Virus record (IMG/VR): IMGVR_UViG_3300030330_000851
Location: 1 to 59,105 of that record
Strand: one strand, 5' to 3'
DNA length: 59,105 nucleotides
Source of the DNA: a virus
Lineage: Duplodnaviria > Caudoviricetes
The position numbers were made by a program, and so were the translations under genes. Shown here piece after piece: positions 1 through 59,105 of the stretch (the stretch's first letter is position 1; the number at the start of each line of letters is the position of its first letter). The notes under the pieces are model-generated. The model was given only the letters and a program-made list of their open reading frames with translations. It made no database searches and was not told where the DNA came from.

Positions 1-77
1 ATTGACCTAATAGACCCGGTGGAGAATCTCGCAGTGCGAATGATGAAGGAGGCAGCGGATAAGACTGCGAACTTAGC
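1..77. repeat. Terminal overlap, copy 1 (identical to 59029-59105); assembly circularity
   Basis: Exact 77-nt identity with the window end, inside groEL. Confidence 0.97.
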
Positions 78-1416
78 AGGAGATGGAACGACAACAGCGA
101 TAGTATTAACGGAGGCGATAGTCGAGGCGGGTTATGAGATGATAGGAGAAGAGCATAATAGGACAGAGGTGTTAAGGGCATTGAACTTTGCAAAGGACAT
201 TGTGGTAGAGGCATTGGATGGAGACGCACAGAAATTAACTGCGAAACAGTTAAAGAATGTAGCTACCTTGTCAGCGAACAATGATGAGAATATAGGAGAG
301 CTTATAGCAGAGACATACGAAAAGGTTGGTGAAGATGGGATTGTTACAGTGGAGAGGTCACAGAGTTCGGAGACCTACTACGAGAGTACGAATGGTATAA
401 AGGTAGATAGGGGTTATAGCTCTGAGATGTTTGTTAATAATCAGAAGAAGGACGAGTGTATATTTGAGGATGTGCATGTGTTGGTATGTGATGTTGAGAT
501 AAGTAATGCTCTTCAGATTGAGAAGATACTAATGCCGTTCTTAGACCCTAACTCAAGTAAGCGTTTACTAATAATTGCTCCTTGCACACAGAAGGTGTTA
601 AACACATTTGCTGCTAACGTGATGAGGAATACCTTACAGGTGTGTGTTATCCAACCACCGAACTTTGGGTACAAGCAACATGAGTTGATGAGTGACATTG
701 CAATAGCAGTAGGTGCGACATACTACAGTGAGAAGACAGGTGATGACTTGAGCTTAATGAGTTTCAATGACTTGGGTCATGCAGCTAAAGTAATAGTGGG
801 TAGACAGTCATCAGTTATTATTAAAGATGACATTGAGACAAGTGAGGTGATAGGTAAACGAGTGAGCGAGCTATGGGATGCTGAGAAGTTAGCCAAGACA
901 AAGGTAGATAAAGAGTTTATAAAATCGCGAATTGCCACCCTGACGGGCGGCATAGGTGTTATCTATGTTGGAGGAGATACTGACATACAGCAGAAGGAGT
1001 TGTTGGATAGAGTAGACGACGCAGTATGTGCTGTACGTTCTGCACGTGAGGAGGGGATACTTCCCGGAGCAGGTGTTGCGTTAATGAAATATGCAAACAC
1101 TTTTGATACGATGGGACATGGAGACAAGAACATTGACATATCAAACATGATAATGCAGAAGATACTTACCGCACCTGCAAGACAGATACTTGCGAATGCG
1201 GGGAAAGACTTTGACAAGATATACAAAGAGACACCACCACACAACCATGGGTATGATGTGAAGGGAGAGAAGAAGGGTGACCTGATAAAGATGGGGATAG
1301 TTGACCCGGCTAAGGTAACCAAGAACGCACTCATCAATGCGATGTCAGTAGCGACAACGATACTAAGTACAAATGCAATAGTAACAATGGCGAGAAGTTA
1401 TGAGACCGATAAATAA
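1..1416 (+). CDS. groEL: Phage chaperonin GroEL, 3' part (gene starts at 58831 and wraps the circular join; about 537 aa in total)
   Basis: Motifs AGDGTTTA, GEDGIVTVE, DRGYSS, GGIGVIYVGG, GILPGAG and GIVDPAKV. In frame with the N-terminus at 58831-59028. No GGM tail. Confidence 0.96.
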   Translation: MDLIDPVENLAVRMMKEAADKTANLAGDGTTTAIVLTEAIVEAGYEMIGEEHNRTEVLRALNFAKDIVVEALDGDAQKLTAKQLKNVATLSANNDENIGELIAETYEKVGEDGIVTVERSQSSETYYESTNGIKVDRGYSSEMFVNNQKKDECIFEDVHVLVCDVEISNALQIEKILMPFLDPNSSKRLLIIAPCTQKVLNTFAANVMRNTLQVCVIQPPNFGYKQHELMSDIAIAVGATYYSEKTGDDLSLMSFNDLGHAAKVIVGRQSSVIIKDDIETSEVIGKRVSELWDAEKLAKTKVDKEFIKSRIATLTGGIGVIYVGGDTDIQQKELLDRVDDAVCAVRSAREEGILPGAGVALMKYANTFDTMGHGDKNIDISNMIMQKILTAPARQILANAGKDFDKIYKETPPHNHGYDVKGEKKGDLIKMGIVDPAKVTKNALINAMSVATTILSTNAIVTMARSYETDK

Positions 1417-1657
1417 ATATATTCTAGTTGATAAGATTGAGGAAGAGGTAAAGACCTCATCGGGTTTGTTATTGTCTGCAGAAGATGTTGAGGGATTCAG
1501 GTATAGGAAAGCGCAGGTTATAAAACCGGGTACTGAGGTAAAGGATATACATGAGGGTGATGTGATATACTATGACAAGCGAGCAGGGTATACCATGTTA
1601 GTTGAGGACAAGCCTGTTACGGTTATTCTTGAGAGGGACGTTGTTGTTGTCTTGTAA
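1400..1657 (+). CDS. groES: Co-chaperonin GroES
   Basis: MRPINKYILV..KTSSGLLL..GDVIYYDK..ILERDVVVVL; overlaps the groEL stop. Confidence 0.9.
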   Translation: MRPINKYILVDKIEEEVKTSSGLLLSAEDVEGFRYRKAQVIKPGTEVKDIHEGDVIYYDKRAGYTMLVEDKPVTVILERDVVVVL

Positions 1658-2063
1658 TCTTATTCATCTTCTTAATCATGTTGCGATATATCTTGTCGGT
1701 ATACTTAACATTCTTTTGAAAGATAGGATTGACATAAGGTTCTTCGGATAGTTCTTCCCCACTAAGTTGCTTATACATATTAGTCATCATCCGTTGTGAC
1801 CTACGTGATAGTTTATAAATAGCTTTATGTGTGTGATTCTTTTTTTTAACAAACACTTCAATCCATCCATCACGAAGTAGTTCATCAAACCTTCTATCTC
1901 TCCATGGGAGTAGTTCGTCAAATTCTTTAAACTTTTGTTTAGTAAAATATTTCTCAGAGCGTAAGAAGAGTAGCATCTCAAGTTCAGCAGTCTTGAGTCC
2001 ATATTTCTGTAGAGTATAGTATCTTATTACTCGCCAATACTTGAGGTAGTCATCTTGAGGCAT
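1623..2063 (-). CDS. Putative winged-helix (MarR-like) DNA-binding protein, 146 aa from MPQDDY
   Basis: GLKTAELEMLLFL..RFDELLRDGWIE..AIYKLSRRSQ fits a wHTH pattern; has its own TATCTTTG box at 2092-2099 on the minus strand. Confidence 0.6.
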   Translation of the reverse strand: MPQDDYLKYWRVIRYYTLQKYGLKTAELEMLLFLRSEKYFTKQKFKEFDELLPWRDRRFDELLRDGWIEVFVKKKNHTHKAIYKLSRRSQRMMTNMYKQLSGEELSEEPYVNPIFQKNVKYTDKIYRNMIKKMNKITRQQQRPSQE

Positions 2064-2078
2064 TAAAATAAATTTGAT

Positions 2079-2099
2079 TAAATTTGTAAAACAAAGATA
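2079..2099. promoter_or_regulatory. Closely spaced opposite-strand Bacteroidota-type -7 boxes: TAAATTTG (+, 2079-2086) and TATCTTTG (-, 2092-2099)
   Basis: Both match the TAnnTTTG consensus and lie between the divergent starts at 2063 and 2107. Confidence 0.55.
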
Positions 2100-2106
2100 C
2101 ACAATC

Positions 2107-2304
2107 ATGGCAATAAAAAGAAATTTATCTACCCCTTTAGCACCTTCAATCTTTGATAAAGAAAAGAGAAAAGCGAGAAAGGCAAAAAGAAAAGCTAGAA
2201 GAGAACATCGTAAGTTTCTAAGAGAACAGCATGAAGCTCCTGTGAGACGTAGAGATTTAGACAAGAAGGGGAAAGCTATTTATGATAAAATCAAGAAAGG
2301 ATAA
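2107..2304 (+). CDS. Small Lys/Arg-rich hypothetical protein
   Basis: ATG at 2107; KEKRKARKAKRKARRE. Confidence 0.65.
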   Translation: MAIKRNLSTPLAPSIFDKEKRKARKAKRKARREHRKFLREQHEAPVRRRDLDKKGKAIYDKIKKG

Positions 2305-2307
2305 GTC

Positions 2308-2601
2308 ATGGCTATAAGAAACAAAGAGGAACGAGCTAAGAAAAAGAAGGCTTATGAAAAATATCTCAAAGACCTTGCCCTTAGAACTAAGATGGCAAAG
2401 GAGAAAAGAGATAAGCTAAAGACTTCAAAGCGCAAGTCGCAAGAAGAGAAAAAGAAAGCTAAGAAAAAAAGAATGTTAGAGTTCCAACAGTTAGCTAAAG
2501 AAAAACAAATCGCTTCCAAGAAACGACGTGCTTCTAGTTCCTCTGCTCGTAATGCAGGCACCAATATTAAAAAGCTTCAATGGCTGAACACAGGAATTTA
2601 A
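2308..2601 (+). CDS. Small Lys/Arg-rich hypothetical protein
   Basis: ORF tightly packed with its neighbours; extremely basic. Confidence 0.65.
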   Translation: MAIRNKEERAKKKKAYEKYLKDLALRTKMAKEKRDKLKTSKRKSQEEKKKAKKKRMLEFQQLAKEKQIASKKRRASSSSARNAGTNIKKLQWLNTGI

Positions 2602-2650
2602 TAAGATTAAAATTTTATCATTATCTTTGTTGAAACAAAAACAAATTATT

Positions 2651-2809
2651 ATGCCAACAGTCACATACAAATGTCCTGATACAGGAAAGAAAAAAACTAA
2701 AAAGTTTGCTTACAATGCAGTAGGTAAAGCACAAGCGTCAGAGTTTGCTAAAAACATGGGAGGCAAAATAAAAAACAACCCCGGCTACGGCATGGAAATT
2801 AAATACTAG
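2651..2809 (+). CDS. Small basic hypothetical protein (MPTVTYKCP...)
   Basis: ATG at 2651 downstream of TATCTTTG at 2622-2629. Confidence 0.65.
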   Translation: MPTVTYKCPDTGKKKTKKFAYNAVGKAQASEFAKNMGGKIKNNPGYGMEIKY

Positions 2810-2813
2810 TATT

Positions 2814-3038
2814 ATGAAAAAACAAGGTTACAATGCAAGACTTGATGAGTCAATAGGTGGAAGACACAAAGGTGCTCACAAGCAATCAATGAAAGACAGA
2901 AGAGACGAAAGTAAAGCTATGTCTAAAAAAATGTACGGTCACTCTTATGGAGCAGACAAAGGAATGTCTTATCGTCATTCTCATCCTGAGTGTGTTAACT
3001 ATGTAAAGAAACATTTATCAGGTTTAATCAAGAAGTAA
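2814..3038 (+). CDS. Small basic hypothetical protein
   Basis: ORF track; coupled to the next gene (TAATG). Confidence 0.65.
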   Translation: MKKQGYNARLDESIGGRHKGAHKQSMKDRRDESKAMSKKMYGHSYGADKGMSYRHSHPECVNYVKKHLSGLIKK

Positions 3039-3238
3039 TGGCTAAGAAAGGTAGAACTAAATTTCCTGCAATTAAAGAAGCTAACGAAGGTAAGTTCACC
3101 AAGTGGGCAGAAAAAAATATGCCCGGCAAATCTGTATGCAGTGCTGCATCTTCTGTTTTAAAAAACAAAGACAAGTATAAAGGCTCTGTTGTTAAGATGG
3201 CAAACTTTGCTAACAACTTTGGATGTAAAAGAAAATAA
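3038..3238 (+). CDS. Small basic hypothetical protein (MAKKGRTK...)
   Basis: ORF track; EGKFTKWA and ANFANN motifs. Confidence 0.7.
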   Translation: MAKKGRTKFPAIKEANEGKFTKWAEKNMPGKSVCSAASSVLKNKDKYKGSVVKMANFANNFGCKRK

Positions 3239-3240
3239 CC

Positions 3241-3408
3241 ATGCACAAGAACAAGTCAAGAGGTTTCGGAGATTCAGTAGAGAAGTTTACTACTAAGACG
3301 GGTATAAAGAAAGTTGTCGAGAAAGTAACTAAGGCTGCCGGTATTGAAGACTGTGGTTGTGGTAAAAGGCGTGATACCTTAAATAGAATAATACCTTATA
3401 AGAAATAA
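3241..3408 (+). CDS. Small basic protein, 55 aa, not in the ORF track (MHKNKSRGFGDSVEKFT..DCGCGKRRDTLN)
   Basis: Hand translation; fills the gap exactly; GDxxxK and CGCxxR motifs are typical of small phage proteins. Confidence 0.75.
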   Translation: MHKNKSRGFGDSVEKFTTKTGIKKVVEKVTKAAGIEDCGCGKRRDTLNRIIPYKK

Positions 3409-3411
3409 ACA

Positions 3412-3888
3412 ATGGCATACCAAAAATTACAAGCCGGAAGGGCTTTAGCAGTAATACCAAGTGATGAAGTGGATATACCTAATCCTGCTTCATTTATGGT
3501 TCGTTCTACAACAACCTCAGCAGCAGCTAATAAGTTAATAGATACCAATGTAGACTTCATTGCATTAGGTGTTAAAACAGGTGATATTATATATGATGTA
3601 TCTACTAGTGTTGCATCAAGAGTAGTAAAGATAGACAGTGCTACTCAGTTAGATGTAACAACAGCAATACCCAATGCATCAAATTATGATTTATACTCTC
3701 AGTCTAGTATGCCAAGTACCGGGTGTGTATTATACATTGGAGTAGGTGGAGATGTAAATTTAGAAACTGCAGGTGGAGATAAAACCATCATCTTTAAAGG
3801 ATTAGTAACAGGGCAGTTTGTTCCTGTGCAAACACTTAGAGTTAATGCTAGTAGTACAACTGCAACGGATATAGTTGCCTTATGGTAG
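3412..3888 (+). CDS. Putative virion structural/decoration protein
   Basis: Beta-rich; LYIGVGGDV..GQFVPV..RV.ASSTTATDIVALW C-terminal pattern. Confidence 0.65.
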   Translation: MAYQKLQAGRALAVIPSDEVDIPNPASFMVRSTTTSAAANKLIDTNVDFIALGVKTGDIIYDVSTSVASRVVKIDSATQLDVTTAIPNASNYDLYSQSSMPSTGCVLYIGVGGDVNLETAGGDKTIIFKGLVTGQFVPVQTLRVNASSTTATDIVALW

Positions 3889-4664
3889 GACATGGACTAG
3901 CTAACATGATAGGGAACGCTATCACAGGTGGCTGTCCAAATGTAGGTGGTGGAGGCACACCCTTCACAAACTTATACAGTGCTGAGTTTGATGGAGTCGA
4001 TGATTATATAGAAACCAATGCTATATATAGTGCGTTAGATGGTGGAACAAAAGCAAGTTTTTCAGTTTGGGTAAAACCTATAAGTGGTGCGCCAAATCTT
4101 GAATATTTATTTCATAATCCAAGAAACGCTACATCAAATCACGGGCAATTTGGCTTAGTACTTTTTGAGGGAAACAGCGTACAATTATATGTACAATCTT
4201 TTAATGTTCAACGAGTACTAGGAGATATAACTCAAATAACTTATGGAAGTTGGAATCATATACTTGTTACTGTTGATTTAGCTTTAAGTGCAGGAAATGA
4301 AGGTAAGGTATATATTAATGGAGTAGATAGAACTACCTTAAGTGCAATGGGAACACTAACTAACTTTTACACAGCAACAGACAAATTTTATATAGGAGAA
4401 GAAGCTACAGGAGGTTATAATCCATACAACGGTAAAATGGATGAACTTGCTATATGGGCAGGAACTGCATTAACTTCTTCAGATGCAACTGCTTTATACA
4501 ACGGAGGCACTCCTACTGACCTATCAACTTTCTCTACTCCCCCATCAAATTGGTGGAGAATGGGAGATAATAATGGAGGGGCAGGCACAGCCCTTAGTGA
4601 TGCTATTGGTTCAGCAAGTGCCACATTGTTAAACGGGACAACATATACAACAGATGTTCCTTAA
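3882..4664 (+). CDS. Concanavalin-A/LamG-like lectin domain protein
   Basis: FDGVDDYI, SFSVWVK, WNHILVT, KVYINGV, GKMDELAIW, WWRMGD. Confidence 0.85.
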   Translation: MVGHGLANMIGNAITGGCPNVGGGGTPFTNLYSAEFDGVDDYIETNAIYSALDGGTKASFSVWVKPISGAPNLEYLFHNPRNATSNHGQFGLVLFEGNSVQLYVQSFNVQRVLGDITQITYGSWNHILVTVDLALSAGNEGKVYINGVDRTTLSAMGTLTNFYTATDKFYIGEEATGGYNPYNGKMDELAIWAGTALTSSDATALYNGGTPTDLSTFSTPPSNWWRMGDNNGGAGTALSDAIGSASATLLNGTTYTTDVP

Positions 4665-4673
4665 AAAAATATT

Positions 4674-4943
4674 ATGCAAGTAAAAGGAATATTTCAAACA
4701 TACGCAACAATAAGTTTAAATGACTTATCAAAGATTGATTTCTCACAGATAGGAGAAACATCAGAGGACACAATAAGAAAAAATATATTAACTCCACCCA
4801 CACAGTTTGTTATTAAGTGGGATGTTGAGCCTACCTTTATTGCGGATGGCACAGTTATACCTGATGGCTTGTACACTCATGAGGAATGTTTAGAACTAAT
4901 GGCTACAAGCACATGGTCATTACCTGACCCAATAGAAGAATGA
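4674..4943 (+). CDS. Hypothetical protein
   Basis: IDFSQIGETSEDTIR, YTHEECLELM. Confidence 0.7.
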   Translation: MQVKGIFQTYATISLNDLSKIDFSQIGETSEDTIRKNILTPPTQFVIKWDVEPTFIADGTVIPDGLYTHEECLELMATSTWSLPDPIEE

Positions 4944-5008
4944 TATCAGCACGTTCCTTAAAATTTTGTATATTTGTGATAATCAATTAATAGACAATTT
5001 TTTATGTC

Positions 5009-5275
5009 ATGAATCTATCAGAAAAAACTAAAATAACTTTTACTCCTGCGAATCTTATTTCACTTATAACAACAGTAGCAGCAGTAACAGGAATATGGTT
5101 TCACCTTAATGGACAAATTGAAGAGGCAAAAGAACTTCCTAAAAGTAAAAATGATAAAGTTGTAAGAGAAGCTGTTCTAAAAATGAATGCGGATATGCAA
5201 TACATTAAAGATGAGATAACTGAAATAAAATCTCGACTTGACAAAATGGAAGAAAGACTTTACCAACTAAAATAA
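5009..5275 (+). CDS. Membrane-anchored coiled-coil protein (lysis-associated?)
   Basis: One TM segment plus a C-terminal heptad repeat; upstream TATATTTG box at 4969-4976; adjacent to the lysin candidate. Confidence 0.6.
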   Translation: MNLSEKTKITFTPANLISLITTVAAVTGIWFHLNGQIEEAKELPKSKNDKVVREAVLKMNADMQYIKDEITEIKSRLDKMEERLYQLK

Positions 5276-5278
5276 AAT

Positions 5279-5887
5279 ATGAATCTAATAGACGAAATTG
5301 CTTTAACAAAAATACAACAAGTATTTGCGGAAAAGAAATATGCATTCTTTACCAAAGGAAACTATAACTTAAATATAATAGGAGTACGAAGTCCTATTAA
5401 AGTAGCTAACAGCTTTGACGATACTATGCTTGTTATATACAAGAAGTATGACAAGTGGGTTATAAAAGAATATCCTATAACTACAGATGCAGGATTGTAT
5501 TGGCTAGAACATCCAATGAATAAAAAAGGAACAGCACTACTTGTTCCTAATCAGTATCGAAGCACATATAAAATTGATGGGCATGGTAGCACAAGATACG
5601 AAGCCTTGTGTCAGAGGCTTGGTGAGGTGGAGGTTTATCGAGATGATAACAAAGACCAAATCCTTGACTTTGATGATGTAACAAAAGAATGGGGGATGTT
5701 TGGTATAAACATTCATCGCTCTCATCCATATCATGACAGAGATACAGTAGACAAATACAGTGCAGGTTGTCAGGTGTTTCAAAACATACACGATTTCAAG
5801 GAGTTCATGACTCTTTGTAATACCTCATCAAATCTTTACGGTAATAGCTTTACCTATACCCTTCTCTTAGAAAGTGATTTACTATAA
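5279..5887 (+). CDS. Putative endolysin, YkuD/L,D-transpeptidase-like (HxxxSxGC) family
   Basis: LNIIGVR, FDD, GINIHRS..YSAGCQV, FTYTLL. Confidence 0.65.
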   Translation: MNLIDEIALTKIQQVFAEKKYAFFTKGNYNLNIIGVRSPIKVANSFDDTMLVIYKKYDKWVIKEYPITTDAGLYWLEHPMNKKGTALLVPNQYRSTYKIDGHGSTRYEALCQRLGEVEVYRDDNKDQILDFDDVTKEWGMFGINIHRSHPYHDRDTVDKYSAGCQVFQNIHDFKEFMTLCNTSSNLYGNSFTYTLLLESDLL

Positions 5888-5922
5888 TTTTATTTAGTTA
5901 TCTTTGTATAAAATCTAATACA

Positions 5923-6147
5923 ATGAAATTAACTAAAGAAGAACTAGGACGAGTTCAAGAATTAAACAATTCGTTCACTCAAGCAAAGTTGGCTCTAGGA
6001 GAGTTAGAACTAAAGCGCCATGGAATGTTACAGGAAATGGATAAACTTAGACAGACCTTTGCTGTTGAGGAAAAGAAATTAATTAGTAAATACGGAGCTG
6101 ATTCTGTTATTAACTTACAAACAGGAGAGGTGACAGAAAAGAAATAA
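5923..6147 (+). CDS. Small coiled-coil protein (tail-fibre chaperone-like)
   Basis: Coiled coil ending KYG..INLQTGE; TATCTTTG at 5899-5906. Confidence 0.6.
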   Translation: MKLTKEELGRVQELNNSFTQAKLALGELELKRHGMLQEMDKLRQTFAVEEKKLISKYGADSVINLQTGEVTEKK

Positions 6148-6148
6148 T

Positions 6149-7156
6149 ATGTCAAAGATAAGTAACACTACTGCCTATCCTACCACTGCACCTGCAGATG
6201 GAGACTTACTCATAGGTACAGATATTAATGATAGCAACGCAACCAAAACATTTACCATTAGTTCAATAGTTGCATTAGCACCTGCTGATACACTATCAGA
6301 AGTATTAACTGCAGGTAATACTGCGACAAACGATATAAACCTTACAGGTAATATAACTTTAACAAACGGAGGAACTCCCGGAGTTGGAAGCATTGTTATG
6401 TCAGGAAATATAATTGCTAACACAGGTACAGTTAGTGCTACAGGATTTCAAGCAAGTTCTTATTTTCAAGGTGCATTATTAAATGTAACTGACATTCAAG
6501 ATGGAGCAGGTAACACCGGAACTGCGGGACAATCTCTTGTAAAGAGTGCAGCTAATGCACTTGAGTGGGGAACACCTACTGTTCCTGCTAACACTTTAGC
6601 TGAGGTATTAGCAGCGGGGAACACTGCCACTAATAACATAAACCTTACCGGGCAGATTAATTTAACGGGAGCTATTATAGCGAGTGGTGACATTTCAGGA
6701 GCAGGCTTAACAGGAACGGTCACAGTTACTACACCTACCTTAGTAGCTACCGACATTCAAGATAATGCAACTCTAAATGGAACAGCAGGACAATATCTTC
6801 GTAAGTCCGGAGCAAACGCCTTAGCGTGGGAAACTGTAGCTGACCCAACATTATCATCCGTTCTTACTACAGGAAATACAGCGACCAATAACATTACTCT
6901 TACCGGAGATATATCATGTACCAATATTACCATTAGCACACAATCACAGGCTCAGAGATATATAGCCACTGATTATGTAGAGGCAGATTACCTTAAAGGA
7001 AGTGGAGCTAATGCTTTAAGACTTCCCAACCTTAATTCATTTGCCGACAATGCAGCAGCAGTAGCAGGAGGTTTATCAGCAGGAGATGTTTATCAGACTG
7101 ATGGAACAGCAGCAGCGCCATTAAACGTAGCGGGTATACTAATGGTGAGACAGTAA
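6149..7156 (+). CDS. Putative tail fibre/fibrous structural protein with three internal repeats
   Basis: TLxxVLxxGNTATNxIxLTG three times; DIQD..GTAGQ.L.KS.ANAL.W twice. Confidence 0.7.
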   Translation: MSKISNTTAYPTTAPADGDLLIGTDINDSNATKTFTISSIVALAPADTLSEVLTAGNTATNDINLTGNITLTNGGTPGVGSIVMSGNIIANTGTVSATGFQASSYFQGALLNVTDIQDGAGNTGTAGQSLVKSAANALEWGTPTVPANTLAEVLAAGNTATNNINLTGQINLTGAIIASGDISGAGLTGTVTVTTPTLVATDIQDNATLNGTAGQYLRKSGANALAWETVADPTLSSVLTTGNTATNNITLTGDISCTNITISTQSQAQRYIATDYVEADYLKGSGANALRLPNLNSFADNAAAVAGGLSAGDVYQTDGTAAAPLNVAGILMVRQ

Positions 7157-7380
7157 TGGATATTAGAAAAATTTCCATTGGACCTGACTACAAATCCGGA
7201 GCGATGCACTACTTGGTAGGTCAAGAGGTTTTAAACGGAAATTACAAAATACATCTTATCCAATTTGATGAGATAAAAAAATCATTTAAGATTTGGATTA
7301 TAAAATCCAATGAAGTAGTTTTATGGAAAGAGTTTACTTCTCCTATTCCTATTTCAATAGAGTATAACATAAACTTTTAA
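7156..7380 (+). CDS. Hypothetical protein
   Basis: IRKISIGPDYK.AMHY.VGQ..WKEF; coupled start. Confidence 0.75.
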   Translation: MDIRKISIGPDYKSGAMHYLVGQEVLNGNYKIHLIQFDEIKKSFKIWIIKSNEVVLWKEFTSPIPISIEYNINF

Positions 7381-7382
7381 TT

Positions 7383-7571
7383 ATGAAAAACAGATTAGTA
7401 TCAAACTACGTCACTACAATAGTAGGGCTTTTAATTATGGCTTTTTGCCTAGTAATGATTTATACAGGTAAAGCGGACAGCACTGACATGAGTGGATGGT
7501 TGGCAGTATCTTTATTGTTCTTACGTTCCAAGGATTCCTTAATTGCGTTACCTAAAGATGACAAAGGATAA
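7383..7571 (+). CDS. Putative holin (2 TM)
   Basis: Two hydrophobic segments and a charged C-terminus. Confidence 0.55.
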   Translation: MKNRLVSNYVTTIVGLLIMAFCLVMIYTGKADSTDMSGWLAVSLLFLRSKDSLIALPKDDKG

Positions 7572-8271
7572 GGATGATATATTAACAATGCGAAACATTA
7601 TAATAGCTTTACTAGCTTTATTACTTTGTATTAGTGGTTGTTCAGCATGGAGTAATTATAAGAAACTTAAACATTTTAAAAGTCAAGTTAAACAATTAAC
7701 TACTGAAGGACAGAAGTTCGAGATAATTAAAACCGAGAACGGCAAGTTAATAGCTCAACAAAAGCAATTAATACTTACCCAAGAACAGGCTATCGACCAA
7801 GGGTTGGCAGCCTTTCTTCGTTTAAAGAAACTACAAAGCCATGTAAAAGTAAAAACAGTAACAAGGCTTGATAGTATTTTTGTTCCATATGTAAAAGATA
7901 GTATTGTAATGAAGTACGATACAGTGTATATGGATACCACTACACATCTAAGTTCTATTACTGTTCCTAAAAAGTTTAGTCTTCTTGACAAGTATTATTC
8001 TATTGGAGGAAGAGTAGAAGAAGATGGAGTGGTAGTAGACAGCATGAAGTTGTTTAATACAATGAATGTAAATATTGGACTACAGTCGCAGGGACTTTTT
8101 AAAAAACCAAAGCCTGTAGTAATGGTAGACTATGACAATCCCTATGTAAGCACATTAGGATTATCGAATGTAGTTGTAAAAGACCATAAGAAATTTTATG
8201 ACCGAAAATTATTTTGGTTTGGAGTAGGACTAATTAGTGGTGCTACTACTACAGTGTTATTAATTAAATAA
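7543..8271 (+). CDS. Membrane protein, spanin-like (N-terminal TM/signal, coiled coil, C-terminal TM); true start may be downstream
   Basis: MRNIIIALLALLLCISGC hydrophobic segment and WFGVGLISGATTTVLLIK tail. Confidence 0.5.
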   Translation: MRYLKMTKDKDDILTMRNIIIALLALLLCISGCSAWSNYKKLKHFKSQVKQLTTEGQKFEIIKTENGKLIAQQKQLILTQEQAIDQGLAAFLRLKKLQSHVKVKTVTRLDSIFVPYVKDSIVMKYDTVYMDTTTHLSSITVPKKFSLLDKYYSIGGRVEEDGVVVDSMKLFNTMNVNIGLQSQGLFKKPKPVVMVDYDNPYVSTLGLSNVVVKDHKKFYDRKLFWFGVGLISGATTTVLLIK

Positions 8272-8277
8272 AATTAA

Positions 8278-8841
8278 ATGCAATCACCTGATAGATTCAT
8301 AGTTAAACCTGTGAATGGAAGAAGGTATAATAATACCAAAGATGTAGGAGGGTTAGAGTTTATAACTAGCACTTCTGAAGAAGATTTTACAGCATCCAAT
8401 AGAGAAGCTGAGGTAATATCTGTACCTTTAAACTATAAAGGAGATATAGAGCCGGGAGATATTTTACTTGTTCACCACAATGTCTTTAAGTTTTATAACG
8501 ACATGAAAGGTAGAAGACAGAGTGGTAGAAGTTTTTTTAAAGATGATTTGTTCTTTATTGAAGACGAACAGTTTTATATGTACAAAAAAAATGGGAAGTG
8601 GAACGCTCATGGTAGGAATTGTTTTATAAAACCTGTTCCTGTTAAAGATTCTTTTTTAAAGAAGACAGGAAGATACGAACCCTTGACAGGCACAGTTAAG
8701 TATATTAACAAAGAGCTTGAGGTGTTCGGAGTAAAAGAAGGAGATGAGGTTTCATTCCAACCTGAAAGTGAATATGAGTTTAGGGTGGATGATGAAATAT
8801 TATATAGAATGTTTACTAACAATATAACATTTATAATGTAA
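8278..8841 (+). CDS. Tandem two-domain GroES-like protein
   Basis: Two GroES-like units: DRFIVKP..GGLEF..AEVISV..IEPGDILLV and NCFIKP..TGTVKY..GVKEGDEVSF..EFRVDDEILYRM. Confidence 0.65.
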   Translation: MQSPDRFIVKPVNGRRYNNTKDVGGLEFITSTSEEDFTASNREAEVISVPLNYKGDIEPGDILLVHHNVFKFYNDMKGRRQSGRSFFKDDLFFIEDEQFYMYKKNGKWNAHGRNCFIKPVPVKDSFLKKTGRYEPLTGTVKYINKELEVFGVKEGDEVSFQPESEYEFRVDDEILYRMFTNNITFIM

Positions 8842-9131
8842 TGGATACGTTTGAGATATTAACACAGTATGGAGTATTAGGTATATGGGTTCTGTATGCC
8901 ATTACTCGTGAGCGTTGGTTACTCAGAAAGATTGAAGAGATATCTGAAAGGTCTACAAGAGAAAGAGAAACATGGCATGAGGAAAGAGAGTCATACATTA
9001 AAGAGATTGCAATGATACGTCTTGAAGAAAGAAATTCTTTTATAAGACAGATACAAAAAATATTAAACGAGAACAATGGAATCAAATCAACTAAAACTAA
9101 AAATAATAGAGGCAGGAAAAAAAGCAGTTAA
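8841..9131 (+). CDS. Putative holin (single N-terminal TM, BhlA/UviB-like layout)
   Basis: FEILTQYGVLGIWVLYAI followed by a charged coiled coil. Confidence 0.45.
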   Translation: MDTFEILTQYGVLGIWVLYAITRERWLLRKIEEISERSTRERETWHEERESYIKEIAMIRLEERNSFIRQIQKILNENNGIKSTKTKNNRGRKKSS

Positions 9132-9357
9132 AGAATTAATAAAGGTTGCTCAAGAAGAAATAATAAAACCTGACCCTGAAGATGAGCTTGCGGCAGACAG
9201 ATTAAAGAATGCAGCAGCTACAAAGAAGTTAGCCATCATAGATGCGTTTGATATATTAAAACGTATAGATGAAGAAAAAGAAAGATTAGAATACGAGAGT
9301 AAAGGAACAACACGAACAGATACAAAACAAGGATTTGCAGAACGAAGGTCAAAATAG
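9076..9357 (+). CDS. Helical protein, possible terminase small subunit
   Basis: Small, alpha-helical, overlaps the terL start. Confidence 0.45.
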   Translation: MESNQLKLKIIEAGKKAVKELIKVAQEEIIKPDPEDELAADRLKNAAATKKLAIIDAFDILKRIDEEKERLEYESKGTTRTDTKQGFAERRSK

Positions 9358-11566
9358 TTTATACACCGTAGCAAAAGACTACATCTCAGAATCTCATATT
9401 AAAAAAAACAATAAGAGAAAGTCATGGGAGTATGGATATAATAAAGAACATGATGTTGTTGTTATATCTAAAGATGGGACTATTGGTGATGTTGTGTGTA
9501 TTAGCGGTTTGTATATTGCGTTACCTCAAGCACCGCACAATATAAAAACAGAAGAAGATTATTGGGTGCGCAAAGAATATCCTAAAGAGTTGGATAGAGT
9601 AAACAGTATCTTTCAATGGAATGAAATGCCACGTGAGTTTAAAGACAAGTGGGTAGACTATATTGAAGAAGAATTTGATAGCAGAGAGGAAGGGCATTGG
9701 TTTATAAACAACAATAAACCTACTTATATTACGGGAGCGCATTATATGTATTTACAGTGGACTAAGATTGATGTAGGGTATCCGGATTACCGAGAAGCTA
9801 ATCGTATATTCTTTATATATTGGGAAGCGTGTAAAGCCGATAAGAGATGTTTTGGTATGGTGTATCTAAAGATAAGACGTTCAGGGTTTTCATTTATGGG
9901 TTCAGCAGAAGCGGTAAATACGGCAACGATTGCAAGAGACTCAAGGGTAGGTATATTATCTAAGACAGGTTCAGATGCAAAAAAAATGTTTACTGATAAG
10001 GTGGTTCCTATATCTCAACACTTACCATTTTTTTTCAAGCCTATTCAAGATGGTATGGACAGACCAAAGACTGAGTTGGCTTATCGTGTGCCTGCATCTA
10101 AGATTACTAAAAAGAATATGCATGAGATAGGAGAAGATGAGATGGAGGGATTAGATACCACTATTGATTGGAAGAACACAGATGACAACTCTTATGATGG
10201 TGAGAAGTTATTATTACTTGTACACGATGAGAGTGGTAAGTGGTTAAAGCCAAATGATATACTAAACAATTGGAGGGTAACTAAAACTTGTTTGCGTTTG
10301 GGTAGTAAGATAATTGGTAAGTGTATGATGGGTTCTACATCTAACGCATTAAACAAAGGTGGTAGTAACTTTAAGAAGTTATATGAAAGTTCTAATGTAA
10401 TGAAAAGAAACTCCAATGGTATGACAAAGAGTGGTATGTATTCTTTGTTTATTCCTATGGAGTGGAATATGGAAGGATTTATAGATAGATATGGCTTCCC
10501 TGTATTTAGAACACCAAGCAAAGAAGTAAGAGGAGTGGATGATGAGATGATTGAGTTTGGCGCTATAGACTATTGGGAGAATGAAGTGCAGTCATTGAAA
10601 AGTGACCCCGATGCATTGAATGAATTTTATAGACAGTTTCCACGCACAGAGTCACACGCATTTAGAGATGAGAGCAAAGCCTCTTTATTTAATCTAACAA
10701 AGATATATCAACAGATAGATTATAATGACGCGTTGATAACTGACCATCATTTAACACGCGGTTCATTTAGGTGGTTAAATGGAGAGAAAGACACTAAAGT
10801 TGTATTTAGTCCTGACAAGAGAGGACGGTTCCTTGTTAGTTGGACTCCTGAAAAGGGTTTGCAAAATAGAGTCATTATAAAGAATGGGATAAAATATCCG
10901 GGCAATGAACACTTAGGTGCTTTTGGATGTGACTCCTATGATATATCAGGAGTAGTTGGTGGTGGTGGGTCTAATGGTGCATTACATGGTGTAACTAAAT
11001 TTAATATGGACAACGCTCCAAGTAATGAATTTTTCTTGCAGTATATAGCAAGACCTCAAACGGCTGAGATATTTTTTGAAGAAGTATTAATGGCTTGTGT
11101 GTTTTATGGAATGCCGATACTTGCAGAGAACAATAAGCCAAGACTATTATATCATTTTAAAAATAGAGGATACAGAGGATTCTCCATGAATAGACCTGAC
11201 AAAGTATACAACAAACTATCTAAGACTGAAAGAGAACTAGGTGGTATACCTAATAGTTCTGAAGATGTAAAACAATCTCATGCGTCTGCCGTTGAGTCTT
11301 ATATAGAAAAATACGTAGGATTGGATATAGAAGGAACCTATAGAAACAGTGATGAAATGGGTTCAATGTTGTTTACAAGAACACTAGAAGATTGGGCAAA
11401 GTTTGATATTAATAATAGAACTCGATATGATGCGACTATAAGTTCAGGACTAGCTATTATGGCTATACAGAAGCACTTATATCAGCCTCAAAAAGTAGAG
11501 TCAAAAATAAGCATTAACTTTGCAAGGTATAGGAACAAAGGAATTTACAGTGAATTAATTAAATGA
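9335..11566 (+). CDS. terL: Terminase large subunit
   Basis: KIRRSGFS (Walker A-like), LLLVHDE (Walker B), MGST coupling motif, GCDSYD nuclease motif. Confidence 0.9.
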   Translation: MQNEGQNSLYTVAKDYISESHIKKNNKRKSWEYGYNKEHDVVVISKDGTIGDVVCISGLYIALPQAPHNIKTEEDYWVRKEYPKELDRVNSIFQWNEMPREFKDKWVDYIEEEFDSREEGHWFINNNKPTYITGAHYMYLQWTKIDVGYPDYREANRIFFIYWEACKADKRCFGMVYLKIRRSGFSFMGSAEAVNTATIARDSRVGILSKTGSDAKKMFTDKVVPISQHLPFFFKPIQDGMDRPKTELAYRVPASKITKKNMHEIGEDEMEGLDTTIDWKNTDDNSYDGEKLLLLVHDESGKWLKPNDILNNWRVTKTCLRLGSKIIGKCMMGSTSNALNKGGSNFKKLYESSNVMKRNSNGMTKSGMYSLFIPMEWNMEGFIDRYGFPVFRTPSKEVRGVDDEMIEFGAIDYWENEVQSLKSDPDALNEFYRQFPRTESHAFRDESKASLFNLTKIYQQIDYNDALITDHHLTRGSFRWLNGEKDTKVVFSPDKRGRFLVSWTPEKGLQNRVIIKNGIKYPGNEHLGAFGCDSYDISGVVGGGGSNGALHGVTKFNMDNAPSNEFFLQYIARPQTAEIFFEEVLMACVFYGMPILAENNKPRLLYHFKNRGYRGFSMNRPDKVYNKLSKTERELGGIPNSSEDVKQSHASAVESYIEKYVGLDIEGTYRNSDEMGSMLFTRTLEDWAKFDINNRTRYDATISSGLAIMAIQKHLYQPQKVESKISINFARYRNKGIYSELIK

Positions 11567-14001
11567 TGAAAGAAGTTAAGATAAATATAAATGATGTGGG
11601 CTTTCCAAATCAATTTGTATCGGATGCTGAAAAAGCAACAGTCGAATATGGATTGCAAATTGGACAAGCTATTCAATACGAGTGGTTCAGAAAAGATGGA
11701 AACCAATGTAGATTTTATAATCAGTTTGCTAACTTTAATAGATTGCGTTTATATGCAAGGGGAGAACAACCTATAGGTAAATATAAAAATGAATTAGCCA
11801 TTGATGGTGATTTATCTTATCTTAATCTTGATTGGACTCCTGTTCCTATAATTCCTAAGTTTGTAGATATTGTAGTAAACGGGATGTCGGATAGGTTGTT
11901 TGAGGTTAAAGCTTATGCACAAGATGCTTTGTCTCAAGGAAAGAGAAGTAAGTATAAAAACATTATACGTTCTCAGATGATAGCAAAACCTATATTAGAA
12001 AACATACAAGGTAACTTTGGAATCAATCCTTTTACTGTTAATCCCGATGAGCTTCCTAGAACTGATGAAGAACTTTCTTTATACATGCAACTTAATTATA
12101 AACCTGCTATTGAGATAGCAGAAGAAGAAGCTATTAATACTTTGTTAGAAGCAAATCATTATGAGGATTTAAGAAAAAGATGTGATTATGATTTAATGGT
12201 ATTGGGTATAGGAATGACAAAGCATGAGTTCCTTCCCGGTGATGGAGTTAAAATAAAATATGTAGACCCTGCAAATGTGGTATATAGTTATACGGAAGAC
12301 CCTCACTTTAAAGATTGTTTCTATTGGGGAGAAATAAAAACTATTCCCATTACAGAGTTAATGAAGATAGACCCTAACCTTACTAAAGAAGATTTAGAAG
12401 TTATAAGTCAGTCTAGTCAGAATTGGTACAACTATTATAATGTAGCTCAGTTCTATGAGAATAGTTTGTTTTATAGAGACACCTGTACTCTTTTATATTT
12501 TAATTATAAGACTACACAAAAGATGGTGTATAAGAAAAAGATATTAGAAGGAGGAGGTAGTAGAGTAATTGAAAAAGACGACACCTTTAATCCACCGGAA
12601 GAGATGATGGAAGAAGGTAACTTTGAAAAGTTAGAGAAAACTATTGATGTGTGGTATGATGGTATCATGGTCATGGGAACTAACATTATATTAAAGTGGG
12701 AACTTGCTGAGAATATGGTTCGTCCTCAATCTGCCACTCAACATGCACTGCCTAATTATATTGCCGTAGCACCTCGAATGTACAAAGGTAACATTGAATC
12801 TTTAGTAAGACGAATGATTCCATTTGCCGATTTAATTCAAATGACTCATTTAAAACTGCAACAGGTATTATCACGAGTAGTCCCTGATGGTGTGTTCATA
12901 GATGCTGATGGACTGAATGAAGTAGACTTAGGGACAGGTCAAGCTTATAATCCTGAAGATGCATTAAGGTTATACTTCCAAACGGGTAGTGTGATTGGTA
13001 GAAGTTATACACAAGATGGAGACTTTAATCAAGCAAGGGTTCCTATTAGAGAGTTAAATTCTTCTTCAGGAGCAAACAAAATGCAAATGTTAATTCAAAA
13101 CTATAATTACTATTTAAGTATGATTAGGGATGTAACAGGGTTAAATGAAGCAAGAGATGCTTCTACTCCTAACCCTGACTCTTTAGTTGGCTTACAAAAG
13201 CTTGCAGCACTAAATAGTAATACAGCTACGCGACATATACTTGATGGAAGTTTATTCCTTGTTCGTAGTTTAGGAGAAGCTTTGACGTATAGGGTTGCAG
13301 ATATTTTAGAGTATTCGGATTTTGCTGAAGAATTTGTTAATCAAATAGGAAAGTTCAATGTATCTATTCTTGATGAGATAAAAGAGTTGTATATATATGA
13401 CTTTGGTATTTTTATAGAGGTGAGTCCTGATGAAGAACAAAAAGCTTTACTTGAACAAAACATTCAGATGGCTTTATCAAAGAATGATATTAATCTTGAA
13501 GATGCTATTGACATTAGGGAGATTAAAAACATTAAGCTTGCTACTCAACTATTAAAAGTAAAGAGAGAACAAAAGGCAGAGAAAGAACAACAAATGGCTA
13601 TGCAGCAACAAGCTATGCAACAGCAGGCTCAACAACAAGCTCAACAATTAAAAGACCAAGCTGAGATACAAAAGATACAGTTAGATACGCAATCTAAAAT
13701 TCAAATAGAGCAAGCTAAGATTTCTTTTGAAATAGAAAAGATGCAAGCCGAAGCAGCTTTAAAGCGTGAGCTTATGGCTGAAGAGTTTAATTATAATATG
13801 GGTCTTCGTGATGTAAGTGAAAATGCATTACAGGAAAGAGAGACTCAAAGAGAAAAAGCGAAGTCGGAAAGAATAACTCAACAGAATAATCAACAATCAA
13901 AATTAATCAATCAAAGACAAAATAATCTACCACCTCAGAATTTTGAATCTAACGAAGATAGTTTAGATGGATTTGACTTTGCAGAGTTCAATCCAAGGTA
14001 G
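11563..14001 (+). CDS. Portal protein
   Basis: Follows terL; IIPKFVD, VDPANV, IRDVTGLNEAR; Gln-rich coiled-coil C-terminus. Confidence 0.85.
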   Translation: MMKEVKININDVGFPNQFVSDAEKATVEYGLQIGQAIQYEWFRKDGNQCRFYNQFANFNRLRLYARGEQPIGKYKNELAIDGDLSYLNLDWTPVPIIPKFVDIVVNGMSDRLFEVKAYAQDALSQGKRSKYKNIIRSQMIAKPILENIQGNFGINPFTVNPDELPRTDEELSLYMQLNYKPAIEIAEEEAINTLLEANHYEDLRKRCDYDLMVLGIGMTKHEFLPGDGVKIKYVDPANVVYSYTEDPHFKDCFYWGEIKTIPITELMKIDPNLTKEDLEVISQSSQNWYNYYNVAQFYENSLFYRDTCTLLYFNYKTTQKMVYKKKILEGGGSRVIEKDDTFNPPEEMMEEGNFEKLEKTIDVWYDGIMVMGTNIILKWELAENMVRPQSATQHALPNYIAVAPRMYKGNIESLVRRMIPFADLIQMTHLKLQQVLSRVVPDGVFIDADGLNEVDLGTGQAYNPEDALRLYFQTGSVIGRSYTQDGDFNQARVPIRELNSSSGANKMQMLIQNYNYYLSMIRDVTGLNEARDASTPNPDSLVGLQKLAALNSNTATRHILDGSLFLVRSLGEALTYRVADILEYSDFAEEFVNQIGKFNVSILDEIKELYIYDFGIFIEVSPDEEQKALLEQNIQMALSKNDINLEDAIDIREIKNIKLATQLLKVKREQKAEKEQQMAMQQQAMQQQAQQQAQQLKDQAEIQKIQLDTQSKIQIEQAKISFEIEKMQAEAALKRELMAEEFNYNMGLRDVSENALQERETQREKAKSERITQQNNQQSKLINQRQNNLPPQNFESNEDSLDGFDFAEFNPR

Positions 14002-14051
14002 CTAAAAAATTGTAGTATTTTTTGTGTAACTTTGTAACAAAATTAAATTAA

Positions 14052-15158
14052 ATGGAAATAAAAGTAAAAGCATTAGACAACGTAGAAAGTAAAAGTGTTC
14101 AAGAAGTAGAAAAAGAATTACTTGAAAAACATGAAGAACAGTTTGAAGATGCCAAAGACAAAGAAGAAGTAACAGTAGTGGAGGAAACTCCACAGGCAGA
14201 TTCAACAGAAGAAGCCACAGAAGAAACATCCTTAACGGATGAAGAAGTTCTTTCATATATTGGAAAAAGATACGGAAAGGAAATCAATTCATTTGATGAG
14301 TTGATGGCAGAGCGTGAATCATCTGAAGAATTACCTGAAGATGTAGCTGCTTACTTTAAGTATAAAAAAGATACAGGTCGTAATATGGATGATTATATAA
14401 AGTTACAACGTGACTTTGATTCTATGGAAGACGACAATTTGTTAGCTGAGTATTATCTTACTACGGAAGACGGAGTAGACCGTGAGGATGTAAAAGATAT
14501 GATAGAAGATTTTTCTTACGATGAAGACATTGATGAAGAAAAGTTTATTAGAAAACAAAAGCTAGCAAAGAAAAAAGAAATTGCTAAAGCTCGAAAGTTT
14601 TTTACTGAGCAGCAGGAAACATATAAACAGCCTCTTGAGTCAAGTACGGTTGGGGTGTCTCCCGAAGCACAAGCACAGCTTGATGAGTATAAGCAATATT
14701 TAGCAGATGCTAAAACATATGAAGAGGAGAGTAAGCGTAAATCAGAATGGTTTACCAAGAAAACAAATGATGTTTTTAACAATGAGTTCAAAGGTTTTGA
14801 GTTTAATATTAATGACAAAAGTTTTCAATTTACTCCCGGTGACCGCGAGGAATTAAGAAAGGCTCACTCAAGTCCTATGAATTTTTATTCTAAGTTCTTG
14901 GATGACAAAGGTCTTTTAAATGATGCGCAAGGTTATCATAGGTCTTTAGCTATTGCAATGAACCCTGAAAAGTTTGCCAAGTTCTTTTATGAGCAAGGTA
15001 AATCAGAAGCGGTTGATAATGTTATGCGTAAACAAAAGAATGTCAATATGACAACACGCAGAGCGCCTGAGACTGTGACTAAAGGGGGAATGAAAATTAG
15101 AGCCGTTAACAACGACTCAGGTCGTGGGCTTAAAATTAGAAGTATAAAGAAAATTTAA
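14052..15158 (+). CDS. Putative capsid scaffold protein
   Basis: Highly acidic and helical, between portal and MCP; TAACTTTG box at 14027-14034. Confidence 0.65.
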   Translation: MEIKVKALDNVESKSVQEVEKELLEKHEEQFEDAKDKEEVTVVEETPQADSTEEATEETSLTDEEVLSYIGKRYGKEINSFDELMAERESSEELPEDVAAYFKYKKDTGRNMDDYIKLQRDFDSMEDDNLLAEYYLTTEDGVDREDVKDMIEDFSYDEDIDEEKFIRKQKLAKKKEIAKARKFFTEQQETYKQPLESSTVGVSPEAQAQLDEYKQYLADAKTYEEESKRKSEWFTKKTNDVFNNEFKGFEFNINDKSFQFTPGDREELRKAHSSPMNFYSKFLDDKGLLNDAQGYHRSLAIAMNPEKFAKFFYEQGKSEAVDNVMRKQKNVNMTTRRAPETVTKGGMKIRAVNNDSGRGLKIRSIKKI

Positions 15159-15177
15159 AAATTAAAAATTAAAAAAA

Positions 15178-16584
15178 ATGGCAGTATTAGCAACTCCGGG
15201 GTTTGATTTACAACCCTCAGCAGAACAGGTCGCATTAGCGTCCAATTATATTACCAACTTTGATTTCTTAAATCAGTATCTACCTGATACTTATGAGAAG
15301 GAATTTGAAAGATATGGTAACAGAACAGTAGCATCTTTCTTACGTTTAGTAGGAGCAGAGATGCCATCAAACTCAGACCTTATCAAATGGGCAGAGCAAG
15401 GAAGATTACACACTAAGTATACAGACATGGTAGCAGGTGCGGGAGTAGCAGGAGCAACATTGAATACCTACATAGTTAATGATGCTAATGTAACCGGAAT
15501 CGCATTACGTGCAGGTCAAACTGTAATGCTTGTTGACCCCGCAACAAACACCTCTATTAAAGGATTAATTACACGTGTTATTAACACAGGTGGTACAGGT
15601 GCAGGTGAGGTTGAGATTACTTACTATGAAGCAGGTGGGCAGCCATGGGCAGCATTAACAGGCGGTATTACATTATTTGTATATGGTTCTGAATTTGGAA
15701 AAGGAACAAATGGAATGGTTGGAAGCCTTGAGGCTGAAGATGTATTCTTTGACAACAAACCAATCATCATCAAGGATAAGTATGCAGTATCAGGTTCTGA
15801 TATGGCACAAATCGGATGGGTTGAAGTATCAACTGAAAATGGTGCAACAGGATACCTTTGGTATTTAAAGTCTGAGCATGAGACAAGACTCCGTTTTGAG
15901 GATTACTTAGAAACAGCTATGCTTGAGGCAGTTCCTGCAGGAGCAGGTTCAGCTTTATTGGGTACAGCAACTACAGGTTCAGAAGGTATCTTCCACGTTG
16001 TAGAGAACAGAGGAAATGTTTGGGGTGGTGGTAATCCACAAGTCCTAGGTGATTTCGATGCAGTTATCCAAAGATTAGACAAGCAAGGTGCAATCGAAGA
16101 GAATGTTATCTTCTTGAATCGTCAGTTTGGATTTGATGTAGATGATATGTTAGCAGCTCAAAACTCTTATGGTGCAGGTGGTACGTCTTACGGACTATTT
16201 GACAACGATGAAGAGATGGCTCTTAACTTAGGATTCTCAGGATTCAGAAGAGGATATGACTTCTACAAGACAGATTGGAAATACTTAAATGACCCAACAA
16301 TGAGAGGTGGTATTAACGGTGCAGGTGTAGGAATCAATGGACTTATGGTTCCTGCAGGTTCAACATCTGTATATGACCAAATCCTTGGTAAGAACGCAAA
16401 GCGTCCTTTCTTACACGTACGTTACAGAGCTTCTGAAACAGAAGACAGACGATACAAAACTTGGATTACAGGTTCAGCCGGAGGTGCAAGAACTTCTGAC
16501 TTAGATGCGATGGAAGTTAACTTCCTATCTGAGAGAGCAGTTTGTACTCTTGGAGCGAACAACTTCTTTATTTTTAAAGACTAA
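15178..16584 (+). CDS. Major capsid protein
   Basis: Position, size, biased codon usage and a strong terminator immediately downstream. Confidence 0.8.
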   Translation: MAVLATPGFDLQPSAEQVALASNYITNFDFLNQYLPDTYEKEFERYGNRTVASFLRLVGAEMPSNSDLIKWAEQGRLHTKYTDMVAGAGVAGATLNTYIVNDANVTGIALRAGQTVMLVDPATNTSIKGLITRVINTGGTGAGEVEITYYEAGGQPWAALTGGITLFVYGSEFGKGTNGMVGSLEAEDVFFDNKPIIIKDKYAVSGSDMAQIGWVEVSTENGATGYLWYLKSEHETRLRFEDYLETAMLEAVPAGAGSALLGTATTGSEGIFHVVENRGNVWGGGNPQVLGDFDAVIQRLDKQGAIEENVIFLNRQFGFDVDDMLAAQNSYGAGGTSYGLFDNDEEMALNLGFSGFRRGYDFYKTDWKYLNDPTMRGGINGAGVGINGLMVPAGSTSVYDQILGKNAKRPFLHVRYRASETEDRRYKTWITGSAGGARTSDLDAMEVNFLSERAVCTLGANNFFIFKD

Positions 16585-16595
16585 GAATAATTATT

Positions 16596-16625
16596 AGGGA
16601 GGGTTAACCCCCTCCCTTTTTTTTT
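16596..16625 (+). terminator. Intrinsic terminator
   Basis: AGGGAGGG-ttaacc-CCCTCCCT followed by a T-run. Confidence 0.85.
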
Positions 16626-16644
16626 AAATTTTAAATCAAATCAA

Positions 16645-17394
16645 ATGAAAAAACAAAGTACCCTTGTAACTAAATATTACAAATTAAAAAGGGATGCAGC
16701 TCCTTTATGTTATATGCTGCCAACACGACACACAAGACGTTCAGCCTTACTTTACTTCGACCCAAAAACTAACACCAATAGAGCATTGCGTTATGCTGCT
16801 AATCAAAAAACTCCTTTCGAGGATGAGCAGGATGGAAATGTAATACTTGAACCAATAGTATTTGAGGATGGTTTCTTAACAGTGCCATCAACTAATCCTG
16901 TATTGCAGGAGTTTTTATATTTACATCCACAAAGAGATATTGTATTTGAGGAAGTAGATGATGAGAAAGATGCAAAAGATGAGGTTGAAGATTTAAACGT
17001 AGAGGTTGATGCATTAATACAAGCACGACAGTTATCTATTTCACAATTAGAAATGGTGTCACGTGTATTATTTGGCACTGACCCTGATAAAGTTTCAACA
17101 GCAGAATTAAAAAGAGATATCCTTGTTTATGCAAAAAGAGAGCCTCATCATTTCCTGCAGGTTCTAAGTGACCCTGAGTTAACTCATACATCACAAGTAA
17201 AGGTTTTCTTTGAAAAAGGATTGCTATCCTTTAGAAACAAGCGGAAGGATGTATACTTTAATACACCATCTAATAAAAAGAGAATGCTTGTAGTTCCTTT
17301 TGGTGAAGACCCATACTATGTGGTAGGTTCATACTTAAAATCTGAAGAGGGAATAGAAGCGTTAAAGATGCTTGAGTCAAACTTAGAAGACTAA
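16645..17394 (+). CDS. Hypothetical protein of the head module
   Basis: 249-aa ORF after the MCP; FEDG.L.V..NP.LQEFL.LHP. Confidence 0.75.
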   Translation: MKKQSTLVTKYYKLKRDAAPLCYMLPTRHTRRSALLYFDPKTNTNRALRYAANQKTPFEDEQDGNVILEPIVFEDGFLTVPSTNPVLQEFLYLHPQRDIVFEEVDDEKDAKDEVEDLNVEVDALIQARQLSISQLEMVSRVLFGTDPDKVSTAELKRDILVYAKREPHHFLQVLSDPELTHTSQVKVFFEKGLLSFRNKRKDVYFNTPSNKKRMLVVPFGEDPYYVVGSYLKSEEGIEALKMLESNLED

Positions 17395-17838
17395 TTTATT
17401 TTAGTTATCTTTGTGGTATTATTAACCCATTAAATTTTTTAAACAATGGCAAAGTATTTATCAGTATATGAAGCTAATAACACACAATATGTAAACCTCA
17501 AAGTAGATGATTTTGTTATTATTACTATTTTAGATTTAAATGTTGGTGTAAAAGTAGAGTTATCCAATGGAAGAGGTTTTACTTTAAACCTTAATGTAGC
17601 AGGGGATGCAACAGGAACTAAAAATGTAAGAGAATATATTCAATCTAATATTATGGATTTGATAAATTCTTCAGCTACTACTACCGTATTGCAGCTTCCA
17701 CAATCACTACCTTTTTTACTAAACGATGAAGAAGGTGAAACACAGCAGGCTCAGATTAGCACTATAGTATATGCTTAATTTATTTTAGTTATCTTTGTAT
17801 TATTATTAACCCATTAATTTTTTTACCAATGGCAAAGT
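17392..17838 (+). repeat. About 63-nt direct repeat (17392-17455 and 17776-17838) containing promoter box, leader and start codon
   Basis: TAATTTATTTTAGTTATCTTTGT..TATTATTAACCCATTAA..TTTTTT..CAATGGCAAAGT in both copies. Confidence 0.9.
17446..17778 (+). CDS. Small structural-type protein, paralog A
   Basis: MAKYLSV; 5' region duplicated with the next gene. Confidence 0.7.
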   Translation: MAKYLSVYEANNTQYVNLKVDDFVIITILDLNVGVKVELSNGRGFTLNLNVAGDATGTKNVREYIQSNIMDLINSSATTTVLQLPQSLPFLLNDEEGETQQAQISTIVYA

Positions 17839-18113
17839 TTTTATCAATCCCTGTAACAAGTCAAGGGAGTCAATTAGTATCTGCTGATAACATTAAACTT
17901 ATTGAGCAGGCTTCAACTACTACCGTAACTATTGTATATGGTGGAGCATCAGCACAAGATGTTATAACAATTACTCACGCTACTCAAGCAAGTGGTCAAG
18001 AGATGAGAGATGTTATTCAAGATGCAGTTGTTAATGCACATCAAAGTATGTGGCAAGAAGTAGTGACTGCCGTACTACCTACTAAAGCAGTAAGTGGTAT
18101 TGCTATAGCATAA
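17829..18113 (+). CDS. Small structural-type protein, paralog B
   Basis: MAKFLSI; ends ISxIxxA-like, as does paralog A. Confidence 0.75.
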   Translation: MAKFLSIPVTSQGSQLVSADNIKLIEQASTTTVTIVYGGASAQDVITITHATQASGQEMRDVIQDAVVNAHQSMWQEVVTAVLPTKAVSGIAIA

Positions 18114-18135
18114 CTAAAACCATAGCTTTATTATT

Positions 18136-18170
18136 AGAGGATGTAAAAAAATGCATCCTCTTTTTTTTTT
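18136..18170 (+). terminator. Intrinsic terminator followed by a TATCTTTG box (18174-18181)
   Basis: AGAGGATG..CATCCTCT followed by a T-run. Confidence 0.8.
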
Positions 18171-18195
18171 ATTTATCTTTGTAAAAAGATTACCA

Positions 18196-18927
18196 ATGAT
18201 AAATTCTGTTCGAACAACTGTATTGGCTGTATTAAACAAGAACAACTACGGATACATATCCCCATCTGATTTTAATCTATATGCTAAACAAGCACAGCTT
18301 GATTTGTATGAGGATTATTTTTATACTTACAACTTTCAAGTTAACAAAGAAAATGCAAGACAGTCAGGTACAGGTATAGCTGACTTAAAGAAAAGCTTGG
18401 CTGAAGTAATTGAGTTCTTCTCTGTTACCGCAGACTTAACTCACATTGCTACAAATACATTCACTGTTCCTACTACGGCAACAACAGGTAGTGACTATTA
18501 TCTTATTAATAAAGTTTTATTTAACAACGGAACAAAGTTAAAAGAGATGGAGAAGGTTACGCATAGTAAAATAACTATGCTAAACAATTCTTTGCTTACT
18601 GCACCTAATGAAACATTTCCTGCTTATACATTGGAGGGAGATGTTATCACTGCGTATCCAACTACGATTGATGCGAATGGAGAAGTGAAGTGTCAATACT
18701 TTAGATACCCCAAAGACCCTAAGTGGACGTTTATTAATTTGAGCGCAGGAGAACCTTCATTTGATTCTACAGCCGCTGACTATCAAGATTTTGAATTACC
18801 TTTGTCAGATGAGCCAAACTTGGTAGCAAAGATACTTGAGTATGCAGGCATATCTATTAGAGAACAAATGGCTTATCAATTTGCAAAAACAGAAGAAACA
18901 CAAAATATTCAAGAAGAAAGTAGATAA
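18196..18927 (+). CDS. Head-tail adaptor/ring protein
   Basis: NKNNYGYISP.DFN..AQ, YFRYPKDPKW, DFELP; position in the virion module. Confidence 0.65.
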   Translation: MINSVRTTVLAVLNKNNYGYISPSDFNLYAKQAQLDLYEDYFYTYNFQVNKENARQSGTGIADLKKSLAEVIEFFSVTADLTHIATNTFTVPTTATTGSDYYLINKVLFNNGTKLKEMEKVTHSKITMLNNSLLTAPNETFPAYTLEGDVITAYPTTIDANGEVKCQYFRYPKDPKWTFINLSAGEPSFDSTAADYQDFELPLSDEPNLVAKILEYAGISIREQMAYQFAKTEETQNIQEESR

Positions 18928-18929
18928 CC

Positions 18930-19853
18930 ATGGCATATATATCACAGTACGCATATTACGAAAACTCAGGGGCAGTTCCTGAAAATGCTAATTGGGGTTC
19001 CTATCAATACGTTAGTTTAGAAGATGTGGTTAACAACTTCATGTTAATGTATAATGGAAACCATGAGTTAGTTAACAACGAAGAAAGATATAAAGTTTTA
19101 TTCCACGCAAAGAGAGCGATACAAGAATTAAATTACGATGCCTTTAAAGAAATTAAAACATTAGAGCTTGAGGTATGTGACACATTACGCTTTGTGCTGC
19201 CCTCAGACTACGTTAATTGGGTTAGGGTATCCCTATACAAGGACGGATGGTTAAGACCTCTCACAGAGAACATTCAGATTAATGGAGCGAGTGCATATCT
19301 TCAAGACAATGACTGCAGAATTTTATTCGACTTAAATGGGAATGCACTTTCTCCTCAATACTCTAATCTTGATTTTGATAGAATAACTAAAAAGAAAAAA
19401 ACCATTTACCTTAATGAACAAAGTCCTTTTAATAATAGAGAGGGTTATTGTTGTGATGGTGATTGGTATTTTGAGTATAACATTGGAGCTAGGTATGGTT
19501 TAAATACGGAGACCGCAAACTTTAATCCTACATTTAGGATAGACAATAAAGGTGGTGTTATAAACTTTAGTTCGGATATGTCAGGAGAAACTTGTATATT
19601 GGAGTACGTTTCAGATGGTATGGAGAATGGCTCAGACGCAAAAGTTACTGTAAACAAATTGTTTGAAGATTTTATTTATGCATACATTCAATACGCAATA
19701 CTTAACAGTAAACTTGGTGTACAAGAGTACATTGTACGAAGAGCGCAAAAAAATAAGTCAGCTCTATTAAGAAACGCTAAGATTAGAATAAGTAATATTC
19801 ATCCGGGTAGACTCTTAATGAATCTACGAGGAAGAGATAAATGGATAAAGTAG
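18930..19853 (+). CDS. Tail ring/structural protein
   Basis: LPSDYVNWVRVS, ILEYVSDG. Confidence 0.6.
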   Translation: MAYISQYAYYENSGAVPENANWGSYQYVSLEDVVNNFMLMYNGNHELVNNEERYKVLFHAKRAIQELNYDAFKEIKTLELEVCDTLRFVLPSDYVNWVRVSLYKDGWLRPLTENIQINGASAYLQDNDCRILFDLNGNALSPQYSNLDFDRITKKKKTIYLNEQSPFNNREGYCCDGDWYFEYNIGARYGLNTETANFNPTFRIDNKGGVINFSSDMSGETCILEYVSDGMENGSDAKVTVNKLFEDFIYAYIQYAILNSKLGVQEYIVRRAQKNKSALLRNAKIRISNIHPGRLLMNLRGRDKWIK

Positions 19854-19854
19854 G

Positions 19855-22800
19855 ATGCCTAACTTAAAAAGAAATTTTATTAGAGGTAGAATGAATAAGT
19901 CTCTTGACGAGAGGCTTGTGCCTAATGGAGAATATGTGGACGCAATGAATGTGCGACTTGGTTCTACCGAGAATAGTGAGATAGGTTCTGTAGAAAACAC
20001 TAAAGGTAATATACCCTTAACAGTGATTGAAGTAAACGGACAGCAGTTAAGTGAGTTTGCAAAATGTATCGGAGTATTTGAAGATGGAGCAAGAGAAACT
20101 ATTTATTGGTTTGTTCATGACCCTCAGTTTGCAGGAGCAACTTCAGGTAAGTGTGATTTAATACTTTCTTATAACACTACCTTATCTTTAGTTACATATC
20201 ATATTATTAGTATTAGTAATGATGCAAGCTTTACGGATACAAGATTAAACTTTAATTCAAAGTATTTAATTACAGGAGTGGACATGGTGGACGACTTGTT
20301 GTTCTTTACCGATGATTATAATCCACCACGAAGAATAAATATAAAACAAAGTTATCCTGTTCCAAGTCCTGCAGGTGCGGCAGGCATAGACCAATTTTTA
20401 GCAGATGACATATTGGTTATTAAAGCACCTCCAACAGACGCTCCTATAGTTACATTAAGTAATAATGGCAGCACTAATAATTATTTGAAATATAAATTCC
20501 TTTGTTTTGCTTATAGGTATAAGTATGAGAACGGGGAATACAGTGCAACATCTCCTTTCAGTCCTATTGCGTTTGTTTCTAATCCATTTGAAATAGACTC
20601 TTCAGATTATTTAAACGCAGGGATGACGAATAAATATAACCTTGCTAAAATTCAAATTTACACAGGAGACTCTTTGGTAAAAGGTTTTGACCTACTGTTT
20701 AAAGAAGCAGATTCCACTACTATTCGAGTTATTGAAAAAATAGACAAAGTAGAGCAAGGAGTGCCTGACCAATCGTTTTGGAGTTTAGATTTTGATAATA
20801 GTAAAATCTATACGATACTGCCGAGTTATGAAATACTTAGACTGTATGACAATGTTCCTCGCTTTGCTAAAGCACAAAGCGTAATGGGTAACCGTTTGAT
20901 GTATGGAAACTATATTGATGGATATGATTTACTTGACTCAAATAACAACGCAGTCAGATTAGATTATTATACATCTTTAATATCTAGTCAAATTGATTTT
21001 AATGAATTACCTGCAGGTCAAATTACTTTAGCAAATGGAGTTAATTATCAAATTGATGCTTCAGTTGCGCCACAAACAATTACTAATTGTGAAGCACGTA
21101 TAGACTTTACAGGAATGCCTCTTACAGAAGGCACAACTTTTAATCTTGTCATTACTTTTCTTCATAGTCAATTTACTTCAACGCCTCCTACTCCTATTAC
21201 CCCGTTAACTACTATTAGTTTTACCTATACATTGCCTCAAGATTTCAATTCGGTTTTTGATATGGCACAAAGCACTTCGTTTCAAAATGCTATAGGAACT
21301 ATTACCAATATACAAACTGTTCCTAACTCATGTACAGGAGCAACATTAACAGATTTTCAGAATTGTAATGTTCCTACAACTCTTGGGTCTTATACTAAAA
21401 CAGCAAGTGGTATAACTACGGCAGGTCAACCTATAGCAATAGATACATCGGCTGCAAGTAATGTAGTTGGATTGCAACTTGTTGCTGTTGCATATGTAGG
21501 GACGGCTGTATTTGCTTATGAATATTATAAAATAACCCAAGCAAGTTTAACTTACTCTTCTCTTTCTAATACTGAAAGTTTACATAGCGATAGAGATTAT
21601 GATATTGGCATAGTATATCTTGACAAATACTGTAGAGCTACTACAGCGTTAACAAGTATAAATAATACAGTGTTTGTTCCATGTGCTAAGTCGGTCAATA
21701 AAAATCAAATACAGGTAACTATACCTACAACACAACTGCCTCCTTCTTGGGCAGCCCATTATAAGTTTGTTTGTAAGTCAGATAGAGAAACATACTTTAA
21801 TATATTTAGTAATTTCTTTTACCCTGATGCAGTAGATGGTTATTATTGGTATTTATTAGAGGGTGACAATGCAGCTAAGGTGGAGAAGGGTGACAAGTTA
21901 AGAGTTAAGAAAGATTCAGAGGGAGCTGTTGGGGGATGTACTTATACTATGGTATTAGAAAAAGAATCAAAGCCAAGAGGATTTATTGACGATGGAGGCG
22001 GTGCAGGTACAGGTCCTTTCGTTCCTCCTCAATCAGGAGTGTATATTAAATTAAGACCTAAAGGATTTGCTGCTAACTATGATACGAATGCTTTAAAAGT
22101 ACCTTTTCCGGGAGGAGCAACTTGTGAGCTTACCGCAGGAGACTTTCCTACGTCAAATGGAACTTGTAATGAGTTAGATGCAACAAGTGGATTGTATGTA
22201 GACTATACAATCCCTAAAGGAAGTAGAATAGACATTGATGTAAAGTTTGAAAAAATAGGATACGATGTTTTAGGAGTAACTTGTGACAACTATGACTATG
22301 AGTTTGTTAAAAGTTTTATAGCTACAGTAGATTATACTAACTTTGAATTATTTTGGCAGCAACAAGTTTTACCTGTTCTTGATACAGGAACCCAACTAAG
22401 TAGTGGAGCAACTATTAATCAAATTCAATTATCCTCTGTAGCTGTAGCAACTAATCCTACTCAACCAACTTTTATAACAGATACAAATACTTATAGATTT
22501 TGGAGAAACACAAGTGCAGGTAGTAACCAATTGTTTTTACAGATTTCAAGTGGTACACAAGCCTGTGCAGGTTTAAATAATAATACTAGGAAATCTTGTG
22601 TTACAGCAAACATTACAGTGCAAAGAGCAGACCAACTTACAGTGTTTGAGACGATGCCTATCGAACCCGACCTTGATATATTTTATGAGGGTAGTCAAAC
22701 ATTTGATATAAAGGGTGGTAAGCATTTCTCAGGTAATGCACCGGGAGACCAAAACCAAACAGCAGTAGACCCTGCAATTGTAAACTTAAACTTTTCTAAT

Positions 22801-24471
22801 TGTATATCTTTTGGTAATGGTGTAGAGAGTTATCAGATTGAAGACTCGATATCCGGGCAATCATTTAACTTAGGTAACAGAACAACCGCAGTGTCTGCTC
22901 AAGATTATAAAGAGGCAGATAGGTTTGCTGACATTACATATAGTGGTGTATACAATGACGAGTCAAATGTTAATAAACTAAATGAATTTAATTTAGGACT
23001 AGCAAACTTCTTACCATTAGAAGATTCGTTTGGTTCTATAGAAATATTACACGCAAGAGCAACAGACCTACTTGTATTACAAGAAGATAGAATATCTTAT
23101 GTAACTGTAGGTAAGAATATCTTAACCGATGCTGTAGGAGGAGGAACAGTAACCTCAGTACCACAAGTATTGGGGCAGCAGGTAGCACGACAAGACCAAT
23201 ATGGTATTAGCAATAACCCTGAAAGTTTTGTAGTGTTTGGATATGATAAGTTCTTTACCGACTCAAAACGTGGTGCAGTATTAAGACTGCGTGGTAGCGC
23301 AGGTCAAAGTGAACAGCTTACCGTGCTATCAGAAGTAGGTATGCGAGGTTGGTTTAGAGATTTATTTATAGACTATGGTGACACACAAAAGCTAGGAGGG
23401 TTTGACCCATACATGAATGAATATGTGTTATCATCTAATACTATAAAACTACCTGTGATTGAGGAGTGTATTGAGTGTGGTATAACACAAAACATCACAG
23501 TTCCTGCAACAGGAGAGTATTCTTTCTGTGCAGAGTTCGGAACAGTAACAGGAACAGTAGATATACCATACGCATTTGCTGTGGGGGATAGCGGTACTAT
23601 TGCAGTTACTTATAACGGAGTAACGACCTCAACAGGTATTGTTAGTGGAAGTGGAACACTTTCTTTTAGTAAGAGTTTACCATCAGTTACCACTGCTTCA
23701 TTTGTTATTACACCTACAGGCTCAGATGCTACGTTGAGGTTTACTGTAGAGTGTCCTCAAACAACTATATTGACAGTTATACAAGTGTGTGTTACATCTG
23801 ATATAGATAATTCACAAATGATTCACAATGAGTTTGGCTATGTAGATGGAACATACATCTCTCCTACCAACTCTACGGCAGTAACATTTGTTGCCGGGAC
23901 AACTAATCCACTTATATCACAGTACGATACATTTAGTGGAGTGCAAGGGGATAGTGTATGTCCTACTAACGGAAGTACAGTTAGATTAACTTCACAAAGA
24001 TTAGGGTTTGATAACTTTACTTTTGACACAGCTAACGATAAGTTTAGATACTTACGAACCAATACAGTATATAGCAATAACCCTGTAGATGTTGCTGCAT
24101 TAATTGCTGCGTCTACTCAAGCATTACCTCTTGTAACTACAGGAGCGCCTAATAATTACTATGCAGAGTTTACAATGCCTGCAGGCACTGATGAAAGATT
24201 GTATGTTATATACGACTATCGTAACAGTGTGGAGCATGGCTTATGTTATGATGCCGCTTCAATAACGGATGTATGTTGTGTATGTACTTTCAATTGGTAT
24301 CTAATGAGAAACAGTGCAGATGCTACTGAAGAGTATGTAGCAATATCTCCTACCACTTTGGTTATAGGAGCATACTACACTTTAATTAACCATGGCTCAA
24401 AATGTTTTGAAGTAATAAGCACTTCAACCACTGTGCCTACTGAAACTATAAATACAACCTGTACACCTTAA
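19855..24471 (+). CDS. Tail stabilisation/muzzle-like protein with Cys-rich C-terminal extension
   Basis: GRMNKSLDERLVP.GEY.DA.N, FAYRYKY.NGEYS, NRLMYGNY, YGISNNPESF, GGFDPY. Confidence 0.7.
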   Translation: MPNLKRNFIRGRMNKSLDERLVPNGEYVDAMNVRLGSTENSEIGSVENTKGNIPLTVIEVNGQQLSEFAKCIGVFEDGARETIYWFVHDPQFAGATSGKCDLILSYNTTLSLVTYHIISISNDASFTDTRLNFNSKYLITGVDMVDDLLFFTDDYNPPRRINIKQSYPVPSPAGAAGIDQFLADDILVIKAPPTDAPIVTLSNNGSTNNYLKYKFLCFAYRYKYENGEYSATSPFSPIAFVSNPFEIDSSDYLNAGMTNKYNLAKIQIYTGDSLVKGFDLLFKEADSTTIRVIEKIDKVEQGVPDQSFWSLDFDNSKIYTILPSYEILRLYDNVPRFAKAQSVMGNRLMYGNYIDGYDLLDSNNNAVRLDYYTSLISSQIDFNELPAGQITLANGVNYQIDASVAPQTITNCEARIDFTGMPLTEGTTFNLVITFLHSQFTSTPPTPITPLTTISFTYTLPQDFNSVFDMAQSTSFQNAIGTITNIQTVPNSCTGATLTDFQNCNVPTTLGSYTKTASGITTAGQPIAIDTSAASNVVGLQLVAVAYVGTAVFAYEYYKITQASLTYSSLSNTESLHSDRDYDIGIVYLDKYCRATTALTSINNTVFVPCAKSVNKNQIQVTIPTTQLPPSWAAHYKFVCKSDRETYFNIFSNFFYPDAVDGYYWYLLEGDNAAKVEKGDKLRVKKDSEGAVGGCTYTMVLEKESKPRGFIDDGGGAGTGPFVPPQSGVYIKLRPKGFAANYDTNALKVPFPGGATCELTAGDFPTSNGTCNELDATSGLYVDYTIPKGSRIDIDVKFEKIGYDVLGVTCDNYDYEFVKSFIATVDYTNFELFWQQQVLPVLDTGTQLSSGATINQIQLSSVAVATNPTQPTFITDTNTYRFWRNTSAGSNQLFLQISSGTQACAGLNNNTRKSCVTANITVQRADQLTVFETMPIEPDLDIFYEGSQTFDIKGGKHFSGNAPGDQNQTAVDPAIVNLNFSNCISFGNGVESYQIEDSISGQSFNLGNRTTAVSAQDYKEADRFADITYSGVYNDESNVNKLNEFNLGLANFLPLEDSFGSIEILHARATDLLVLQEDRISYVTVGKNILTDAVGGGTVTSVPQVLGQQVARQDQYGISNNPESFVVFGYDKFFTDSKRGAVLRLRGSAGQSEQLTVLSEVGMRGWFRDLFIDYGDTQKLGGFDPYMNEYVLSSNTIKLPVIEECIECGITQNITVPATGEYSFCAEFGTVTGTVDIPYAFAVGDSGTIAVTYNGVTTSTGIVSGSGTLSFSKSLPSVTTASFVITPTGSDATLRFTVECPQTTILTVIQVCVTSDIDNSQMIHNEFGYVDGTYISPTNSTAVTFVAGTTNPLISQYDTFSGVQGDSVCPTNGSTVRLTSQRLGFDNFTFDTANDKFRYLRTNTVYSNNPVDVAALIAASTQALPLVTTGAPNNYYAEFTMPAGTDERLYVIYDYRNSVEHGLCYDAASITDVCCVCTFNWYLMRNSADATEEYVAISPTTLVIGAYYTLINHGSKCFEVISTSTTVPTETINTTCTP

Positions 24472-24480
24472 TAAAATAAA

Positions 24481-25425
24481 ATGGCAGCATTCGGAACATA
24501 CTACATAGACTCACCAACATTCACTACTGCAACAAGGGTGTTTACTGATGCGGCACTAACTATATGTGCGGCTGATGGACTCTATTCAGATGGTGTTCAT
24601 TATCGCCAACAGACGGGTTGTCTGCTTGGACCTGTGGAGATTTGTCCTGCGTGTACTACAGTGTGTGGTACTCCAATATCAGGCTCAGCTACTGACTCAG
24701 GAGTATACACAGTTTCTTTTACGGTGGGTACAGGAACAGGTGCAATACTTATAACCCTTACTCCCGGTGGAACTTTTATTCCTGTAGGTGTAAAAGCTAC
24801 CTTTGATTCAGTGATTTACAATAAATTTAGTACGACTAACTTTGGTTATAAAGGAAGTACAGCAGCAAGTCTTCCTACATTTTTAGGAGATACGGCTGCT
24901 GATTGTGGTATCGTTGCAGGTAGTCCATATAACTTAGAAACTTATCCTTATGCAGGTGGAGCTTTTTCAGCAAGTGGATTGTATGTAACACGAGGAGTTG
25001 TAGCAGGTCAGATGCAAACGACAGTAGGTAATCCCGGTGCTTCGGTTCTTGTTGTACCTAAGCCATTAACAGGACCTATTAGTATACAGCTAGAAGTGGT
25101 TGCTCCTTGTGCAGGAAGTACATTTACTTTAGCTGCAGCGTGTCCTGCAAACTTAACAGGATTTCAAAGTACACTAACTCCTGTAGCAAGCTCAGGCTTG
25201 GCTTGTCCTTTAACTCCTACTATAACTTATTACAATGCTCCTGTAACAGGAACGGCAGGTAATCCTGCATTACACGATTGGGTGTTTTCTGATGTGAACG
25301 GACAGTTTCCTGTAGCTACTTCATATGGTGCAGGATTTTATAAGTGGGATGATGGTACACCAACAGGAAGATTTTTTGAGTTAGATGCAAACAGTGTAAT
25401 AATAAGTGAAGGAGCGTGTCCTTAA
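24481..25425 (+). CDS. Cys/Thr/Gly-rich structural (fibre/spike-like) protein
   Basis: Beta-rich; CPACTTVCG; many Cys residues. Confidence 0.55.
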   Translation: MAAFGTYYIDSPTFTTATRVFTDAALTICAADGLYSDGVHYRQQTGCLLGPVEICPACTTVCGTPISGSATDSGVYTVSFTVGTGTGAILITLTPGGTFIPVGVKATFDSVIYNKFSTTNFGYKGSTAASLPTFLGDTAADCGIVAGSPYNLETYPYAGGAFSASGLYVTRGVVAGQMQTTVGNPGASVLVVPKPLTGPISIQLEVVAPCAGSTFTLAAACPANLTGFQSTLTPVASSGLACPLTPTITYYNAPVTGTAGNPALHDWVFSDVNGQFPVATSYGAGFYKWDDGTPTGRFFELDANSVIISEGACP

Positions 25426-25436
25426 AATATAAAACT

Positions 25437-25592
25437 ATGGCAAAGAAAGGAAGAACAAAAAAAAATAATAAGATATGTCCTGCAGGAATAGCATGGGCAA
25501 AAAGAACTTTTGATAGATACCCATCAGCGTATGCGAATATGGCTGCGAGTAAATATTGTAAAGACCCTAATTACGCAAAAAAAGATAAATAA
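25437..25592 (+). CDS. Small basic protein, 51 aa, not in the ORF track (MAKKGRTKKNNKICPAGIAWAKRTFDRYPSAYAN..)
   Basis: Hand translation; YPSAYAN motif; same N-terminus as 3038..3238. Confidence 0.75.
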   Translation: MAKKGRTKKNNKICPAGIAWAKRTFDRYPSAYANMAASKYCKDPNYAKKDK

Positions 25593-25593
25593 A

Positions 25594-25725
25594 ATGGATA
25601 AGAAAAAACTACAAAAAATTTCAAGTGAATTGAAAAAAGCGTCTGCTATGCACAAAGGTCAAGCAGCAAGAATTGATAAGATGCTAAAGAGCATGAAGCC
25701 AACTAAAAAGACGAAGCGTGGGTGA
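25594..25725 (+). CDS. Small basic protein (MDKKKLQKISSELKKAS.MH.GQA)
   Basis: ATG just after the previous stop. Confidence 0.7.
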   Translation: MDKKKLQKISSELKKASAMHKGQAARIDKMLKSMKPTKKTKRG

Positions 25726-25951
25726 GCTAAAGAAATGGAGAGAGGAGAAGTGGGTTCGTATAGGAACTGATGGTTCAATACTTGGAGCGTGTGGCACGAG
25801 TAAGAATAAAAAAAATCCTGACAGATGCTTACCTTTGAATAAAGCAAAGAGTATGACTAAAGCTGAAAGGAGAAAAACTGCTCGTAAGAAAAAGAGAGAA
25901 GGTAAAAGAAAACAGTTTGTACCTAATACTAAAGCAGGAAAAGTAACATAA
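25718..25951 (+). CDS. Small basic protein (LKKWREEKWV..CG..CLP)
   Basis: ORF track; overlaps the previous stop. Confidence 0.75.
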   Translation: MGELKKWREEKWVRIGTDGSILGACGTSKNKKNPDRCLPLNKAKSMTKAERRKTARKKKREGKRKQFVPNTKAGKVT

Positions 25952-25952
25952 C

Positions 25953-26243
25953 ATGGCAACTAAAAGCAAAATGAAATGCAACAGAGTAGTTGCATCCGAT
26001 AGAGCAGGAAAGAAGAAGATGGTTAAAGCCTGTGAAGGTGGCAAAGAAAAACTTATTCACTTTGGTGCTAAGGGTTATGGACACAACTATTCATCTGCCG
26101 CAAGAAAAAGTTTTAAGGCACGACACAAATGTAGTACAGCCAAGTCAAAGCTAACGGCAAGATATTGGGCGTGTAAACATTTATGGGCAGGTAAGGGTGG
26201 CTCAACGAAGAGTTCTCCTTCTACAAGACGAGGTAAATATTAA
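25953..26243 (+). CDS. Small basic protein (IHFGAKGY..RKSFKARH.C..ARYWAC.LW)
   Basis: Recognisable motif of a widespread uncharacterised viral family. Confidence 0.75.
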   Translation: MATKSKMKCNRVVASDRAGKKKMVKACEGGKEKLIHFGAKGYGHNYSSAARKSFKARHKCSTAKSKLTARYWACKHLWAGKGGSTKSSPSTRRGKY

Positions 26244-26248
26244 TAACA

Positions 26249-27169
26249 ATGGCAGAGTATACATTAACATATAGCGAGAGTGTTCAAGGATTTCCATCTT
26301 TTTATGGATTTATTCCTGACATGATGATAGGAATGAATAATTATTTTTATTCTTTTAAAGGAGGAGATTTATACAGACACAATAGTAATAATATTAGAAA
26401 TGAATACTACCGCCAATATTGGAATAAAGTGTACCCTCTTGACCCTCAAGATGCGATAGCTGCTTCTACTATATCCTCTATGATTAAAAGTGTATTTAAT
26501 GATGCGCCATTAGAAAATAAAATATTTAAAACTATTAACCTTGAGTCTACTGATGCATGGAAAACTGAGTTATCTACTGACCTTCAAGTAAATGGTTTAA
26601 TTAAAGCTGACTATACAAATTATAACTTTAAACCTAATGATGTATTTTGGTTTGAGAAAAAAGAAAGTGATTGGTTTGCATTTGTTAGAGCTGAAAACAA
26701 TCCTGATAATCCTGTGCCTACAGACCAATATGCCTTACGTAATTTAAATGGATTAGGAAGCAGTACCAACGTGCAGGCAGGTGTCCCCGGAGTAAATCAA
26801 ACAACTATTTCATTTGCCCTTACTACAAACATAGGAAGTATTATAAGCATAGGAGATTTTTTTTATTTTGCTGTAGCTTCAGGATTTCCTCCTAATGTTA
26901 TATACACCCCTAGTTTTGCAGGAGTTATTACAGAGATAAATGTTAATCTTGGTGCAGGTATAAATGATATTGTGATAGATACATTGAACCCTGCATCTAC
27001 TCCTATACCGGGGATTGTAAGTTACTTTCTTTATATTAAGAATGCAGTGTCTGAGTCTCATGGAATGCTTGGTCATTATTGTGAATTTACTCTTACTTTG
27101 GATTCTTCTGTTACATCAAGTAGTGAGTTGTTTGCAGTGGAGTCTGAAGTAATGAAAAGTTATCCTTAA
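26249..27169 (+). CDS. Tail structural protein resembling the C-terminal part of stabilisation proteins
   Basis: TLTYSESVQGFPSFY, KIFKTINLE, KKESDWF, GMLGHY, ELFAVESE. Confidence 0.6.
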   Translation: MAEYTLTYSESVQGFPSFYGFIPDMMIGMNNYFYSFKGGDLYRHNSNNIRNEYYRQYWNKVYPLDPQDAIAASTISSMIKSVFNDAPLENKIFKTINLESTDAWKTELSTDLQVNGLIKADYTNYNFKPNDVFWFEKKESDWFAFVRAENNPDNPVPTDQYALRNLNGLGSSTNVQAGVPGVNQTTISFALTTNIGSIISIGDFFYFAVASGFPPNVIYTPSFAGVITEINVNLGAGINDIVIDTLNPASTPIPGIVSYFLYIKNAVSESHGMLGHYCEFTLTLDSSVTSSSELFAVESEVMKSYP

Positions 27170-27192
27170 AATTTCTTATCTTTGTACTTAAC

Positions 27193-27711
27193 ATGGATGT
27201 AGTTAAGACAATAGAAAAGGATTTACCCGAACAAATATTATCTTGCGTACATCAACATAGAGGATTGTTGTGGGAAAAGATTGAGTCATTTAGACAGCAA
27301 TTATCTGCGGTGAATGGTTCGGTCTCACATCATACTGAAGAGATGGAAGAAGCATTTCCTACTACACACCACATTGAAAATGGTTTGTATACTCGGGAAG
27401 TGTTAATGCCAAAGGGTTCGTTAGTGGTTAGCTTTATACACAAACAAAACCATCCATCATTTTTTCTTTCAGGCGAGATGTCAATCCTCACGGATGGTGG
27501 AGAGATAAAAAGAATTAAAGCACCAATGAAAGTAATGACAGAAACAGGCACACAAAGAGTAGCGTATATGCACGAAGATTGTGTGTGGGTTTGTGTTTAT
27601 AAAACAGATAAAGAAACTGTTGAGGAAGCAGAGAAAGATGTGTATACATTAGACTATAAAGAGCTACCTCAGCATATAATATTAAACCAAAAACTATTAT
27701 GTCAGGATTAG
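27193..27711 (+). CDS. Cupin-fold protein
   Basis: HH..GLYTRE..PKG..IHK.NH.FFLSG..GTQR..HEDCVW; TATCTTTG at 27177-27184. Confidence 0.7.
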   Translation: MDVVKTIEKDLPEQILSCVHQHRGLLWEKIESFRQQLSAVNGSVSHHTEEMEEAFPTTHHIENGLYTREVLMPKGSLVVSFIHKQNHPSFFLSGEMSILTDGGEIKRIKAPMKVMTETGTQRVAYMHEDCVWVCVYKTDKETVEEAEKDVYTLDYKELPQHIILNQKLLCQD

Positions 27712-28670
27712 CAACAGGAATAGCAAGCGCAGCGATTAGCTTAGGCGGTAGCGTAGGTTCGTTTATACAAGCAGGAAAGCGTAACAAAGATATGAAAGAA
27801 GCGGAAGCTGCAGCGGAGGCTGCAATGTCTGAAGCTAGAAGAAGGACTGAGGTCAACTACATGAAACAACTTGGCATCCAAAAGGAAGCTTACAGGCAGG
27901 CGTATGAGGCAGGTTCAGTGGCTAATAAAGCAATGATAGATGCTGCACAACAGCAAGGGCAACGAGGAGTTGCTGCGGTAGCAGGACAAGTTAGTCAAGC
28001 AGCCTTATCTGATGCACAAAAAGTAAGAGCTACCCAAGAGGGAGAGATGGTTGCACGTCAACAAGCTATTGCTCAAGAGGATAGCAGGCTAAGAGATATT
28101 AATGTTCAATTAGATTTAGAAGAAGTAGCAGGAGCGCAGCAAGCTGCGGAGGATGCACGGATTGCTAAGAACATGGCTATCCAAGAGGGGATAAGTGGTT
28201 TAACTGACGCAGCCATGACAGGTGTAGAGTCTATAGCTTTATTCCCAAGAAAAAAAGGAGGTAAAAAGACAGGACAATATTCTGATAGAATGGTAGAGGT
28301 GCCGGGCTTAACAGGCTCAGACAAAGTAACCTTTAATCCTACAGGTACGGATAGACCTACTATTGGAACTCAAGCAGACACCATGAATGTAGACCCTAAC
28401 ATGGGGTCTTCTCCTATGGAAACTATGGAGACAATTACATTAAAGTCAGGTACTAAACCAAAAACACAAACTCCTGCGAATGTTCAAGTAAAACTAACTG
28501 ACGAACAAATTTTTGAAGGACTTGAAAGGTATAAAACTCCGGCAGAAATAAAACAACTGCAACAAGGATTGGTGGACAGAGGTTTCTCTGTTGGTAGTTC
28601 CGGAATAGATGGGATACTTGGAAAGGACACGAGGTCAGCATATCTTAAATACCGTAGAAGGAACGACTAA
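27699..28670 (+). CDS. Putative ejection/internal virion protein with C-terminal peptidoglycan-binding domain
   Basis: Gly/Ala-rich N-terminus, Ala/Gln coiled coil; IKQLQQGLVDRGF..GIDGILGKDTRSA matches the PG_binding_1 pattern. Confidence 0.7.
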   Translation: MSGLATGIASAAISLGGSVGSFIQAGKRNKDMKEAEAAAEAAMSEARRRTEVNYMKQLGIQKEAYRQAYEAGSVANKAMIDAAQQQGQRGVAAVAGQVSQAALSDAQKVRATQEGEMVARQQAIAQEDSRLRDINVQLDLEEVAGAQQAAEDARIAKNMAIQEGISGLTDAAMTGVESIALFPRKKGGKKTGQYSDRMVEVPGLTGSDKVTFNPTGTDRPTIGTQADTMNVDPNMGSSPMETMETITLKSGTKPKTQTPANVQVKLTDEQIFEGLERYKTPAEIKQLQQGLVDRGFSVGSSGIDGILGKDTRSAYLKYRRRND

Positions 28671-28686
28671 TATTTAAAAAATAATT

Positions 28687-30381
28687 ATGGCAAAGACATT
28701 TTATAAATATGTAGCTCAAGACCAAGAAGCAAGGGTAGATTGGAATCAAGTCGCACGAGACTTTACTGATTCATTAAAAGAAGAATCAGAGGATAGACAA
28801 CGTAGAAAAGATGAGCTAAAAAAAGCACATGACGAAACACTAAAGTATTTACAACAGCCACCTCAAGGAGATAACCAAACATTAAATGCTAGCATACAAG
28901 GGTTTGCTAACTCAGCTATGAAGCAATCCACTTTGATGTACGATATGTTAACAAGTGGGCAGCTAAAACCAAGAGACTATAAGATAGCTATGCAGAATCT
29001 TGCTGACGATAGTCAAGGTTTATATGATGTATGGACACAGTATAGTGAGGACTACGACAAGATGCTTGAAAGACAGAACATAAAAGAGGGGGAGCAGTAT
29101 GCTGAAGGCGCAGAGATTGAACAGTATATGTGGCAGAATATGGAGTTCTTTAGTAACTTTAAAAACTATAAGCCAACCATAGACCCTACATCAGGGCGAG
29201 TGTACTATGCTAAGGTAGATAAAGATGGTAACGTCAGCACGAACCCTAACGATAGGGCGAGCATTATTGATTTGCGTTCACGACTTAGAACAAAGTATGA
29301 CAACGTAGATGTTGACACTTTAACCACTAATATTACAAATCAAATTGGAAAGTGGGCTTTTGACAATAAATTACCTAATAGAGATGGCGTACAAACCTTA
29401 GAGGATATGCGAGGAGCAAAGGGAAGTGAGAGAAGAAAATTATATGAAGACTATAAAAGTAATAGCGTCAACTCTTTAATGGTTAGCAGCCTTTCCAACG
29501 CCACTATTCTTACTAATCACATAGGAACAGTTGATATTGATGGGAAACCTGTGTCTTATGATTTTACATGGGACCCTAACGAAGCAAAGAACAACCCCAA
29601 TCTTATCTTGTTAAAGAAGAATCCTGATGGGTCAGGACAGCCCGACCCTCAACTTACTGATGCACAAAAGAAAGCAGTAAAGGACTATTTAAGCACCCGG
29701 ATTGATATAAAGATAGATGAAATTATAAAGATGAGAGAGCATTATGACCCTAAATATTCTCCCGACTATGGGGCAATGAAAAAGTATGAAAGAGAGATGT
29801 CTCCTGATTTATTTACTTTTAATCAGTTAATAAAGCTAGGTCAAGGAACTTTTGAAGAACAGCAAGCGGCTATCGAACATTTAAAAACAAAGTCAGGCAT
29901 GGCAGAGTTAGAGTTTGTTACAGAAACCGCGCCGAATGGTTTATTGCGTATATCAAAAATAAATTTTAGGGACGCTTCAGGTGCAACTCAAACACGAGAC
30001 GTATCTGATTTTAGTACAGCAAATTTTGTAGACGGAAACGCTTCATCTTTTTTAAGTGATAAGGCGGACATAGATTACTTAAAAAGAAAATCAAGGCTTT
30101 ATAACCAATTAAAAAACAGAAACATTAGTGGTGATACTATTTCTTCTGTGGCTCCAAGTAAAGTTTCTATATCGAGTAAAGGTGGTACAGTTAAAAGCAC
30201 CACATATTCTCCAAGAAAGATTCAGGGAATGAGTAAAGAAGATTTAGATAAAGCAATAGTAAAACTTCAATCAGAGATAAAGGTAGCTAATAGAGAGCAA
30301 ATAGCAGAAAAACAACGCTCACTAGAAGCCTTAATAAAACGAAGAAATGAAATGCCGGGTAACAAGTCAGCTAAATTTTAA
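28687..30381 (+). CDS. Putative ejection/internal virion protein
   Basis: Helical; lies between the small and giant internal-protein genes. Confidence 0.55.
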   Translation: MAKTFYKYVAQDQEARVDWNQVARDFTDSLKEESEDRQRRKDELKKAHDETLKYLQQPPQGDNQTLNASIQGFANSAMKQSTLMYDMLTSGQLKPRDYKIAMQNLADDSQGLYDVWTQYSEDYDKMLERQNIKEGEQYAEGAEIEQYMWQNMEFFSNFKNYKPTIDPTSGRVYYAKVDKDGNVSTNPNDRASIIDLRSRLRTKYDNVDVDTLTTNITNQIGKWAFDNKLPNRDGVQTLEDMRGAKGSERRKLYEDYKSNSVNSLMVSSLSNATILTNHIGTVDIDGKPVSYDFTWDPNEAKNNPNLILLKKNPDGSGQPDPQLTDAQKKAVKDYLSTRIDIKIDEIIKMREHYDPKYSPDYGAMKKYEREMSPDLFTFNQLIKLGQGTFEEQQAAIEHLKTKSGMAELEFVTETAPNGLLRISKINFRDASGATQTRDVSDFSTANFVDGNASSFLSDKADIDYLKRKSRLYNQLKNRNISGDTISSVAPSKVSISSKGGTVKSTTYSPRKIQGMSKEDLDKAIVKLQSEIKVANREQIAEKQRSLEALIKRRNEMPGNKSAKF

Positions 30382-30390
30382 AAAAAACAA

Positions 30391-33300
30391 ATGAACGAAG
30401 AAGCAATACAAAGGTTTTATGAGCTATTCCAACAAGATGGGTACACAAAAAGTTTGGATGAGTTCAAACAGTTAATGCGTACAAATGAAGAAGCACAAGA
30501 AGTGGCTTATGAATTAGCGTTAGGTGATGGGTATACTAAATACTTTGATGACTTTAAACTTTTAGTGGGTGCGACCATGGATGATAGGCAGCGGGAAGAA
30601 GCAAGAATATATAATGAGAGGTTAGAGATGCAAGCTGCGGAGCAAAAAAAAAAAGAAGATATGGAATCGTTATTGGAGCCTTCTTCTTCGGAGTCACGTA
30701 CGGATGATTCTTTACGAGTATCCTATCCTATGGAAACTACATGGGAAGGAGCTGAAGCTACGGTAGACCCGGCTGCACCTTTACAAGCTACCACCGAAAA
30801 CATGAAACAATTTGCTCAGATTAGAGAGCAAATGAAAGTTGAGAACAGAATAAAAGCTGCACAAAAACAATACCCTGAATTATTTGAAGACTTTGAACTA
30901 TCCTATAGAAACTACGACACAGGGGATGCGAAAAAAGATTTGGTAAGAGACCAAAGGAATTTATTACTAATAGAAATGCCTCCCGAAGAATTGAAAAGAC
31001 TTTCGGATTTGCATAAACAACAAAAATCTATATATAAACAAATTCCAAATGTAAAATATCCTGAAGCAACTAAAGAATACAAGAAATGGCGACAGATTTC
31101 AAACGAGATATCTGAAATAAATAATAAGTATTTAGTAAGATATTCTCCACTTGGAGACGTAGATAAATTTGAACAAGGCAGACTTTCAAATCTTACTCAA
31201 GGAAAAGAACAGTTAGAATATCTTCAATCACGCGCTAGAGATAGAGCAGAAAGAAAAGAAGCAAAGAGAGATAGGTGGAAAGAGTCAGTAGATAAATACA
31301 TAACCGAAGATTTAGCAGGACAAGAAGAAGAAGAGGTTGTTTCTTTTTTAAAGAATCAATTTGGTGACAGTGGTTTTTCCTTTCAACAAGTAGATACTGA
31401 TTTAGGTTTATTTGAGGTAGATATGGGAGATGCAATGAGAGTGGTTGCTCCTAATGGTGCTGATATAGAAATAGATTTAGATACTGTAATGAGTGAGGGA
31501 GAAGAAGCAGAGAAGTTAAAAAACTTTATGATGGCTAACCGACCTGCTAAAGTTTCTAACACGATTCAAAAAAGATATAACAATGAACAAGATGTAAAAG
31601 AAGGAATGGACTATGTGAAGTCATTAAACAATTCTTATGTAAAGTCTTCTCGAAACCTTGATAAATTTCAAGAACTTTACTACAATCAACGCAGACAATG
31701 GGAGGCTCTATCTACCGACCAAAAGAATACTCCTGAAGGAAACGCGTTGTTTAATGAAATGATGAATAGTCAAGAAGGGTATAACACTGCCAAAAAAAAT
31801 GTAGAGTTAGATAAAAAGAAACTTGCAAAAGAATCTCAGGAAGTAGACTATTTAGCAGGGAAATATCTTGCGTATAAAAACGACCCGGATAGAGGCAGTT
31901 ATGCAGGCGCTTTATATAACTCGGCTCTTGGATTAGTAGACCATACCGCGGGGGCTACAGTCTCTATAAGTAATTTAATCGCAGACAAAGTGGTTAAGCC
32001 TATGATAAAAAAAAATCTTCCGGGTTTAACCAAAGAAGAACTTGAAGGTATAGATAATAATGAGTATTCAAAAGAACTACTTGAAAAAGCTCGAGGCGTA
32101 ACAGATGCTATTAAAGCAAAAGACCAAGAAGCTTTTGCTGAAGAGTGGAAAAAGTCAACTCCCGGTATGGTGCTTACCTCGGTAGCAGAGTTTCTTCCTG
32201 CTATGGCAGCAGGTCCACTCTCTATACCTCTCATTGGTCTATCATCTATGGATATGTTTGCTCAAGAAATGGAGTCTATAGAAGCATTTGATAATGTGGA
32301 TGATGGGGAGAAATTAGCATTAGCTGCAGCACTTGCAATACCAATGGCGTTGTTGGAACGAATTGGTTTTACCAATGCTGCTATAAAAAGTTCACCTAAA
32401 ATTTTAAACTACTTAATGGCTAAGGGTGTAATGGGTGCGGAGAAAGCAGGGATGAAGATGAGTCATAAAGCCATAACAAAAGCAACAATAGAGGAAATTG
32501 AAAACAGTGGGTTAAGAGGACTAGCTAAAATGGGAGCGGCAGGATTAGCTGAGTTTGAGACAGGACTTGCACAGGGGATGGTTGAAGGAGGAACTAAGTG
32601 GGCGTATGATTTTTTAAAGGACAAAAAAATGTATGATGCTCCTGACCTTACCACCGCTAAAGGATGGGGTGATTGGGCAATTAACTCTTTAGAGAGTGGG
32701 TACTATGAAATGTTGGGAGGTTTGGTCATGGGTGTTCCTGTGGGTCTAGCCTCAGCAGTTACAAAAAAAGACTTCACGCAGATTGATGATGCGTCATGGG
32801 AGTTGTTTAAACAAATTAAAGACGACCCAACTCTTTTGAATTTAAGTGAGCAAGATTTTATACAGAAGATTGCTTTAGGCAAGGCAAGTAAAGCGGATGC
32901 AATAAGAGTGAGAGATAACTTTCGCGAAGCCGTTAACATATATAATAAAATACCTGAGCCTGACACTTATTCAACAAACCAACAGAAACAAATCATGGGG
33001 CTTCTATTAAGGAAGGCACAGTTGGAGGCTAGAAAAAAAGGCAAAGACCCAACCTTAGCGTTGAAAGAAGATGCGGAGATTGATAGCATAAATAAAAAGT
33101 TAGCTGCCTTATCAGAAAGTGCGGGAGATGCTGCGATAGATGAGAGGAGAATGAAAGAAAACATTAAGGAAGAGTTTAGTAATTTAAAAGAGGATGATGA
33201 AATAGAATTGGTTGTAGAGAAACTTGAAGATATCCCTGAACAATATAGGGAGACAGCGACGAAGCAACAAACAGGAGACGCAAAGATAGAAGTTAATTCT

Positions 33301-36300
33301 TTGGTGGCAGGTTTGCCTATAGGTAAAACTTCTTCTTCAGTGTCCGGAGATTTTTACACATATAAATTAACAGGAAAACAAATAAACGATGCCATTCAAG
33401 AGCAAAGCACAACTGACATGGATGCGCCTCAATCAACCACAGATGTACAAGAAGTGGAGGTCGGAACATCCGCGGCAGGACCTGAAGTCACTGCCACAGA
33501 AGAAATCAAAGTTACGGACGAGGAGAAAGCAGGGTTAAATAATCTTGGCTTTACAGACGAGATGATAGAGGTGATGACGCCTGAAGATGTTGACATAGCT
33601 AAAACATATACTGACCCTGCTCAAGCGACAGAGATGAAGCAGAAGTATGAGGAAGATATGCAGCGACTTAAAGAGTTACAAGCAGAAGGAACAGAAGGAG
33701 GGAGAGTAGAGGCAGTTACGGCTGTCGAAGGAGATGCTGTGGTCAACAACAGGGGGCAGGTTACACTTACTAAAAATCAGGAGAAGCTTGTTAAGAGAGC
33801 TAAGAATGTAGCTAAGTCTTTAAAAGGGTTAATACCTAAATTGAAAATAGTAACTCATGCTACCAATGCCGATTACTTTGAGGCTATAAATGAAAAAGAA
33901 ACAGATAAGAATAGATTTGAAAGGGGGGAGTTTGATTCAAAAACAAATACCATTCATATCAACTTACAAAATGCTGATGGGTCTACGGTATTTCATGAGG
34001 GCGTCCATGCTTTGTTATATAGTAAGTTCAGCAATAGTGTTCTTCAAAAAGTAATAAGCGATGACCTTATTGCTAAACTTGTAAGAGTAATACCTAAAGG
34101 AAGTTTCACTATACAACGTAGGCTTTTACTACCTAATGGAGAGTCGGCGTTTGAAACAGTAGACATGCATCAATATTTAAAAGATGTTGCGTCGGACTAT
34201 AAGAAAGCAAACGTTAAAGAGATATCAGAGGAGCAGTTAGCTGAGGTGTTTGGTGCATTGGCTTCACAATACAACTCAATGACGGTTAGTCAGAAGTCAG
34301 TTATTACAAAGTTTTTCGCTAAAGTTTATAAGTTTTTTGGAGGGAAAGGAGATATCAATTCATTTACTAATGACGATGTGGCTGTTGTAAACCTGTTAAA
34401 CTCTTTAGCATTTAAGATGCGTACAGGAGAGGAGATTATAGAGGATGATGTGACTGTGTTAAAGGACGCTGAACAGAGAGCGATAGAAGGTACGGCTGAA
34501 ACAACTACAGAGAAGTCACCTAAGACTAAGACTAAAGGGAGACCAAAACAAACAGTTGAGGAATTGCTAAAAGAAAGAAGCGAGTTGGAAGAATATCTAA
34601 TGATGCACCCCAAGAAGCGTTATATAGCAAAGAAAGAAAGAATAAAAATAAATAAAAGATTACAAGCTATAGACAACTTGTTACTAAAAAGAGACAAAGA
34701 AGATAGACAAAAAACCAAGACTAAAGGGAAGTTGATGAAGGAAGGTAAGTCTCATATCTTTGTTAAGAAATACCCTGACTCTAAAACAGGATTCAAGCTT
34801 ACAATTAAAGAAGTATTGCCCAATAATTTAATTAGGTTTGAGAAAAATAAAAACATAAACAATACCAACAACTTATTTAGAAAAGACAATGAGGGTAACT
34901 ATGTAGAAGTATTGCCGGGTAATAAGACAGGTCAGGTAATAGGATTCAAACCTGCTAAAACTAAAGCAGCACCTGTTGAAACAACTACTGAGGCGGTAGA
35001 AGAAGGTGTTAACGCTGAGATAGAATTGGAAATAGCACAGGTAGAATTTGAGATAGAAGAGGCTGAACAACTCATAGAGGAAATTCAAATAGAGATTAAC
35101 AATATAAAATCTAACTTCAAGGAGGATGTTGACAAGCTAAAAGCGAGGGGCAAGAAGTTTATGAAGACAGACGAATATGCTGAGGAGTTAGAAGAACTAA
35201 AGTATAGTAGAGATGGAAACCTTGAGTCATACAATGATGATTTAAAAGAGGCAAGGTCTGACAAAAGAAAGTTAGAAACGAAAAAGAAAAAATTAGAAGC
35301 GAAGTTAACCCCCACCTCACGTAAGCAGGTAGCTGCAAAGGAGGTAGATATGGTGTTTGATATTGAAGCAAATAAAAATGTATTAGATAAGGTTGGTAGT
35401 AAAAAAGATTATGTGGAATATTTAAAATCCACATTAACATTTCCTCAGATATTTGTTCATAATACTTTAAGACCTTTTGAAGAATTTGATAGTGACCTTA
35501 CAACCACAGGGACAAAAGACTTAGGTAAAGGCTTGTATGTTTCCGATATTAAAAATTCTAATCAATGGAAAGCTTATCAATCCCTTGAAGGGCGGAAAGG
35601 TAATACAATATTAAAAGAGAACATAACTTCTTTGGCTTCACAAGTAGGGTTGACTGAAGAATATTTGAAAAGTTTATACACCAAAAATTTTCAAGAAAAG
35701 AAAAAACAAATTCAAAATAAACTCCGTAAAGAAAATCCTAATCTATCTGAACAGCAGTTAAAAAATGAAACCGCTATGCTCCTAATGGAAGATGCTGCTA
35801 TGAGCTACGATAAAATTGGTATCATTGAAAATGCACTTAAAGAAAATGATGCAAAGATAAAGGGAGATACAAAACAACTCAGTAGGTTAAAAGAATTATT
35901 AAGTAAATATAAAAAAGTAAAAGATGTAGAAATTCTTGATGAACCTACACAGCAATACTATGGATACATTGGTGAGCAAGCTCCTGTTCAAGTGGATGAT
36001 ATGTATAGAGATGAAGGAGAAACGGATGCTACCTTTGTTATGAAGGGAGAAGAAGATAATGTTAGTGAGGCAATATTCAAAGACAAAAAAGATTACATTA
36101 GACTTGGAAGTAAAGAAGATGTAAAAAGGTTTAAAGAGTTTATGTCTACCCCCACCTCACGGAAGCAGATAGCTGCAAAGGAGGATATTATTTTTGATGG
36201 TAAAAAAATATCAAAGGAGGATTTAGGAAAACGTTATAAGGAAATCCGAAGTGATAATTATTTAATACCAATAAAACAAATAGGAAATTACATTACATAT

Positions 36301-39300
36301 AATGGAGATAACTCTCAAATAAAAGAGGTAGTTGACATTATAAATGAAAGGGTAAGTCCAAAAAAAAAGACAGGAAATTATAGCGAAAGATTTATAAATT
36401 CTTTGCAAAGATTTGCTTTTGACAGTGGGACACCAAGAAAGTTTGCGTCTGCTATTAGAAAAAGTTTTGACCCTAACTTTACGTCTGCCACTCAGAAAGA
36501 AAACATACGATACGGAAAATTTAAAAACTTTCAAGACCGGCTTGATTACTTTGAAATAACCAAAACTTATACTCCTACTCTTACCACACAGCAAGTAGAT
36601 AATGATTATAATAAAAAGGTAGAAGCATTTGCTAAAGAATATGGATATAAGATACCGGAGTCTTACAACTATGACAAGAAAGCACCCACCTCACGTAAGC
36701 AGGTAGCTGCTAAGGAGTCAGTCGCTCCTATGAAAGTCAATGAGGAGTTCAGTAAGATGACACCTGCACAGAAAAGAAAACAGATTGGTGGTAGGTTTGG
36801 TAATCTATCTTTAGAACTTAGGAAAGGTTTGTTTAGAGCAAAGCAGGCATACAAGTATGCTGATGAATATGAGAGACTTAGAAAGAGCAACAAGATTAGA
36901 GACATAGAATTGTTTGAGAAGAAGTATCAACAGAATCCTCCCATGACTGAACAAAAAATATTTCTTAACTCAGGAGGATGGTATCGTGGTGTAGACGGTG
37001 AGTATAGATATGAGATACCTGATGGTAAGTTAGTTAAAGGAACGTACCAAGAGTTTACAAAACAGTCGCTGTCTGAGCCGGAGAATAGAGAAGCAAGACT
37101 TGATGAGATATATATAGCTCCTGAACTTTATAAAACCTATCCACAAATCGCAGACATTATGGTGCAGTTTGAACCTATGGTAACAGTAAAGAAAAGAGGC
37201 AAGGTTGAAAAAAACACTGCAACAGTAGGTTACTTTAGTAACCGGAACCAACTTATTGTAATTAATACTAATGAGTCAGACTTTGCTGAAGCTAATCCAA
37301 CGCAACAAAGGAATCTTATTTTTTACACTCTCCTTCATGAAATACAACATGCTATACAACTCATAGAAGGATTTGCATTAGGCGCAAGTGATAAAGAAAG
37401 TAAAGCAGGTCGTGGTAAAAGAGTTACAGAAAAGTGGAATCAAGGTAAAGAAGATTTAACTAAAGAAAGAATTTTTCAGTCAAGATATCACAAGGACTTG
37501 AGAAAAAAGTATGAAACCTTTAGAATAAATAAGGAGTTTGTAGGTCACTTTATAAGGGTGCTAAATAAACTTAGTGCTAAGCGTTATAATGAAGAGTTTT
37601 TTAAATTATTAAAAAGTGGTAACAAAGGAAAAGACTTGGTCTCTATATTAAAAACCCTTTATCTAGAAGGAGGAGAGAAAATATATAAGGAGTTAGCTGC
37701 TGATGCGAGGTACTTTCATAAGGAAGTAAGCGGCAGAAAGATAAAAATGACTCAAGAATCTCTTGGAAACTTCCTTGATAAAATGTTAGACTTTTCTGCG
37801 TTAAACGGGATGACAGAGGCTACAGATATTGAAGATGTTAGTAGACGTCTTATTAAAATGTTAGAACTATATGATTCTTTTAATATGTACTCACGAACAT
37901 ATGGAGAAATAGAATCAAGGAATGTAGAGGAACGAGCAAGAAAGAAAAAAGAATTAGCTGTTTTAAAATCTAAGATTGACAAGGTTGAAAGACTTGGAAT
38001 GAAAAAAGGTGTAGATGAATTAGAAAAGATAGAGAGAATAGAACAGCTAGAAGAGCAGTTGTATAGAGAGTTACCTACTGTACATGAAGACTCGCAAGGT
38101 TTAATAGAAGGTGTTAACGAGGAACTACAGGGTCCATATATAATGAAAACCCAACCGAGGGGGAGGATGAAAAAAGTTGCGCCTAAAAAACAGACACAGC
38201 TTACTACAACAGAAGAAAATGTTCAGGATATAGAAAGGATTCAAAGCATTAGTAGAAAACAATTACCTCCCAAGACAGCGTCACTTGAAGATATTGTGGC
38301 ATGGGGTAGAGAGAGAGGTGAAAAAGATTCTGTGATTAGAATGTTATTAAAGAGCCGTGGGTTCGGTACACTGTCAGAGATTGATGACGCCATGAGAAAA
38401 ACAATGGAGATGAAGGCTATGCCGACTGAACTCGCAAGTATATTAGGTGGTATAAAGAAAGGAGAGGAATTGTTTAAAGATGTCATGACTAAGTTTTATG
38501 ACGCCACCATGGAAACCAAGGAAGTAACAGGAGAAAGTAAAGAGAGAATAGCTAAAGCTAAAAAAATAATGTTAAACAATCCTCAAGAGTATGGTAATGA
38601 AAAGGATGGAGTGTTTATTAAAAAAGATAAAGAGGGTAATGTTATCAGGAAACAGACCCTTGACATAACTAAAGCAAAGGGTGGTGTTAAAATAATAACA
38701 GCTACTGAAGTATTAGGTGTACCACGAACATCTATGGAAACGGTATTTACAAAGTCATTAGGAAAGAGAAGAGAGATTCTTCAAGACTTGTTAAAGAAAA
38801 ACCCCGTATACAAAAACCTAAGTGAGTATGAAAAGGCTACAGTTGAGTCAGCTTTAGATAGAGTATTAAACACAAGGGCTAACCCTACTGTGCAACAAAG
38901 AATAGAAGCAGCACGAAGAGTTAAGCGAGCCGTCGAAAAGAATCAAAAGGATGTGCAAGAGTTGCGTAACCGATTAACCGCACTGATAAGAGAGTCTCTT
39001 CCAAAGGTTATGAAAAACGCAGAGTCTACTAAAAACCTAAACAGATTACTTAGAATTATTTCTAAAGGAACTAAAGATACTGTTCTAACAGATACCGAAA
39101 AGATATTAAAAGAAATAGAAACAATAAATAAAAAGGAAGCCACTACAATTAAAGATAAGATTAGAAAAATTATAAAAGCAAAGTCACGTAGCGACTACCA
39201 AAAAATTGGTGTTGATGCTACAACACATCAGTTCTTTCAAGCTTTAAACAGGATGTTGAAAATCGTAGAGGTTAATGCTAAGGATGTAGACTTATTAGAG

Positions 39301-42012
39301 AAGACGTTACGAACAGAGAGAGATGCTATAGATGATGCAGGTATTGATTATGTTATAAGAAAGATTAATAAGAATGAAAAGCTAACACCTGAAGAAACAA
39401 ACTTGTACTATAGAAACGAGGCTTATGAAATGTTGAAAGACTTTAATGCACTTAACCTTGATGAGGTACAAGGATTGTTTGAAGAGATTTCTCTACTCAA
39501 GAAAGAAGGTATAGAGCAATTGAAATCTAATCTTGCTGCTCGTACCAAAAGAAATCAAAAGACTGAGGAGGAAGCTATCAAACAAATCAAAGAGGACTAC
39601 TCCTACCTTGTTAATGAGGATGGAACTATATTCTCTTCTACTGAAGTGAGCAATAATCAAGCTGATATATTTAAAAGATGGAGGGAATCTAAGGGTTTTA
39701 AGTCTATTAAAGATATGTTTAGTCAGTGGGCTAAGGGTAGAAAGGGCAACATGGTTATTAATAATATGGGTAGTCTTGAAACCATGACCAATGCTCTTGA
39801 CAATCCTGTAAAGGGAAACAATTTTTTTACAGAAAACTTTACCAATAGACTAAAAGATTTACGTGAAAGATTTTTAGATGGTAAACAAAAAGAAACTAAA
39901 AAGATTGACGAGATACTTAATAGCATCTCAGGAATAAAATCTAAGACACGTCCTTTTAAGCGTCCTTATGGTGTGTTGATAGATATGTTAGCTCAACCAA
40001 AGATAACTGTTACAAACGCTAAAGGAAAGACTGAAAAGCTTACTCGTGACCAAGCACTAAGAATATATGCGCTATGGCAGAACCCTGTGCAAAGACAGAA
40101 GCTTGAGTTCGGTCATGAGAAAGGCGAGCCTACCAAAGGAACTTTTTATAATCAGGAGACTATTAATGAAATAGAAAGTAAGTTAGGCAAAGACTTAATA
40201 GAGTTTGCGGATAAAGTTATAGCTTACTTAAACACGGAGTATTATGATAGCATCAATCAAGTATACCGACAGGTAAACAATGCCAACTTAAAGCGAGTTG
40301 AAAATTACTTTCCTACTCGTACTGTAAACGATTCGTTTGAACGAATGAAACTTGAGGAAGCCGGGGACTTTGGTGCCATCTTTCAAGCGGTAGCTCCTGC
40401 GCTTCACGAACGTACCGATACTACAGGTCGTATAAAAATAACCGAAGACGGTGTGGCATTAGGGTTTACCTCAGTGCTTAGTGAGCATATCGAGTCCATG
40501 GAAAGGTTCAAAGCATATGCCGAAGGTGTAAAAACCATGCGGGATATACTAAGAATGAAGTCAGTAAACTCCGTGCTTGAGGCTACACGTACTAAACAAA
40601 TGATTAAAGATAGGATAATGGCAGCAGTCAATCCATCTTTTTTACTTAGAAGAAAAGGTAAGCAAACCTTTAGTAAAGTATTTAGTAACTTTACTTCATG
40701 GGCATTAGGGTTTAAGTTATGGCAAGTACCAAAGCAAGCCTCTTCTTTCATTACTTCTTTTGCTGATTACGATTCAGGAATAAAAAGCTATGATGCTTTA
40801 GGTGTAAGCAAAGCGGCAGGGGATATGATAATGTATTCCATTGACCTGTTAACTACCGTAGCTAACCTAAGCACGGACTTGCTACCCGACAAACAACGAT
40901 TAGCTATAAGCAAAAAACTTGGTATTAATATTCCTGAAGGACCAATACATCAAGCCTACCGTGTGTCCGCTACATTCAGAGATAGGATTCAAGAGGGAAT
41001 GCAAGGAGATGTATGGGGTCTTGAGTCGGGGTCAGCCATTAAGAAACGTACAGGTGGTGTGGTGCCAAAAAAATTAGTAAGACTACAGCGTGGTTATAAG
41101 GATTTAAAAACATTAGGTAATGCGTTCACTATGTTTGGTGATGCTCTTGGAGTAATGGGTTACATGGTTAACTATAGAAGAGATTTAAAGAGAGGCATGA
41201 GTCAAGCAGAAGCTTTAAGAAAGTTTAATAAGTATGAATCCACTCAGCAAACAAGGTCTACTGTAGAAAAGAATAGGTTACAACTTGAAGGTTCTGATTT
41301 CACAAGAGTGTTTACCATGTTTGCAAGCACAATATTTTTACAGCAAAATCAAATAGCACAATCCTCATCTAATATTTTACAAGCATTTGCTAATGGTAAA
41401 GTTCCTAGACAAAAAGATATTCGTGCATTGTACTTGAATCTTGGGATAGCTAATGTTGCCTTTATATTTATGCAACAAATATTTAAGTATGCCTTTGGAG
41501 ATGATGAGGAGGTAGAAGAAGTAACAAACAAAATGGAGGATGTAATGTATGGCATCAATAGTCTTGCTGAGTTGCCTCTAATGGGACCGAGTATAATTGA
41601 AGCAAAAAAATATTTCATTGATGAAAAGATAAGAGGAAAGAAAAGAAAGTATGGGGAAAAAGTTCCTGAAATATCTAACCCCCTAAACCAACTTGTTCTG
41701 AAAGGTATAAGAGAATATGACAAGGCAGGTTCAAAGGAAGCAATTAAAGGATTAGCTGAAGTTATAATAGGAATAAACACAGACCCTATAATAGGGTTTA
41801 AGAATAAGGTGATAGGAGACAGCGACTTTACAGAAATGGATAAAGACTTCTATGATATGTTAGGTATTCCTAAGACAGCCCGACCTAAAAAGAAAAAAGC
41901 GGATGACTCTCTTGATAAGTTTGATAATTTTGAGTCGTTTGATAAGAGTGATAAATTTAAAACTTTTAAACAAGAGCAAAAAGAAAAAGATAAAGAGGAT
42001 GAGAATTGGTAA
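30391..42012 (+). CDS. Giant polyvalent virion/ejection protein, 3873 aa (two zincin metallopeptidases, ART-like module, LPD23-like domain)
   Basis: FHEGVH..EEQLAE (about 33994); VHNT..FEEFD..GKGLYVSD (about 35452-35547); GWYRGVDGEYRYEIPD (about 36973); LLHEIQHAIQ..EGF..YGEIESRNVE (about 37336-37930). Confidence 0.8.
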   Translation: MNEEAIQRFYELFQQDGYTKSLDEFKQLMRTNEEAQEVAYELALGDGYTKYFDDFKLLVGATMDDRQREEARIYNERLEMQAAEQKKKEDMESLLEPSSSESRTDDSLRVSYPMETTWEGAEATVDPAAPLQATTENMKQFAQIREQMKVENRIKAAQKQYPELFEDFELSYRNYDTGDAKKDLVRDQRNLLLIEMPPEELKRLSDLHKQQKSIYKQIPNVKYPEATKEYKKWRQISNEISEINNKYLVRYSPLGDVDKFEQGRLSNLTQGKEQLEYLQSRARDRAERKEAKRDRWKESVDKYITEDLAGQEEEEVVSFLKNQFGDSGFSFQQVDTDLGLFEVDMGDAMRVVAPNGADIEIDLDTVMSEGEEAEKLKNFMMANRPAKVSNTIQKRYNNEQDVKEGMDYVKSLNNSYVKSSRNLDKFQELYYNQRRQWEALSTDQKNTPEGNALFNEMMNSQEGYNTAKKNVELDKKKLAKESQEVDYLAGKYLAYKNDPDRGSYAGALYNSALGLVDHTAGATVSISNLIADKVVKPMIKKNLPGLTKEELEGIDNNEYSKELLEKARGVTDAIKAKDQEAFAEEWKKSTPGMVLTSVAEFLPAMAAGPLSIPLIGLSSMDMFAQEMESIEAFDNVDDGEKLALAAALAIPMALLERIGFTNAAIKSSPKILNYLMAKGVMGAEKAGMKMSHKAITKATIEEIENSGLRGLAKMGAAGLAEFETGLAQGMVEGGTKWAYDFLKDKKMYDAPDLTTAKGWGDWAINSLESGYYEMLGGLVMGVPVGLASAVTKKDFTQIDDASWELFKQIKDDPTLLNLSEQDFIQKIALGKASKADAIRVRDNFREAVNIYNKIPEPDTYSTNQQKQIMGLLLRKAQLEARKKGKDPTLALKEDAEIDSINKKLAALSESAGDAAIDERRMKENIKEEFSNLKEDDEIELVVEKLEDIPEQYRETATKQQTGDAKIEVNSLVAGLPIGKTSSSVSGDFYTYKLTGKQINDAIQEQSTTDMDAPQSTTDVQEVEVGTSAAGPEVTATEEIKVTDEEKAGLNNLGFTDEMIEVMTPEDVDIAKTYTDPAQATEMKQKYEEDMQRLKELQAEGTEGGRVEAVTAVEGDAVVNNRGQVTLTKNQEKLVKRAKNVAKSLKGLIPKLKIVTHATNADYFEAINEKETDKNRFERGEFDSKTNTIHINLQNADGSTVFHEGVHALLYSKFSNSVLQKVISDDLIAKLVRVIPKGSFTIQRRLLLPNGESAFETVDMHQYLKDVASDYKKANVKEISEEQLAEVFGALASQYNSMTVSQKSVITKFFAKVYKFFGGKGDINSFTNDDVAVVNLLNSLAFKMRTGEEIIEDDVTVLKDAEQRAIEGTAETTTEKSPKTKTKGRPKQTVEELLKERSELEEYLMMHPKKRYIAKKERIKINKRLQAIDNLLLKRDKEDRQKTKTKGKLMKEGKSHIFVKKYPDSKTGFKLTIKEVLPNNLIRFEKNKNINNTNNLFRKDNEGNYVEVLPGNKTGQVIGFKPAKTKAAPVETTTEAVEEGVNAEIELEIAQVEFEIEEAEQLIEEIQIEINNIKSNFKEDVDKLKARGKKFMKTDEYAEELEELKYSRDGNLESYNDDLKEARSDKRKLETKKKKLEAKLTPTSRKQVAAKEVDMVFDIEANKNVLDKVGSKKDYVEYLKSTLTFPQIFVHNTLRPFEEFDSDLTTTGTKDLGKGLYVSDIKNSNQWKAYQSLEGRKGNTILKENITSLASQVGLTEEYLKSLYTKNFQEKKKQIQNKLRKENPNLSEQQLKNETAMLLMEDAAMSYDKIGIIENALKENDAKIKGDTKQLSRLKELLSKYKKVKDVEILDEPTQQYYGYIGEQAPVQVDDMYRDEGETDATFVMKGEEDNVSEAIFKDKKDYIRLGSKEDVKRFKEFMSTPTSRKQIAAKEDIIFDGKKISKEDLGKRYKEIRSDNYLIPIKQIGNYITYNGDNSQIKEVVDIINERVSPKKKTGNYSERFINSLQRFAFDSGTPRKFASAIRKSFDPNFTSATQKENIRYGKFKNFQDRLDYFEITKTYTPTLTTQQVDNDYNKKVEAFAKEYGYKIPESYNYDKKAPTSRKQVAAKESVAPMKVNEEFSKMTPAQKRKQIGGRFGNLSLELRKGLFRAKQAYKYADEYERLRKSNKIRDIELFEKKYQQNPPMTEQKIFLNSGGWYRGVDGEYRYEIPDGKLVKGTYQEFTKQSLSEPENREARLDEIYIAPELYKTYPQIADIMVQFEPMVTVKKRGKVEKNTATVGYFSNRNQLIVINTNESDFAEANPTQQRNLIFYTLLHEIQHAIQLIEGFALGASDKESKAGRGKRVTEKWNQGKEDLTKERIFQSRYHKDLRKKYETFRINKEFVGHFIRVLNKLSAKRYNEEFFKLLKSGNKGKDLVSILKTLYLEGGEKIYKELAADARYFHKEVSGRKIKMTQESLGNFLDKMLDFSALNGMTEATDIEDVSRRLIKMLELYDSFNMYSRTYGEIESRNVEERARKKKELAVLKSKIDKVERLGMKKGVDELEKIERIEQLEEQLYRELPTVHEDSQGLIEGVNEELQGPYIMKTQPRGRMKKVAPKKQTQLTTTEENVQDIERIQSISRKQLPPKTASLEDIVAWGRERGEKDSVIRMLLKSRGFGTLSEIDDAMRKTMEMKAMPTELASILGGIKKGEELFKDVMTKFYDATMETKEVTGESKERIAKAKKIMLNNPQEYGNEKDGVFIKKDKEGNVIRKQTLDITKAKGGVKIITATEVLGVPRTSMETVFTKSLGKRREILQDLLKKNPVYKNLSEYEKATVESALDRVLNTRANPTVQQRIEAARRVKRAVEKNQKDVQELRNRLTALIRESLPKVMKNAESTKNLNRLLRIISKGTKDTVLTDTEKILKEIETINKKEATTIKDKIRKIIKAKSRSDYQKIGVDATTHQFFQALNRMLKIVEVNAKDVDLLEKTLRTERDAIDDAGIDYVIRKINKNEKLTPEETNLYYRNEAYEMLKDFNALNLDEVQGLFEEISLLKKEGIEQLKSNLAARTKRNQKTEEEAIKQIKEDYSYLVNEDGTIFSSTEVSNNQADIFKRWRESKGFKSIKDMFSQWAKGRKGNMVINNMGSLETMTNALDNPVKGNNFFTENFTNRLKDLRERFLDGKQKETKKIDEILNSISGIKSKTRPFKRPYGVLIDMLAQPKITVTNAKGKTEKLTRDQALRIYALWQNPVQRQKLEFGHEKGEPTKGTFYNQETINEIESKLGKDLIEFADKVIAYLNTEYYDSINQVYRQVNNANLKRVENYFPTRTVNDSFERMKLEEAGDFGAIFQAVAPALHERTDTTGRIKITEDGVALGFTSVLSEHIESMERFKAYAEGVKTMRDILRMKSVNSVLEATRTKQMIKDRIMAAVNPSFLLRRKGKQTFSKVFSNFTSWALGFKLWQVPKQASSFITSFADYDSGIKSYDALGVSKAAGDMIMYSIDLLTTVANLSTDLLPDKQRLAISKKLGINIPEGPIHQAYRVSATFRDRIQEGMQGDVWGLESGSAIKKRTGGVVPKKLVRLQRGYKDLKTLGNAFTMFGDALGVMGYMVNYRRDLKRGMSQAEALRKFNKYESTQQTRSTVEKNRLQLEGSDFTRVFTMFASTIFLQQNQIAQSSSNILQAFANGKVPRQKDIRALYLNLGIANVAFIFMQQIFKYAFGDDEEVEEVTNKMEDVMYGINSLAELPLMGPSIIEAKKYFIDEKIRGKKRKYGEKVPEISNPLNQLVLKGIREYDKAGSKEAIKGLAEVIIGINTDPIIGFKNKVIGDSDFTEMDKDFYDMLGIPKTARPKKKKADDSLDKFDNFESFDKSDKFKTFKQEQKEKDKEDENW
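35308..36717 (+). repeat. Three in-frame 36-nt direct repeats (35308-35343, 36148-36183, 36682-36717) encoding (T/A)PTSRKQ(V/I)AAKE
   Basis: ACCCCCACCTCACGTAAGCAGGTAGCTGCAAAGGAG; copies 2 and 3 match copy 1 at 34/36 and 33/36. Confidence 0.95.
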
Positions 42013-42015
42013 GGC

Positions 42016-42432
42016 TTACTTATAATACTTAACGTACTTAAACCTCTTAGTGAATGGAAAGTATGCCATGAGTTCAGCATCATTGACTGCTCCTTCTCGT
42101 GGTGGTCTCCCTCCCCATCGTATCTCTCCGTTAAGTTTATCTACGGATGAGTAGATGAGTCCATCCTCACAAGCCCATATCATTATAGGGTTCAATCTCT
42201 TGTCGGATAGCTTAACCAACTTGCGTACAGCTACAGGCAATGGGAATGCTTTTCTCATTGGTCTTAGCCTACCCTTTATCTCAGCGTAAGCAATGAGGTC
42301 TCCCTCTTTGTTAAATACTTTGTAGTCGATATCATTCTCTCCAAGTTTTTTGAATGAGCCTTGGAATATTCTAACAAAAGACTTGATTGCTTTTTGTTCT
42401 CTTGCTGTGTCCTCAATGGTTTCAAACCTCAT
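42016..42432 (-). CDS. PD-(D/E)XK nuclease-like protein
   Basis: IDYKV....AYAEIKGR. Confidence 0.6.
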   Translation of the reverse strand: MRFETIEDTAREQKAIKSFVRIFQGSFKKLGENDIDYKVFNKEGDLIAYAEIKGRLRPMRKAFPLPVAVRKLVKLSDKRLNPIMIWACEDGLIYSSVDKLNGEIRWGGRPPREGAVNDAELMAYFPFTKRFKYVKYYK

Positions 42433-42436
42433 TGAC

Positions 42437-42628
42437 TTATATTATTTCATCTTCTAAAGAATCCAACAAGACTTTAAGTTCACTCATCTGTTCTCTAATG
42501 ACTTCCTTTAAGTCTTCGTACTCTCTATCTATTAAGTGTTCGTAAATCTGATTGTTCTTTTCGTGCAGACCTAACATTAAAATGTTTATGTGGTGTAACC
42601 TTTCTCTTTCTACCGCACTTGTTTTCAT
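42437..42628 (-). CDS. Hypothetical protein
   Basis: ORF track, co-oriented with neighbours. Confidence 0.6.
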   Translation of the reverse strand: MKTSAVERERLHHINILMLGLHEKNNQIYEHLIDREYEDLKEVIREQMSELKVLLDSLEDEII

Positions 42629-42649
42629 GTTGAGATATAAATATAATAA

Positions 42650-42937
42650 TTATTTTTTATTGTGGGAAGGAGACTTAATCTTTCTTATCTCATACAACAC
42701 CTCCTCTCTATGTTTCTTTGCTTTGTTACTCCACGTTTCCCACCACTCATTAAAGATGTCTTCTTTCTTTGGTCCTCTGTCCTCTATGTGTAATACTATC
42801 TCAGGCTTAACCTTTTCCATAGCCTGCTCTTCACTTTCCGCATGCACAATACTGTAGTGTGTGGTATCATATACTTGTTTAGTAGAGTCATGCTTACTTG
42901 GTATTAGTTTGGTGTGTGTAATCTTGTACGTCTTCAT
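42650..42937 (-). CDS. Hypothetical protein (MKTYKITH..AESEEQA)
   Basis: Similar to the ORF at 56709-56879. Confidence 0.65.
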   Translation of the reverse strand: MKTYKITHTKLIPSKHDSTKQVYDTTHYSIVHAESEEQAMEKVKPEIVLHIEDRGPKKEDIFNEWWETWSNKAKKHREEVLYEIRKIKSPSHNKK

Positions 42938-43253
42938 CTTTTAAAATTTGATTTAAGTTTATGTTGTCAAGGTATTCATCTACTTCTATTTCTTTCAATG
43001 AAGTAAACACAGGAACCTCGCCTGTTTGTTTTAAAAATTCTACCTCAAAGAACATAGGTTCTTCAAGCTTAACTACTCCTGCTATGTACTGTAACCATCC
43101 ATCTTTTTCAGGAAGTAATTCAGCATTACGTTCTAATTGATAAGCTATCTGTACTCCGTAGGGTCTTGCAAAAGATTCAAGCATATAAAGAAACTCAGTG
43201 TCCACTTGGAAGTTAGTAAAATCAACCTCTATATATCTCTGTTCTGCATCCAT
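42894..43253 (-). CDS. Acidic hypothetical protein
   Basis: ORF track. Confidence 0.6.
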   Translation of the reverse strand: MDAEQRYIEVDFTNFQVDTEFLYMLESFARPYGVQIAYQLERNAELLPEKDGWLQYIAGVVKLEEPMFFEVEFLKQTGEVPVFTSLKEIEVDEYLDNINLNQILKDEDVQDYTHQTNTK

Positions 43254-43461
43254 GTTCTTTTAATTCTTTTAATCGGTACTCCTGTAATTTAGATACCTTC
43301 CCCTTCGGTGTCTTGACTTCACTAAATAAAACACCGCTGTCCTTTGGTATAGCAATGATGTCAGGTATACCATTCTTGTTAGTCTTTACTAACTTAATAA
43401 CGTAGTACCCTTCCTCTTCAAGTTGTTTGATTCTTTTAGATTGGATTTGTTGCTCGGTCAT
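43222..43461 (-). CDS. VRR-NUC domain nuclease
   Basis: TEQQIQ, GIPDIIA, FSEVKTPKGKVSKLQ. Confidence 0.85.
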   Translation of the reverse strand: MTEQQIQSKRIKQLEEEGYYVIKLVKTNKNGIPDIIAIPKDSGVLFSEVKTPKGKVSKLQEYRLKELKEHGCRTEIYRG

Positions 43462-43684
43462 CTATATCAAAGTTACGAAATCCTTTTGGATTTTTCTCAA
43501 GTAACTTGCCCACTAAAATCTGCGCCTCTTGTTTCTTTAACTCGTTCTTTAGATGATGGACTTGAGCTGCGTAATAGTTAACTGAATTAGTTAGCTCTAC
43601 TTTTAATCTCATTAAGTCTCCAATCTTTTCTTCTTTTTCGTGTAGAAGTTTGTGTAATCTTTCAATGTGTTCTTGCTGTGTCAT
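43436..43684 (-). CDS. Coiled-coil hypothetical protein
   Basis: ORF track. Confidence 0.55.
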   Translation of the reverse strand: MTQQEHIERLHKLLHEKEEKIGDLMRLKVELTNSVNYYAAQVHHLKNELKKQEAQILVGKLLEKNPKGFRNFDIDDRATNPI

Positions 43685-44910
43685 ATGAATTGTTTTTTAA
43701 AATGGTTAATAGTATAATCTTTCTTCTTGGTTACTGCTTTATATATCTGCTTCTCAATACCACCCTTAGCAAAGACCCAATACACATCGTTGTGTACTCT
43801 ATCTTTGGTAGTCATCCTATCTCTGCTCTGCCAATACGATGTGGCACTGAAGTCAATGTTGTAATACACAAGGGCTTGTGCTTTCTTTAAAGATATACCC
43901 TCGCGTCCACTCACAATTTGTAAGGCTATAGATTTGTCGGTGGTATTAAACTCATCTAACTCTGTAGTTAATTTATCCTCAAAGATTTCTTTAAGTGCCG
44001 CAAGTTCTGCAGTAAACTTATAGAAGATTCCAATCTTCTTACCCTTGAAATATTTTTTAATAAACTCCGCCTTACTAAAGTCCATGACCATCGAGTGACC
44101 TGACTCAAACTTCACTGTACCTGAGAACATCTGATGTAACTTCATCATTAACTTCACAGGTGTATCAGCAAGAATTATTTCTTTCTTCCCTTCTATAACT
44201 AAATCCTTTTGTAATCGTTTAGTCATGTCGTAGGTATATGGTTTCATGTCTACCTCCAACACATTCTCTGTAGTTGTGACCTTAAATCCTGCGTTCTCCT
44301 GCGAGAAACGTATAGTATATGGTGTCATCATATCTAAAATAGAATTAAGTCCCTTAGAATAGTCGTTAATAAGCATTCCATTTATTTTTTTCTGTGTTAC
44401 ATTCACATACTCATGAGCAAACTTATAAAAGTTTTTATATTCTTTGAATGGATTGTTAGGAATACCATACACCTGATGGTACATCTGTGAGTACGACTCA
44501 GGTGTAGGTGTCCCCGACATAAGAATAACTTTACTATTACATTTCTTTATTAAATCTTTCACACTCTTAGCCCTCTTGTTTGGTTTAGCAAACGCACCAA
44601 GACTGTGTGCTTCATCACATATTATTACATCCCACTTAACATCGGGTAGCTTATGCATACTCTCGTAGTTAATAGTGAATAAAATAAAATTGGTAGGACA
44701 CATCATATCAAAGTCAGATGTGATGGAGCTGATTGCTTTCTTCTTGGTTAAGAATAGAACATGCTCTACATTTAATCTCTCACATATCCCAAGACTCGTT
44801 AATGTCTTTCCTGTTCTAACTTCCATGGCAAGATATAAGAAATCATGCACCTCTATTATAGAAGTTCCCAACTCCATAATAGCTAATTGATAATCTCTAT
44901 ACTTAATCAT
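43681..44910 (-). CDS. SF2 (SNF2-like) helicase
   Basis: YRDYQ, RTGKT, DEAH, MSGTP, GREGISL, QSRDR. Confidence 0.88.
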   Translation of the reverse strand: MIKYRDYQLAIMELGTSIIEVHDFLYLAMEVRTGKTLTSLGICERLNVEHVLFLTKKKAISSITSDFDMMCPTNFILFTINYESMHKLPDVKWDVIICDEAHSLGAFAKPNKRAKSVKDLIKKCNSKVILMSGTPTPESYSQMYHQVYGIPNNPFKEYKNFYKFAHEYVNVTQKKINGMLINDYSKGLNSILDMMTPYTIRFSQENAGFKVTTTENVLEVDMKPYTYDMTKRLQKDLVIEGKKEIILADTPVKLMMKLHQMFSGTVKFESGHSMVMDFSKAEFIKKYFKGKKIGIFYKFTAELAALKEIFEDKLTTELDEFNTTDKSIALQIVSGREGISLKKAQALVYYNIDFSATSYWQSRDRMTTKDRVHNDVYWVFAKGGIEKQIYKAVTKKKDYTINHFKKQFI

Positions 44911-47312
44911 AACTCTAACTTTCCGTTTTCTTCAATGTCCTGTAGGGTTCTAAACTCTATCCATCTACCACCACCATCTCTACCTTCAAGAGGTTCAACG
45001 TCATACTTAAATATACCATAGGTCTTAAGCCATCTATAAAATCTTGTTCGACTTAACTTACGTTGGTTGTCGGGATTCTCTGTGATAAAGTCTAAGTATA
45101 AGTCATGCTTGTATATGGTGTGATGAGGTAATAATAAATTGTTAGGAGCATGCCCATCAATTAAACCACACCATTCTATAAACTCATGTGAGGTAGCAGC
45201 CGATAACTTTCTTACCTTTAGATTTACAAACTGACTTCTTATTAATCCTTTGTTCATGTATAACTGTAAACAACTAATCATATAGTTATCAAAGACACAC
45301 CACTCTTCATCATCCCAATCTCCAAACATTAACTTATTAAACTCATCAAGAGGTGTGTAATGTTTTGAATAGTGTTGGTGTAACTCTAACTCCCACTTCC
45401 TTCTCTCAAAAGAATTTCCTGCTCCCTTGATTGCATAGTTAGTAGTGATTGCAATCTTAGGGGACTTAGCAAATGGTATCTTGATAGCATCCTTGTTCTT
45501 CTTCTCAAGAGTTAATCCTTCAGTTACTACCGAGAATAATCTTTCAAAGTCAAAGTGTTTCTTCACATCATCAAAGCAAAGTATCTGCGTGTCTGCTGAT
45601 ACAAGTTGGTATGCGAAACTCTTTTCAAATGCAAATGATTTACCATCAATCACTACAACTTTCTTCATCTTCTGTAGTGCATTGATAAACAATCCCTTAC
45701 CTGTACCACCCTCGGGGTTGTCTGATATAACCTCATCATTTAATATTACAGCAGGACAATAGCTGAGGTTCTTATATCCATGCATCATGTATCCAAGCGT
45801 AGACTCCATTGACCTTGTTCTGCTCTCATCTCTTTTGCATATGTTGTTAATAAACTTTTGAAAGTCACAGTTGATTATAGAACACTTGTTAAAGTTCCTA
45901 TCTATTACGTGGTCTTTCCATACGTAACCACCCAAGTCTATATAGTCTATAGGTATCACATCTTCTTTATCTATCTTGACTGCACAGTTTTTGTAGTACA
46001 AGTATGAGGTGTCCTTAGTATCCTCTATAAAGTATACATCAATAGATGATAGCAGTGTAAGGAACTCATCCTTAAAGAAACGTGTGTTGTCTGCAAAGTA
46101 ATTGTATATACTTATATCATCTAAGTCAATAAGATGATTGAGTATAAAATCTTTTATCTCTTTCTCTGATGTGTGGTCGATGAGGTTGTTGGTTACCTTG
46201 ACAAACACATAGTTCTTACTTCCCTCGGGGCAATACTTATAGAATCCATTCTCCTCTAAGAACAACTTGAACAATACATGCACTATCTTTATTACTCCCT
46301 TATCGTTCTTCGTCCAAAAGGTTTGCTTCTGATTATCTTCTTCAGCTTTATTTAATACTGAATCAATAACATTATCTTCCATCTCATTACGACTAAGCTC
46401 TTCTCTTATCTCTTTCTTAGATACACCACGTTTTAGTTTAACCTTAATGTTATTAACCTTTTCCTCATCCTCATAGTATTTGGTACCGAAGTTGTTGATG
46501 TTAGAATAAGCTGAGTCAATCGTTCTTATTATCTCACGTTGATTAAAATCTTTTGTGGAATATTGATTGAGTACATACTTAGCTAACTCTTTGTTGACAC
46601 CAAAGTCATTGAATGCTGATGCAAGTACATAACAGTTTTGGTTTCGTTGTCCCTCAGTCATAGGGTATTTCTTTTTCCACCATTTAACTAAGATGTCTAC
46701 TATTTTATTTTCGTCCGTGATAGGTATGGTTGCTATGTCTCTGTGCTTAACTACCTCTTTGTACTCAGGCTCTTCAATCTTATCCCATGTGCTTGCATTC
46801 TCGTTGATGTGTATCAATGGGTCATAACTTTCATAGCATACTCGTGATACATTCTTACATGTCTTGTCAAAGTATTCTGAATTGAAATATGTTTTAAGTG
46901 AATTAAAATAGTTGGTATGGTTTTCTTCATCTTGTGGTATCTTAACTAAGACCTTTAGTCCATTACCTGATGGCGATAAGAATACGGAGTACACATAATT
47001 GTTCTCACTGAATCCTTGCTTTGCTCCAAGTAAATCTTTCTTCTTGGTGTAGCCATCAAAGTCTAAACAAATCAAACCACTGTGTTCAAGTAGTGAGGTG
47101 TCGTTTCTTTTGGTAAACTTTCCTGAGAAACAAATAGCAGGTAGATGTTTCTTTAACTCTTGTCTCTCGGATTTGTTTGACTCAAGTCGTATGCTTTTAA
47201 CTAAATCTTTACTCGCTCCGTTCTTAATTCTTTCTAATATCTCCCCTACATTTCTATAAAAGGGAGTGCTTGTGTCCTTAATAGACCTAAATATTGTGAT
47301 GTTCTGTGTCAT
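44907..47312 (-). CDS. Primase-helicase (BT4734/VirE-N primase-like domain, PriCT, SF3 helicase)
   Basis: ICLDFD, SPSGNGLK, EGQRN, EGGTGKG, LCFDDV, ITTN. Confidence 0.85.
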   Translation of the reverse strand: MTQNITIFRSIKDTSTPFYRNVGEILERIKNGASKDLVKSIRLESNKSERQELKKHLPAICFSGKFTKRNDTSLLEHSGLICLDFDGYTKKKDLLGAKQGFSENNYVYSVFLSPSGNGLKVLVKIPQDEENHTNYFNSLKTYFNSEYFDKTCKNVSRVCYESYDPLIHINENASTWDKIEEPEYKEVVKHRDIATIPITDENKIVDILVKWWKKKYPMTEGQRNQNCYVLASAFNDFGVNKELAKYVLNQYSTKDFNQREIIRTIDSAYSNINNFGTKYYEDEEKVNNIKVKLKRGVSKKEIREELSRNEMEDNVIDSVLNKAEEDNQKQTFWTKNDKGVIKIVHVLFKLFLEENGFYKYCPEGSKNYVFVKVTNNLIDHTSEKEIKDFILNHLIDLDDISIYNYFADNTRFFKDEFLTLLSSIDVYFIEDTKDTSYLYYKNCAVKIDKEDVIPIDYIDLGGYVWKDHVIDRNFNKCSIINCDFQKFINNICKRDESRTRSMESTLGYMMHGYKNLSYCPAVILNDEVISDNPEGGTGKGLFINALQKMKKVVVIDGKSFAFEKSFAYQLVSADTQILCFDDVKKHFDFERLFSVVTEGLTLEKKNKDAIKIPFAKSPKIAITTNYAIKGAGNSFERRKWELELHQHYSKHYTPLDEFNKLMFGDWDDEEWCVFDNYMISCLQLYMNKGLIRSQFVNLKVRKLSAATSHEFIEWCGLIDGHAPNNLLLPHHTIYKHDLYLDFITENPDNQRKLSRTRFYRWLKTYGIFKYDVEPLEGRDGGGRWIEFRTLQDIEENGKLEL

Positions 47313-47317
47313 TTTTC

Positions 47318-47470
47318 TGTCCTTTATGTCGTTCTTATGTCGATTATTTTTTTCTAACTAACTGATTATCAAGTGTCCTGTCGATATGTCGATTATTTTC
47401 TTTCGTATATAAGGAATAAAAATAAATATAATAAATTATATATACTATATATGTGGAAAAAAATCGTCAT
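47318..47470. other. Origin-like locus A (TGTCGAT iterons plus AT-rich tract)
   Basis: TGTCGAT at 47339, 47379 and 47387, TGTCGTT at 47327, then TCGTATATAAG and an AT run; directly upstream of the primase-helicase. Confidence 0.55.
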
Positions 47471-47500
47471 AAGAAAAGGGGGTAGTCACTCCCCCTTCTC
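47471..47500 (-). terminator. Intrinsic terminator after the SSB-like gene
   Basis: Minus strand AAGGGGG-agtgacta-CCCCCTT followed by TTCTT. Confidence 0.7.
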
Positions 47501-47520
47501 GTAACCAATTAACATACCGA

Positions 47521-47775
47521 TTAGAATGGTAGTTCATCCTTCTCAGTTTTTTTTGGGGAACCTTTTTCTTTTGGCTCCCAAGTATCAAGCTCCACGTAAT
47601 AGTTTCCACTACGTGCTTGATTAATATTTAGATTACACCATCCTTTCTTATTGTTCTCTTTAAGAAAAGAGATAGCGTCATCTACTTTGATATTAACATT
47701 ACCAACTACAAAGTCGGGTGCGTTCTCTCTTCTCTTGAAAGAGAATCCGTCTGCAAAAATTTTATCTTCTGCCAT
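47521..47775 (-). CDS. Small putative ssDNA-binding protein
   Basis: Beta-rich core, acidic DELPF C-terminus, located in the recombination module. Confidence 0.55.
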   Translation of the reverse strand: MAEDKIFADGFSFKRRENAPDFVVGNVNIKVDDAISFLKENNKKGWCNLNINQARSGNYYVELDTWEPKEKGSPKKTEKDELPF

Positions 47776-47791
47776 ATTATAATTTTAATTG

Positions 47792-47847
47792 TGTCCTAAC
47801 ATTATTAATTAACAGTTAGATAGGATGCGTAGGACAACCATCCCATC
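47792..47847 (-). promoter_or_regulatory. Predicted H-type RNA pseudoknot in the leader of the SSB-like gene
   Basis: S1 GAUGGGAUG/CAUCCUAUC interleaved with S2 UGUCCUA/UAGGACA. Confidence 0.5.
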
Positions 47848-47857
47848 ACACTGTATA

Positions 47858-48595
47858 CTATAGTATATCTTCTATTATAAATGAATTGATGTCTTCACTT
47901 GGATTGTCCCCAAAGAATCTATTATAAACCTCGATAGCTTTATCCACCTTCAGCATTCCATTATGCACGAACTCTTCTGATGGTTCAAACACCCCAAGCA
48001 TCTTTGTGTTCTTATCTATCACATAGAATACTAATGGTCTACCAAATAACTCTTGGTATATATAACACTGACTATCGTAGTTGTACTTACGTGCCGACCA
48101 TTTGAAGTCGTTGATGTTTGATGTAGTCTTTAAATCGATGATACAATCCTCACATAATATATCAGCCTTGCCTTTCCATTGCATGCCTTTAATCATTCCT
48201 ATTGCAGGTTTCTCATACTCATTGGCATCCTCTGTCATCTTATCAAACATAAAGATGTTTCCTCTAATGGTTTGAACCAAGTCTAATATATTGTTACACT
48301 CTTTATTAAGGAGGGCAACTTCCACCCCATGCTCTGCGATAAATTCCTTGTATGCTTTTGTGTTTCGAGAGGCTACATCCACACACAAAGTATCTGCTGC
48401 CTTTTCAGGCTCGAGCAATAGCTGATGGAAGTACCTTCCCTCTGCAAAGTTTTTGTTGTCGGGTCTGCTAATTCTAAACTCTTTTGGATTAGATAGTAGT
48501 GTACCTATGTCTGAGTTGCTTAGGTATTGCTTACCAAAGTCTCCATAGTAATTGCTATCGTCTTCTAACTTCTTTAATATGTCCTCTGTTTTCAT
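47858..48595 (-). CDS. RecE/DUF3799-like PD-(D/E)XK exonuclease
   Basis: LSNSDI, GRYFH.LLLEP, KGKADI, IIDLKTT, YDSQCYIY. Confidence 0.85.
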   Translation of the reverse strand: MKTEDILKKLEDDSNYYGDFGKQYLSNSDIGTLLSNPKEFRISRPDNKNFAEGRYFHQLLLEPEKAADTLCVDVASRNTKAYKEFIAEHGVEVALLNKECNNILDLVQTIRGNIFMFDKMTEDANEYEKPAIGMIKGMQWKGKADILCEDCIIDLKTTSNINDFKWSARKYNYDSQCYIYQELFGRPLVFYVIDKNTKMLGVFEPSEEFVHNGMLKVDKAIEVYNRFFGDNPSEDINSFIIEDIL

Positions 48596-48596
48596 G

Positions 48597-49124
48597 CTAT
48601 TTAATTTTGAATTTCTTTTTCAACTCTGTCTTGTGCTTAGTGGTTACATCATACTTACGTTGTAACTCTTTAACTATAGCAGTCAAACCTTTCTCCTTGT
48701 TTACTGCTACATACTTTAGAACCTTATCCCAATTATCACTACCTATTTCAAGTTCGATAGTTGTTTTCTTTGGCGCAGGTTTCTTATCTTGATTAGCTAT
48801 GGCATTGCTTACCTCATCGGCTGAAGCTACTGACGTATCTAATCCTATACCGAAGTTAGCTAATGCTCTACCCCAAGCTGAGGTCTCGCAGTTCTCTACG
48901 TAACTTGTCTTGTTAATAAAGGTACTACCCTTTTCTTCTTCAGCTAATCCTGTAGCCAATGCTCTACCTGTTTTGTCTGAGATGGTAGCTTTGATTAGTA
49001 TGCTTGTCTCTGTTTTGTCTAACACCTCACTCACTAATGAATGGTCTTTGTAGTTAGCTCTAAAATGTTTCAGTCTTTCGTTAACCTCAACGTATTCTTT
49101 TCCTTTAATGTTTATTGTTTTCAT
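48597..49124 (-). CDS. Putative single-strand annealing protein (Rad52/Sak-like)
   Basis: KGKEYVEVNERL, ATGLAEE, ENCETSAWGRAL..GIG; adjacent to the exonuclease. Confidence 0.6.
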   Translation of the reverse strand: MKTINIKGKEYVEVNERLKHFRANYKDHSLVSEVLDKTETSILIKATISDKTGRALATGLAEEEKGSTFINKTSYVENCETSAWGRALANFGIGLDTSVASADEVSNAIANQDKKPAPKKTTIELEIGSDNWDKVLKYVAVNKEKGLTAIVKELQRKYDVTTKHKTELKKKFKIK

Positions 49125-49522
49125 TTGAATAGATATTTATTTATTTGTTTTATTACTCTTCGATAGTCGATAAGTATTTGCTTTCTTATTTTCTTCATAG
49201 ACTTTATGTGCTTGTCATTCTTCCTTGTGTTAACCTCTTGCTTCATCTTCTTCTCTATTAAATCTAATCGTCTTCGATAGTTCAACAAGGTTAATCTATA
49301 GACACCTACCACCCATCCATTATCTAAGAATGTTTGGTACTGCTCACTTGTTATCTCTTCATAAAATAATCCTCCCTTTGTGGTATTGTATATGTGAACG
49401 TCATGCCCTTCCTTTGTTATCTTTATTCCTTGTCGGAGTCGTGCTTCATATCCCATGCCATCAAGGTTTATGCTTACCTCATCTGTGTTTGCCTGATTAA
49501 ATATGTCATTTAATTTATACAT
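49121..49522 (-). CDS. Hypothetical protein
   Basis: ORF track; coupled. Confidence 0.7.
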   Translation of the reverse strand: MYKLNDIFNQANTDEVSINLDGMGYEARLRQGIKITKEGHDVHIYNTTKGGLFYEEITSEQYQTFLDNGWVVGVYRLTLLNYRRRLDLIEKKMKQEVNTRKNDKHIKSMKKIRKQILIDYRRVIKQINKYLFK

Positions 49523-49812
49523 TCTGATTGAATCCTTTTAACCATTTCTTTCCATTGAGAATTAGATGTGGATAAAAACTTAACCTTGTTGTATCCATGA
49601 TAGATAGAGGAGTGACTGATGTCATACTCATTATCTTTCATGTACTTAATTAACTGTGCTATTGTCATTGGCGTTTCAATAGATAAGTAGTATAGTAAAT
49701 GCCTTGCATCTACTAAGTCCGTTCGTTTATCCTTTGCAAACAATTCTTGTTGCTCAAGATAAAACTCTTTACATATGTGTGACACATACTTGTTGAATAT
49801 TTTCTTATTCAT
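49510..49812 (-). CDS. DnaA domain IV (HTH)-like DNA-binding protein; ORF is open upstream to 49944
   Basis: ICKEFYL..ELFAKDKRTDLVDARHLLYYL..TIAQL...SHSSIYHGYNKV parallels the DnaA C-terminal RxxxxxxARQxxMYL..DHTTVxHA pattern; AT-rich initiation region before 49812. Confidence 0.65.
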   Translation of the reverse strand: MNKKIFNKYVSHICKEFYLEQQELFAKDKRTDLVDARHLLYYLSIETPMTIAQLIKYMKDNEYDISHSSIYHGYNKVKFLSTSNSQWKEMVKRIQSECIN

Positions 49813-49930
49813 TTGATTTAATTTTTGATTATACAATTCGACGCCTTGAGGCGTCACTTCCCTTTGGTGTATCTCATTATCATACACACCATTATATATA
49901 TCCCCTTCTAACTGTTGGATATAAATGTCT

Positions 49931-50356
49931 TTAGTCCTTCCCATTGTTTAGTTTTTTATATTTACTAACGTGCTTCTCCCAATAGAACTCCTCCACATCT
50001 TTAATGTTATCTGACTGCACACTATCATCCCCTACTTGTTTGTAAAAGGTATTGTTCTTCAGTGCTTGTATATAAAATCCACCTACGTACACCACTACAT
50101 CCGTGCAATCATCTCGAAGAAACTGTGGTTCTTCTGATGTGTATGTAGATGTGTAGTTAGAGTTTATTATCTTAGCTAAAAACTCTGTTTGACTATCTAA
50201 AAATCTTTCTCTTGGTATGAACCTACCGAAACTTTGGAAGTCCTCAAGCGTCATCTCGTCTGTCTTGTCTACATAGGTCTGTAACCTGCGTATAAATTTC
50301 CGATTGGGTTTTGTTTTGAGTTTCTGAAATAGAATCTCTTTGAATATAATGTTCAT
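49931..50356 (-). CDS. Hypothetical protein
   Basis: ORF track; first gene after the promoter at 50386. Confidence 0.65.
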   Translation of the reverse strand: MNIIFKEILFQKLKTKPNRKFIRRLQTYVDKTDEMTLEDFQSFGRFIPRERFLDSQTEFLAKIINSNYTSTYTSEEPQFLRDDCTDVVVYVGGFYIQALKNNTFYKQVGDDSVQSDNIKDVEEFYWEKHVSKYKKLNNGKD

Positions 50357-50385
50357 CTGTCCTTAATTTATTTATATTAACACTA

Positions 50386-50416
50386 TAAAGATACTTAAAA
50401 TAAACTACAATTCCAA
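50386..50416 (-). promoter_or_regulatory. Early/middle promoter TTG-N20-TATCTTTA
   Basis: Bacteroidota -33/-7 geometry; shares CTTGGAATTGT with the 55134 promoter. Confidence 0.65.
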
Positions 50417-50421
50417 GTAGT

Positions 50422-50667
50422 TTAATCTAAATCTTTTGGTTTACACATGAGTACGTTACCCACGATGGTTTGTCCTGCAAGTTTACTTGCGTATTCATTG
50501 ACGGGTAGTCCAAAGATTAATCCTTCTTCGTTGACTATCATGATGTCATCATCGGTGAGTCGCACCAATTCAATGTACCCACCCACTGCGTCTTGCATTT
50601 GTTTAAGGCTATTCTCTTTATCAATAGCTACCTCTTCTATTGTTCCGTCTGTTTTAATCCACTTCAT
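50422..50667 (-). CDS. DUF3846-like protein
   Basis: LKQMQDAVGGYIE..MIVNEEG..LPVN..AS..IVG.V. Confidence 0.8.
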   Translation of the reverse strand: MKWIKTDGTIEEVAIDKENSLKQMQDAVGGYIELVRLTDDDIMIVNEEGLIFGLPVNEYASKLAGQTIVGNVLMCKPKDLD

Positions 50668-50671
50668 CTTA

Positions 50672-50875
50672 TTAGTTTTGATTGTTATTAACTCTGTCGT
50701 AAGCAATCATAGACAGTATGCGTGTAGGTAGTACATGCATATCGTTACATTTGTCACAACATCTATCTCCTTCTTCACCCAAAGGAGCAGGGTTATGTCC
50801 TTTGTCCCATCCTGTGACGGGGCAAGGTTTTATTTCTTGGTTGCACAAACAACACTTTAGTTTTTCTTTCTTCAT
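50672..50875 (-). CDS. Small Zn-finger protein
   Basis: CCLC..GHNPAP..RCCDKCN. Confidence 0.7.
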   Translation of the reverse strand: MKKEKLKCCLCNQEIKPCPVTGWDKGHNPAPLGEEGDRCCDKCNDMHVLPTRILSMIAYDRVNNNQN

Positions 50876-51294
50876 TCTATTATTTTTATTCCCATATTAT
50901 AGGCTACTTCATCAATCATTTCAAAAATTCTCATAGATAGATACTCACTACTAAACACTTTATCAAGTACCTCTCTTGCTTCTTGTTGGGTACAATCCCA
51001 ATTCATTTGTACATCCTCAATACACCACATATTACCTGCGTAGTATCCTCGTTGTTCAAGTATATTCCTCAAGTCTCTTGTCTCTATGGACAAAGAGTTT
51101 AGGTCTACGAATGTAGAGTACCCTTCTTTCTTTGCTTCATCCACCCAATGTTTTAGTTTGTTAGTTACTATATCTAATACCTCTCCGTCTGATAGGTATC
51201 CTTTAGACTCACTGTCCTCAGCATGCTTAGGACTCTCAATGAAATCTATTATCTCTTCCATTTGTTTTACTGTATAACTTTGATTCTTTTTCAT
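50872..51294 (-). CDS. Hypothetical early protein
   Basis: SDGEVLD, WCIEDV..EAREVL. Confidence 0.65.
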   Translation of the reverse strand: MKKNQSYTVKQMEEIIDFIESPKHAEDSESKGYLSDGEVLDIVTNKLKHWVDEAKKEGYSTFVDLNSLSIETRDLRNILEQRGYYAGNMWCIEDVQMNWDCTQQEAREVLDKVFSSEYLSMRIFEMIDEVAYNMGIKIIE

Positions 51295-51384
51295 AACTGT
51301 CTTGTTTTTAAATATTTAATGTAGAGTGTACAGTCAAAGCTGTCCCAATACTCTATCCAATCTGCGATGTTAGTTGCTTTCATC

Positions 51385-51984
51385 TTATTTGTTTTTTATC
51401 TTGTTAATTAACTTGCCAATCTTTTTTCCTGTAGGAGTGTCCTTATAATCGTGCTTCTCTTCTAACCAATAAAGAGTATCCAAAACTTCTTGTTTAATAA
51501 GTCCAATCTTTGCTTCCTCTCTACTTCTAAAGTATTTTGTGTTAGGATTCTCATCATGCATATCCTCTGATACCCAATCCCAATATGAATGTACTATAAC
51601 CCCACCTTCGATAGTCCAATAGTCCTCTCCTTCAGTAAATGGGTATGGGTTTTTATTGTATTCAATTATAAAATGTATGACTGCAGTGTATGTATCTCTC
51701 AAGGAACAGGATGTGTAGCCCTCTTTAATTTGCGCAAGATTTTTGTTAAAGCAAAATGAATCACGTGTATCTATTCTTTTAAAGATGGTATCCACTACAG
51801 GTATTAACCAATCCCATGAGGTTTTAAATTCTAAGTCATTCACAGGAATCCAATCTCCACTATTATAAATTCTTCTATAGTATTCTCCGTTATTCTCTTC
51901 CATGCCCATGAACTCTGCTATTAATCTATTCTCCATGTCTAACATTTTTACAGGCTTGTCCTTTTTTTGTTTTTCTTTTTTCAT
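51385..51984 (-). CDS. Hypothetical early protein (ABA-sandwich-like N-terminal half)
   Basis: NRLIAEFMG..F.TSWDWLIPVVD. Confidence 0.6.
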   Translation of the reverse strand: MKKEKQKKDKPVKMLDMENRLIAEFMGMEENNGEYYRRIYNSGDWIPVNDLEFKTSWDWLIPVVDTIFKRIDTRDSFCFNKNLAQIKEGYTSCSLRDTYTAVIHFIIEYNKNPYPFTEGEDYWTIEGGVIVHSYWDWVSEDMHDENPNTKYFRSREEAKIGLIKQEVLDTLYWLEEKHDYKDTPTGKKIGKLINKIKNK

Positions 51985-52078
51985 AATTATCTTAGTTTAT
52001 AAATTCTTATTTTGTATTTCAATATGTTCAATCTGAATATGGTTTTGTATCTGCTCATGGTATTTATTTTAAGATTAT

Positions 52079-52105
52079 AAAATAGGGGAGAGACTTTCCC
52101 TCCCC
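52079..52105 (-). terminator. Terminator-like hairpin
   Basis: Minus strand GGGGAGGG-aaagt-CTCTCCCC followed by TATTTT. Confidence 0.65.
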
Positions 52106-52139
52106 ATTCTTATGTGTGCGACGCCTCAAGGCGTCATCA

Positions 52140-53345
52140 TTATAGGTAGAGGTTGTGCTTACTAACCTCATCCTCATTGAACCAACCACCACATGCATTG
52201 CAGTAGTACATATTAAACCCATCGTACTCAAGCGTACCTGAGTAACAATCAATACAGTGAGGGTTGACAAGTGTGTTGCTATCCGCACTGATAACCCTGT
52301 CTCTGTTCTCCCACTCCTCTAAAAAACTATCTGTGTTCTCTATCTGCTTAGGTGTTGAGGCAAAGAAGTTATCCTCTTGTTGCAGTTCAGTGGTGTCCTC
52401 CCATGAATCCCATGTAGTGTCCTTCTTTGGTTTTGAATGGTAACTTGGTGTGTTCCATGTGTTCCATGAACTACCCCATCCATAGTTGTACTTGGGTTGC
52501 GACTGCTTGTATGTTTGATGTAGCTTTCTATTGCCCACTTTCTCTTGTATGTTGAAGTATACCCAAGCCATTACAATGCTACCATCCTCCATCTTTATAG
52601 GTATCTTCTCACGTCTGTACCAATTAGGATGTGACTCCAATGAATCAATGTCCTTAAACACTGAGTCACTTACCTTGAACACATCAATGTCTACATTAAA
52701 GCCCACCCCTTTCTCATTGATGAGGTATGGCAATCCACTTATGACAAGAGGATATCTATCTGCTGTCTTACCTGCACCAACGTATCGTGATGAGGTTAGA
52801 TACCAATTGTAATTGCTGTATCCTTTCTTCAGTGTACCATACACACCTATCACATTGTTCTGTAATACGTTGGTCTTTGAATACCATACCCCATCTTTGA
52901 AAGTATACAAGTGTCGGTTGTATATCTGAAAGGTCTTAGTCTTGGTATTGATACTGACAAACCTACTACTATACTTGGCGAGGTGCTTCTTCCATTTCTT
53001 ACGTGGTATGTCCCCAAGTTTCTCAGCTAACACTCTGCTATCACACTTGATGAAGTTACCCATACCCTTGATAGTTCCGTTCATCATAAGCAGTTCATTC
53101 TTCTGCTTACCACATACGAATGGATGAGTATTATCTCTGTTCACTGCACCCACTGTTGCATATCTGAAGTGAGCAATGTATGGTCGTGTCGTATCAAGTA
53201 TCTCCCACTCATGAGACTTGTGATAGGATACATCAAAGGTGTCCAACCATACTACACCCATACCATCAGGGTTTATTTCTGACGCGTTCTCTAAGGTGTC
53301 GCGACTAACCTTGTTTTCTTTTTGTTTAATAATAATTACACACAT
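52140..53345 (-). CDS. Class II (Ntn) glutamine amidotransferase fused to gamma-glutamylcyclotransferase (AIG2-like) and a Zn ribbon
   Basis: N-terminal MC, NPDGMG, AHFRYATVG, NTHPF, NG, DSR; VYGTLKKG..N, IDSLE; CxxC..CxxC. Confidence 0.88.
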   Translation of the reverse strand: MCVIIIKQKENKVSRDTLENASEINPDGMGVVWLDTFDVSYHKSHEWEILDTTRPYIAHFRYATVGAVNRDNTHPFVCGKQKNELLMMNGTIKGMGNFIKCDSRVLAEKLGDIPRKKWKKHLAKYSSRFVSINTKTKTFQIYNRHLYTFKDGVWYSKTNVLQNNVIGVYGTLKKGYSNYNWYLTSSRYVGAGKTADRYPLVISGLPYLINEKGVGFNVDIDVFKVSDSVFKDIDSLESHPNWYRREKIPIKMEDGSIVMAWVYFNIQEKVGNRKLHQTYKQSQPKYNYGWGSSWNTWNTPSYHSKPKKDTTWDSWEDTTELQQEDNFFASTPKQIENTDSFLEEWENRDRVISADSNTLVNPHCIDCYSGTLEYDGFNMYYCNACGGWFNEDEVSKHNLYL

Positions 53346-53420
53346 AATTGTAAATTTAATTTAATTTGTGGTACGAATAACGTGGTCGTACCTTCCACAT
53401 ATTAATGACGCCTCAAGGCG

Positions 53421-54458
53421 TTACTTCCAATTGTCTATCTTCCAACCAAACTGTCTGTTGTTTTGACGCTTGTTGTAGTAGTACAACTCTTTATCTATTG
53501 CACACTGTGTCCACCTACCTGTATTGTAAAAGTCTCCATCAAGAAAGGGCAATGCGTTGGCATCTATCTTGCCCTCGTTTAAGAATAGGTCAAAGCTTTT
53601 CGCATACTCCAATGCCTCATCTACTTTGCGGGTGTCATTGTTATACATCATCATTAGGATGGGACGTATCTTGGCATAGAACACTTTGTGCTGTCGTCTT
53701 GGATAGTTCACTGCGGTATCCATTAACTCATAGAACAACTCGTACCTCCTCATCATCTGACGAACGGATGTGAATCTGCTGACAAGTCTAAACTCAACTG
53801 TCCCATTTGCTTTGGCTAACGCCATGTTATACCTACCGTTCTGTCCATTGTAGGTGTAGTTATACTTTCTCATGTTCTTGGCTAACCTACTCTCCTCTTT
53901 CGTTCTCATGTTGAGGTTGCCATTGCAATAGGAGTTTCCGAGTCTTAGTCTATACAAGTACATGAGTATCCCACTGTACTTGCGTAACTTCTTGAGTAAC
54001 TCTTGAGACTCCATCCCCTCACACGCCACTGTGATATGTCCACCACAATCTGCATTACTTGGACTCCATCTGTCGTCTATAACTCTCTCTGCTTGGTACA
54101 TGAGGTTGTATATTTTCGTTCTCCAACTACATCGTGGTAGCAATGGTAGTATGTGAGTGACTGCCTCAGTCCCACAACTACTGTCTCTCTCGAAGCCACA
54201 AAATAATCTGTACTCATAGATAGAACTACGTGATATGTCCTCCTTCTCCACCTCCATGCCGATAGTAAACTTGGTTTCATAATCTCCACCCAAGTCAATG
54301 AGCGAGTCACGTTGCTCTCGTTTTCTTAGACCTGCAATATCTACTTTGTACTTGGTCTTGTTTAGTTTGAGGGGTGGTAGCTTACAATGGTAGTCCACTC
54401 TTTGTCCTCTTGTTGTGTCGCCTGTTAATTCATAGGCTATTCCATTTTGTTCACACAT
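53421..54458 (-). CDS. COOH-NH2 ligase (amidoligase_2, glutamine-synthetase fold)
   Basis: FTIGMEVE, RDSS..EAV, CGGHITV, RY, GTVEFR. Confidence 0.8.
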   Translation of the reverse strand: MCEQNGIAYELTGDTTRGQRVDYHCKLPPLKLNKTKYKVDIAGLRKREQRDSLIDLGGDYETKFTIGMEVEKEDISRSSIYEYRLFCGFERDSSCGTEAVTHILPLLPRCSWRTKIYNLMYQAERVIDDRWSPSNADCGGHITVACEGMESQELLKKLRKYSGILMYLYRLRLGNSYCNGNLNMRTKEESRLAKNMRKYNYTYNGQNGRYNMALAKANGTVEFRLVSRFTSVRQMMRRYELFYELMDTAVNYPRRQHKVFYAKIRPILMMMYNNDTRKVDEALEYAKSFDLFLNEGKIDANALPFLDGDFYNTGRWTQCAIDKELYYYNKRQNNRQFGWKIDNWK

Positions 54459-54511
54459 AATATTTGATTTGATTTAATTAAACAATATGACGCCTCAAGG
54501 CGTCATTACTT

Positions 54512-55000
54512 TTATTCTTCCGTTGCACCATTGGTTTCTGTTGGTAAGCTTTCAATGTTTGAATTGAATTGTTCCGTTGGTGACTGCGTCTGCTCAATGA
54601 ATGAGAAGTCATCACACATATTCTCTAATACTGTATCTAATAGTTGGTCTTGTCCTTCCTCAATCTCCCTATACATACTACTACTCAACGCGAATGAGTG
54701 TACAGTTACCTCAATCTCATGGTCGTTTAAGTCAAGGTCATAGTCCCAATCCTCTACCCAATCATTTTCTTCTCGTTGAGACACCCAATCACTTACGGAT
54801 AACTTAGCAAACAGGTCTGTAACGTACGCCTTAAAGTCTGCCTTAGTCATGTTGATTTGTCCCTCATTAGCTTGAGGTTCCTCAATCCTATTTAATAATT
54901 TAATCACTTCCTCTCGAGTGAATAATGTTTTGTGGAACACAGTCCCCATGTTCTCATCAAGTTTTGTTAGCACTTCTGCTATTGTCATTTTGTTTTGCAT
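54512..55000 (-). CDS. Acidic hypothetical early protein
   Basis: ORF track; D/E-rich. Confidence 0.7.
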   Translation of the reverse strand: MQNKMTIAEVLTKLDENMGTVFHKTLFTREEVIKLLNRIEEPQANEGQINMTKADFKAYVTDLFAKLSVSDWVSQREENDWVEDWDYDLDLNDHEIEVTVHSFALSSSMYREIEEGQDQLLDTVLENMCDDFSFIEQTQSPTEQFNSNIESLPTETNGATEE

Positions 55001-55133
55001 AATACATTTATTAATTGGTTACACTGCCAAAACCCCATGCCGTTGCTGACATGGGGCGAGATAAACGACGCCTCAAGGCGTCATCTATATTTCGTAGGCA
55101 AATGAGTAGTAAACCCTACGAATAATAACAATA

Positions 55134-55189
55134 CAAATGTACTGTAAATAAACGACAATTCCAAGACAATTTGAAAGGAGTTATCCACA
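55134..55189 (-). promoter_or_regulatory. Early promoter TTG-N20-TACATTTG with an upstream perfect DnaA box, TTATCCACA (55181-55189)
   Basis: Bacteroidota consensus and the canonical DnaA box sequence. Confidence 0.7.
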
Positions 55190-55203
55190 GCTTTTGTATG
55201 TGA

Positions 55204-55329
55204 TTACTTTCTTTTAATCCTACCAATCTCATTTAGTTGTTTGAATTTCATTAACTTCTCTTCTATACTTACCACTATGCTCACTAAACTACTCGCCACT
55301 ATTGTGGCTACTATCATTGTTGTTGTCAT
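55204..55329 (-). CDS. Small membrane peptide, 41 aa (not in the ORF track)
   Basis: Hand translation MTTTMIVATIVASSLVSIVVSIEEK..; starts just after the previous stop. Confidence 0.45.
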   Translation of the reverse strand: MTTTMIVATIVASSLVSIVVSIEEKLMKFKQLNEIGRIKRK

Positions 55330-55332
55330 GAC

Positions 55333-55794
55333 TTATTTGTTTTGGTATTTCGTTATCAATTCTTTTATCTGCTGAACATCCTTTTCGGGTATCTCTCTAT
55401 ACAACCACGATGTGCCGTACTTATAGTTGTTGTCATAATATATGTTTGCTCTTTGTAATTGTTCACACGCCCACTCATATGATTGGTATTCCCCCAAACT
55501 TTTAAGATACTTTGTTTGCATTGGAGTCCCTGCGTTCATGTCGTTCAGATGATGCTTCTCCCATAAACTTAGAATGGTTTGCACATCTTTATTGTTGGGA
55601 TAATCTTTCGCTATTGTGTCTATGCATTGACCTGCCCTTTGATAGTCCCAATCGTCTATGTACTTATCATATTGATAGTCATACAATCCACTTGCAGAAA
55701 AACATAATCCTTTTTCTTTTTCTATTAGGCTTATTTCAATTACTGAATGCCCCTTTAAGTAATGGTCTCCTCCGAGTTTTATTTTTGCTTTCAT
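55333..55794 (-). CDS. Hypothetical early protein (GQC..W..HLNDM..Y.YG..W family)
   Basis: AGQCID, LWEKHHLNDMNAG, YKYGTSWL. Confidence 0.75.
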   Translation of the reverse strand: MKAKIKLGGDHYLKGHSVIEISLIEKEKGLCFSASGLYDYQYDKYIDDWDYQRAGQCIDTIAKDYPNNKDVQTILSLWEKHHLNDMNAGTPMQTKYLKSLGEYQSYEWACEQLQRANIYYDNNYKYGTSWLYREIPEKDVQQIKELITKYQNK

Positions 55795-55806
55795 AACTTA
55801 TTTGTT

Positions 55807-56103
55807 TTAAAAATTTACTATACTACCATCATCCTTTACCATTCTCACAACCTCAACATCACTCCAATTTTCACATTGGGTTATCTCTCTCCAAGTCCTT
55901 GCCAACTTGTGTGCTTCAAAATTTGTTAAGTACAAATCGTTTACCTCCACGTCCTTCCAAAAGACTGAGTAAAGTTTGAGTGAGTCGTAATACTCTTGGT
56001 CGTGAGGGTATCTTGCATCCTCTAATTCTTCTTGCCAATCCAACCACTCTTGGTCAGTCATATCTCGTTCGTCTTTTAAACCGAACACTACTTCATTCTT
56101 CAT
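55807..56103 (-). CDS. Acidic hypothetical early protein
   Basis: ORF track. Confidence 0.6.
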   Translation of the reverse strand: MKNEVVFGLKDERDMTDQEWLDWQEELEDARYPHDQEYYDSLKLYSVFWKDVEVNDLYLTNFEAHKLARTWREITQCENWSDVEVVRMVKDDGSIVNF

Positions 56104-56119
56104 GCTATTTATTTTTATT

Positions 56120-56287
56120 TTATTTGTTTTTATTTAAGTCGTTTACAATGCTTATAGCCAACTCTAACCCCACTATTTGTCCTTCCATATAATCATATGA
56201 AGCATTATTTGGAGTAAAGCAAGGACAGTTACGTTCTTTTTTTATTCTCTCTTTTAATGCTTTTATTATTTTTTCTGCTTCTTGCAT
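56120..56287 (-). CDS. Hypothetical protein, 55 aa (not in the ORF track)
   Basis: Hand translation MQEAEKIIKALKERI..YMEGQIVGLELAISIV. Confidence 0.6.
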   Translation of the reverse strand: MQEAEKIIKALKERIKKERNCPCFTPNNASYDYMEGQIVGLELAISIVNDLNKNK

Positions 56288-56290
56288 AGC

Positions 56291-56491
56291 TTATTTGTTT
56301 TTAGTTATTAAAAAGTATCCATGCAAGTATCCCATTGACATCAATAGCCAAACTATACCTGTTATTATTCTTGTTTTCATTTGAATTTCACGTGGAGTAA
56401 AATCTCCCATGAAACTTAATACTGATGCAATACCCAACATAACTGCAAGGATAAAGCACACATTCTTTAGATAAACATCTTTCTTTTTCAT
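56291..56491 (-). CDS. Small 2-TM membrane protein
   Basis: Two hydrophobic segments. Confidence 0.6.
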   Translation of the reverse strand: MKKKDVYLKNVCFILAVMLGIASVLSFMGDFTPREIQMKTRIITGIVWLLMSMGYLHGYFLITKNK

Positions 56492-56497
56492 CTGTAT

Positions 56498-56695
56498 TTA
56501 TTTATTTGGTTTAACATTATGACGCCTTGAGGCGTCACTCTCTATTTCGTTTAGCATCTCGAGATGATTATCTAATACATTTAATAATCTTTCGAGGCTC
56601 TCTGTTTTTGTATTGGTATTACTTAGTTTAATAAATCCATGCACGCCCCCAATACATAACAATAATGCGCACAATGGTATAACAATTAGTCCCAT
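56498..56695 (-). CDS. Small membrane-anchored protein; its 3' end runs through a palindrome copy
   Basis: N-terminal TM; DASRRH is encoded by the palindrome. Confidence 0.5.
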   Translation of the reverse strand: MGLIVIPLCALLLCIGGVHGFIKLSNTNTKTESLERLLNVLDNHLEMLNEIESDASRRHNVKPNK

Positions 56696-56708
56696 GTTTT
56701 CTTTTTTT

Positions 56709-56879
56709 TTAGTTATAAATTTTACTGTCTAAGACTTCTATCTTTTTAATTAAACTTTTGTGCCTATCTAACTTAATAATTGCTTCTTCTTTTGTTTCAG
56801 CTTTTATTATGCTATAAACTTTTCGCCATCTAAAGTTTTTGTGGTCGCGTTCCTGATGTGTTATTTTGTATGTATTCAT
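56709..56879 (-). CDS. Hypothetical protein, 56 aa (MNTYKITHQ..YSIIKAETKEEA), not in the ORF track
   Basis: Hand translation; similar to 42650..42937. Confidence 0.7.
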   Translation of the reverse strand: MNTYKITHQERDHKNFRWRKVYSIIKAETKEEAIIKLDRHKSLIKKIEVLDSKIYN

Positions 56880-57084
56880 ATAAATAAATATTAATACGAC
56901 GCCTCAAGGCGTCAACGGTTAAACAATAATGACGCCTCAAGGCGTCACATATAAACATAATCAATAAGCTATTATAAGCGCGTTTAAGCGCGTTAAAATG
57001 CTCAAAGGTATGCAGGTACCACAAACAAATAAAGCCCGCTTAAAAGCAAGCTATTTAAATGAATTGGTACCGTTATACACTACC

Positions 57085-57114
57085 AAAAGCCCCCACCATT
57101 TACGGCAGGGGCTC
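57085..57114 (-). terminator. Terminator-like hairpin after the first early gene
   Basis: Minus strand AGCCCC..GGGGCT followed by TTTGG. Confidence 0.6.
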
Positions 57115-57137
57115 AAGATTAGATATGTAGTTAAGTA

Positions 57138-57806
57138 TTAGCTTAAATCAGCTGTTGTCATGTTAACGCCTGCTGATATACGCGCGTTTTGTTCGGACGT
57201 TTCAACAGCTTTTAACATTTCCATTAAAGCTTTTTTAACGTCGACCGTATCGCATGGGCTTTTGAAATTGCCTTGGCTGTCAATTCGCGCATGAACCTTT
57301 TTACCGTCTAAATCAAATGTAAAGGTAGCTTTTGATTTTTCGCGTCCGCTTTCGCTTTTGGCTTTCACGCCGTCCGCGTCACCGCCGTTTGCCGTTACTT
57401 TTTTATTCCATTTCAAAAAGCCTTGTATGGACGTTTGCAAGCTTTCATCTTTACACGCTTTAACGTACTTCTTTTTTAATTCGCCGTCTTTGGCAATTGC
57501 CGTATAAACTTGAATCATTCGGTTAGGGAATTTAGGGCTTTCATATCCGTAAACTTCAGTCATTAACAGCTTAACAGTCATATCTGAAAAACCAATTTCA
57601 TTTAGCTTAGCTTTGCCCTCGTCACTTTTAATCCATGCCTTTGCGCTTTTCATGATTTTAGCCTGTTGCAATTGCTTTTCAAATTTGCTTTTCGATACCT
57701 CAAAAGCGCTTTTATCAAAGCCTTTGATATCGGTGTTTAATTGGTTAAACTTATTTACGTTTAGGCTTCCTAAACTTTTCACTTTGTTTAAAATAGTATT
57801 ACTCAT
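57138..57806 (-). CDS. First early gene; Lys-rich hypothetical protein
   Basis: 222-aa ORF with its own promoter and terminator. Confidence 0.75.
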   Translation of the reverse strand: MSNTILNKVKSLGSLNVNKFNQLNTDIKGFDKSAFEVSKSKFEKQLQQAKIMKSAKAWIKSDEGKAKLNEIGFSDMTVKLLMTEVYGYESPKFPNRMIQVYTAIAKDGELKKKYVKACKDESLQTSIQGFLKWNKKVTANGGDADGVKAKSESGREKSKATFTFDLDGKKVHARIDSQGNFKSPCDTVDVKKALMEMLKAVETSEQNARISAGVNMTTADLS

Positions 57807-57877
57807 TTATTTAAGTATTATGACGCCTCAAGGCGTCGGTTCATATATAACATATTAGCACCGCGCTAATACGACGA

Positions 57878-58000
57878 CAATATTAATACATTACTATTAC
57901 AATAACAAGACAATTTGAAAATAATTATTAACAAGTTTTGAAGGCGATTGTTAATAACTCATGTAACTGCTTGATAGTCAGATCTTTACGTTGTTAATAA
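57878..58000 (-). promoter_or_regulatory. Early promoter TTG-N20-TAATATTG with three upstream DnaA-box-like 9-mers (TTATTAACA at 57925; TGTTAATAA at 57949 and 57992)
   Basis: Shares CAAGACAATTTGAAA-N4-box with the 55134 promoter. Confidence 0.55.
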
Positions 58001-58349
58001 ATATACAGAAACATTTAATAGTCTTTATTTGGGCGGGGGTGCTCCCCTTTTCCTTTGTTCATGTAACACGTGAAACGTAGCAGGGGCGGGGGCTATAGGG
58101 CTAACAGGTACAGGAGTACGGCGTATAATGGACGGACGGGCTAATACGCTACAACGTAGACGGGGCAATGGATACAGGCAAAAACAAAAACGCCAAAAAA
58201 TCGGGACGGCACCACAGAAAAACAAAATCGAGGGCAACAAAATATCGGTTTTGCATATGGGGGGTCGTTGCGTAAAACACCATAGTACCCAATACCTCCG
58301 GGTATCTAATATTTTTTTGTACCTTTGTGTAACACATAAACTTATAACC

Positions 58350-58541
58350 ATGGATGGATTAACAATAAAGAATGGCAGATTAATAAATGAGCGACCTGAT
58401 GGGATAACAGGTATTCAGCATGCTGCTAATATAAAGAGAGGAAGAAAGAACGCGAAGAAAGTTGAGCAGATAGCTGAGGGAGTAGCTATGGCTGACTCGA
58501 TTAGAGAGATGCAATCAATGCTTCACAAGAAGAAATTCTAA
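58350..58541 (+). CDS. Small hypothetical protein (MDGLTIKNGRLIN..)
   Basis: ATG at 58350 after TACCTTTG (58320-58327); followed by a terminator. Confidence 0.7.
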   Translation: MDGLTIKNGRLINERPDGITGIQHAANIKRGRKNAKKVEQIAEGVAMADSIREMQSMLHKKKF

Positions 58542-58564
58542 CAACGATGTCCTTAATGTTGTTT

Positions 58565-58593
58565 AGGGGATGCCTGAGGGTGTCCCTTTTTTT
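58565..58593 (+). terminator. Intrinsic terminator
   Basis: GGGATGCC-tgag-GGTGTCCC followed by a T-run. Confidence 0.75.
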
Positions 58594-58601
58594 ATTTATC
58601 C

Positions 58602-58790
58602 ATGTCGATAATAATATAGTTAGTGTCGATTCTATGTCGATTTTAAAATAGTTAAGTAATTGATTATTAATTAGTTATTTATTTTTATGTCGATATGTCG
58701 ATTTTAAAGTCTCGTATATAAGAAAGAGTTGCGCAGTAATAATAATATATATATATATATAGGGAAAAATTATTGACATCTGACATTAGA
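58602..58790. other. Origin-like locus B (five TGTCGAT plus AT-rich tract)
   Basis: TGTCGAT at 58603, 58624, 58635, 58688 and 58696; then TCGTATATAAG, (AT)n and inverted TGACAT twice. Confidence 0.55.
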
Positions 58791-58830
58791 GATATTTATA
58801 TATCTTTGTAGAAATTAAATTTAATTAAAT

Positions 58831-59105
58831 ATGCAACAACAAGGATACACTCCCAAGGACTTAAAGTTCGGTGAGGAGGGAAGGACAAAGTTACGTAGTG
58901 GTATAAATAAAATTGCTTCTGCGGTAAAGAGTACACTCGGTCCACGAGGGAACACGGTACTCATTGAATCACAACATCACACATCAGGAATCACAGTTAC
59001 TAAAGATGGTGTCACTGTCGCTAAGTCAATTGACCTAATAGACCCGGTGGAGAATCTCGCAGTGCGAATGATGAAGGAGGCAGCGGATAAGACTGCGAAC
59101 TTAGC
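58831..59105 (+). CDS. groEL: GroEL N-terminal part (continues at position 1 of the window)
   Basis: MQQQGYTPKDLKFGEEGR..AVKSTLGPRG..TVTKDGVTVAKSI; TATCTTTG at 58801-58808. Confidence 0.95.
   Translation, partial: MQQQGYTPKDLKFGEEGRTKLRSGINKIASAVKSTLGPRGNTVLIESQHHTSGITVTKDGVTVAKSIDLIDPVENLAVRMMKEAADKTANL
59029..59105. repeat. Terminal overlap, copy 2
   Basis: Identical to 1-77. Confidence 0.97.

Follow-up and report, generated by a model that had tools for sequence, protein, structure and literature searches.

A 36-nt coding repeat at the borders of domain cassettes in a giant polyvalent-type virion protein of a marine podovirus

Introduction

Phages are believed to use their giant polyvalent proteins as a first-strike toolkit, and we know of no account of how their sets of domains change so fast. 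That question is put in concrete form by one gene of a complete 59-kb marine podovirus record, in which a 36-nt coding unit recurs three times in frame and brackets two modules. Do domains enter and leave the protein at this unit, and does the unit itself help them to do so? "The window" below is the whole stretch of DNA that was analysed, 59,105 nt in length.

The giant gene and its repeat

The features to which the argument refers are the following.

30391-42012, + strand: giant ORF of 3873 aa (ORF call), a polyvalent-type virion protein that closes the structural gene block
33994-34008, + strand: first HExxH (HEGVH), a zincin-type motif read from the translation
35008-35307, + strand: segment U, coiled-coil-like as judged by eye, directly 5' of repeat copy 1 (comparison with P0154)
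35308-35343, + strand: repeat copy 1, TPTSRKQVAAKE (from the sequence, as are copies 2 and 3)
35344-36147, + strand: module A, perhaps an ART-PolyVal-like domain, divergent and carrying a helical insert (homologues, weak PF18760 matches)
36148-36183, + strand: repeat copy 2, TPTSRKQIAAKE
36184-36681, + strand: module B, a discrete domain, function unassigned (homologues with the same borders)
36682-36717, + strand: repeat copy 3, APTSRKQVAAKE, the copy common to all relatives
36682-36795, + strand: island of ~114 nt with synonymous-site conservation among lineages, comprising repeat copy 3 and 26 codons from the start of the module that follows (codon comparison)
36718-38064, + strand: LPD23/second zincin module (HEIQH at 37336-37350), kept in all relatives

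Genes for terminase, portal and virion proteins lie upstream of the giant ORF, and the ORFs on its 3' side are on the opposite strand; its place at the close of the structural genes suggests that its product may be ejected into the host. The product is a large, multi-domain phage protein with LPD-type domains, as polyvalent proteins are, and is homologous to LPD23-bearing members of that class: with residues 2098-2560 as query, 278 proteins are found at E <= 0.001 and, among the 120 matches listed, most carry PF18838 (LPD23). (Its own Pfam match to LPD23 is sub-threshold, at 20.6 bits against a cut-off of 27.) The translation contains two HExxH motifs, and the region around the first (aa 1131-1354) matches a "structural protein" of Flavobacterium phages.

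The 36-nt unit encodes [TA]PTSRKQ[VI]AAKE, and its three copies, spaced 840 and 534 nt from start to start, are all in frame within the giant ORF. Its 33-nt core, allowed up to 3 mismatches, has 3 matches in the window and 0 in 100 dinucleotide-preserving shuffles. The original prediction had put the copies at 33-34 identities in 36, which holds for copy 1 against copy 2 (34/36) and copy 3 (33/36) and fails for copy 2 against copy 3 (31/36); the longest exact stretch is 26 nt for copies 1 and 3 and 11 nt for copies 2 and 3. The identity is one of DNA, beyond the peptide level: the core, whose GC content of 0.58 is in the top 1.4% of windows, is built with minority codons (CCC 12%, CGT 15%, ACC 21%) that are identical in all copies. 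Across lineages, 32-33 of the 34 conserved residues in the island at copy 3 are encoded by an identical codon, compared with a fraction of 0.64-0.76 over the next ~350 codons (for five lineage pairs out of six, Fisher p is between 2e-5 and 2e-3; the remaining pair is near-identical throughout). Two further motifs that had been taken for degenerate RKQ linkers, KRKQIG (36769) and SISRKQL (38245), do exist, and at the same positions in relatives, as single peptide motifs without a DNA repeat; no cassette change is seen at either.

One reading of the unit is at the level of the peptide: PTSRKQ[VI]AAKE would be a cut site for one of the protein's own two HExxH peptidase domains or for a head protease, and the giant protein a polyprotein releasing A, B and the C-terminal part separately. 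The original prediction had offered cleavage by the protein's own zincins. Passages of Iyer et al. 2017 (PMC5512222) propose that polyvalent proteins are processed by their own zincin-like metallopeptidases; the two HExxH motifs are in the same protein as the unit, the peptide core TSRKQV is kept in a distant relative of 43% identity, more RKQ[VIL] motifs stand at conserved positions, and the linker residues have pLDDT < 50 in two AF2 models, both of them weak overall. Cleavage at the motif is, however, a prediction from the sequence, and 117 distant polyvalent proteins with LPD23 show no enrichment of the motif (6 observed against 5.4 expected). Moreover, one of the loose-end variants described below has no AAKE part, and conservation of the peptide alone does not explain identity at the codon level. 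A processing site is, in our estimate, possible and on the unlikely side. It would be compatible with recombination at the same place.

Another reading is translational. The unit ends in AAGGAG(G), a perfect Shine-Dalgarno sequence, from which the modules would be translated as separate, nested products. Apart from that sequence itself, this is favoured by the downstream contexts, since 3 of the 4 seen have a Met no more than 6 residues from the repeat; in-frame ATGs lie 5 nt beyond copy 1 and 12 nt beyond copy 3. However, copy 2 is not followed by an in-frame ATG, module B is devoid of Met, and a Shine-Dalgarno-like motif is present at only 3 of the phage's 28 ORF starts, the leaders being A/T-rich, as would be expected of the Bacteroidota host that we infer. 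These points leave an internal ribosome-binding site unsupported, and we regard it as very improbable. A structured RNA is also unsupported: folding of the repeat region is not unusual (z = -0.11), and there is no Rfam match.

The modules between the repeats

The sizes of 280 and 178 aa first given for the modules are the periods of the repeat; net of linker, module A has 268 aa and module B 166 aa. That they would prove A/T-richer than their flanks is confirmed, with GC contents of 0.308 (A) and 0.301 (B) where windows of equal size across the gene have a median of 0.36; among these windows A falls in the lowest 0.3% and B in the lowest 0%. They are also, as anticipated, unrelated (A against B, BLASTP E 0.82; homologue sets without overlap), and a simple tandem duplication of the inter-repeat segments is not supported on that evidence. 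Both are found in other proteins as discrete domains with unchanged borders: A in P0147, P0148, P0149, P0151 and P0152, and B in P0150 and P0153, where Pro/Thr/Glu-rich linkers lie on either side. Having the lowest GC of the gene, no relation to each other and an existence as discrete domains elsewhere, A and B appear to be foreign to the giant gene.

The proposed ART-like nature of module A survives as a lead, coming from sub-threshold PF18760 matches in 3 of its homologues (E 1.4e-4, 0.0098 and 0.11) and from its nearest Atlas clusters (scores 0.88 and 0.87); its AF2 model (pLDDT 53) is too poor for a fold search. Module B has no match in Pfam, Atlas or Foldseek PDB.

Relatives switch sequence at a single copy

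In the protein's 90% cluster, all 5 of the full-length members, from JGI/IMG, ENA and Logan assemblies, have the three copies in the same layout. All four relatives represented by DNA or by a full-length protein have a single copy: there is exactly one in the DNA lineages G001/L004, L010 and L011 and in P0003 and P0004, which are full-length proteins, and in every case it stands where the LPD23/zincin module begins, at its N-terminal edge. The expectation that the domain content of relatives would change exactly at SRKQ repeats is borne out by their alignments, at the one copy that each of them has. Upstream of it the sequence is different in every lineage, and at the repeat homology is back. 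Between the window and G001, DNA homology returns 5 nt before the core of copy 3. G001 and L011 are 96.7% identical over 1216 nt from ~10 nt before the repeat, and the 550 and 950 nt upstream are unrelated; L010 and G001 are 93.5% identical across 462 nt that stop exactly where the G001 repeat begins, and 75.9% identical downstream of it. One and the same base is the end point of at least eight upstream contexts that differ from one another. The motif is carried by only four to six lineages: pattern scans found it in 1 other contig of viral_contigs and 2 of metagenome_contigs, with 0 matches in genome_contigs, and a search for a donor carrying linker-A-linker found none.

Populations that lack one or both cassettes

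Positions 34800-37300 were compared with Logan contigs from 4 other sequencing runs; all of the evidence on variants from these runs is thus at the level of assemblies, with depths of 4-9, and not of raw reads. In a 363-nt contig, 35310 is joined to 36685 and 1374 nt, comprising both cassettes, are skipped; 26 letters at the joint fit both sides and the flanks have 3 differences in 172 nt and 1 in 191 nt. A 1291-nt contig joins 36150 to 36685, skipping the 534 nt that include module B, with 11 letters fitting both sides. Another contig has 319 nt of upstream sequence replaced, with homology back at 35312, and a further one reads linker, diverged core (395 letters for 383), linker. Loose ends of contigs have other sequence directly 5' of 36680 and directly 3' of 36715. 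Of the two deletions to be looked for, 534 and 840 nt, the first was thus found, with the 1374-nt skip in addition and the joint inside the repeat in each case; the 840-nt skip, which would signify loss of module A alone, was not found among the contigs of the 4 runs. Sister populations have A without B, or neither.

The cassette-less arrangement also exists at the protein level. Two proteins from ENA assemblies show exactly the junction without cassettes, KKKLEAKLTPTSRKQVAAKESVAPMKV: P0154 (1888 aa) and P0158 (116 aa). Residues 1546-1651 of the giant protein (the end of segment U with copy 1) match residues 1-106 of P0154 at 90.6% identity; in P0154, segment U is joined by a single repeat straight to the LPD23 module. 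P0157 has yet another sequence upstream of its repeat.

Repeats invite suspicion of assembly errors, to which the triple repeat or the deletion forms might be due, the more so as the variants come from short-read assemblies and their contigs tend to stop at repeats. Against this, all of the full-length cluster members, from their three sources, have the three-copy form, and the ENA-assembled proteins repeat the cassette-less junction. Logan assemblies use 31-mers, and the copies share at most 26 letters exactly, which is shorter, so that there is no shared word able to cause a misjoin. We find an artefact scarcely credible.

A further view is that the repeat is nothing more than the edge, conserved and N-terminal, of the LPD23 module or a flexible linker belonging to it, with illegitimate joins arising anywhere and surviving only where domains meet; extra copies would have come in passively with the inserts, and would have no role beyond the accidental deletions that any direct repeat permits. 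The resident copy is, indeed, always at the edge of a conserved module, and its TSRKQV core persists as peptide in the 43%-identical relative already referred to. Module B homologues make do with their ordinary linkers, which align with the first residues of the repeat, and the variable regions of relatives have a second, acidic class of linker with the same GAAGAAGCACC start. This view does not account for the agreement of minority codons between copies and the conservation of synonymous sites across lineages, for variant joints that lie inside the shared letters, for so many upstream contexts ending at one base, or for the same 36 nt ending both inserted modules, which passive carry-over leaves unexplained. 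We consider it distinctly unlikely. (To be set against the explanation that we prefer is that selection on random illegitimate joins would also leave breakpoints at a domain edge.)

Probable exchange at the repeat

Breakpoints, and deletion and insertion variants, are located at the repeat. The explanation that we prefer, to which we assign a probability of about three in four, is that domains are gained, lost and swapped in frame at the repeat, which marks these events and, by short-homology exchange, probably mediates them. The 36-nt unit would be an in-frame inter-domain linker whose DNA is common to several positions in the gene and to the gene pools of related phages, and which forms the right-hand edge of a hypervariable stretch in a giant virion protein. 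Recombination in or at this short, GC-rich identity would join different modules and keep the frame, whether its partners are two copies of a single genome or two relatives in the same infected cell. In this phage the outcome would have been two foreign, AT-richer modules, A and B, each then followed by its own copy of the linker. The original prediction had called the repeat a recombinational landing pad; the coincidence of breakpoints with the repeat, in relatives and in the 534- and 1374-nt skips, upholds the part of that idea that concerns where exchange occurs, and its mechanism by recombination, the direction (gain or loss) and a selective value as a landing pad are what we infer.

The agent would probably be a recombination system of the phage's own type, relaxed and working by annealing of short homologies, and one candidate part of such a system can be named.

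47858-48595, - strand: PD-(D/E)XK exonuclease gene, RecE/exonuclease VIII-like (PHROGs and Pfam matches)

This gene matches phrog_412 (E 8e-28) and Pfam DUF3799 PDDEXK-like (E 4.7e-18), and may have a part in cassette exchange. Searches of 20 large ORFs with PHROGs and of 8 ORFs with Pfam identified neither a partner annealase nor a member of an integrase family. A dedicated integrase or recombinase, together with structured attachment sites, is what an integron-like, site-specific cassette system would have; the folding of the repeat region is, as stated above, not unusual. The passages of De Paepe et al. 2014 (PMC3945230) that deal with Rad52-like recombinases describe exchange on short or diverged homology, a possible mechanism here, and give 23-27 bp as the minimal pairing segment for Red-beta-type enzymes; the present phage differs in that only the exonuclease partner is recognisable, and from sequence alone. 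The 26 nt that copies 1 and 3 share exactly are within that minimum range, and the 11 nt shared by copies 2 and 3 (with their lower overall identity) are below it, so that the 534-nt variant may be an older, A-only form and not a deletion between copies 2 and 3.

A bolder version would make the unit a dual "cassette joint", at once a portable, GC-rich patch of DNA homology and a cut site for the protein's own zincins, with each cassette automatically released in the host as an effector of its own; we hold this to be improbable. Were it true, marine flavophages would load, stack and drop entire effector domains, in frame, in an ejected giant protein, as something like an integron array without an integrase.

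Comparison with known systems

A close likeness is in the passages of Poole et al. 2011 (PMC3150448) on the VENN-encoding sequence of cdiA, orphan cdiA-CT/cdiI modules and the core/tip boundary of Rhs. There as here, a short conserved coding sequence stands where homology stops and variable modules begin, alleles losing homology abruptly at the conserved motif-encoding sequence; module homology runs from motif copy to motif copy, a deletion between copies loads a different module, and the mechanism proposed is recombination between the conserved motif-encoding sequences. The differences are also clear. The phage modules are in series in one uninterrupted virion-protein ORF, whereas CdiA has a terminal toxin and silent downstream orphans (nothing resembling orphan modules lies 3' of the giant gene, all copies being in one open frame); orphan CdiA modules each have a cognate immunity gene and the phage system has none; the variable part is upstream of the resident copy in the phage and downstream in CdiA; and the phage repeat is in a lytic-type phage genome, CdiA in a bacterial chromosome. 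The phage repeat works like the CdiA VENN system, and is not a member of it.

Among phage proteins, the T-even gp38 adhesins, as described in passages of Trojet et al. 2011 (PMC3157838, citing Tetart et al.), have glycine-rich motifs that separate hypervariable segments: again a structural protein of phages, with variable segments that have short conserved motifs on either side and are exchanged in phage crosses. The gp38 motifs, however, belong to the folded core, the variable pieces are loops of one domain, and deletions are not viable; in the giant protein, which is of an internal or effector type and not an adhesin, whole unrelated domains (166-268 aa) are present or absent. With the polyvalent proteins of Iyer et al. 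2017 it shares giant size, a multi-domain and mosaic make-up and LPD23, and may share zincin-like HExxH domains and an ART-PolyVal-like module. That paper floats "recombinational variability" for one polyvalent system; in its main text "linker" does not occur, and "recombination", "mosaic" or "shuffl" stands in 6 places, none of which tells of an in-frame cassette bracketed by repeats. What is added here is the junction element and its population variants, defined at base resolution.

Short conserved linkers mediating modular exchange is an old idea about phages, and the giant gene offers a clean case of it at the level of whole domains: the joint can be placed to the single nucleotide, and the difference between natural populations is of exactly one cassette or exactly two.

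The repeat and the modules it brackets

Three copies of a 36-nt unit, encoding a linker peptide around the residues SRKQ, lie in frame in the giant gene and bracket two modules, as the original prediction had it:

30391-42012, the giant ORF, encoding 3873 aa, downstream of the terminase, portal and virion protein genes
33994 and 37336, the two HExxH motifs of the giant protein
35308, repeat copy 1
35344-36147, module A (268 aa)
36148, repeat copy 2, 840 nt from copy 1
36184-36681, module B (166 aa)
36682, repeat copy 3, 534 nt from copy 2

The pairwise identities of the copies are 34, 33 and 31 of 36 nt, so that the predicted 33-34 of 36 holds for two of the pairs but not for copies 2 and 3. 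The longest exactly shared stretch is the 26 bp of copies 1 and 3; for copies 2 and 3 the figure is just 11 bp. With up to three mismatches allowed, the 33-nt core matches these three sites and nothing in 100 shuffles. Its GC content (0.58) places it in the top 1.4% of windows along the gene, and it is written largely in minority codons (CCC 12%, CGT 15%, ACC 21%, TCA 23%) that are the same across the copies. This conservation extends to other lineages. Counted from the repeat, the first 38 codons include 34 conserved residues, of which 32-33 have the identical codon; in the ~350 codons that follow, the same-codon share is 64-76%. Fisher tests of this contrast give p values of 2e-5 to 2e-3 for five of the six lineage pairs; the sixth, formed by the related contigs G001 and L011, is near-identical throughout. 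As read from these comparisons, the copies are shown to be identical at the level of DNA rather than of the peptide only, and to have a common DNA ancestry.

Copies 1 and 3 are followed by AAGGAG and an in-frame ATG. Their reading as internal ribosome-binding sites is rejected, however: SD-like motifs are present at just 3 of the 28 ORF starts in the window, a start codon is missing at copy 2 and module B is devoid of Met. Nor is there a sign of an RNA element at the repeat (fold z-score -0.11; no Rfam match at E <= 1).

Modules A and B are unrelated, as predicted. They show no similarity to each other (BLASTP E 0.82), which disposes of tandem duplication as the origin of the repeats, and their sets of homologues in a search of 1.84 billion representative proteins are disjoint; five proteins match A only, one matches B only and one matches from the end of A through B. 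The predicted A/T-richness is borne out as well: A and B have the lowest GC content in the whole gene (0.308 and 0.301; median 0.36) and a GC3 of 0.22-0.23 as against 0.30. Both bracketed modules are compositionally foreign. Homologues of module A have invariant H, Y and S-D positions and sub-threshold ART-PolyVal matches; ART-PolyVal is also carried by the nearest Atlas clusters (scores 0.88 and 0.87), no more than a lead, and in the AF2 model (pLDDT 53) the helical insert alone is confident. Module B is a discrete domain, found elsewhere in large proteins between Pro/Thr/Glu-rich linkers. It has neither a family match nor a usable Atlas match, and a Foldseek search of the PDB with its AF2 model (pLDDT 65) returned nothing at E <= 0.001.

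Two short homologues bear on the history of these pieces. P0148, a 103-aa fragment homologous to module A (44% identity), has SPTKRKIFGLDEG ahead of the homologous part, aligning with TPTSRKQVAAKEV, and the tie of A-type modules to a PT.RK leader may predate the DNA repeats. In P0150 (322 aa), module B comes before a segment similar to the coiled-coil-like one that precedes copy 1 in the window; this reverses the window's order and adds to the evidence that the pieces are shuffled.

Relatives change content at the repeat

The degenerate linker-peptide pattern was found in one other contig in viral_contigs, in two in metagenome_contigs and in none in genome_contigs. Two further lineages of full length, P0003 and P0004, came from protein searches, as did the shorter P0154-P0158. 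The whole giant gene had no match by phage megablast; in viral_contigs, residues 1500-2500 retrieved no related locus, and an alignment-based query retrieved G001 alone, once more. A search with residues 1640-2110 for shorter homologous proteins yielded no match among 8000 scored candidates.

Each relative has a single copy of the repeat, always immediately ahead of the LPD23/zincin module, whose start reads ...VAPMKVNEEFSKMTP.QKRKQ.GGR..., and what lies upstream of that copy differs from case to case. It is module B in the window, while G001, L010 and L011 each have a module of their own; P0157 has yet another sequence there, as does the distant P0155, in which the motif reads TTSRKQVAADG. 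In P0154 and P0158 the single copy is preceded by the segment that precedes copy 1 in the window, that is, a cassette-less junction.

The breakpoints are sharp. DNA homology between the window and G001 resumes 5 nt ahead of the copy-3 core. G001 and L011 are 96.7% identical over 1216 nt beginning about 10 nt before the repeat; upstream of it they are unrelated over 550 and 950 nt, with 78% identity further upstream. L010 is 93.5% identical to G001 over 462 nt ending exactly at G001's repeat, and only 75.9% identical after it. G001 is thus L010-like to the left of the repeat and L011-like to the right, which, on these alignments, is the signature of a crossover at the repeat. (The giant gene of G001, the contig to which loci L004 and L007 belong, spans both ends of this 'linear' contig, at 59521-60792 and 3-9629; the record, rated 65% complete, is probably a circularly permuted, near-complete genome.)

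Other RKQ motifs and other joints

The further RKQ linkers that had been pointed out are present, at 36769 and 38245, as conserved peptides; cassette breakpoints are absent at both, and 38245 was rejected as a joint on that ground. Small-scale length variation is seen near the second RKQ site, P0004 having a 69-aa insertion about 90 residues upstream of its NRKQLPS motif and P0155 a 22-residue gap between two RKQ motifs, RRKQVESK and RKQLP. The linker motif is not enriched among LPD23 polyvalent proteins (6 occurrences in 117 proteins, 5.4 expected), and the idea that it is general to them was rejected.

A second class of in-frame linkers, acidic, of the type T-T-E-E-A-P-A-E-E-V-V and repeated at the DNA level, occurs in the variable regions of relatives:

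L004:3090-3700 and 4112-4138, acidic linkers, including two 40-nt copies at 85% identity
L010:6135-6380, acidic linkers
L011:1458-1800, acidic linkers

These have a GAAGAAGCACC start in common with the junction before the SRKQ repeat, which suggests that several linker types serve as joints. L010 also has a 99-nt direct repeat (5670-5768 and 6135-6233; 84% identity, spacing 465), marking two related modules that stand in tandem ahead of its SRKQ repeat; these are joined by ...VSEEASAEEV... and do not use the SRKQ unit.

Zincin-like peptidases have been proposed, in the available text of Iyer et al. (2017), to process polyvalent proteins, and the SRKQ linker could be a cleavage site for the giant protein's own. 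There are two hints of this: the TSRKQV core is kept in a relative of 43% identity, and two weak structure models assign low confidence to the linker residues. We consider cleavage unlikely; it is in any case compatible with recombination at the repeat, which is the supported reading.

Variants in public sequencing runs

Twenty public runs share words with 34800-37300, and the Logan contigs of four of them (X3-X6, none a probable source sample) were compared with that region. The original prediction had named deletions of 840 and 534 nt as the events to look for. A skip of the second length was found: an X3 contig (1291 nt, depth 8.8) joins 36150 to 36685, skipping the 534 nt of module B, with 11 letters at the joint fitting both sides. 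The 840-nt skip of module A alone was not seen in the contigs of X3-X6, whose uncovered parts count as no evidence. An X4 contig (363 nt, depth 4.4) joins 35310 to 36685 and skips both cassettes (1374 nt); 26 letters fit both sides, and the flanks have 3 and 1 differences. A copy-1-type left flank on copy 3 is seen again in a 77-nt X5 contig.

Replacements occur as well. In another X3 contig, 271 different letters stand where the window has the 319 nt preceding copy 1, the match resuming at 35312. The stretch between copies 2 and 3 is spanned by an X4 contig (depth 29) whose core has diverged, 395 letters replacing 383. At loose contig ends, the sequence departs from the window immediately before 36680 and immediately after 36715. 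Assemblies of these runs use 31-mers, and misjoining through a shared 31-mer seems excluded because no stretch common to the copies is longer than 26 exact letters; the cassette-less junction of P0154 and P0158, which are ENA-derived, is independent of the run contigs. Relatives and run contigs alike, in comparisons of sequence, show module content changing at the repeat, and they support the predicted addition, swapping and loss of domains there.

Likeness to known systems

This behaviour matches, in the available descriptions, that of the VENN-encoding sequence of cdiA with its orphan modules (PMC3150448) and that of the conserved motifs flanking variable segments in T-even gp38. Unlike these, the giant gene, which encodes a phage polyvalent protein, strings whole unrelated domains in series within a single open frame, has neither immunity genes nor silent orphans, and has natural variants that differ by exactly one or two cassettes. 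In the main text of Iyer et al. (2017), as available, the word 'linker' is absent and recombinational variability is merely floated. A search of titles and the starts of abstracts, with subscription journals outside its scope, found no description of a comparable element in any virion protein of a phage.

The phage and a possible mechanism

At 59,105 bp, the window comprises an entire IMG/VR virus record and carries direct terminal repeats. The portal protein shares 73% identity with its counterpart in an uncultured Caudoviricetes record and 45-51% with the portals of Maribacter, Flavobacterium and Cellulophaga podoviruses. The A/T-rich leaders with few SD-like motifs fit a Bacteroidota host, and the close relatives of the giant protein come from marine metagenomes. 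By sequence search, the giant protein has a module related to LPD23-bearing polyvalent proteins. ORF 27699-28670 combines an N-terminal part of a virion structural protein family with a C-terminal part of an endolysin family, and its product is probably a virion-borne lysin.

Modules would be exchanged in frame by short-homology recombination. By sequence match, the phage encodes a RecE/exonuclease VIII-type enzyme, a PD-(D/E)XK exonuclease; no annealase was recognised in it. The exonuclease gene (DUF3799, phrog 'exonuclease VIII') adjoins a 175-aa ORF (phrog_11717), the two at 47858-49124 on the minus strand; no Pfam family was found for the latter, which could be the missing annealase. The minimal pairing segment, in the available text of De Paepe et al. 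(2014), is 23-27 bp for Red-beta-like recombinases and 31-34 bp for RecA. Copies 1 and 3 have 26 bp in common. For copies 2 and 3 it is only 11 bp, and the form with module A only may therefore represent an earlier state and not a recent deletion. Modules A and B are low in GC and layouts with a single copy are widespread; both observations favour an ancestor with one copy into which the modules were inserted, with later losses possible.

Follow-up and report, generated by a model that had tools for sequence, protein, structure and literature searches.

The early region of what we label a marine Flavobacteriia-type phage is punctuated by nine copies of a short palindrome, and comparison with related phages established this motif as one dialect of a family-wide, genome-specific element, in which the arms are exact and the centre is free within each genome. 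In the relatives the same element is also an RNA hairpin, as seen from strand-specific covariation and a coupling to ribozymes. We tentatively favor a reading in which the product of the first early gene (p222, 222 aa) would recognize the duplex palindromes as an operator-like array, the same sites also folding as hairpins at cistron ends.

The window analyzed here (59,105 nt) is a complete 59-kb phage genome with a GC content of 0.34-0.41. In it, the 18-mer YGACGCCTNNAGGCGTCR occurs eight times (all copies in Table 1 except copy 7), as compared with a mean of 0.00 in 100 dinucleotide-preserving shuffles. Searching for the 16-mer core with up to three mismatches returned 11 matches versus 0.55 expected: eight perfect, one with a single mismatch (at 53407, ending ...GGCGTT) and two with three mismatches (33576 and 58569). 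Thus, the nine copies originally described hold as eight perfect ones plus a ninth that falls outside the consensus given for them. All nine are confined to positions 49839-57838, and no full copy was found in the other ~50 kb, as had been claimed. The description of the center also held, reading CA in seven copies and TG in two (49839 and 56520) on the + strand, i.e., UUGA in seven and UCAA in two on the transcribed strand, where the terminal Y...R pair is U-A in four copies, U.G in four and a C/A mismatch in one. Distances to the next ATG on the - strand fell into the two classes originally described (14-29 and 60-65 nt), the tandem partners lie 33 nt apart, and three genes (54512-55000, 53421-54458 and 52140-53345) are indeed bounded by copies as single units. 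The notion of one copy ahead of each gene start was only partly borne out: copy 8 leads solely to a 23-codon ORF starting at 52058, and early genes lacking a palindrome of their own exist in multi-gene blocks (55204-56491 and 49931-51984). The copies begin 0-6 nt 3' of stop codons, and eight of the nine are predicted to fold as RNA at -10.6 to -16.6 kcal/mol.

To place the motif among its relatives, we compared the window with G001, a phage whose primase is 97% identical. The search of related phages suggested in the original prediction did find palindromes at orthologous sites, with arms in other dialects: G001 carries one at the orthologous spot for all nine window sites, and GACGCC/GGCGTC is replaced by GGCTCG/CGAGCC, three of the six stem pairs being swapped with compensation. 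The flanks of these sites are kept, and at several of them are near-identical over tens of nucleotides. G001 has 14 copies with seven different central tetramers, MW202828.1 has 14 copies of GTGTCGTTAACGACAC, and another relative (G009) has four with GTGGT arms. Among 80 IMG/VR loci, 32 carry one 5-N6-5 palindrome at three or more copies (28 GTGTC, 3 GTCTC and 1 GTGTG), the genomes and loci behind this and all other survey counts being related, so that counts are not independent events. In the GTGTC phages, 252 perfect copies stand against seven one-mismatch arm variants (3 G.U, 3 A.C and 1 other), with no preference for G.U. Arms that are exact around a center that is free within a genome point to a sequence-specific, co-evolving reader. 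Even a copy inside the helicase gene follows the dialect via amino-acid changes: SVFEDT encodes GTGTC..GACAC, whereas in L036 SLFEET gives GTCTC..GAGAC and in L070 SVFEHT gives GTGTG..CACAC, and in two palindrome-free loci (L059 and L062) SVFEDT is kept and the site is broken by synonymous codons.

Table 1. Palindrome copies, neighboring features and the candidate reader gene in the window (folds are predicted; kcal/mol)
Feature	Position	Strand	Remarks
p222, first early gene (222 aa)	57138..57806	-	Candidate palindrome reader
Copy 1	57821..57838	-	CGACGCC UUGA GGCGUCA; 14 nt 5' of first early gene ATG; fold -10.6
Copy 2	56930..56947	-	Upstream partner in 33-nt tandem pair; fold -12.6
Copy 3	56897..56914	-	17 nt 5' of ATG 56879; fold -10.6
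Copy 4	56520..56537	-	UCAA center; 28 nt 5' of ATG 56491; fold -13.1
Copy 5	55066..55083	-	65 nt 5' of ATG; sole copy whose lower stem is long (12 pairs folded); fold -16.6
Copy 6	54488..54505	-	6 nt past stop of 54512-55000; 29 nt 5' of ATG 54458; fold -12.8
Copy 7	53406..53423	-	One mismatch; TAA stop of 53421-54458 forms its first 3 bases; 60 nt 5' of ATG; fold -7.3
Copy 8	52119..52136	-	3 nt past stop of 52140-53345; 60 nt 5' of ATG; fold -11.4
Copy 9	49839..49856	-	UCAA center; 26 nt 5' of DnaA-IV-like gene ATG 49812; fold -10.8
Second hairpin, terminator-like	52085..52105	-	Followed by UAUUUUAU; 13 nt past copy 8
Second hairpin	55029..55056	-	CCCCAUG-UCAGCAACG-GCAUGGGG, then UUUU; 9 nt past copy 5; same sequence in G001
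Second hairpin	53370..53392	-	GGUACGA...UCGUACC; 3' of copy 7; kept in G001
-7 box, Bacteroidota-type	57003..57010	-	TACCTTTG, TTTG upstream; tandem copies lie ~55 nt downstream
-7 box	55134..55141	-	TACATTTG; ~50 nt upstream of copy 5

The two -7 boxes were judged against what we take to be the Bacteroidota consensus, TAnnTTTG.

The same comparison bears on the idea, raised in the original prediction, that the palindromes are recombination sites, for instance joints at which co-infecting phages exchange early cassettes. The three single-gene units would suit such joints, and window/G001 replacements at window positions 52068, 56876 and 55128 begin within ~55 nt of a copy. However, by our count these are about three of some ten synteny breaks in the early region, the others lying away from copies (e.g., 51251, 55343-55810 and 56139-56279); moreover, 16 bp of identity is short for homologous exchange, and no recombinase family of Pfam or PHROGs matched any of the 36 window ORFs scanned. 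At all nine sites only the palindrome differs and the flanks are conserved, the opposite of what a joint would leave. A parallel is the PeSLs, described in the accessible part of PMC4122927 as small composites of terminator and promoter that are implicated in T4-like phage indels; they likewise recur as stem-loops in a plastic region, ahead of numerous small early genes. Unlike these composites, the palindromes leave no room for a promoter before the ATG (14-29 nt), and both -7 boxes lie upstream of copies. We therefore consider recombination joints very improbable.

In the relatives, the palindrome flanks lengthen the stem. Their covariation score was 0.249, as compared with 0.127 +/- 0.009 upon shuffling (0 of 500 shuffles reached 0.249) and 0.077-0.182 with slid partners. 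In copies with exactly four of five Watson-Crick flank pairs, the odd pair on the coding strand was G.U 18 times and A.C never. Furthermore, a type-III hammerhead (Rfam RF00008, 44.1 bits, E 2e-7) lies directly 3' of the genome's palindrome in 25 of 35 hammerheads found by regular expression; its cleavage site lies 8-12 nt past the palindrome, so that the upstream fragment ends in the hairpin. At seven of the 35, a different perfect hairpin replaces the palindrome, including C(UUCG)G tetraloop hairpins. In intergenic early copies of GTGTC phages, the coding strand reads UCAA 83 times versus UUGA 13 times, and in MW202828.1 copies begin 3-4 nt after stop codons. Coding-strand G.U pairs, covarying flanks and downstream hammerheads thus establish that the element of the relatives also works as an RNA hairpin. 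The stem-with-tetraloop option of the original prediction is thereby supported in the relatives, and its argument that mixed orientation favors a DNA-level role was half right, the element being demonstrably an RNA hairpin as well. No hammerhead ribozyme was found in the window.

Hammerheads clustered around single genes in prophages have been proposed to cut long transcripts into gene-length mRNAs (PMC3088659, accessible text), and the type-III hammerheads between early genes of the relatives resemble these, so that long transcripts would be cut there into gene-length mRNAs. The window differs in having no hammerhead, and the accessible part of PMC3088659 makes no mention of a hairpin that is conserved, specific to the genome and placed directly 5' of where the ribozyme cuts.

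GC-rich intergenic stems just past stop codons could also mean that every early gene is followed by an ordinary factor-independent terminator or attenuator, and a lenient scan of the - strand flagged three of the nine copies (56948-56929, 54506-54487 and 56914-56897). Yet most copies are followed by interrupted U/A tails rather than U runs, two or three of them precede a separate canonical hairpin with a U-tract (52105-52085 and 55056-55029), and in the relatives transcription must pass the hairpin in order to make the downstream hammerhead. Terminators, moreover, need neither identity within a genome nor concerted switching between genomes, making this explanation improbable.

A further disfavored alternative is that of N4-type hairpin promoters, served by a virion-carried RNA polymerase inside a 3873-aa protein (30391-42012). 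This giant ORF of the virion module is of N4-vRNAP size, the hairpins are restricted to the early region, and the 33-nt tandem spacing recurs in LUZ7, which, in the accessible text, has nine early hairpin promoters, including one tandem pair with this spacing; its middle hairpins are GC-rich, pairing over 6 bp or more around loops of 3-4 nt (PMC9163698). In N4 it is the template-strand hairpins that act, and their 3-nt loop is conserved (PMC4496689, accessible text). Both systems share with the palindromes repeated short GC-rich early hairpins, and conserved stem bases read by protein alongside positions free to vary as long as they pair. Nevertheless, the G.U pairs here are on the coding strand, the loop is 4 nt and variable, the hammerheads need transcripts begun before the hairpin, and upstream of copies there are two -7 boxes of host type. 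Nor was a phage RNA polymerase detected: the 3873-aa ORF gave no Pfam or PHROG polymerase match and no PDB sequence match, and contained neither a D.D.D or D[FY]D.D motif nor T7-like motifs in order. We regard N4-type promoters as the least probable of these readings.

More serious is the possibility that the hairpin is where each early mRNA has its defined 3' end, or a mark for processing or stability, its stem read on RNA by a phage protein with no role for DNA binding. Covarying flanks, coding-strand G.U pairs, hammerhead cuts that leave a 3'-terminal hairpin, substitute hairpins, positions just past stops, U-A and U.G closing pairs, the loop strand bias and the predicted folds would all fit. 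Such an element would have parallels in the stem-loop of histone mRNAs, which has its own binding protein, and in hairpin readers of the Cas6 type. The histone 3' stem-loop has a 6-bp stem and a 4-nt loop, is bound by SLBP and is cleaved a few nucleotides downstream, in a eukaryotic, protein/snRNP-cleaved system, whereas boxB of the lambda N nut sites is read mainly via its loop and occurs twice per genome. Both resemble the palindromes as short hairpins shared across transcripts with a dedicated protein reader whose specificity differs between relatives, and, as with lambda nut sites, the first early gene adjoins a copy; no sequence or fold relation to either system was found. Against a purely RNA-level element, the arms do not tolerate G.U, a stability hairpin needs no common sequence and yet nine of nine orthologous sites changed together, UUGA (seven) and UCAA (two) are mixed on one strand in the window, and the window has no ribozyme. 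Exact arms with a freely varying loop are the reverse of what most RNA hairpin readers recognize, and a symmetric dimer such as that predicted for p222 is a better fit to DNA sites with two-fold symmetry than to the stem of a hairpin, the sequence of which has no such symmetry. On balance, we consider this reading possible but rather unlikely.

The operator array of a dimeric regulator put forward in the original prediction thus remains the leading reading, with the exception of its two candidate binders, neither of which co-varies with the motif. The wHTH protein (1623-2063) was rejected as the reader: it is 88% identical between the window and G001 despite the different arms, its central helices are unchanged (sequences compared by eye), and it also occurs in the four genomes lacking common palindromes, out of ten tested. 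The DnaA-IV-like protein was likewise rejected, being present in 39 of 39 loci, nine of them without palindromes, and carrying an HSSIYHG segment that does not differ between the window and G001.

We infer that p222 is the most likely reader. Its family is present in 11 of 12 palindrome-bearing whole genomes versus none of the palindrome-free ones, which number only three and have the whole early module replaced; two enzyme genes are lost along with it (each 10 of 12 versus 0 of 3). In most genomes, a palindrome lies 14-39 nt or ~220 nt 5' of the p222 ATG and another shortly past its stop. Between the window and G001, p222 is 43% identical, against 97% for primase. A variable helix at residues 88-106 (92-106 in the AF2 model, mean pLDDT 82.7) reads QKSF[FG]YK in 11 of 11 GTGTCT-type phages, despite 34-54% overall identity, and differs in each of seven phages with other palindromes. 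Three phages with GTCTC arms (G002, G003 and G004) have three different helices, and that of MW202828.1 (GTGTC arms) is unlike those of other GTGTC phages; hence there is no simple one-to-one code between helix and arm. p222 is predicted to form a homodimer, with a score of 0.79 versus 0.02 for the best of three controls; among proteins of solved structure, 20 of 30 pairs attained the mark, as did 1 of 23 single chains. Runs agreed in at least 98% of contacts (partner pLDDT 84), and the interface residues listed (5-86 and 158-205) would leave the variable helix free. To our eye the model may have a helix-turn-helix look. Pfam and PHROGs gave no match to p222, a profile search of PDB sequences gave chance-level matches only, and Foldseek against the PDB, using the whole model or a 91-residue domain, returned nothing at E <= 0.001; none of these tools assigned a nucleic-acid-binding fold.

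In the operator-array proposal, each palindrome would be a 16-18 bp site, the phage's own version of early-operon punctuation, with two 6-bp arms read base by base by a co-evolving phage-encoded factor and the central four bases as a free spacer. A p222 dimer would bind the duplex DNA, one site lying on p222's own promoter-proximal leader and the rest at cistron boundaries, and the array would act as operators or "stoperators," throttling early transcription once p222 accumulates. Because the sites are transcribed, each also forms a stable tetraloop hairpin of 6-7 bp that closes an early cistron; in related phages, covarying flanks lengthen the hairpin and the hammerhead that follows makes it the 3'-terminal hairpin of the upstream mRNA. 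The G.U bias and hammerhead coupling show selection on the RNA form, for which an operator of DNA only has no need, and the UCAA preference is unexpected for a symmetric DNA site, although shared descent may explain it.

The stoperators of Cluster A mycobacteriophages (L5, Bxb1) are, in the accessible text, present in many short copies per genome, mostly intergenic and not in promoters, with a consensus that varies among relatives in step with the cognate repressor (PMC6550527, PMC9283540). The palindromes are likewise multicopy, short, intergenic sites whose consensus varies between related phages. Stoperators, however, are asymmetric 13-bp sites oriented with transcription, genome-wide and bound by a monomeric immunity repressor in temperate phages, whereas the palindromes are two-fold symmetric, are restricted to the ~8 kb with which the early module begins and are also RNA hairpins; unlike in stoperator phages, no integrase or repressor homologue was found among the ORFs scanned. 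By the look of them, the palindromes would be punctuation in a private code whose reader, a phage factor, evolves alongside it.

The window is an entire virus record of 59,105 bp, and its two ends share 77 identical bases. A GroEL-like gene (Cpn60_TCP1) starts before base 1, at the other end an open frame extends beyond the record, and this gene appears to span the record's join. Given the shared bases and the gene apparently lying across the join, this is probably a circular assembly whose break point lies within a gene, with the 77-bp end overlap accounting for its 'direct terminal repeat'. A GroES-like ORF follows the GroEL-like gene. The + strand carries the terminase, portal and capsid-module genes and closes with a giant ORF of 3873 aa, while primase, helicase, exonuclease and many small ORFs lie on the - strand. 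Three identical -7-like boxes (TATCTTTG), located ~16-22 nt before ATGs, probably serve the + strand module as promoters of host type. The large terminase matched 87 phage records: the nearest, MW202828.1 (74.7%), 68 Flavobacterium 'elemo' phages (45.6% in every match listed), 15 Cellulophaga phages, 2 Tenacibaculum phages and 1 Maribacter phage. Early-region DNA gave zero near-identical matches in the phage collection.

Features of the window and of related loci, with positions in the respective record
Feature	Position	Strand
Identical 77-bp ends	1-77 and 59029-59105	
GroEL-like gene (Cpn60_TCP1)	1-1416	
GroES-like ORF	1400-1657	
wHTH protein gene	1623-2063	
-7-like boxes TATCTTTG	2622, 5899, 58801	+
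ATGs following these boxes	2651, 5923, 58831	+
Giant ORF, 3873 aa	30391-42012	+
Primase, helicase, exonuclease and small ORFs	~58351 down to 42016	-
Palindrome span, nine copies	49839-57838	-
Copy with one mismatch	53406	-
Copies with a second hairpin before the next ATG	52119, 53406, 55066	-
Stretch 92.5% identical in G001	51964-52070	
23-codon ORF	51987-52058	-
Copy 8 with flank, RF01343 resemblance	52114-52150	-
Gene with GGACT match	52140-53345	
Gene proposed as amidoligase	53421-54458	
Second hairpin after copy 5	55029-55056	
Host-type -7 boxes	57010, 55141	
p222 gene	57138-57806	-
Terminator-like hairpin	58565-58588	+
Open frame running off the end	58831-59103	
Hammerheads in L067	304-358, 1413-1467, 4739-4793	
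RF02914 motif in L007	8101-8135	
In-gene helicase copy in L040, L036, L070	13819, 14980, 10680	
Loop resembling that after copy 5, in L040	~2546-2575	

The original prediction confined a GC-rich palindrome to the early region, and this stood: the 18-mer occurs eight times, plus a ninth copy with one mismatch, within the early region only, and zero matches were found in any shuffle. On the transcribed strand, each copy is predicted to fold as RNA into a 6-8 bp stem with a 4-nt loop, at -10.6 to -16.6 kcal/mol in eight copies and -7.3 kcal/mol in the mismatched one. Three sites have the palindrome 0-6 nt past a stop codon, and five have it 14-29 nt ahead of a start codon. Their centres are asymmetric at merely 2-4 bases, and their orientation is mixed, 7:2. 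In the divergent region between the modules, a hairpin that resembles a strong terminator and ends in a T7 tail coincides with a three-mismatch match to the palindrome core.

To follow the element through the family, we compared the window with G001, a collinear IMG/VR relative (most proteins 70-98% identical, primase 97%). G001 carries 14 copies of a different palindrome, [AG]GCTCG-N4-CGAGC[CT], with seven different central tetramers. All nine window sites have a palindrome at the orthologous spot in G001, with three of the six stem pairs swapped and fully compensated, while the flanks are conserved and, at several sites, near-identical over tens of nucleotides. A further palindrome, GTGTCGTTAACGACAC, is present 14 times in the early module of MW202828.1. 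Since nine dispersed 16-bp sites cannot drift alike by chance and are too short for gene conversion, the comparison implies that a trans-acting reader selects the palindrome sequence and changed together with its sites. Near copy 8, a 23-codon ORF begins 60 nt past the palindrome; the stretch around it is highly similar in G001, yet different genes come next in each phage. Copy 8 with its flank also bears a weak, non-significant resemblance to CRISPR-DR33 (RF01343; 23.1 bits, E 0.26).

These comparisons also bear on the proposal that the palindromes are recombination sites for shuffling gene cassettes, which we disfavour. Between the window and G001 the flanks are conserved around palindromes that changed, and breakpoints fall mostly away from the copies, although by our own count ~3 of ~10 breaks lie within ~55 nt of one. 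As for serine-recombinase crossover sites, no recombinase family was found among the 36 window ORFs scanned.

Each genome's own arm sequence, or dialect, was then surveyed more widely. A primase-profile scan of IMG/VR yielded at least 598 candidate stretches and at least 530 confirmed relatives, of which 80 loci were retained. At least three copies of one 5-N6-5 palindrome were found in 32 of the 80 (arms GTGTC in 28, GTCTC in 3 and GTGTG in 1); many of the remaining loci are short of upstream sequence, and several full-length ones are truly palindrome-free. In a quick primase tree, palindrome-free phages are scattered at several places within palindrome-bearing clades. Arms are almost invariably exact within one genome: the GTGTC phages hold 252 perfect copies versus 7 one-mismatch arm variants, a number too small for a test of strand bias in the arms. 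An elemo Flavobacterium phage, NC_055854.1 (large terminase 45.6% identical), has a like genome layout and no repeated GC-containing palindrome, so the element is not universal in the wider group. We also scanned bacterial genomes and viral contigs for the window dialect. Among the 80 bacterial matches listed, of at least 120, all were single occurrences, mostly in high-GC lineages unrelated to the phage, which argues against a host REP-like element; among the 80 of 113 viral matches listed there was one copy per stretch, except for a giant-virus contig with two.

Many relatives carry an additional copy inside the helicase gene, ~3.6-3.9 kb past the primase start, where GTGTCTTTGAAGACAC encodes the peptide SVFEDT. 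The peptide reads SLFEET in L036, which has GTCTC arms, and SVFEHT in L070, which has GTGTG arms. Two palindrome-free phages retain SVFEDT with the site broken by synonymous codons. This implies that the in-gene copy is maintained through codon choice and amino-acid changes that track each dialect, again pointing to a reader. The window, G001 and MW202828.1 lack this in-gene palindrome.

Who, then, might read the palindromes? The two regulators named in the original prediction fail on both covariation and distribution. The wHTH protein differs between window and G001 by scattered conservative changes only (88% identity) and was found in 10 of 10 further genomes, four of them without common palindromes. 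The DnaA-IV-like protein is present in 39 of 39 loci, nine of them palindrome-free, and its HSSIYHG segment is identical in the window and G001.

With 13 further whole contigs added, all ORFs from 16 genomes were grouped into families. The one associated most closely with the palindrome was p222, the 222-aa product of the first early gene: 11 of the 12 genomes with palindromes carry it (the one lacking it being an 87%-complete contig), as against 0 of 3 palindrome-free ones, and G009, whose palindromes are GTGGT, has it. Next came a pair of enzyme genes from that module, each at 10/12 versus 0/3; from window to G001 their identities are 95% and 85%, as compared with 43% for p222. When gene content within 10 kb on either side of the primase was considered, the association mainly picked up a pair of enzyme genes belonging to this early module and is confounded by module replacement. 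Two early genes were both lost along with the palindromes in the three palindrome-free genomes; one has a GGACT match (E 7.6e-20) and weak matches to class-II amidotransferase domains, and the other, originally proposed as an amidoligase, had no Pfam or PHROG match at the thresholds used.

In nearly every genome the p222 gene is preceded by one palindrome copy and followed by another. Its AF2 model (mean pLDDT 82.7) consists mainly of helices plus a small sheet at the C-terminus. Helix 92-106 and the preceding loop read G[WY]QKSF[FG]YK in 11 of 11 GTGTCT-type phages examined, and the helix sequence is different in each of the window, G001, MW202828.1 and the whole relatives G002, G003, G004 and G009. 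Counting against p222 as the reader, three GTCTC-arm phages have three different helices. A two-copy model of p222 scored 0.79, versus 0.02 for the best of three controls. Of proteins whose structures were solved as pairs, 20 of 30 attained that mark, as did 1 of 23 solved as single chains; agreement between runs was at least 98% of contacts, and the partner pLDDT was 84. The modelling supports pairing as a homodimer, with a predicted interface at residues 5-86 and 158-205 that leaves the variable helix exposed. Family, PDB-sequence and Foldseek-PDB searches revealed no known nucleic-acid-binding fold; a large protein search returned eight matches, its own cluster included, none informatively named, and the Atlas look-alikes and four BFVD matches are likewise unnamed, the former being viral clusters. 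On the basis of its phyletic pattern, variable helix and dimer model, p222 is a candidate cognate binder of the palindromes.

In relatives, the palindrome is an RNA hairpin too. An alignment of 150 early-region copies, out of 165 distinct ones in relatives, with 10-nt flanks each, showed that the flanks lengthen the stem: covariation was 0.249 versus 0.127 +/- 0.009 in shuffles (0 of 500 reached it) and 0.077-0.182 for slid partners, and in copies with exactly four of five Watson-Crick flank pairs the fifth was G.U or U.G on the coding strand 18 times and A.C 0 times (the rest of the tally being 8 other mismatches and 1 all-Watson-Crick copy), figures that overstate independent events, as the aligned copies are related. 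This flank covariation and the coding-strand G.U pairs without A.C indicate that, in relatives, the palindrome forms a hairpin on the coding strand, i.e., in RNA, in keeping with the stem and tetraloop suggested originally. In the window, the closing pairs on the coding strand are U.G in four copies.

A compact type-III hammerhead lies 8-12 nt downstream of many copies in relatives. The three in locus L067 scored 44.1, 42.2 and 32.5 bits against Rfam RF00008 (best E 2e-7), and others lie between early genes in L075, L072, L021, L045, L071, L088 and further loci. A standard Rfam scan misses them because 32-44 bits fall below the RF00008 gathering score of 48.5. A strict pattern search recovered 35 hammerheads across 22 of 80 loci: 25 directly 3' of the genome's palindrome, 7 after a different perfect hairpin, in some cases with a C(UUCG)G loop, and 3 that failed the hairpin test, one of which has an imperfect hairpin by eye. 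Once cut, the upstream RNA would have the hairpin as its 3' terminus. In an account of prophages (PMC3088659), clustered hammerheads flanking single genes are interpreted as serving mRNA processing. Unlike such cistron junctions in relatives, where the core lies within ~12 nt of the hairpin, the window has no hammerhead at positions 49000-59105 (E <= 5). In the close relative G001, a DUF805b RNA motif (RF02914, 39 bits, above gathering; locus L007) precedes a palindrome by ~120 nt; it was not called in the orthologous stretch of the window.

Three further explanations were considered. Plain intrinsic terminators would account for the hairpin and are disfavoured, as a T-rich tail follows 3 of 9 copies only, even by a lenient rule, and separate canonical terminator-like sites follow two copies. 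At three copies, a second, unlike hairpin lies between the palindrome and the next ATG, two of these with a U tract. The one after copy 5 has the loop UCAGCAACGG, and a near-same loop, UCAGAAACGG, occurs on a different stem in the distant relative L040, which suggests a separate conserved RNA motif and not a plain terminator. N4-type hairpin promoters for a virion RNA polymerase, another disfavoured explanation, require a 5-7 bp stem with a conserved 3-nt loop and a template-strand hairpin, whereas the loop is 4 nt in the window, the central tetramer varies in G001, and the G.U bias in relatives is on the coding strand. The giant ORF, which we considered as the polymerase, gained no support from family, PDB-sequence or motif searches; family searches gave nothing but a sub-threshold LPD23 match. 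It is a mosaic, with residues 1-1357 and 2098-2557 aligning to G001 and residues 1-60 and 2629-3868 to MW202828.1, the latter at 25% identity. Finally, a PeSL, i.e., a stem-loop with an early promoter immediately after it, does not describe this arrangement: the gap from hairpin to ATG is too tight at five sites (just 14-29 nt), and two good -7 boxes lie upstream of copies, at ~50-55 nt. We take these boxes to be host-type from the Bacteroidota -7 consensus. A weak -7-like box is also found just upstream of the copy preceding the p222 start.

We favour the view that the palindromes are an operator or roadblock array for the candidate reader p222, as judged from sequence comparison and structural models. 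The exact two-fold arms, the free spacer, the lack of G.U tolerance in the arms and the predicted symmetric dimer argue for recognition of duplex DNA. That copies lie downstream of the weak box before p222 and of the two host-type boxes also counts towards an operator or roadblock. The reader would bind the duplex form of the palindromes, and p222, accumulating as the first early protein, would throttle the early operon via the array. Once transcribed, the palindromes would double as hairpins closing each cistron, a role that relatives have elaborated with lower stems and ribozymes. This hairpin role is separable, since other hairpins replace the palindrome at ribozymes and the in-gene copies have no lower stems.

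Against the operator array stands a strong rival, namely a purely RNA-level reader of the hairpin. A bolder and, in our estimate, unlikely form is a phage-private 'mRNA-end code', in which p222 would be a new type of dimeric protein that recognises base identities in the stem of a genome-specific 6-bp tetraloop hairpin carried by all early mRNAs and, in relatives, the hairpin read would be the 3' end left by the hammerhead cut. Such a code would resemble the histone stem-loop and SLBP, differing in its ribozyme and fast-evolving protein, and a dialect switch would keep relatives that infect the same cell from regulating one another.

Several parts of this picture are already known: operator arrays that coevolve with their binder (stoperators), phage hammerhead clusters and repeated early stem-loops (PeSL, N4). 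The sites share with stoperators their many, mostly intergenic copies and a consensus particular to each phage; stoperators, however, are asymmetric and keep one orientation to transcription, whereas the window sites are palindromic. In the literature outside supplementary tables (e.g., of Cellulophaga phage promoters or motifs), we found no account of a genome-specific symmetric palindrome that both switches in concert at orthologous cistron boundaries and forms the hairpin ahead of a ribozyme cleavage site.

If correct, the operator array would mean that a large, unstudied group of marine Flavobacteriia-type podophages, with at least 530 relatives in IMG/VR, runs its early genes by a short, exchangeable recognition word, every copy of which switches together when the reader does. 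The family would then offer natural orthogonal regulator/site pairs as useful parts for Bacteroidota genetics, and a clean model for asking how a regulatory code spread over many sites can change without a dead intermediate, while its compact hammerheads would gain a concrete job: making hairpin-capped mRNA ends.
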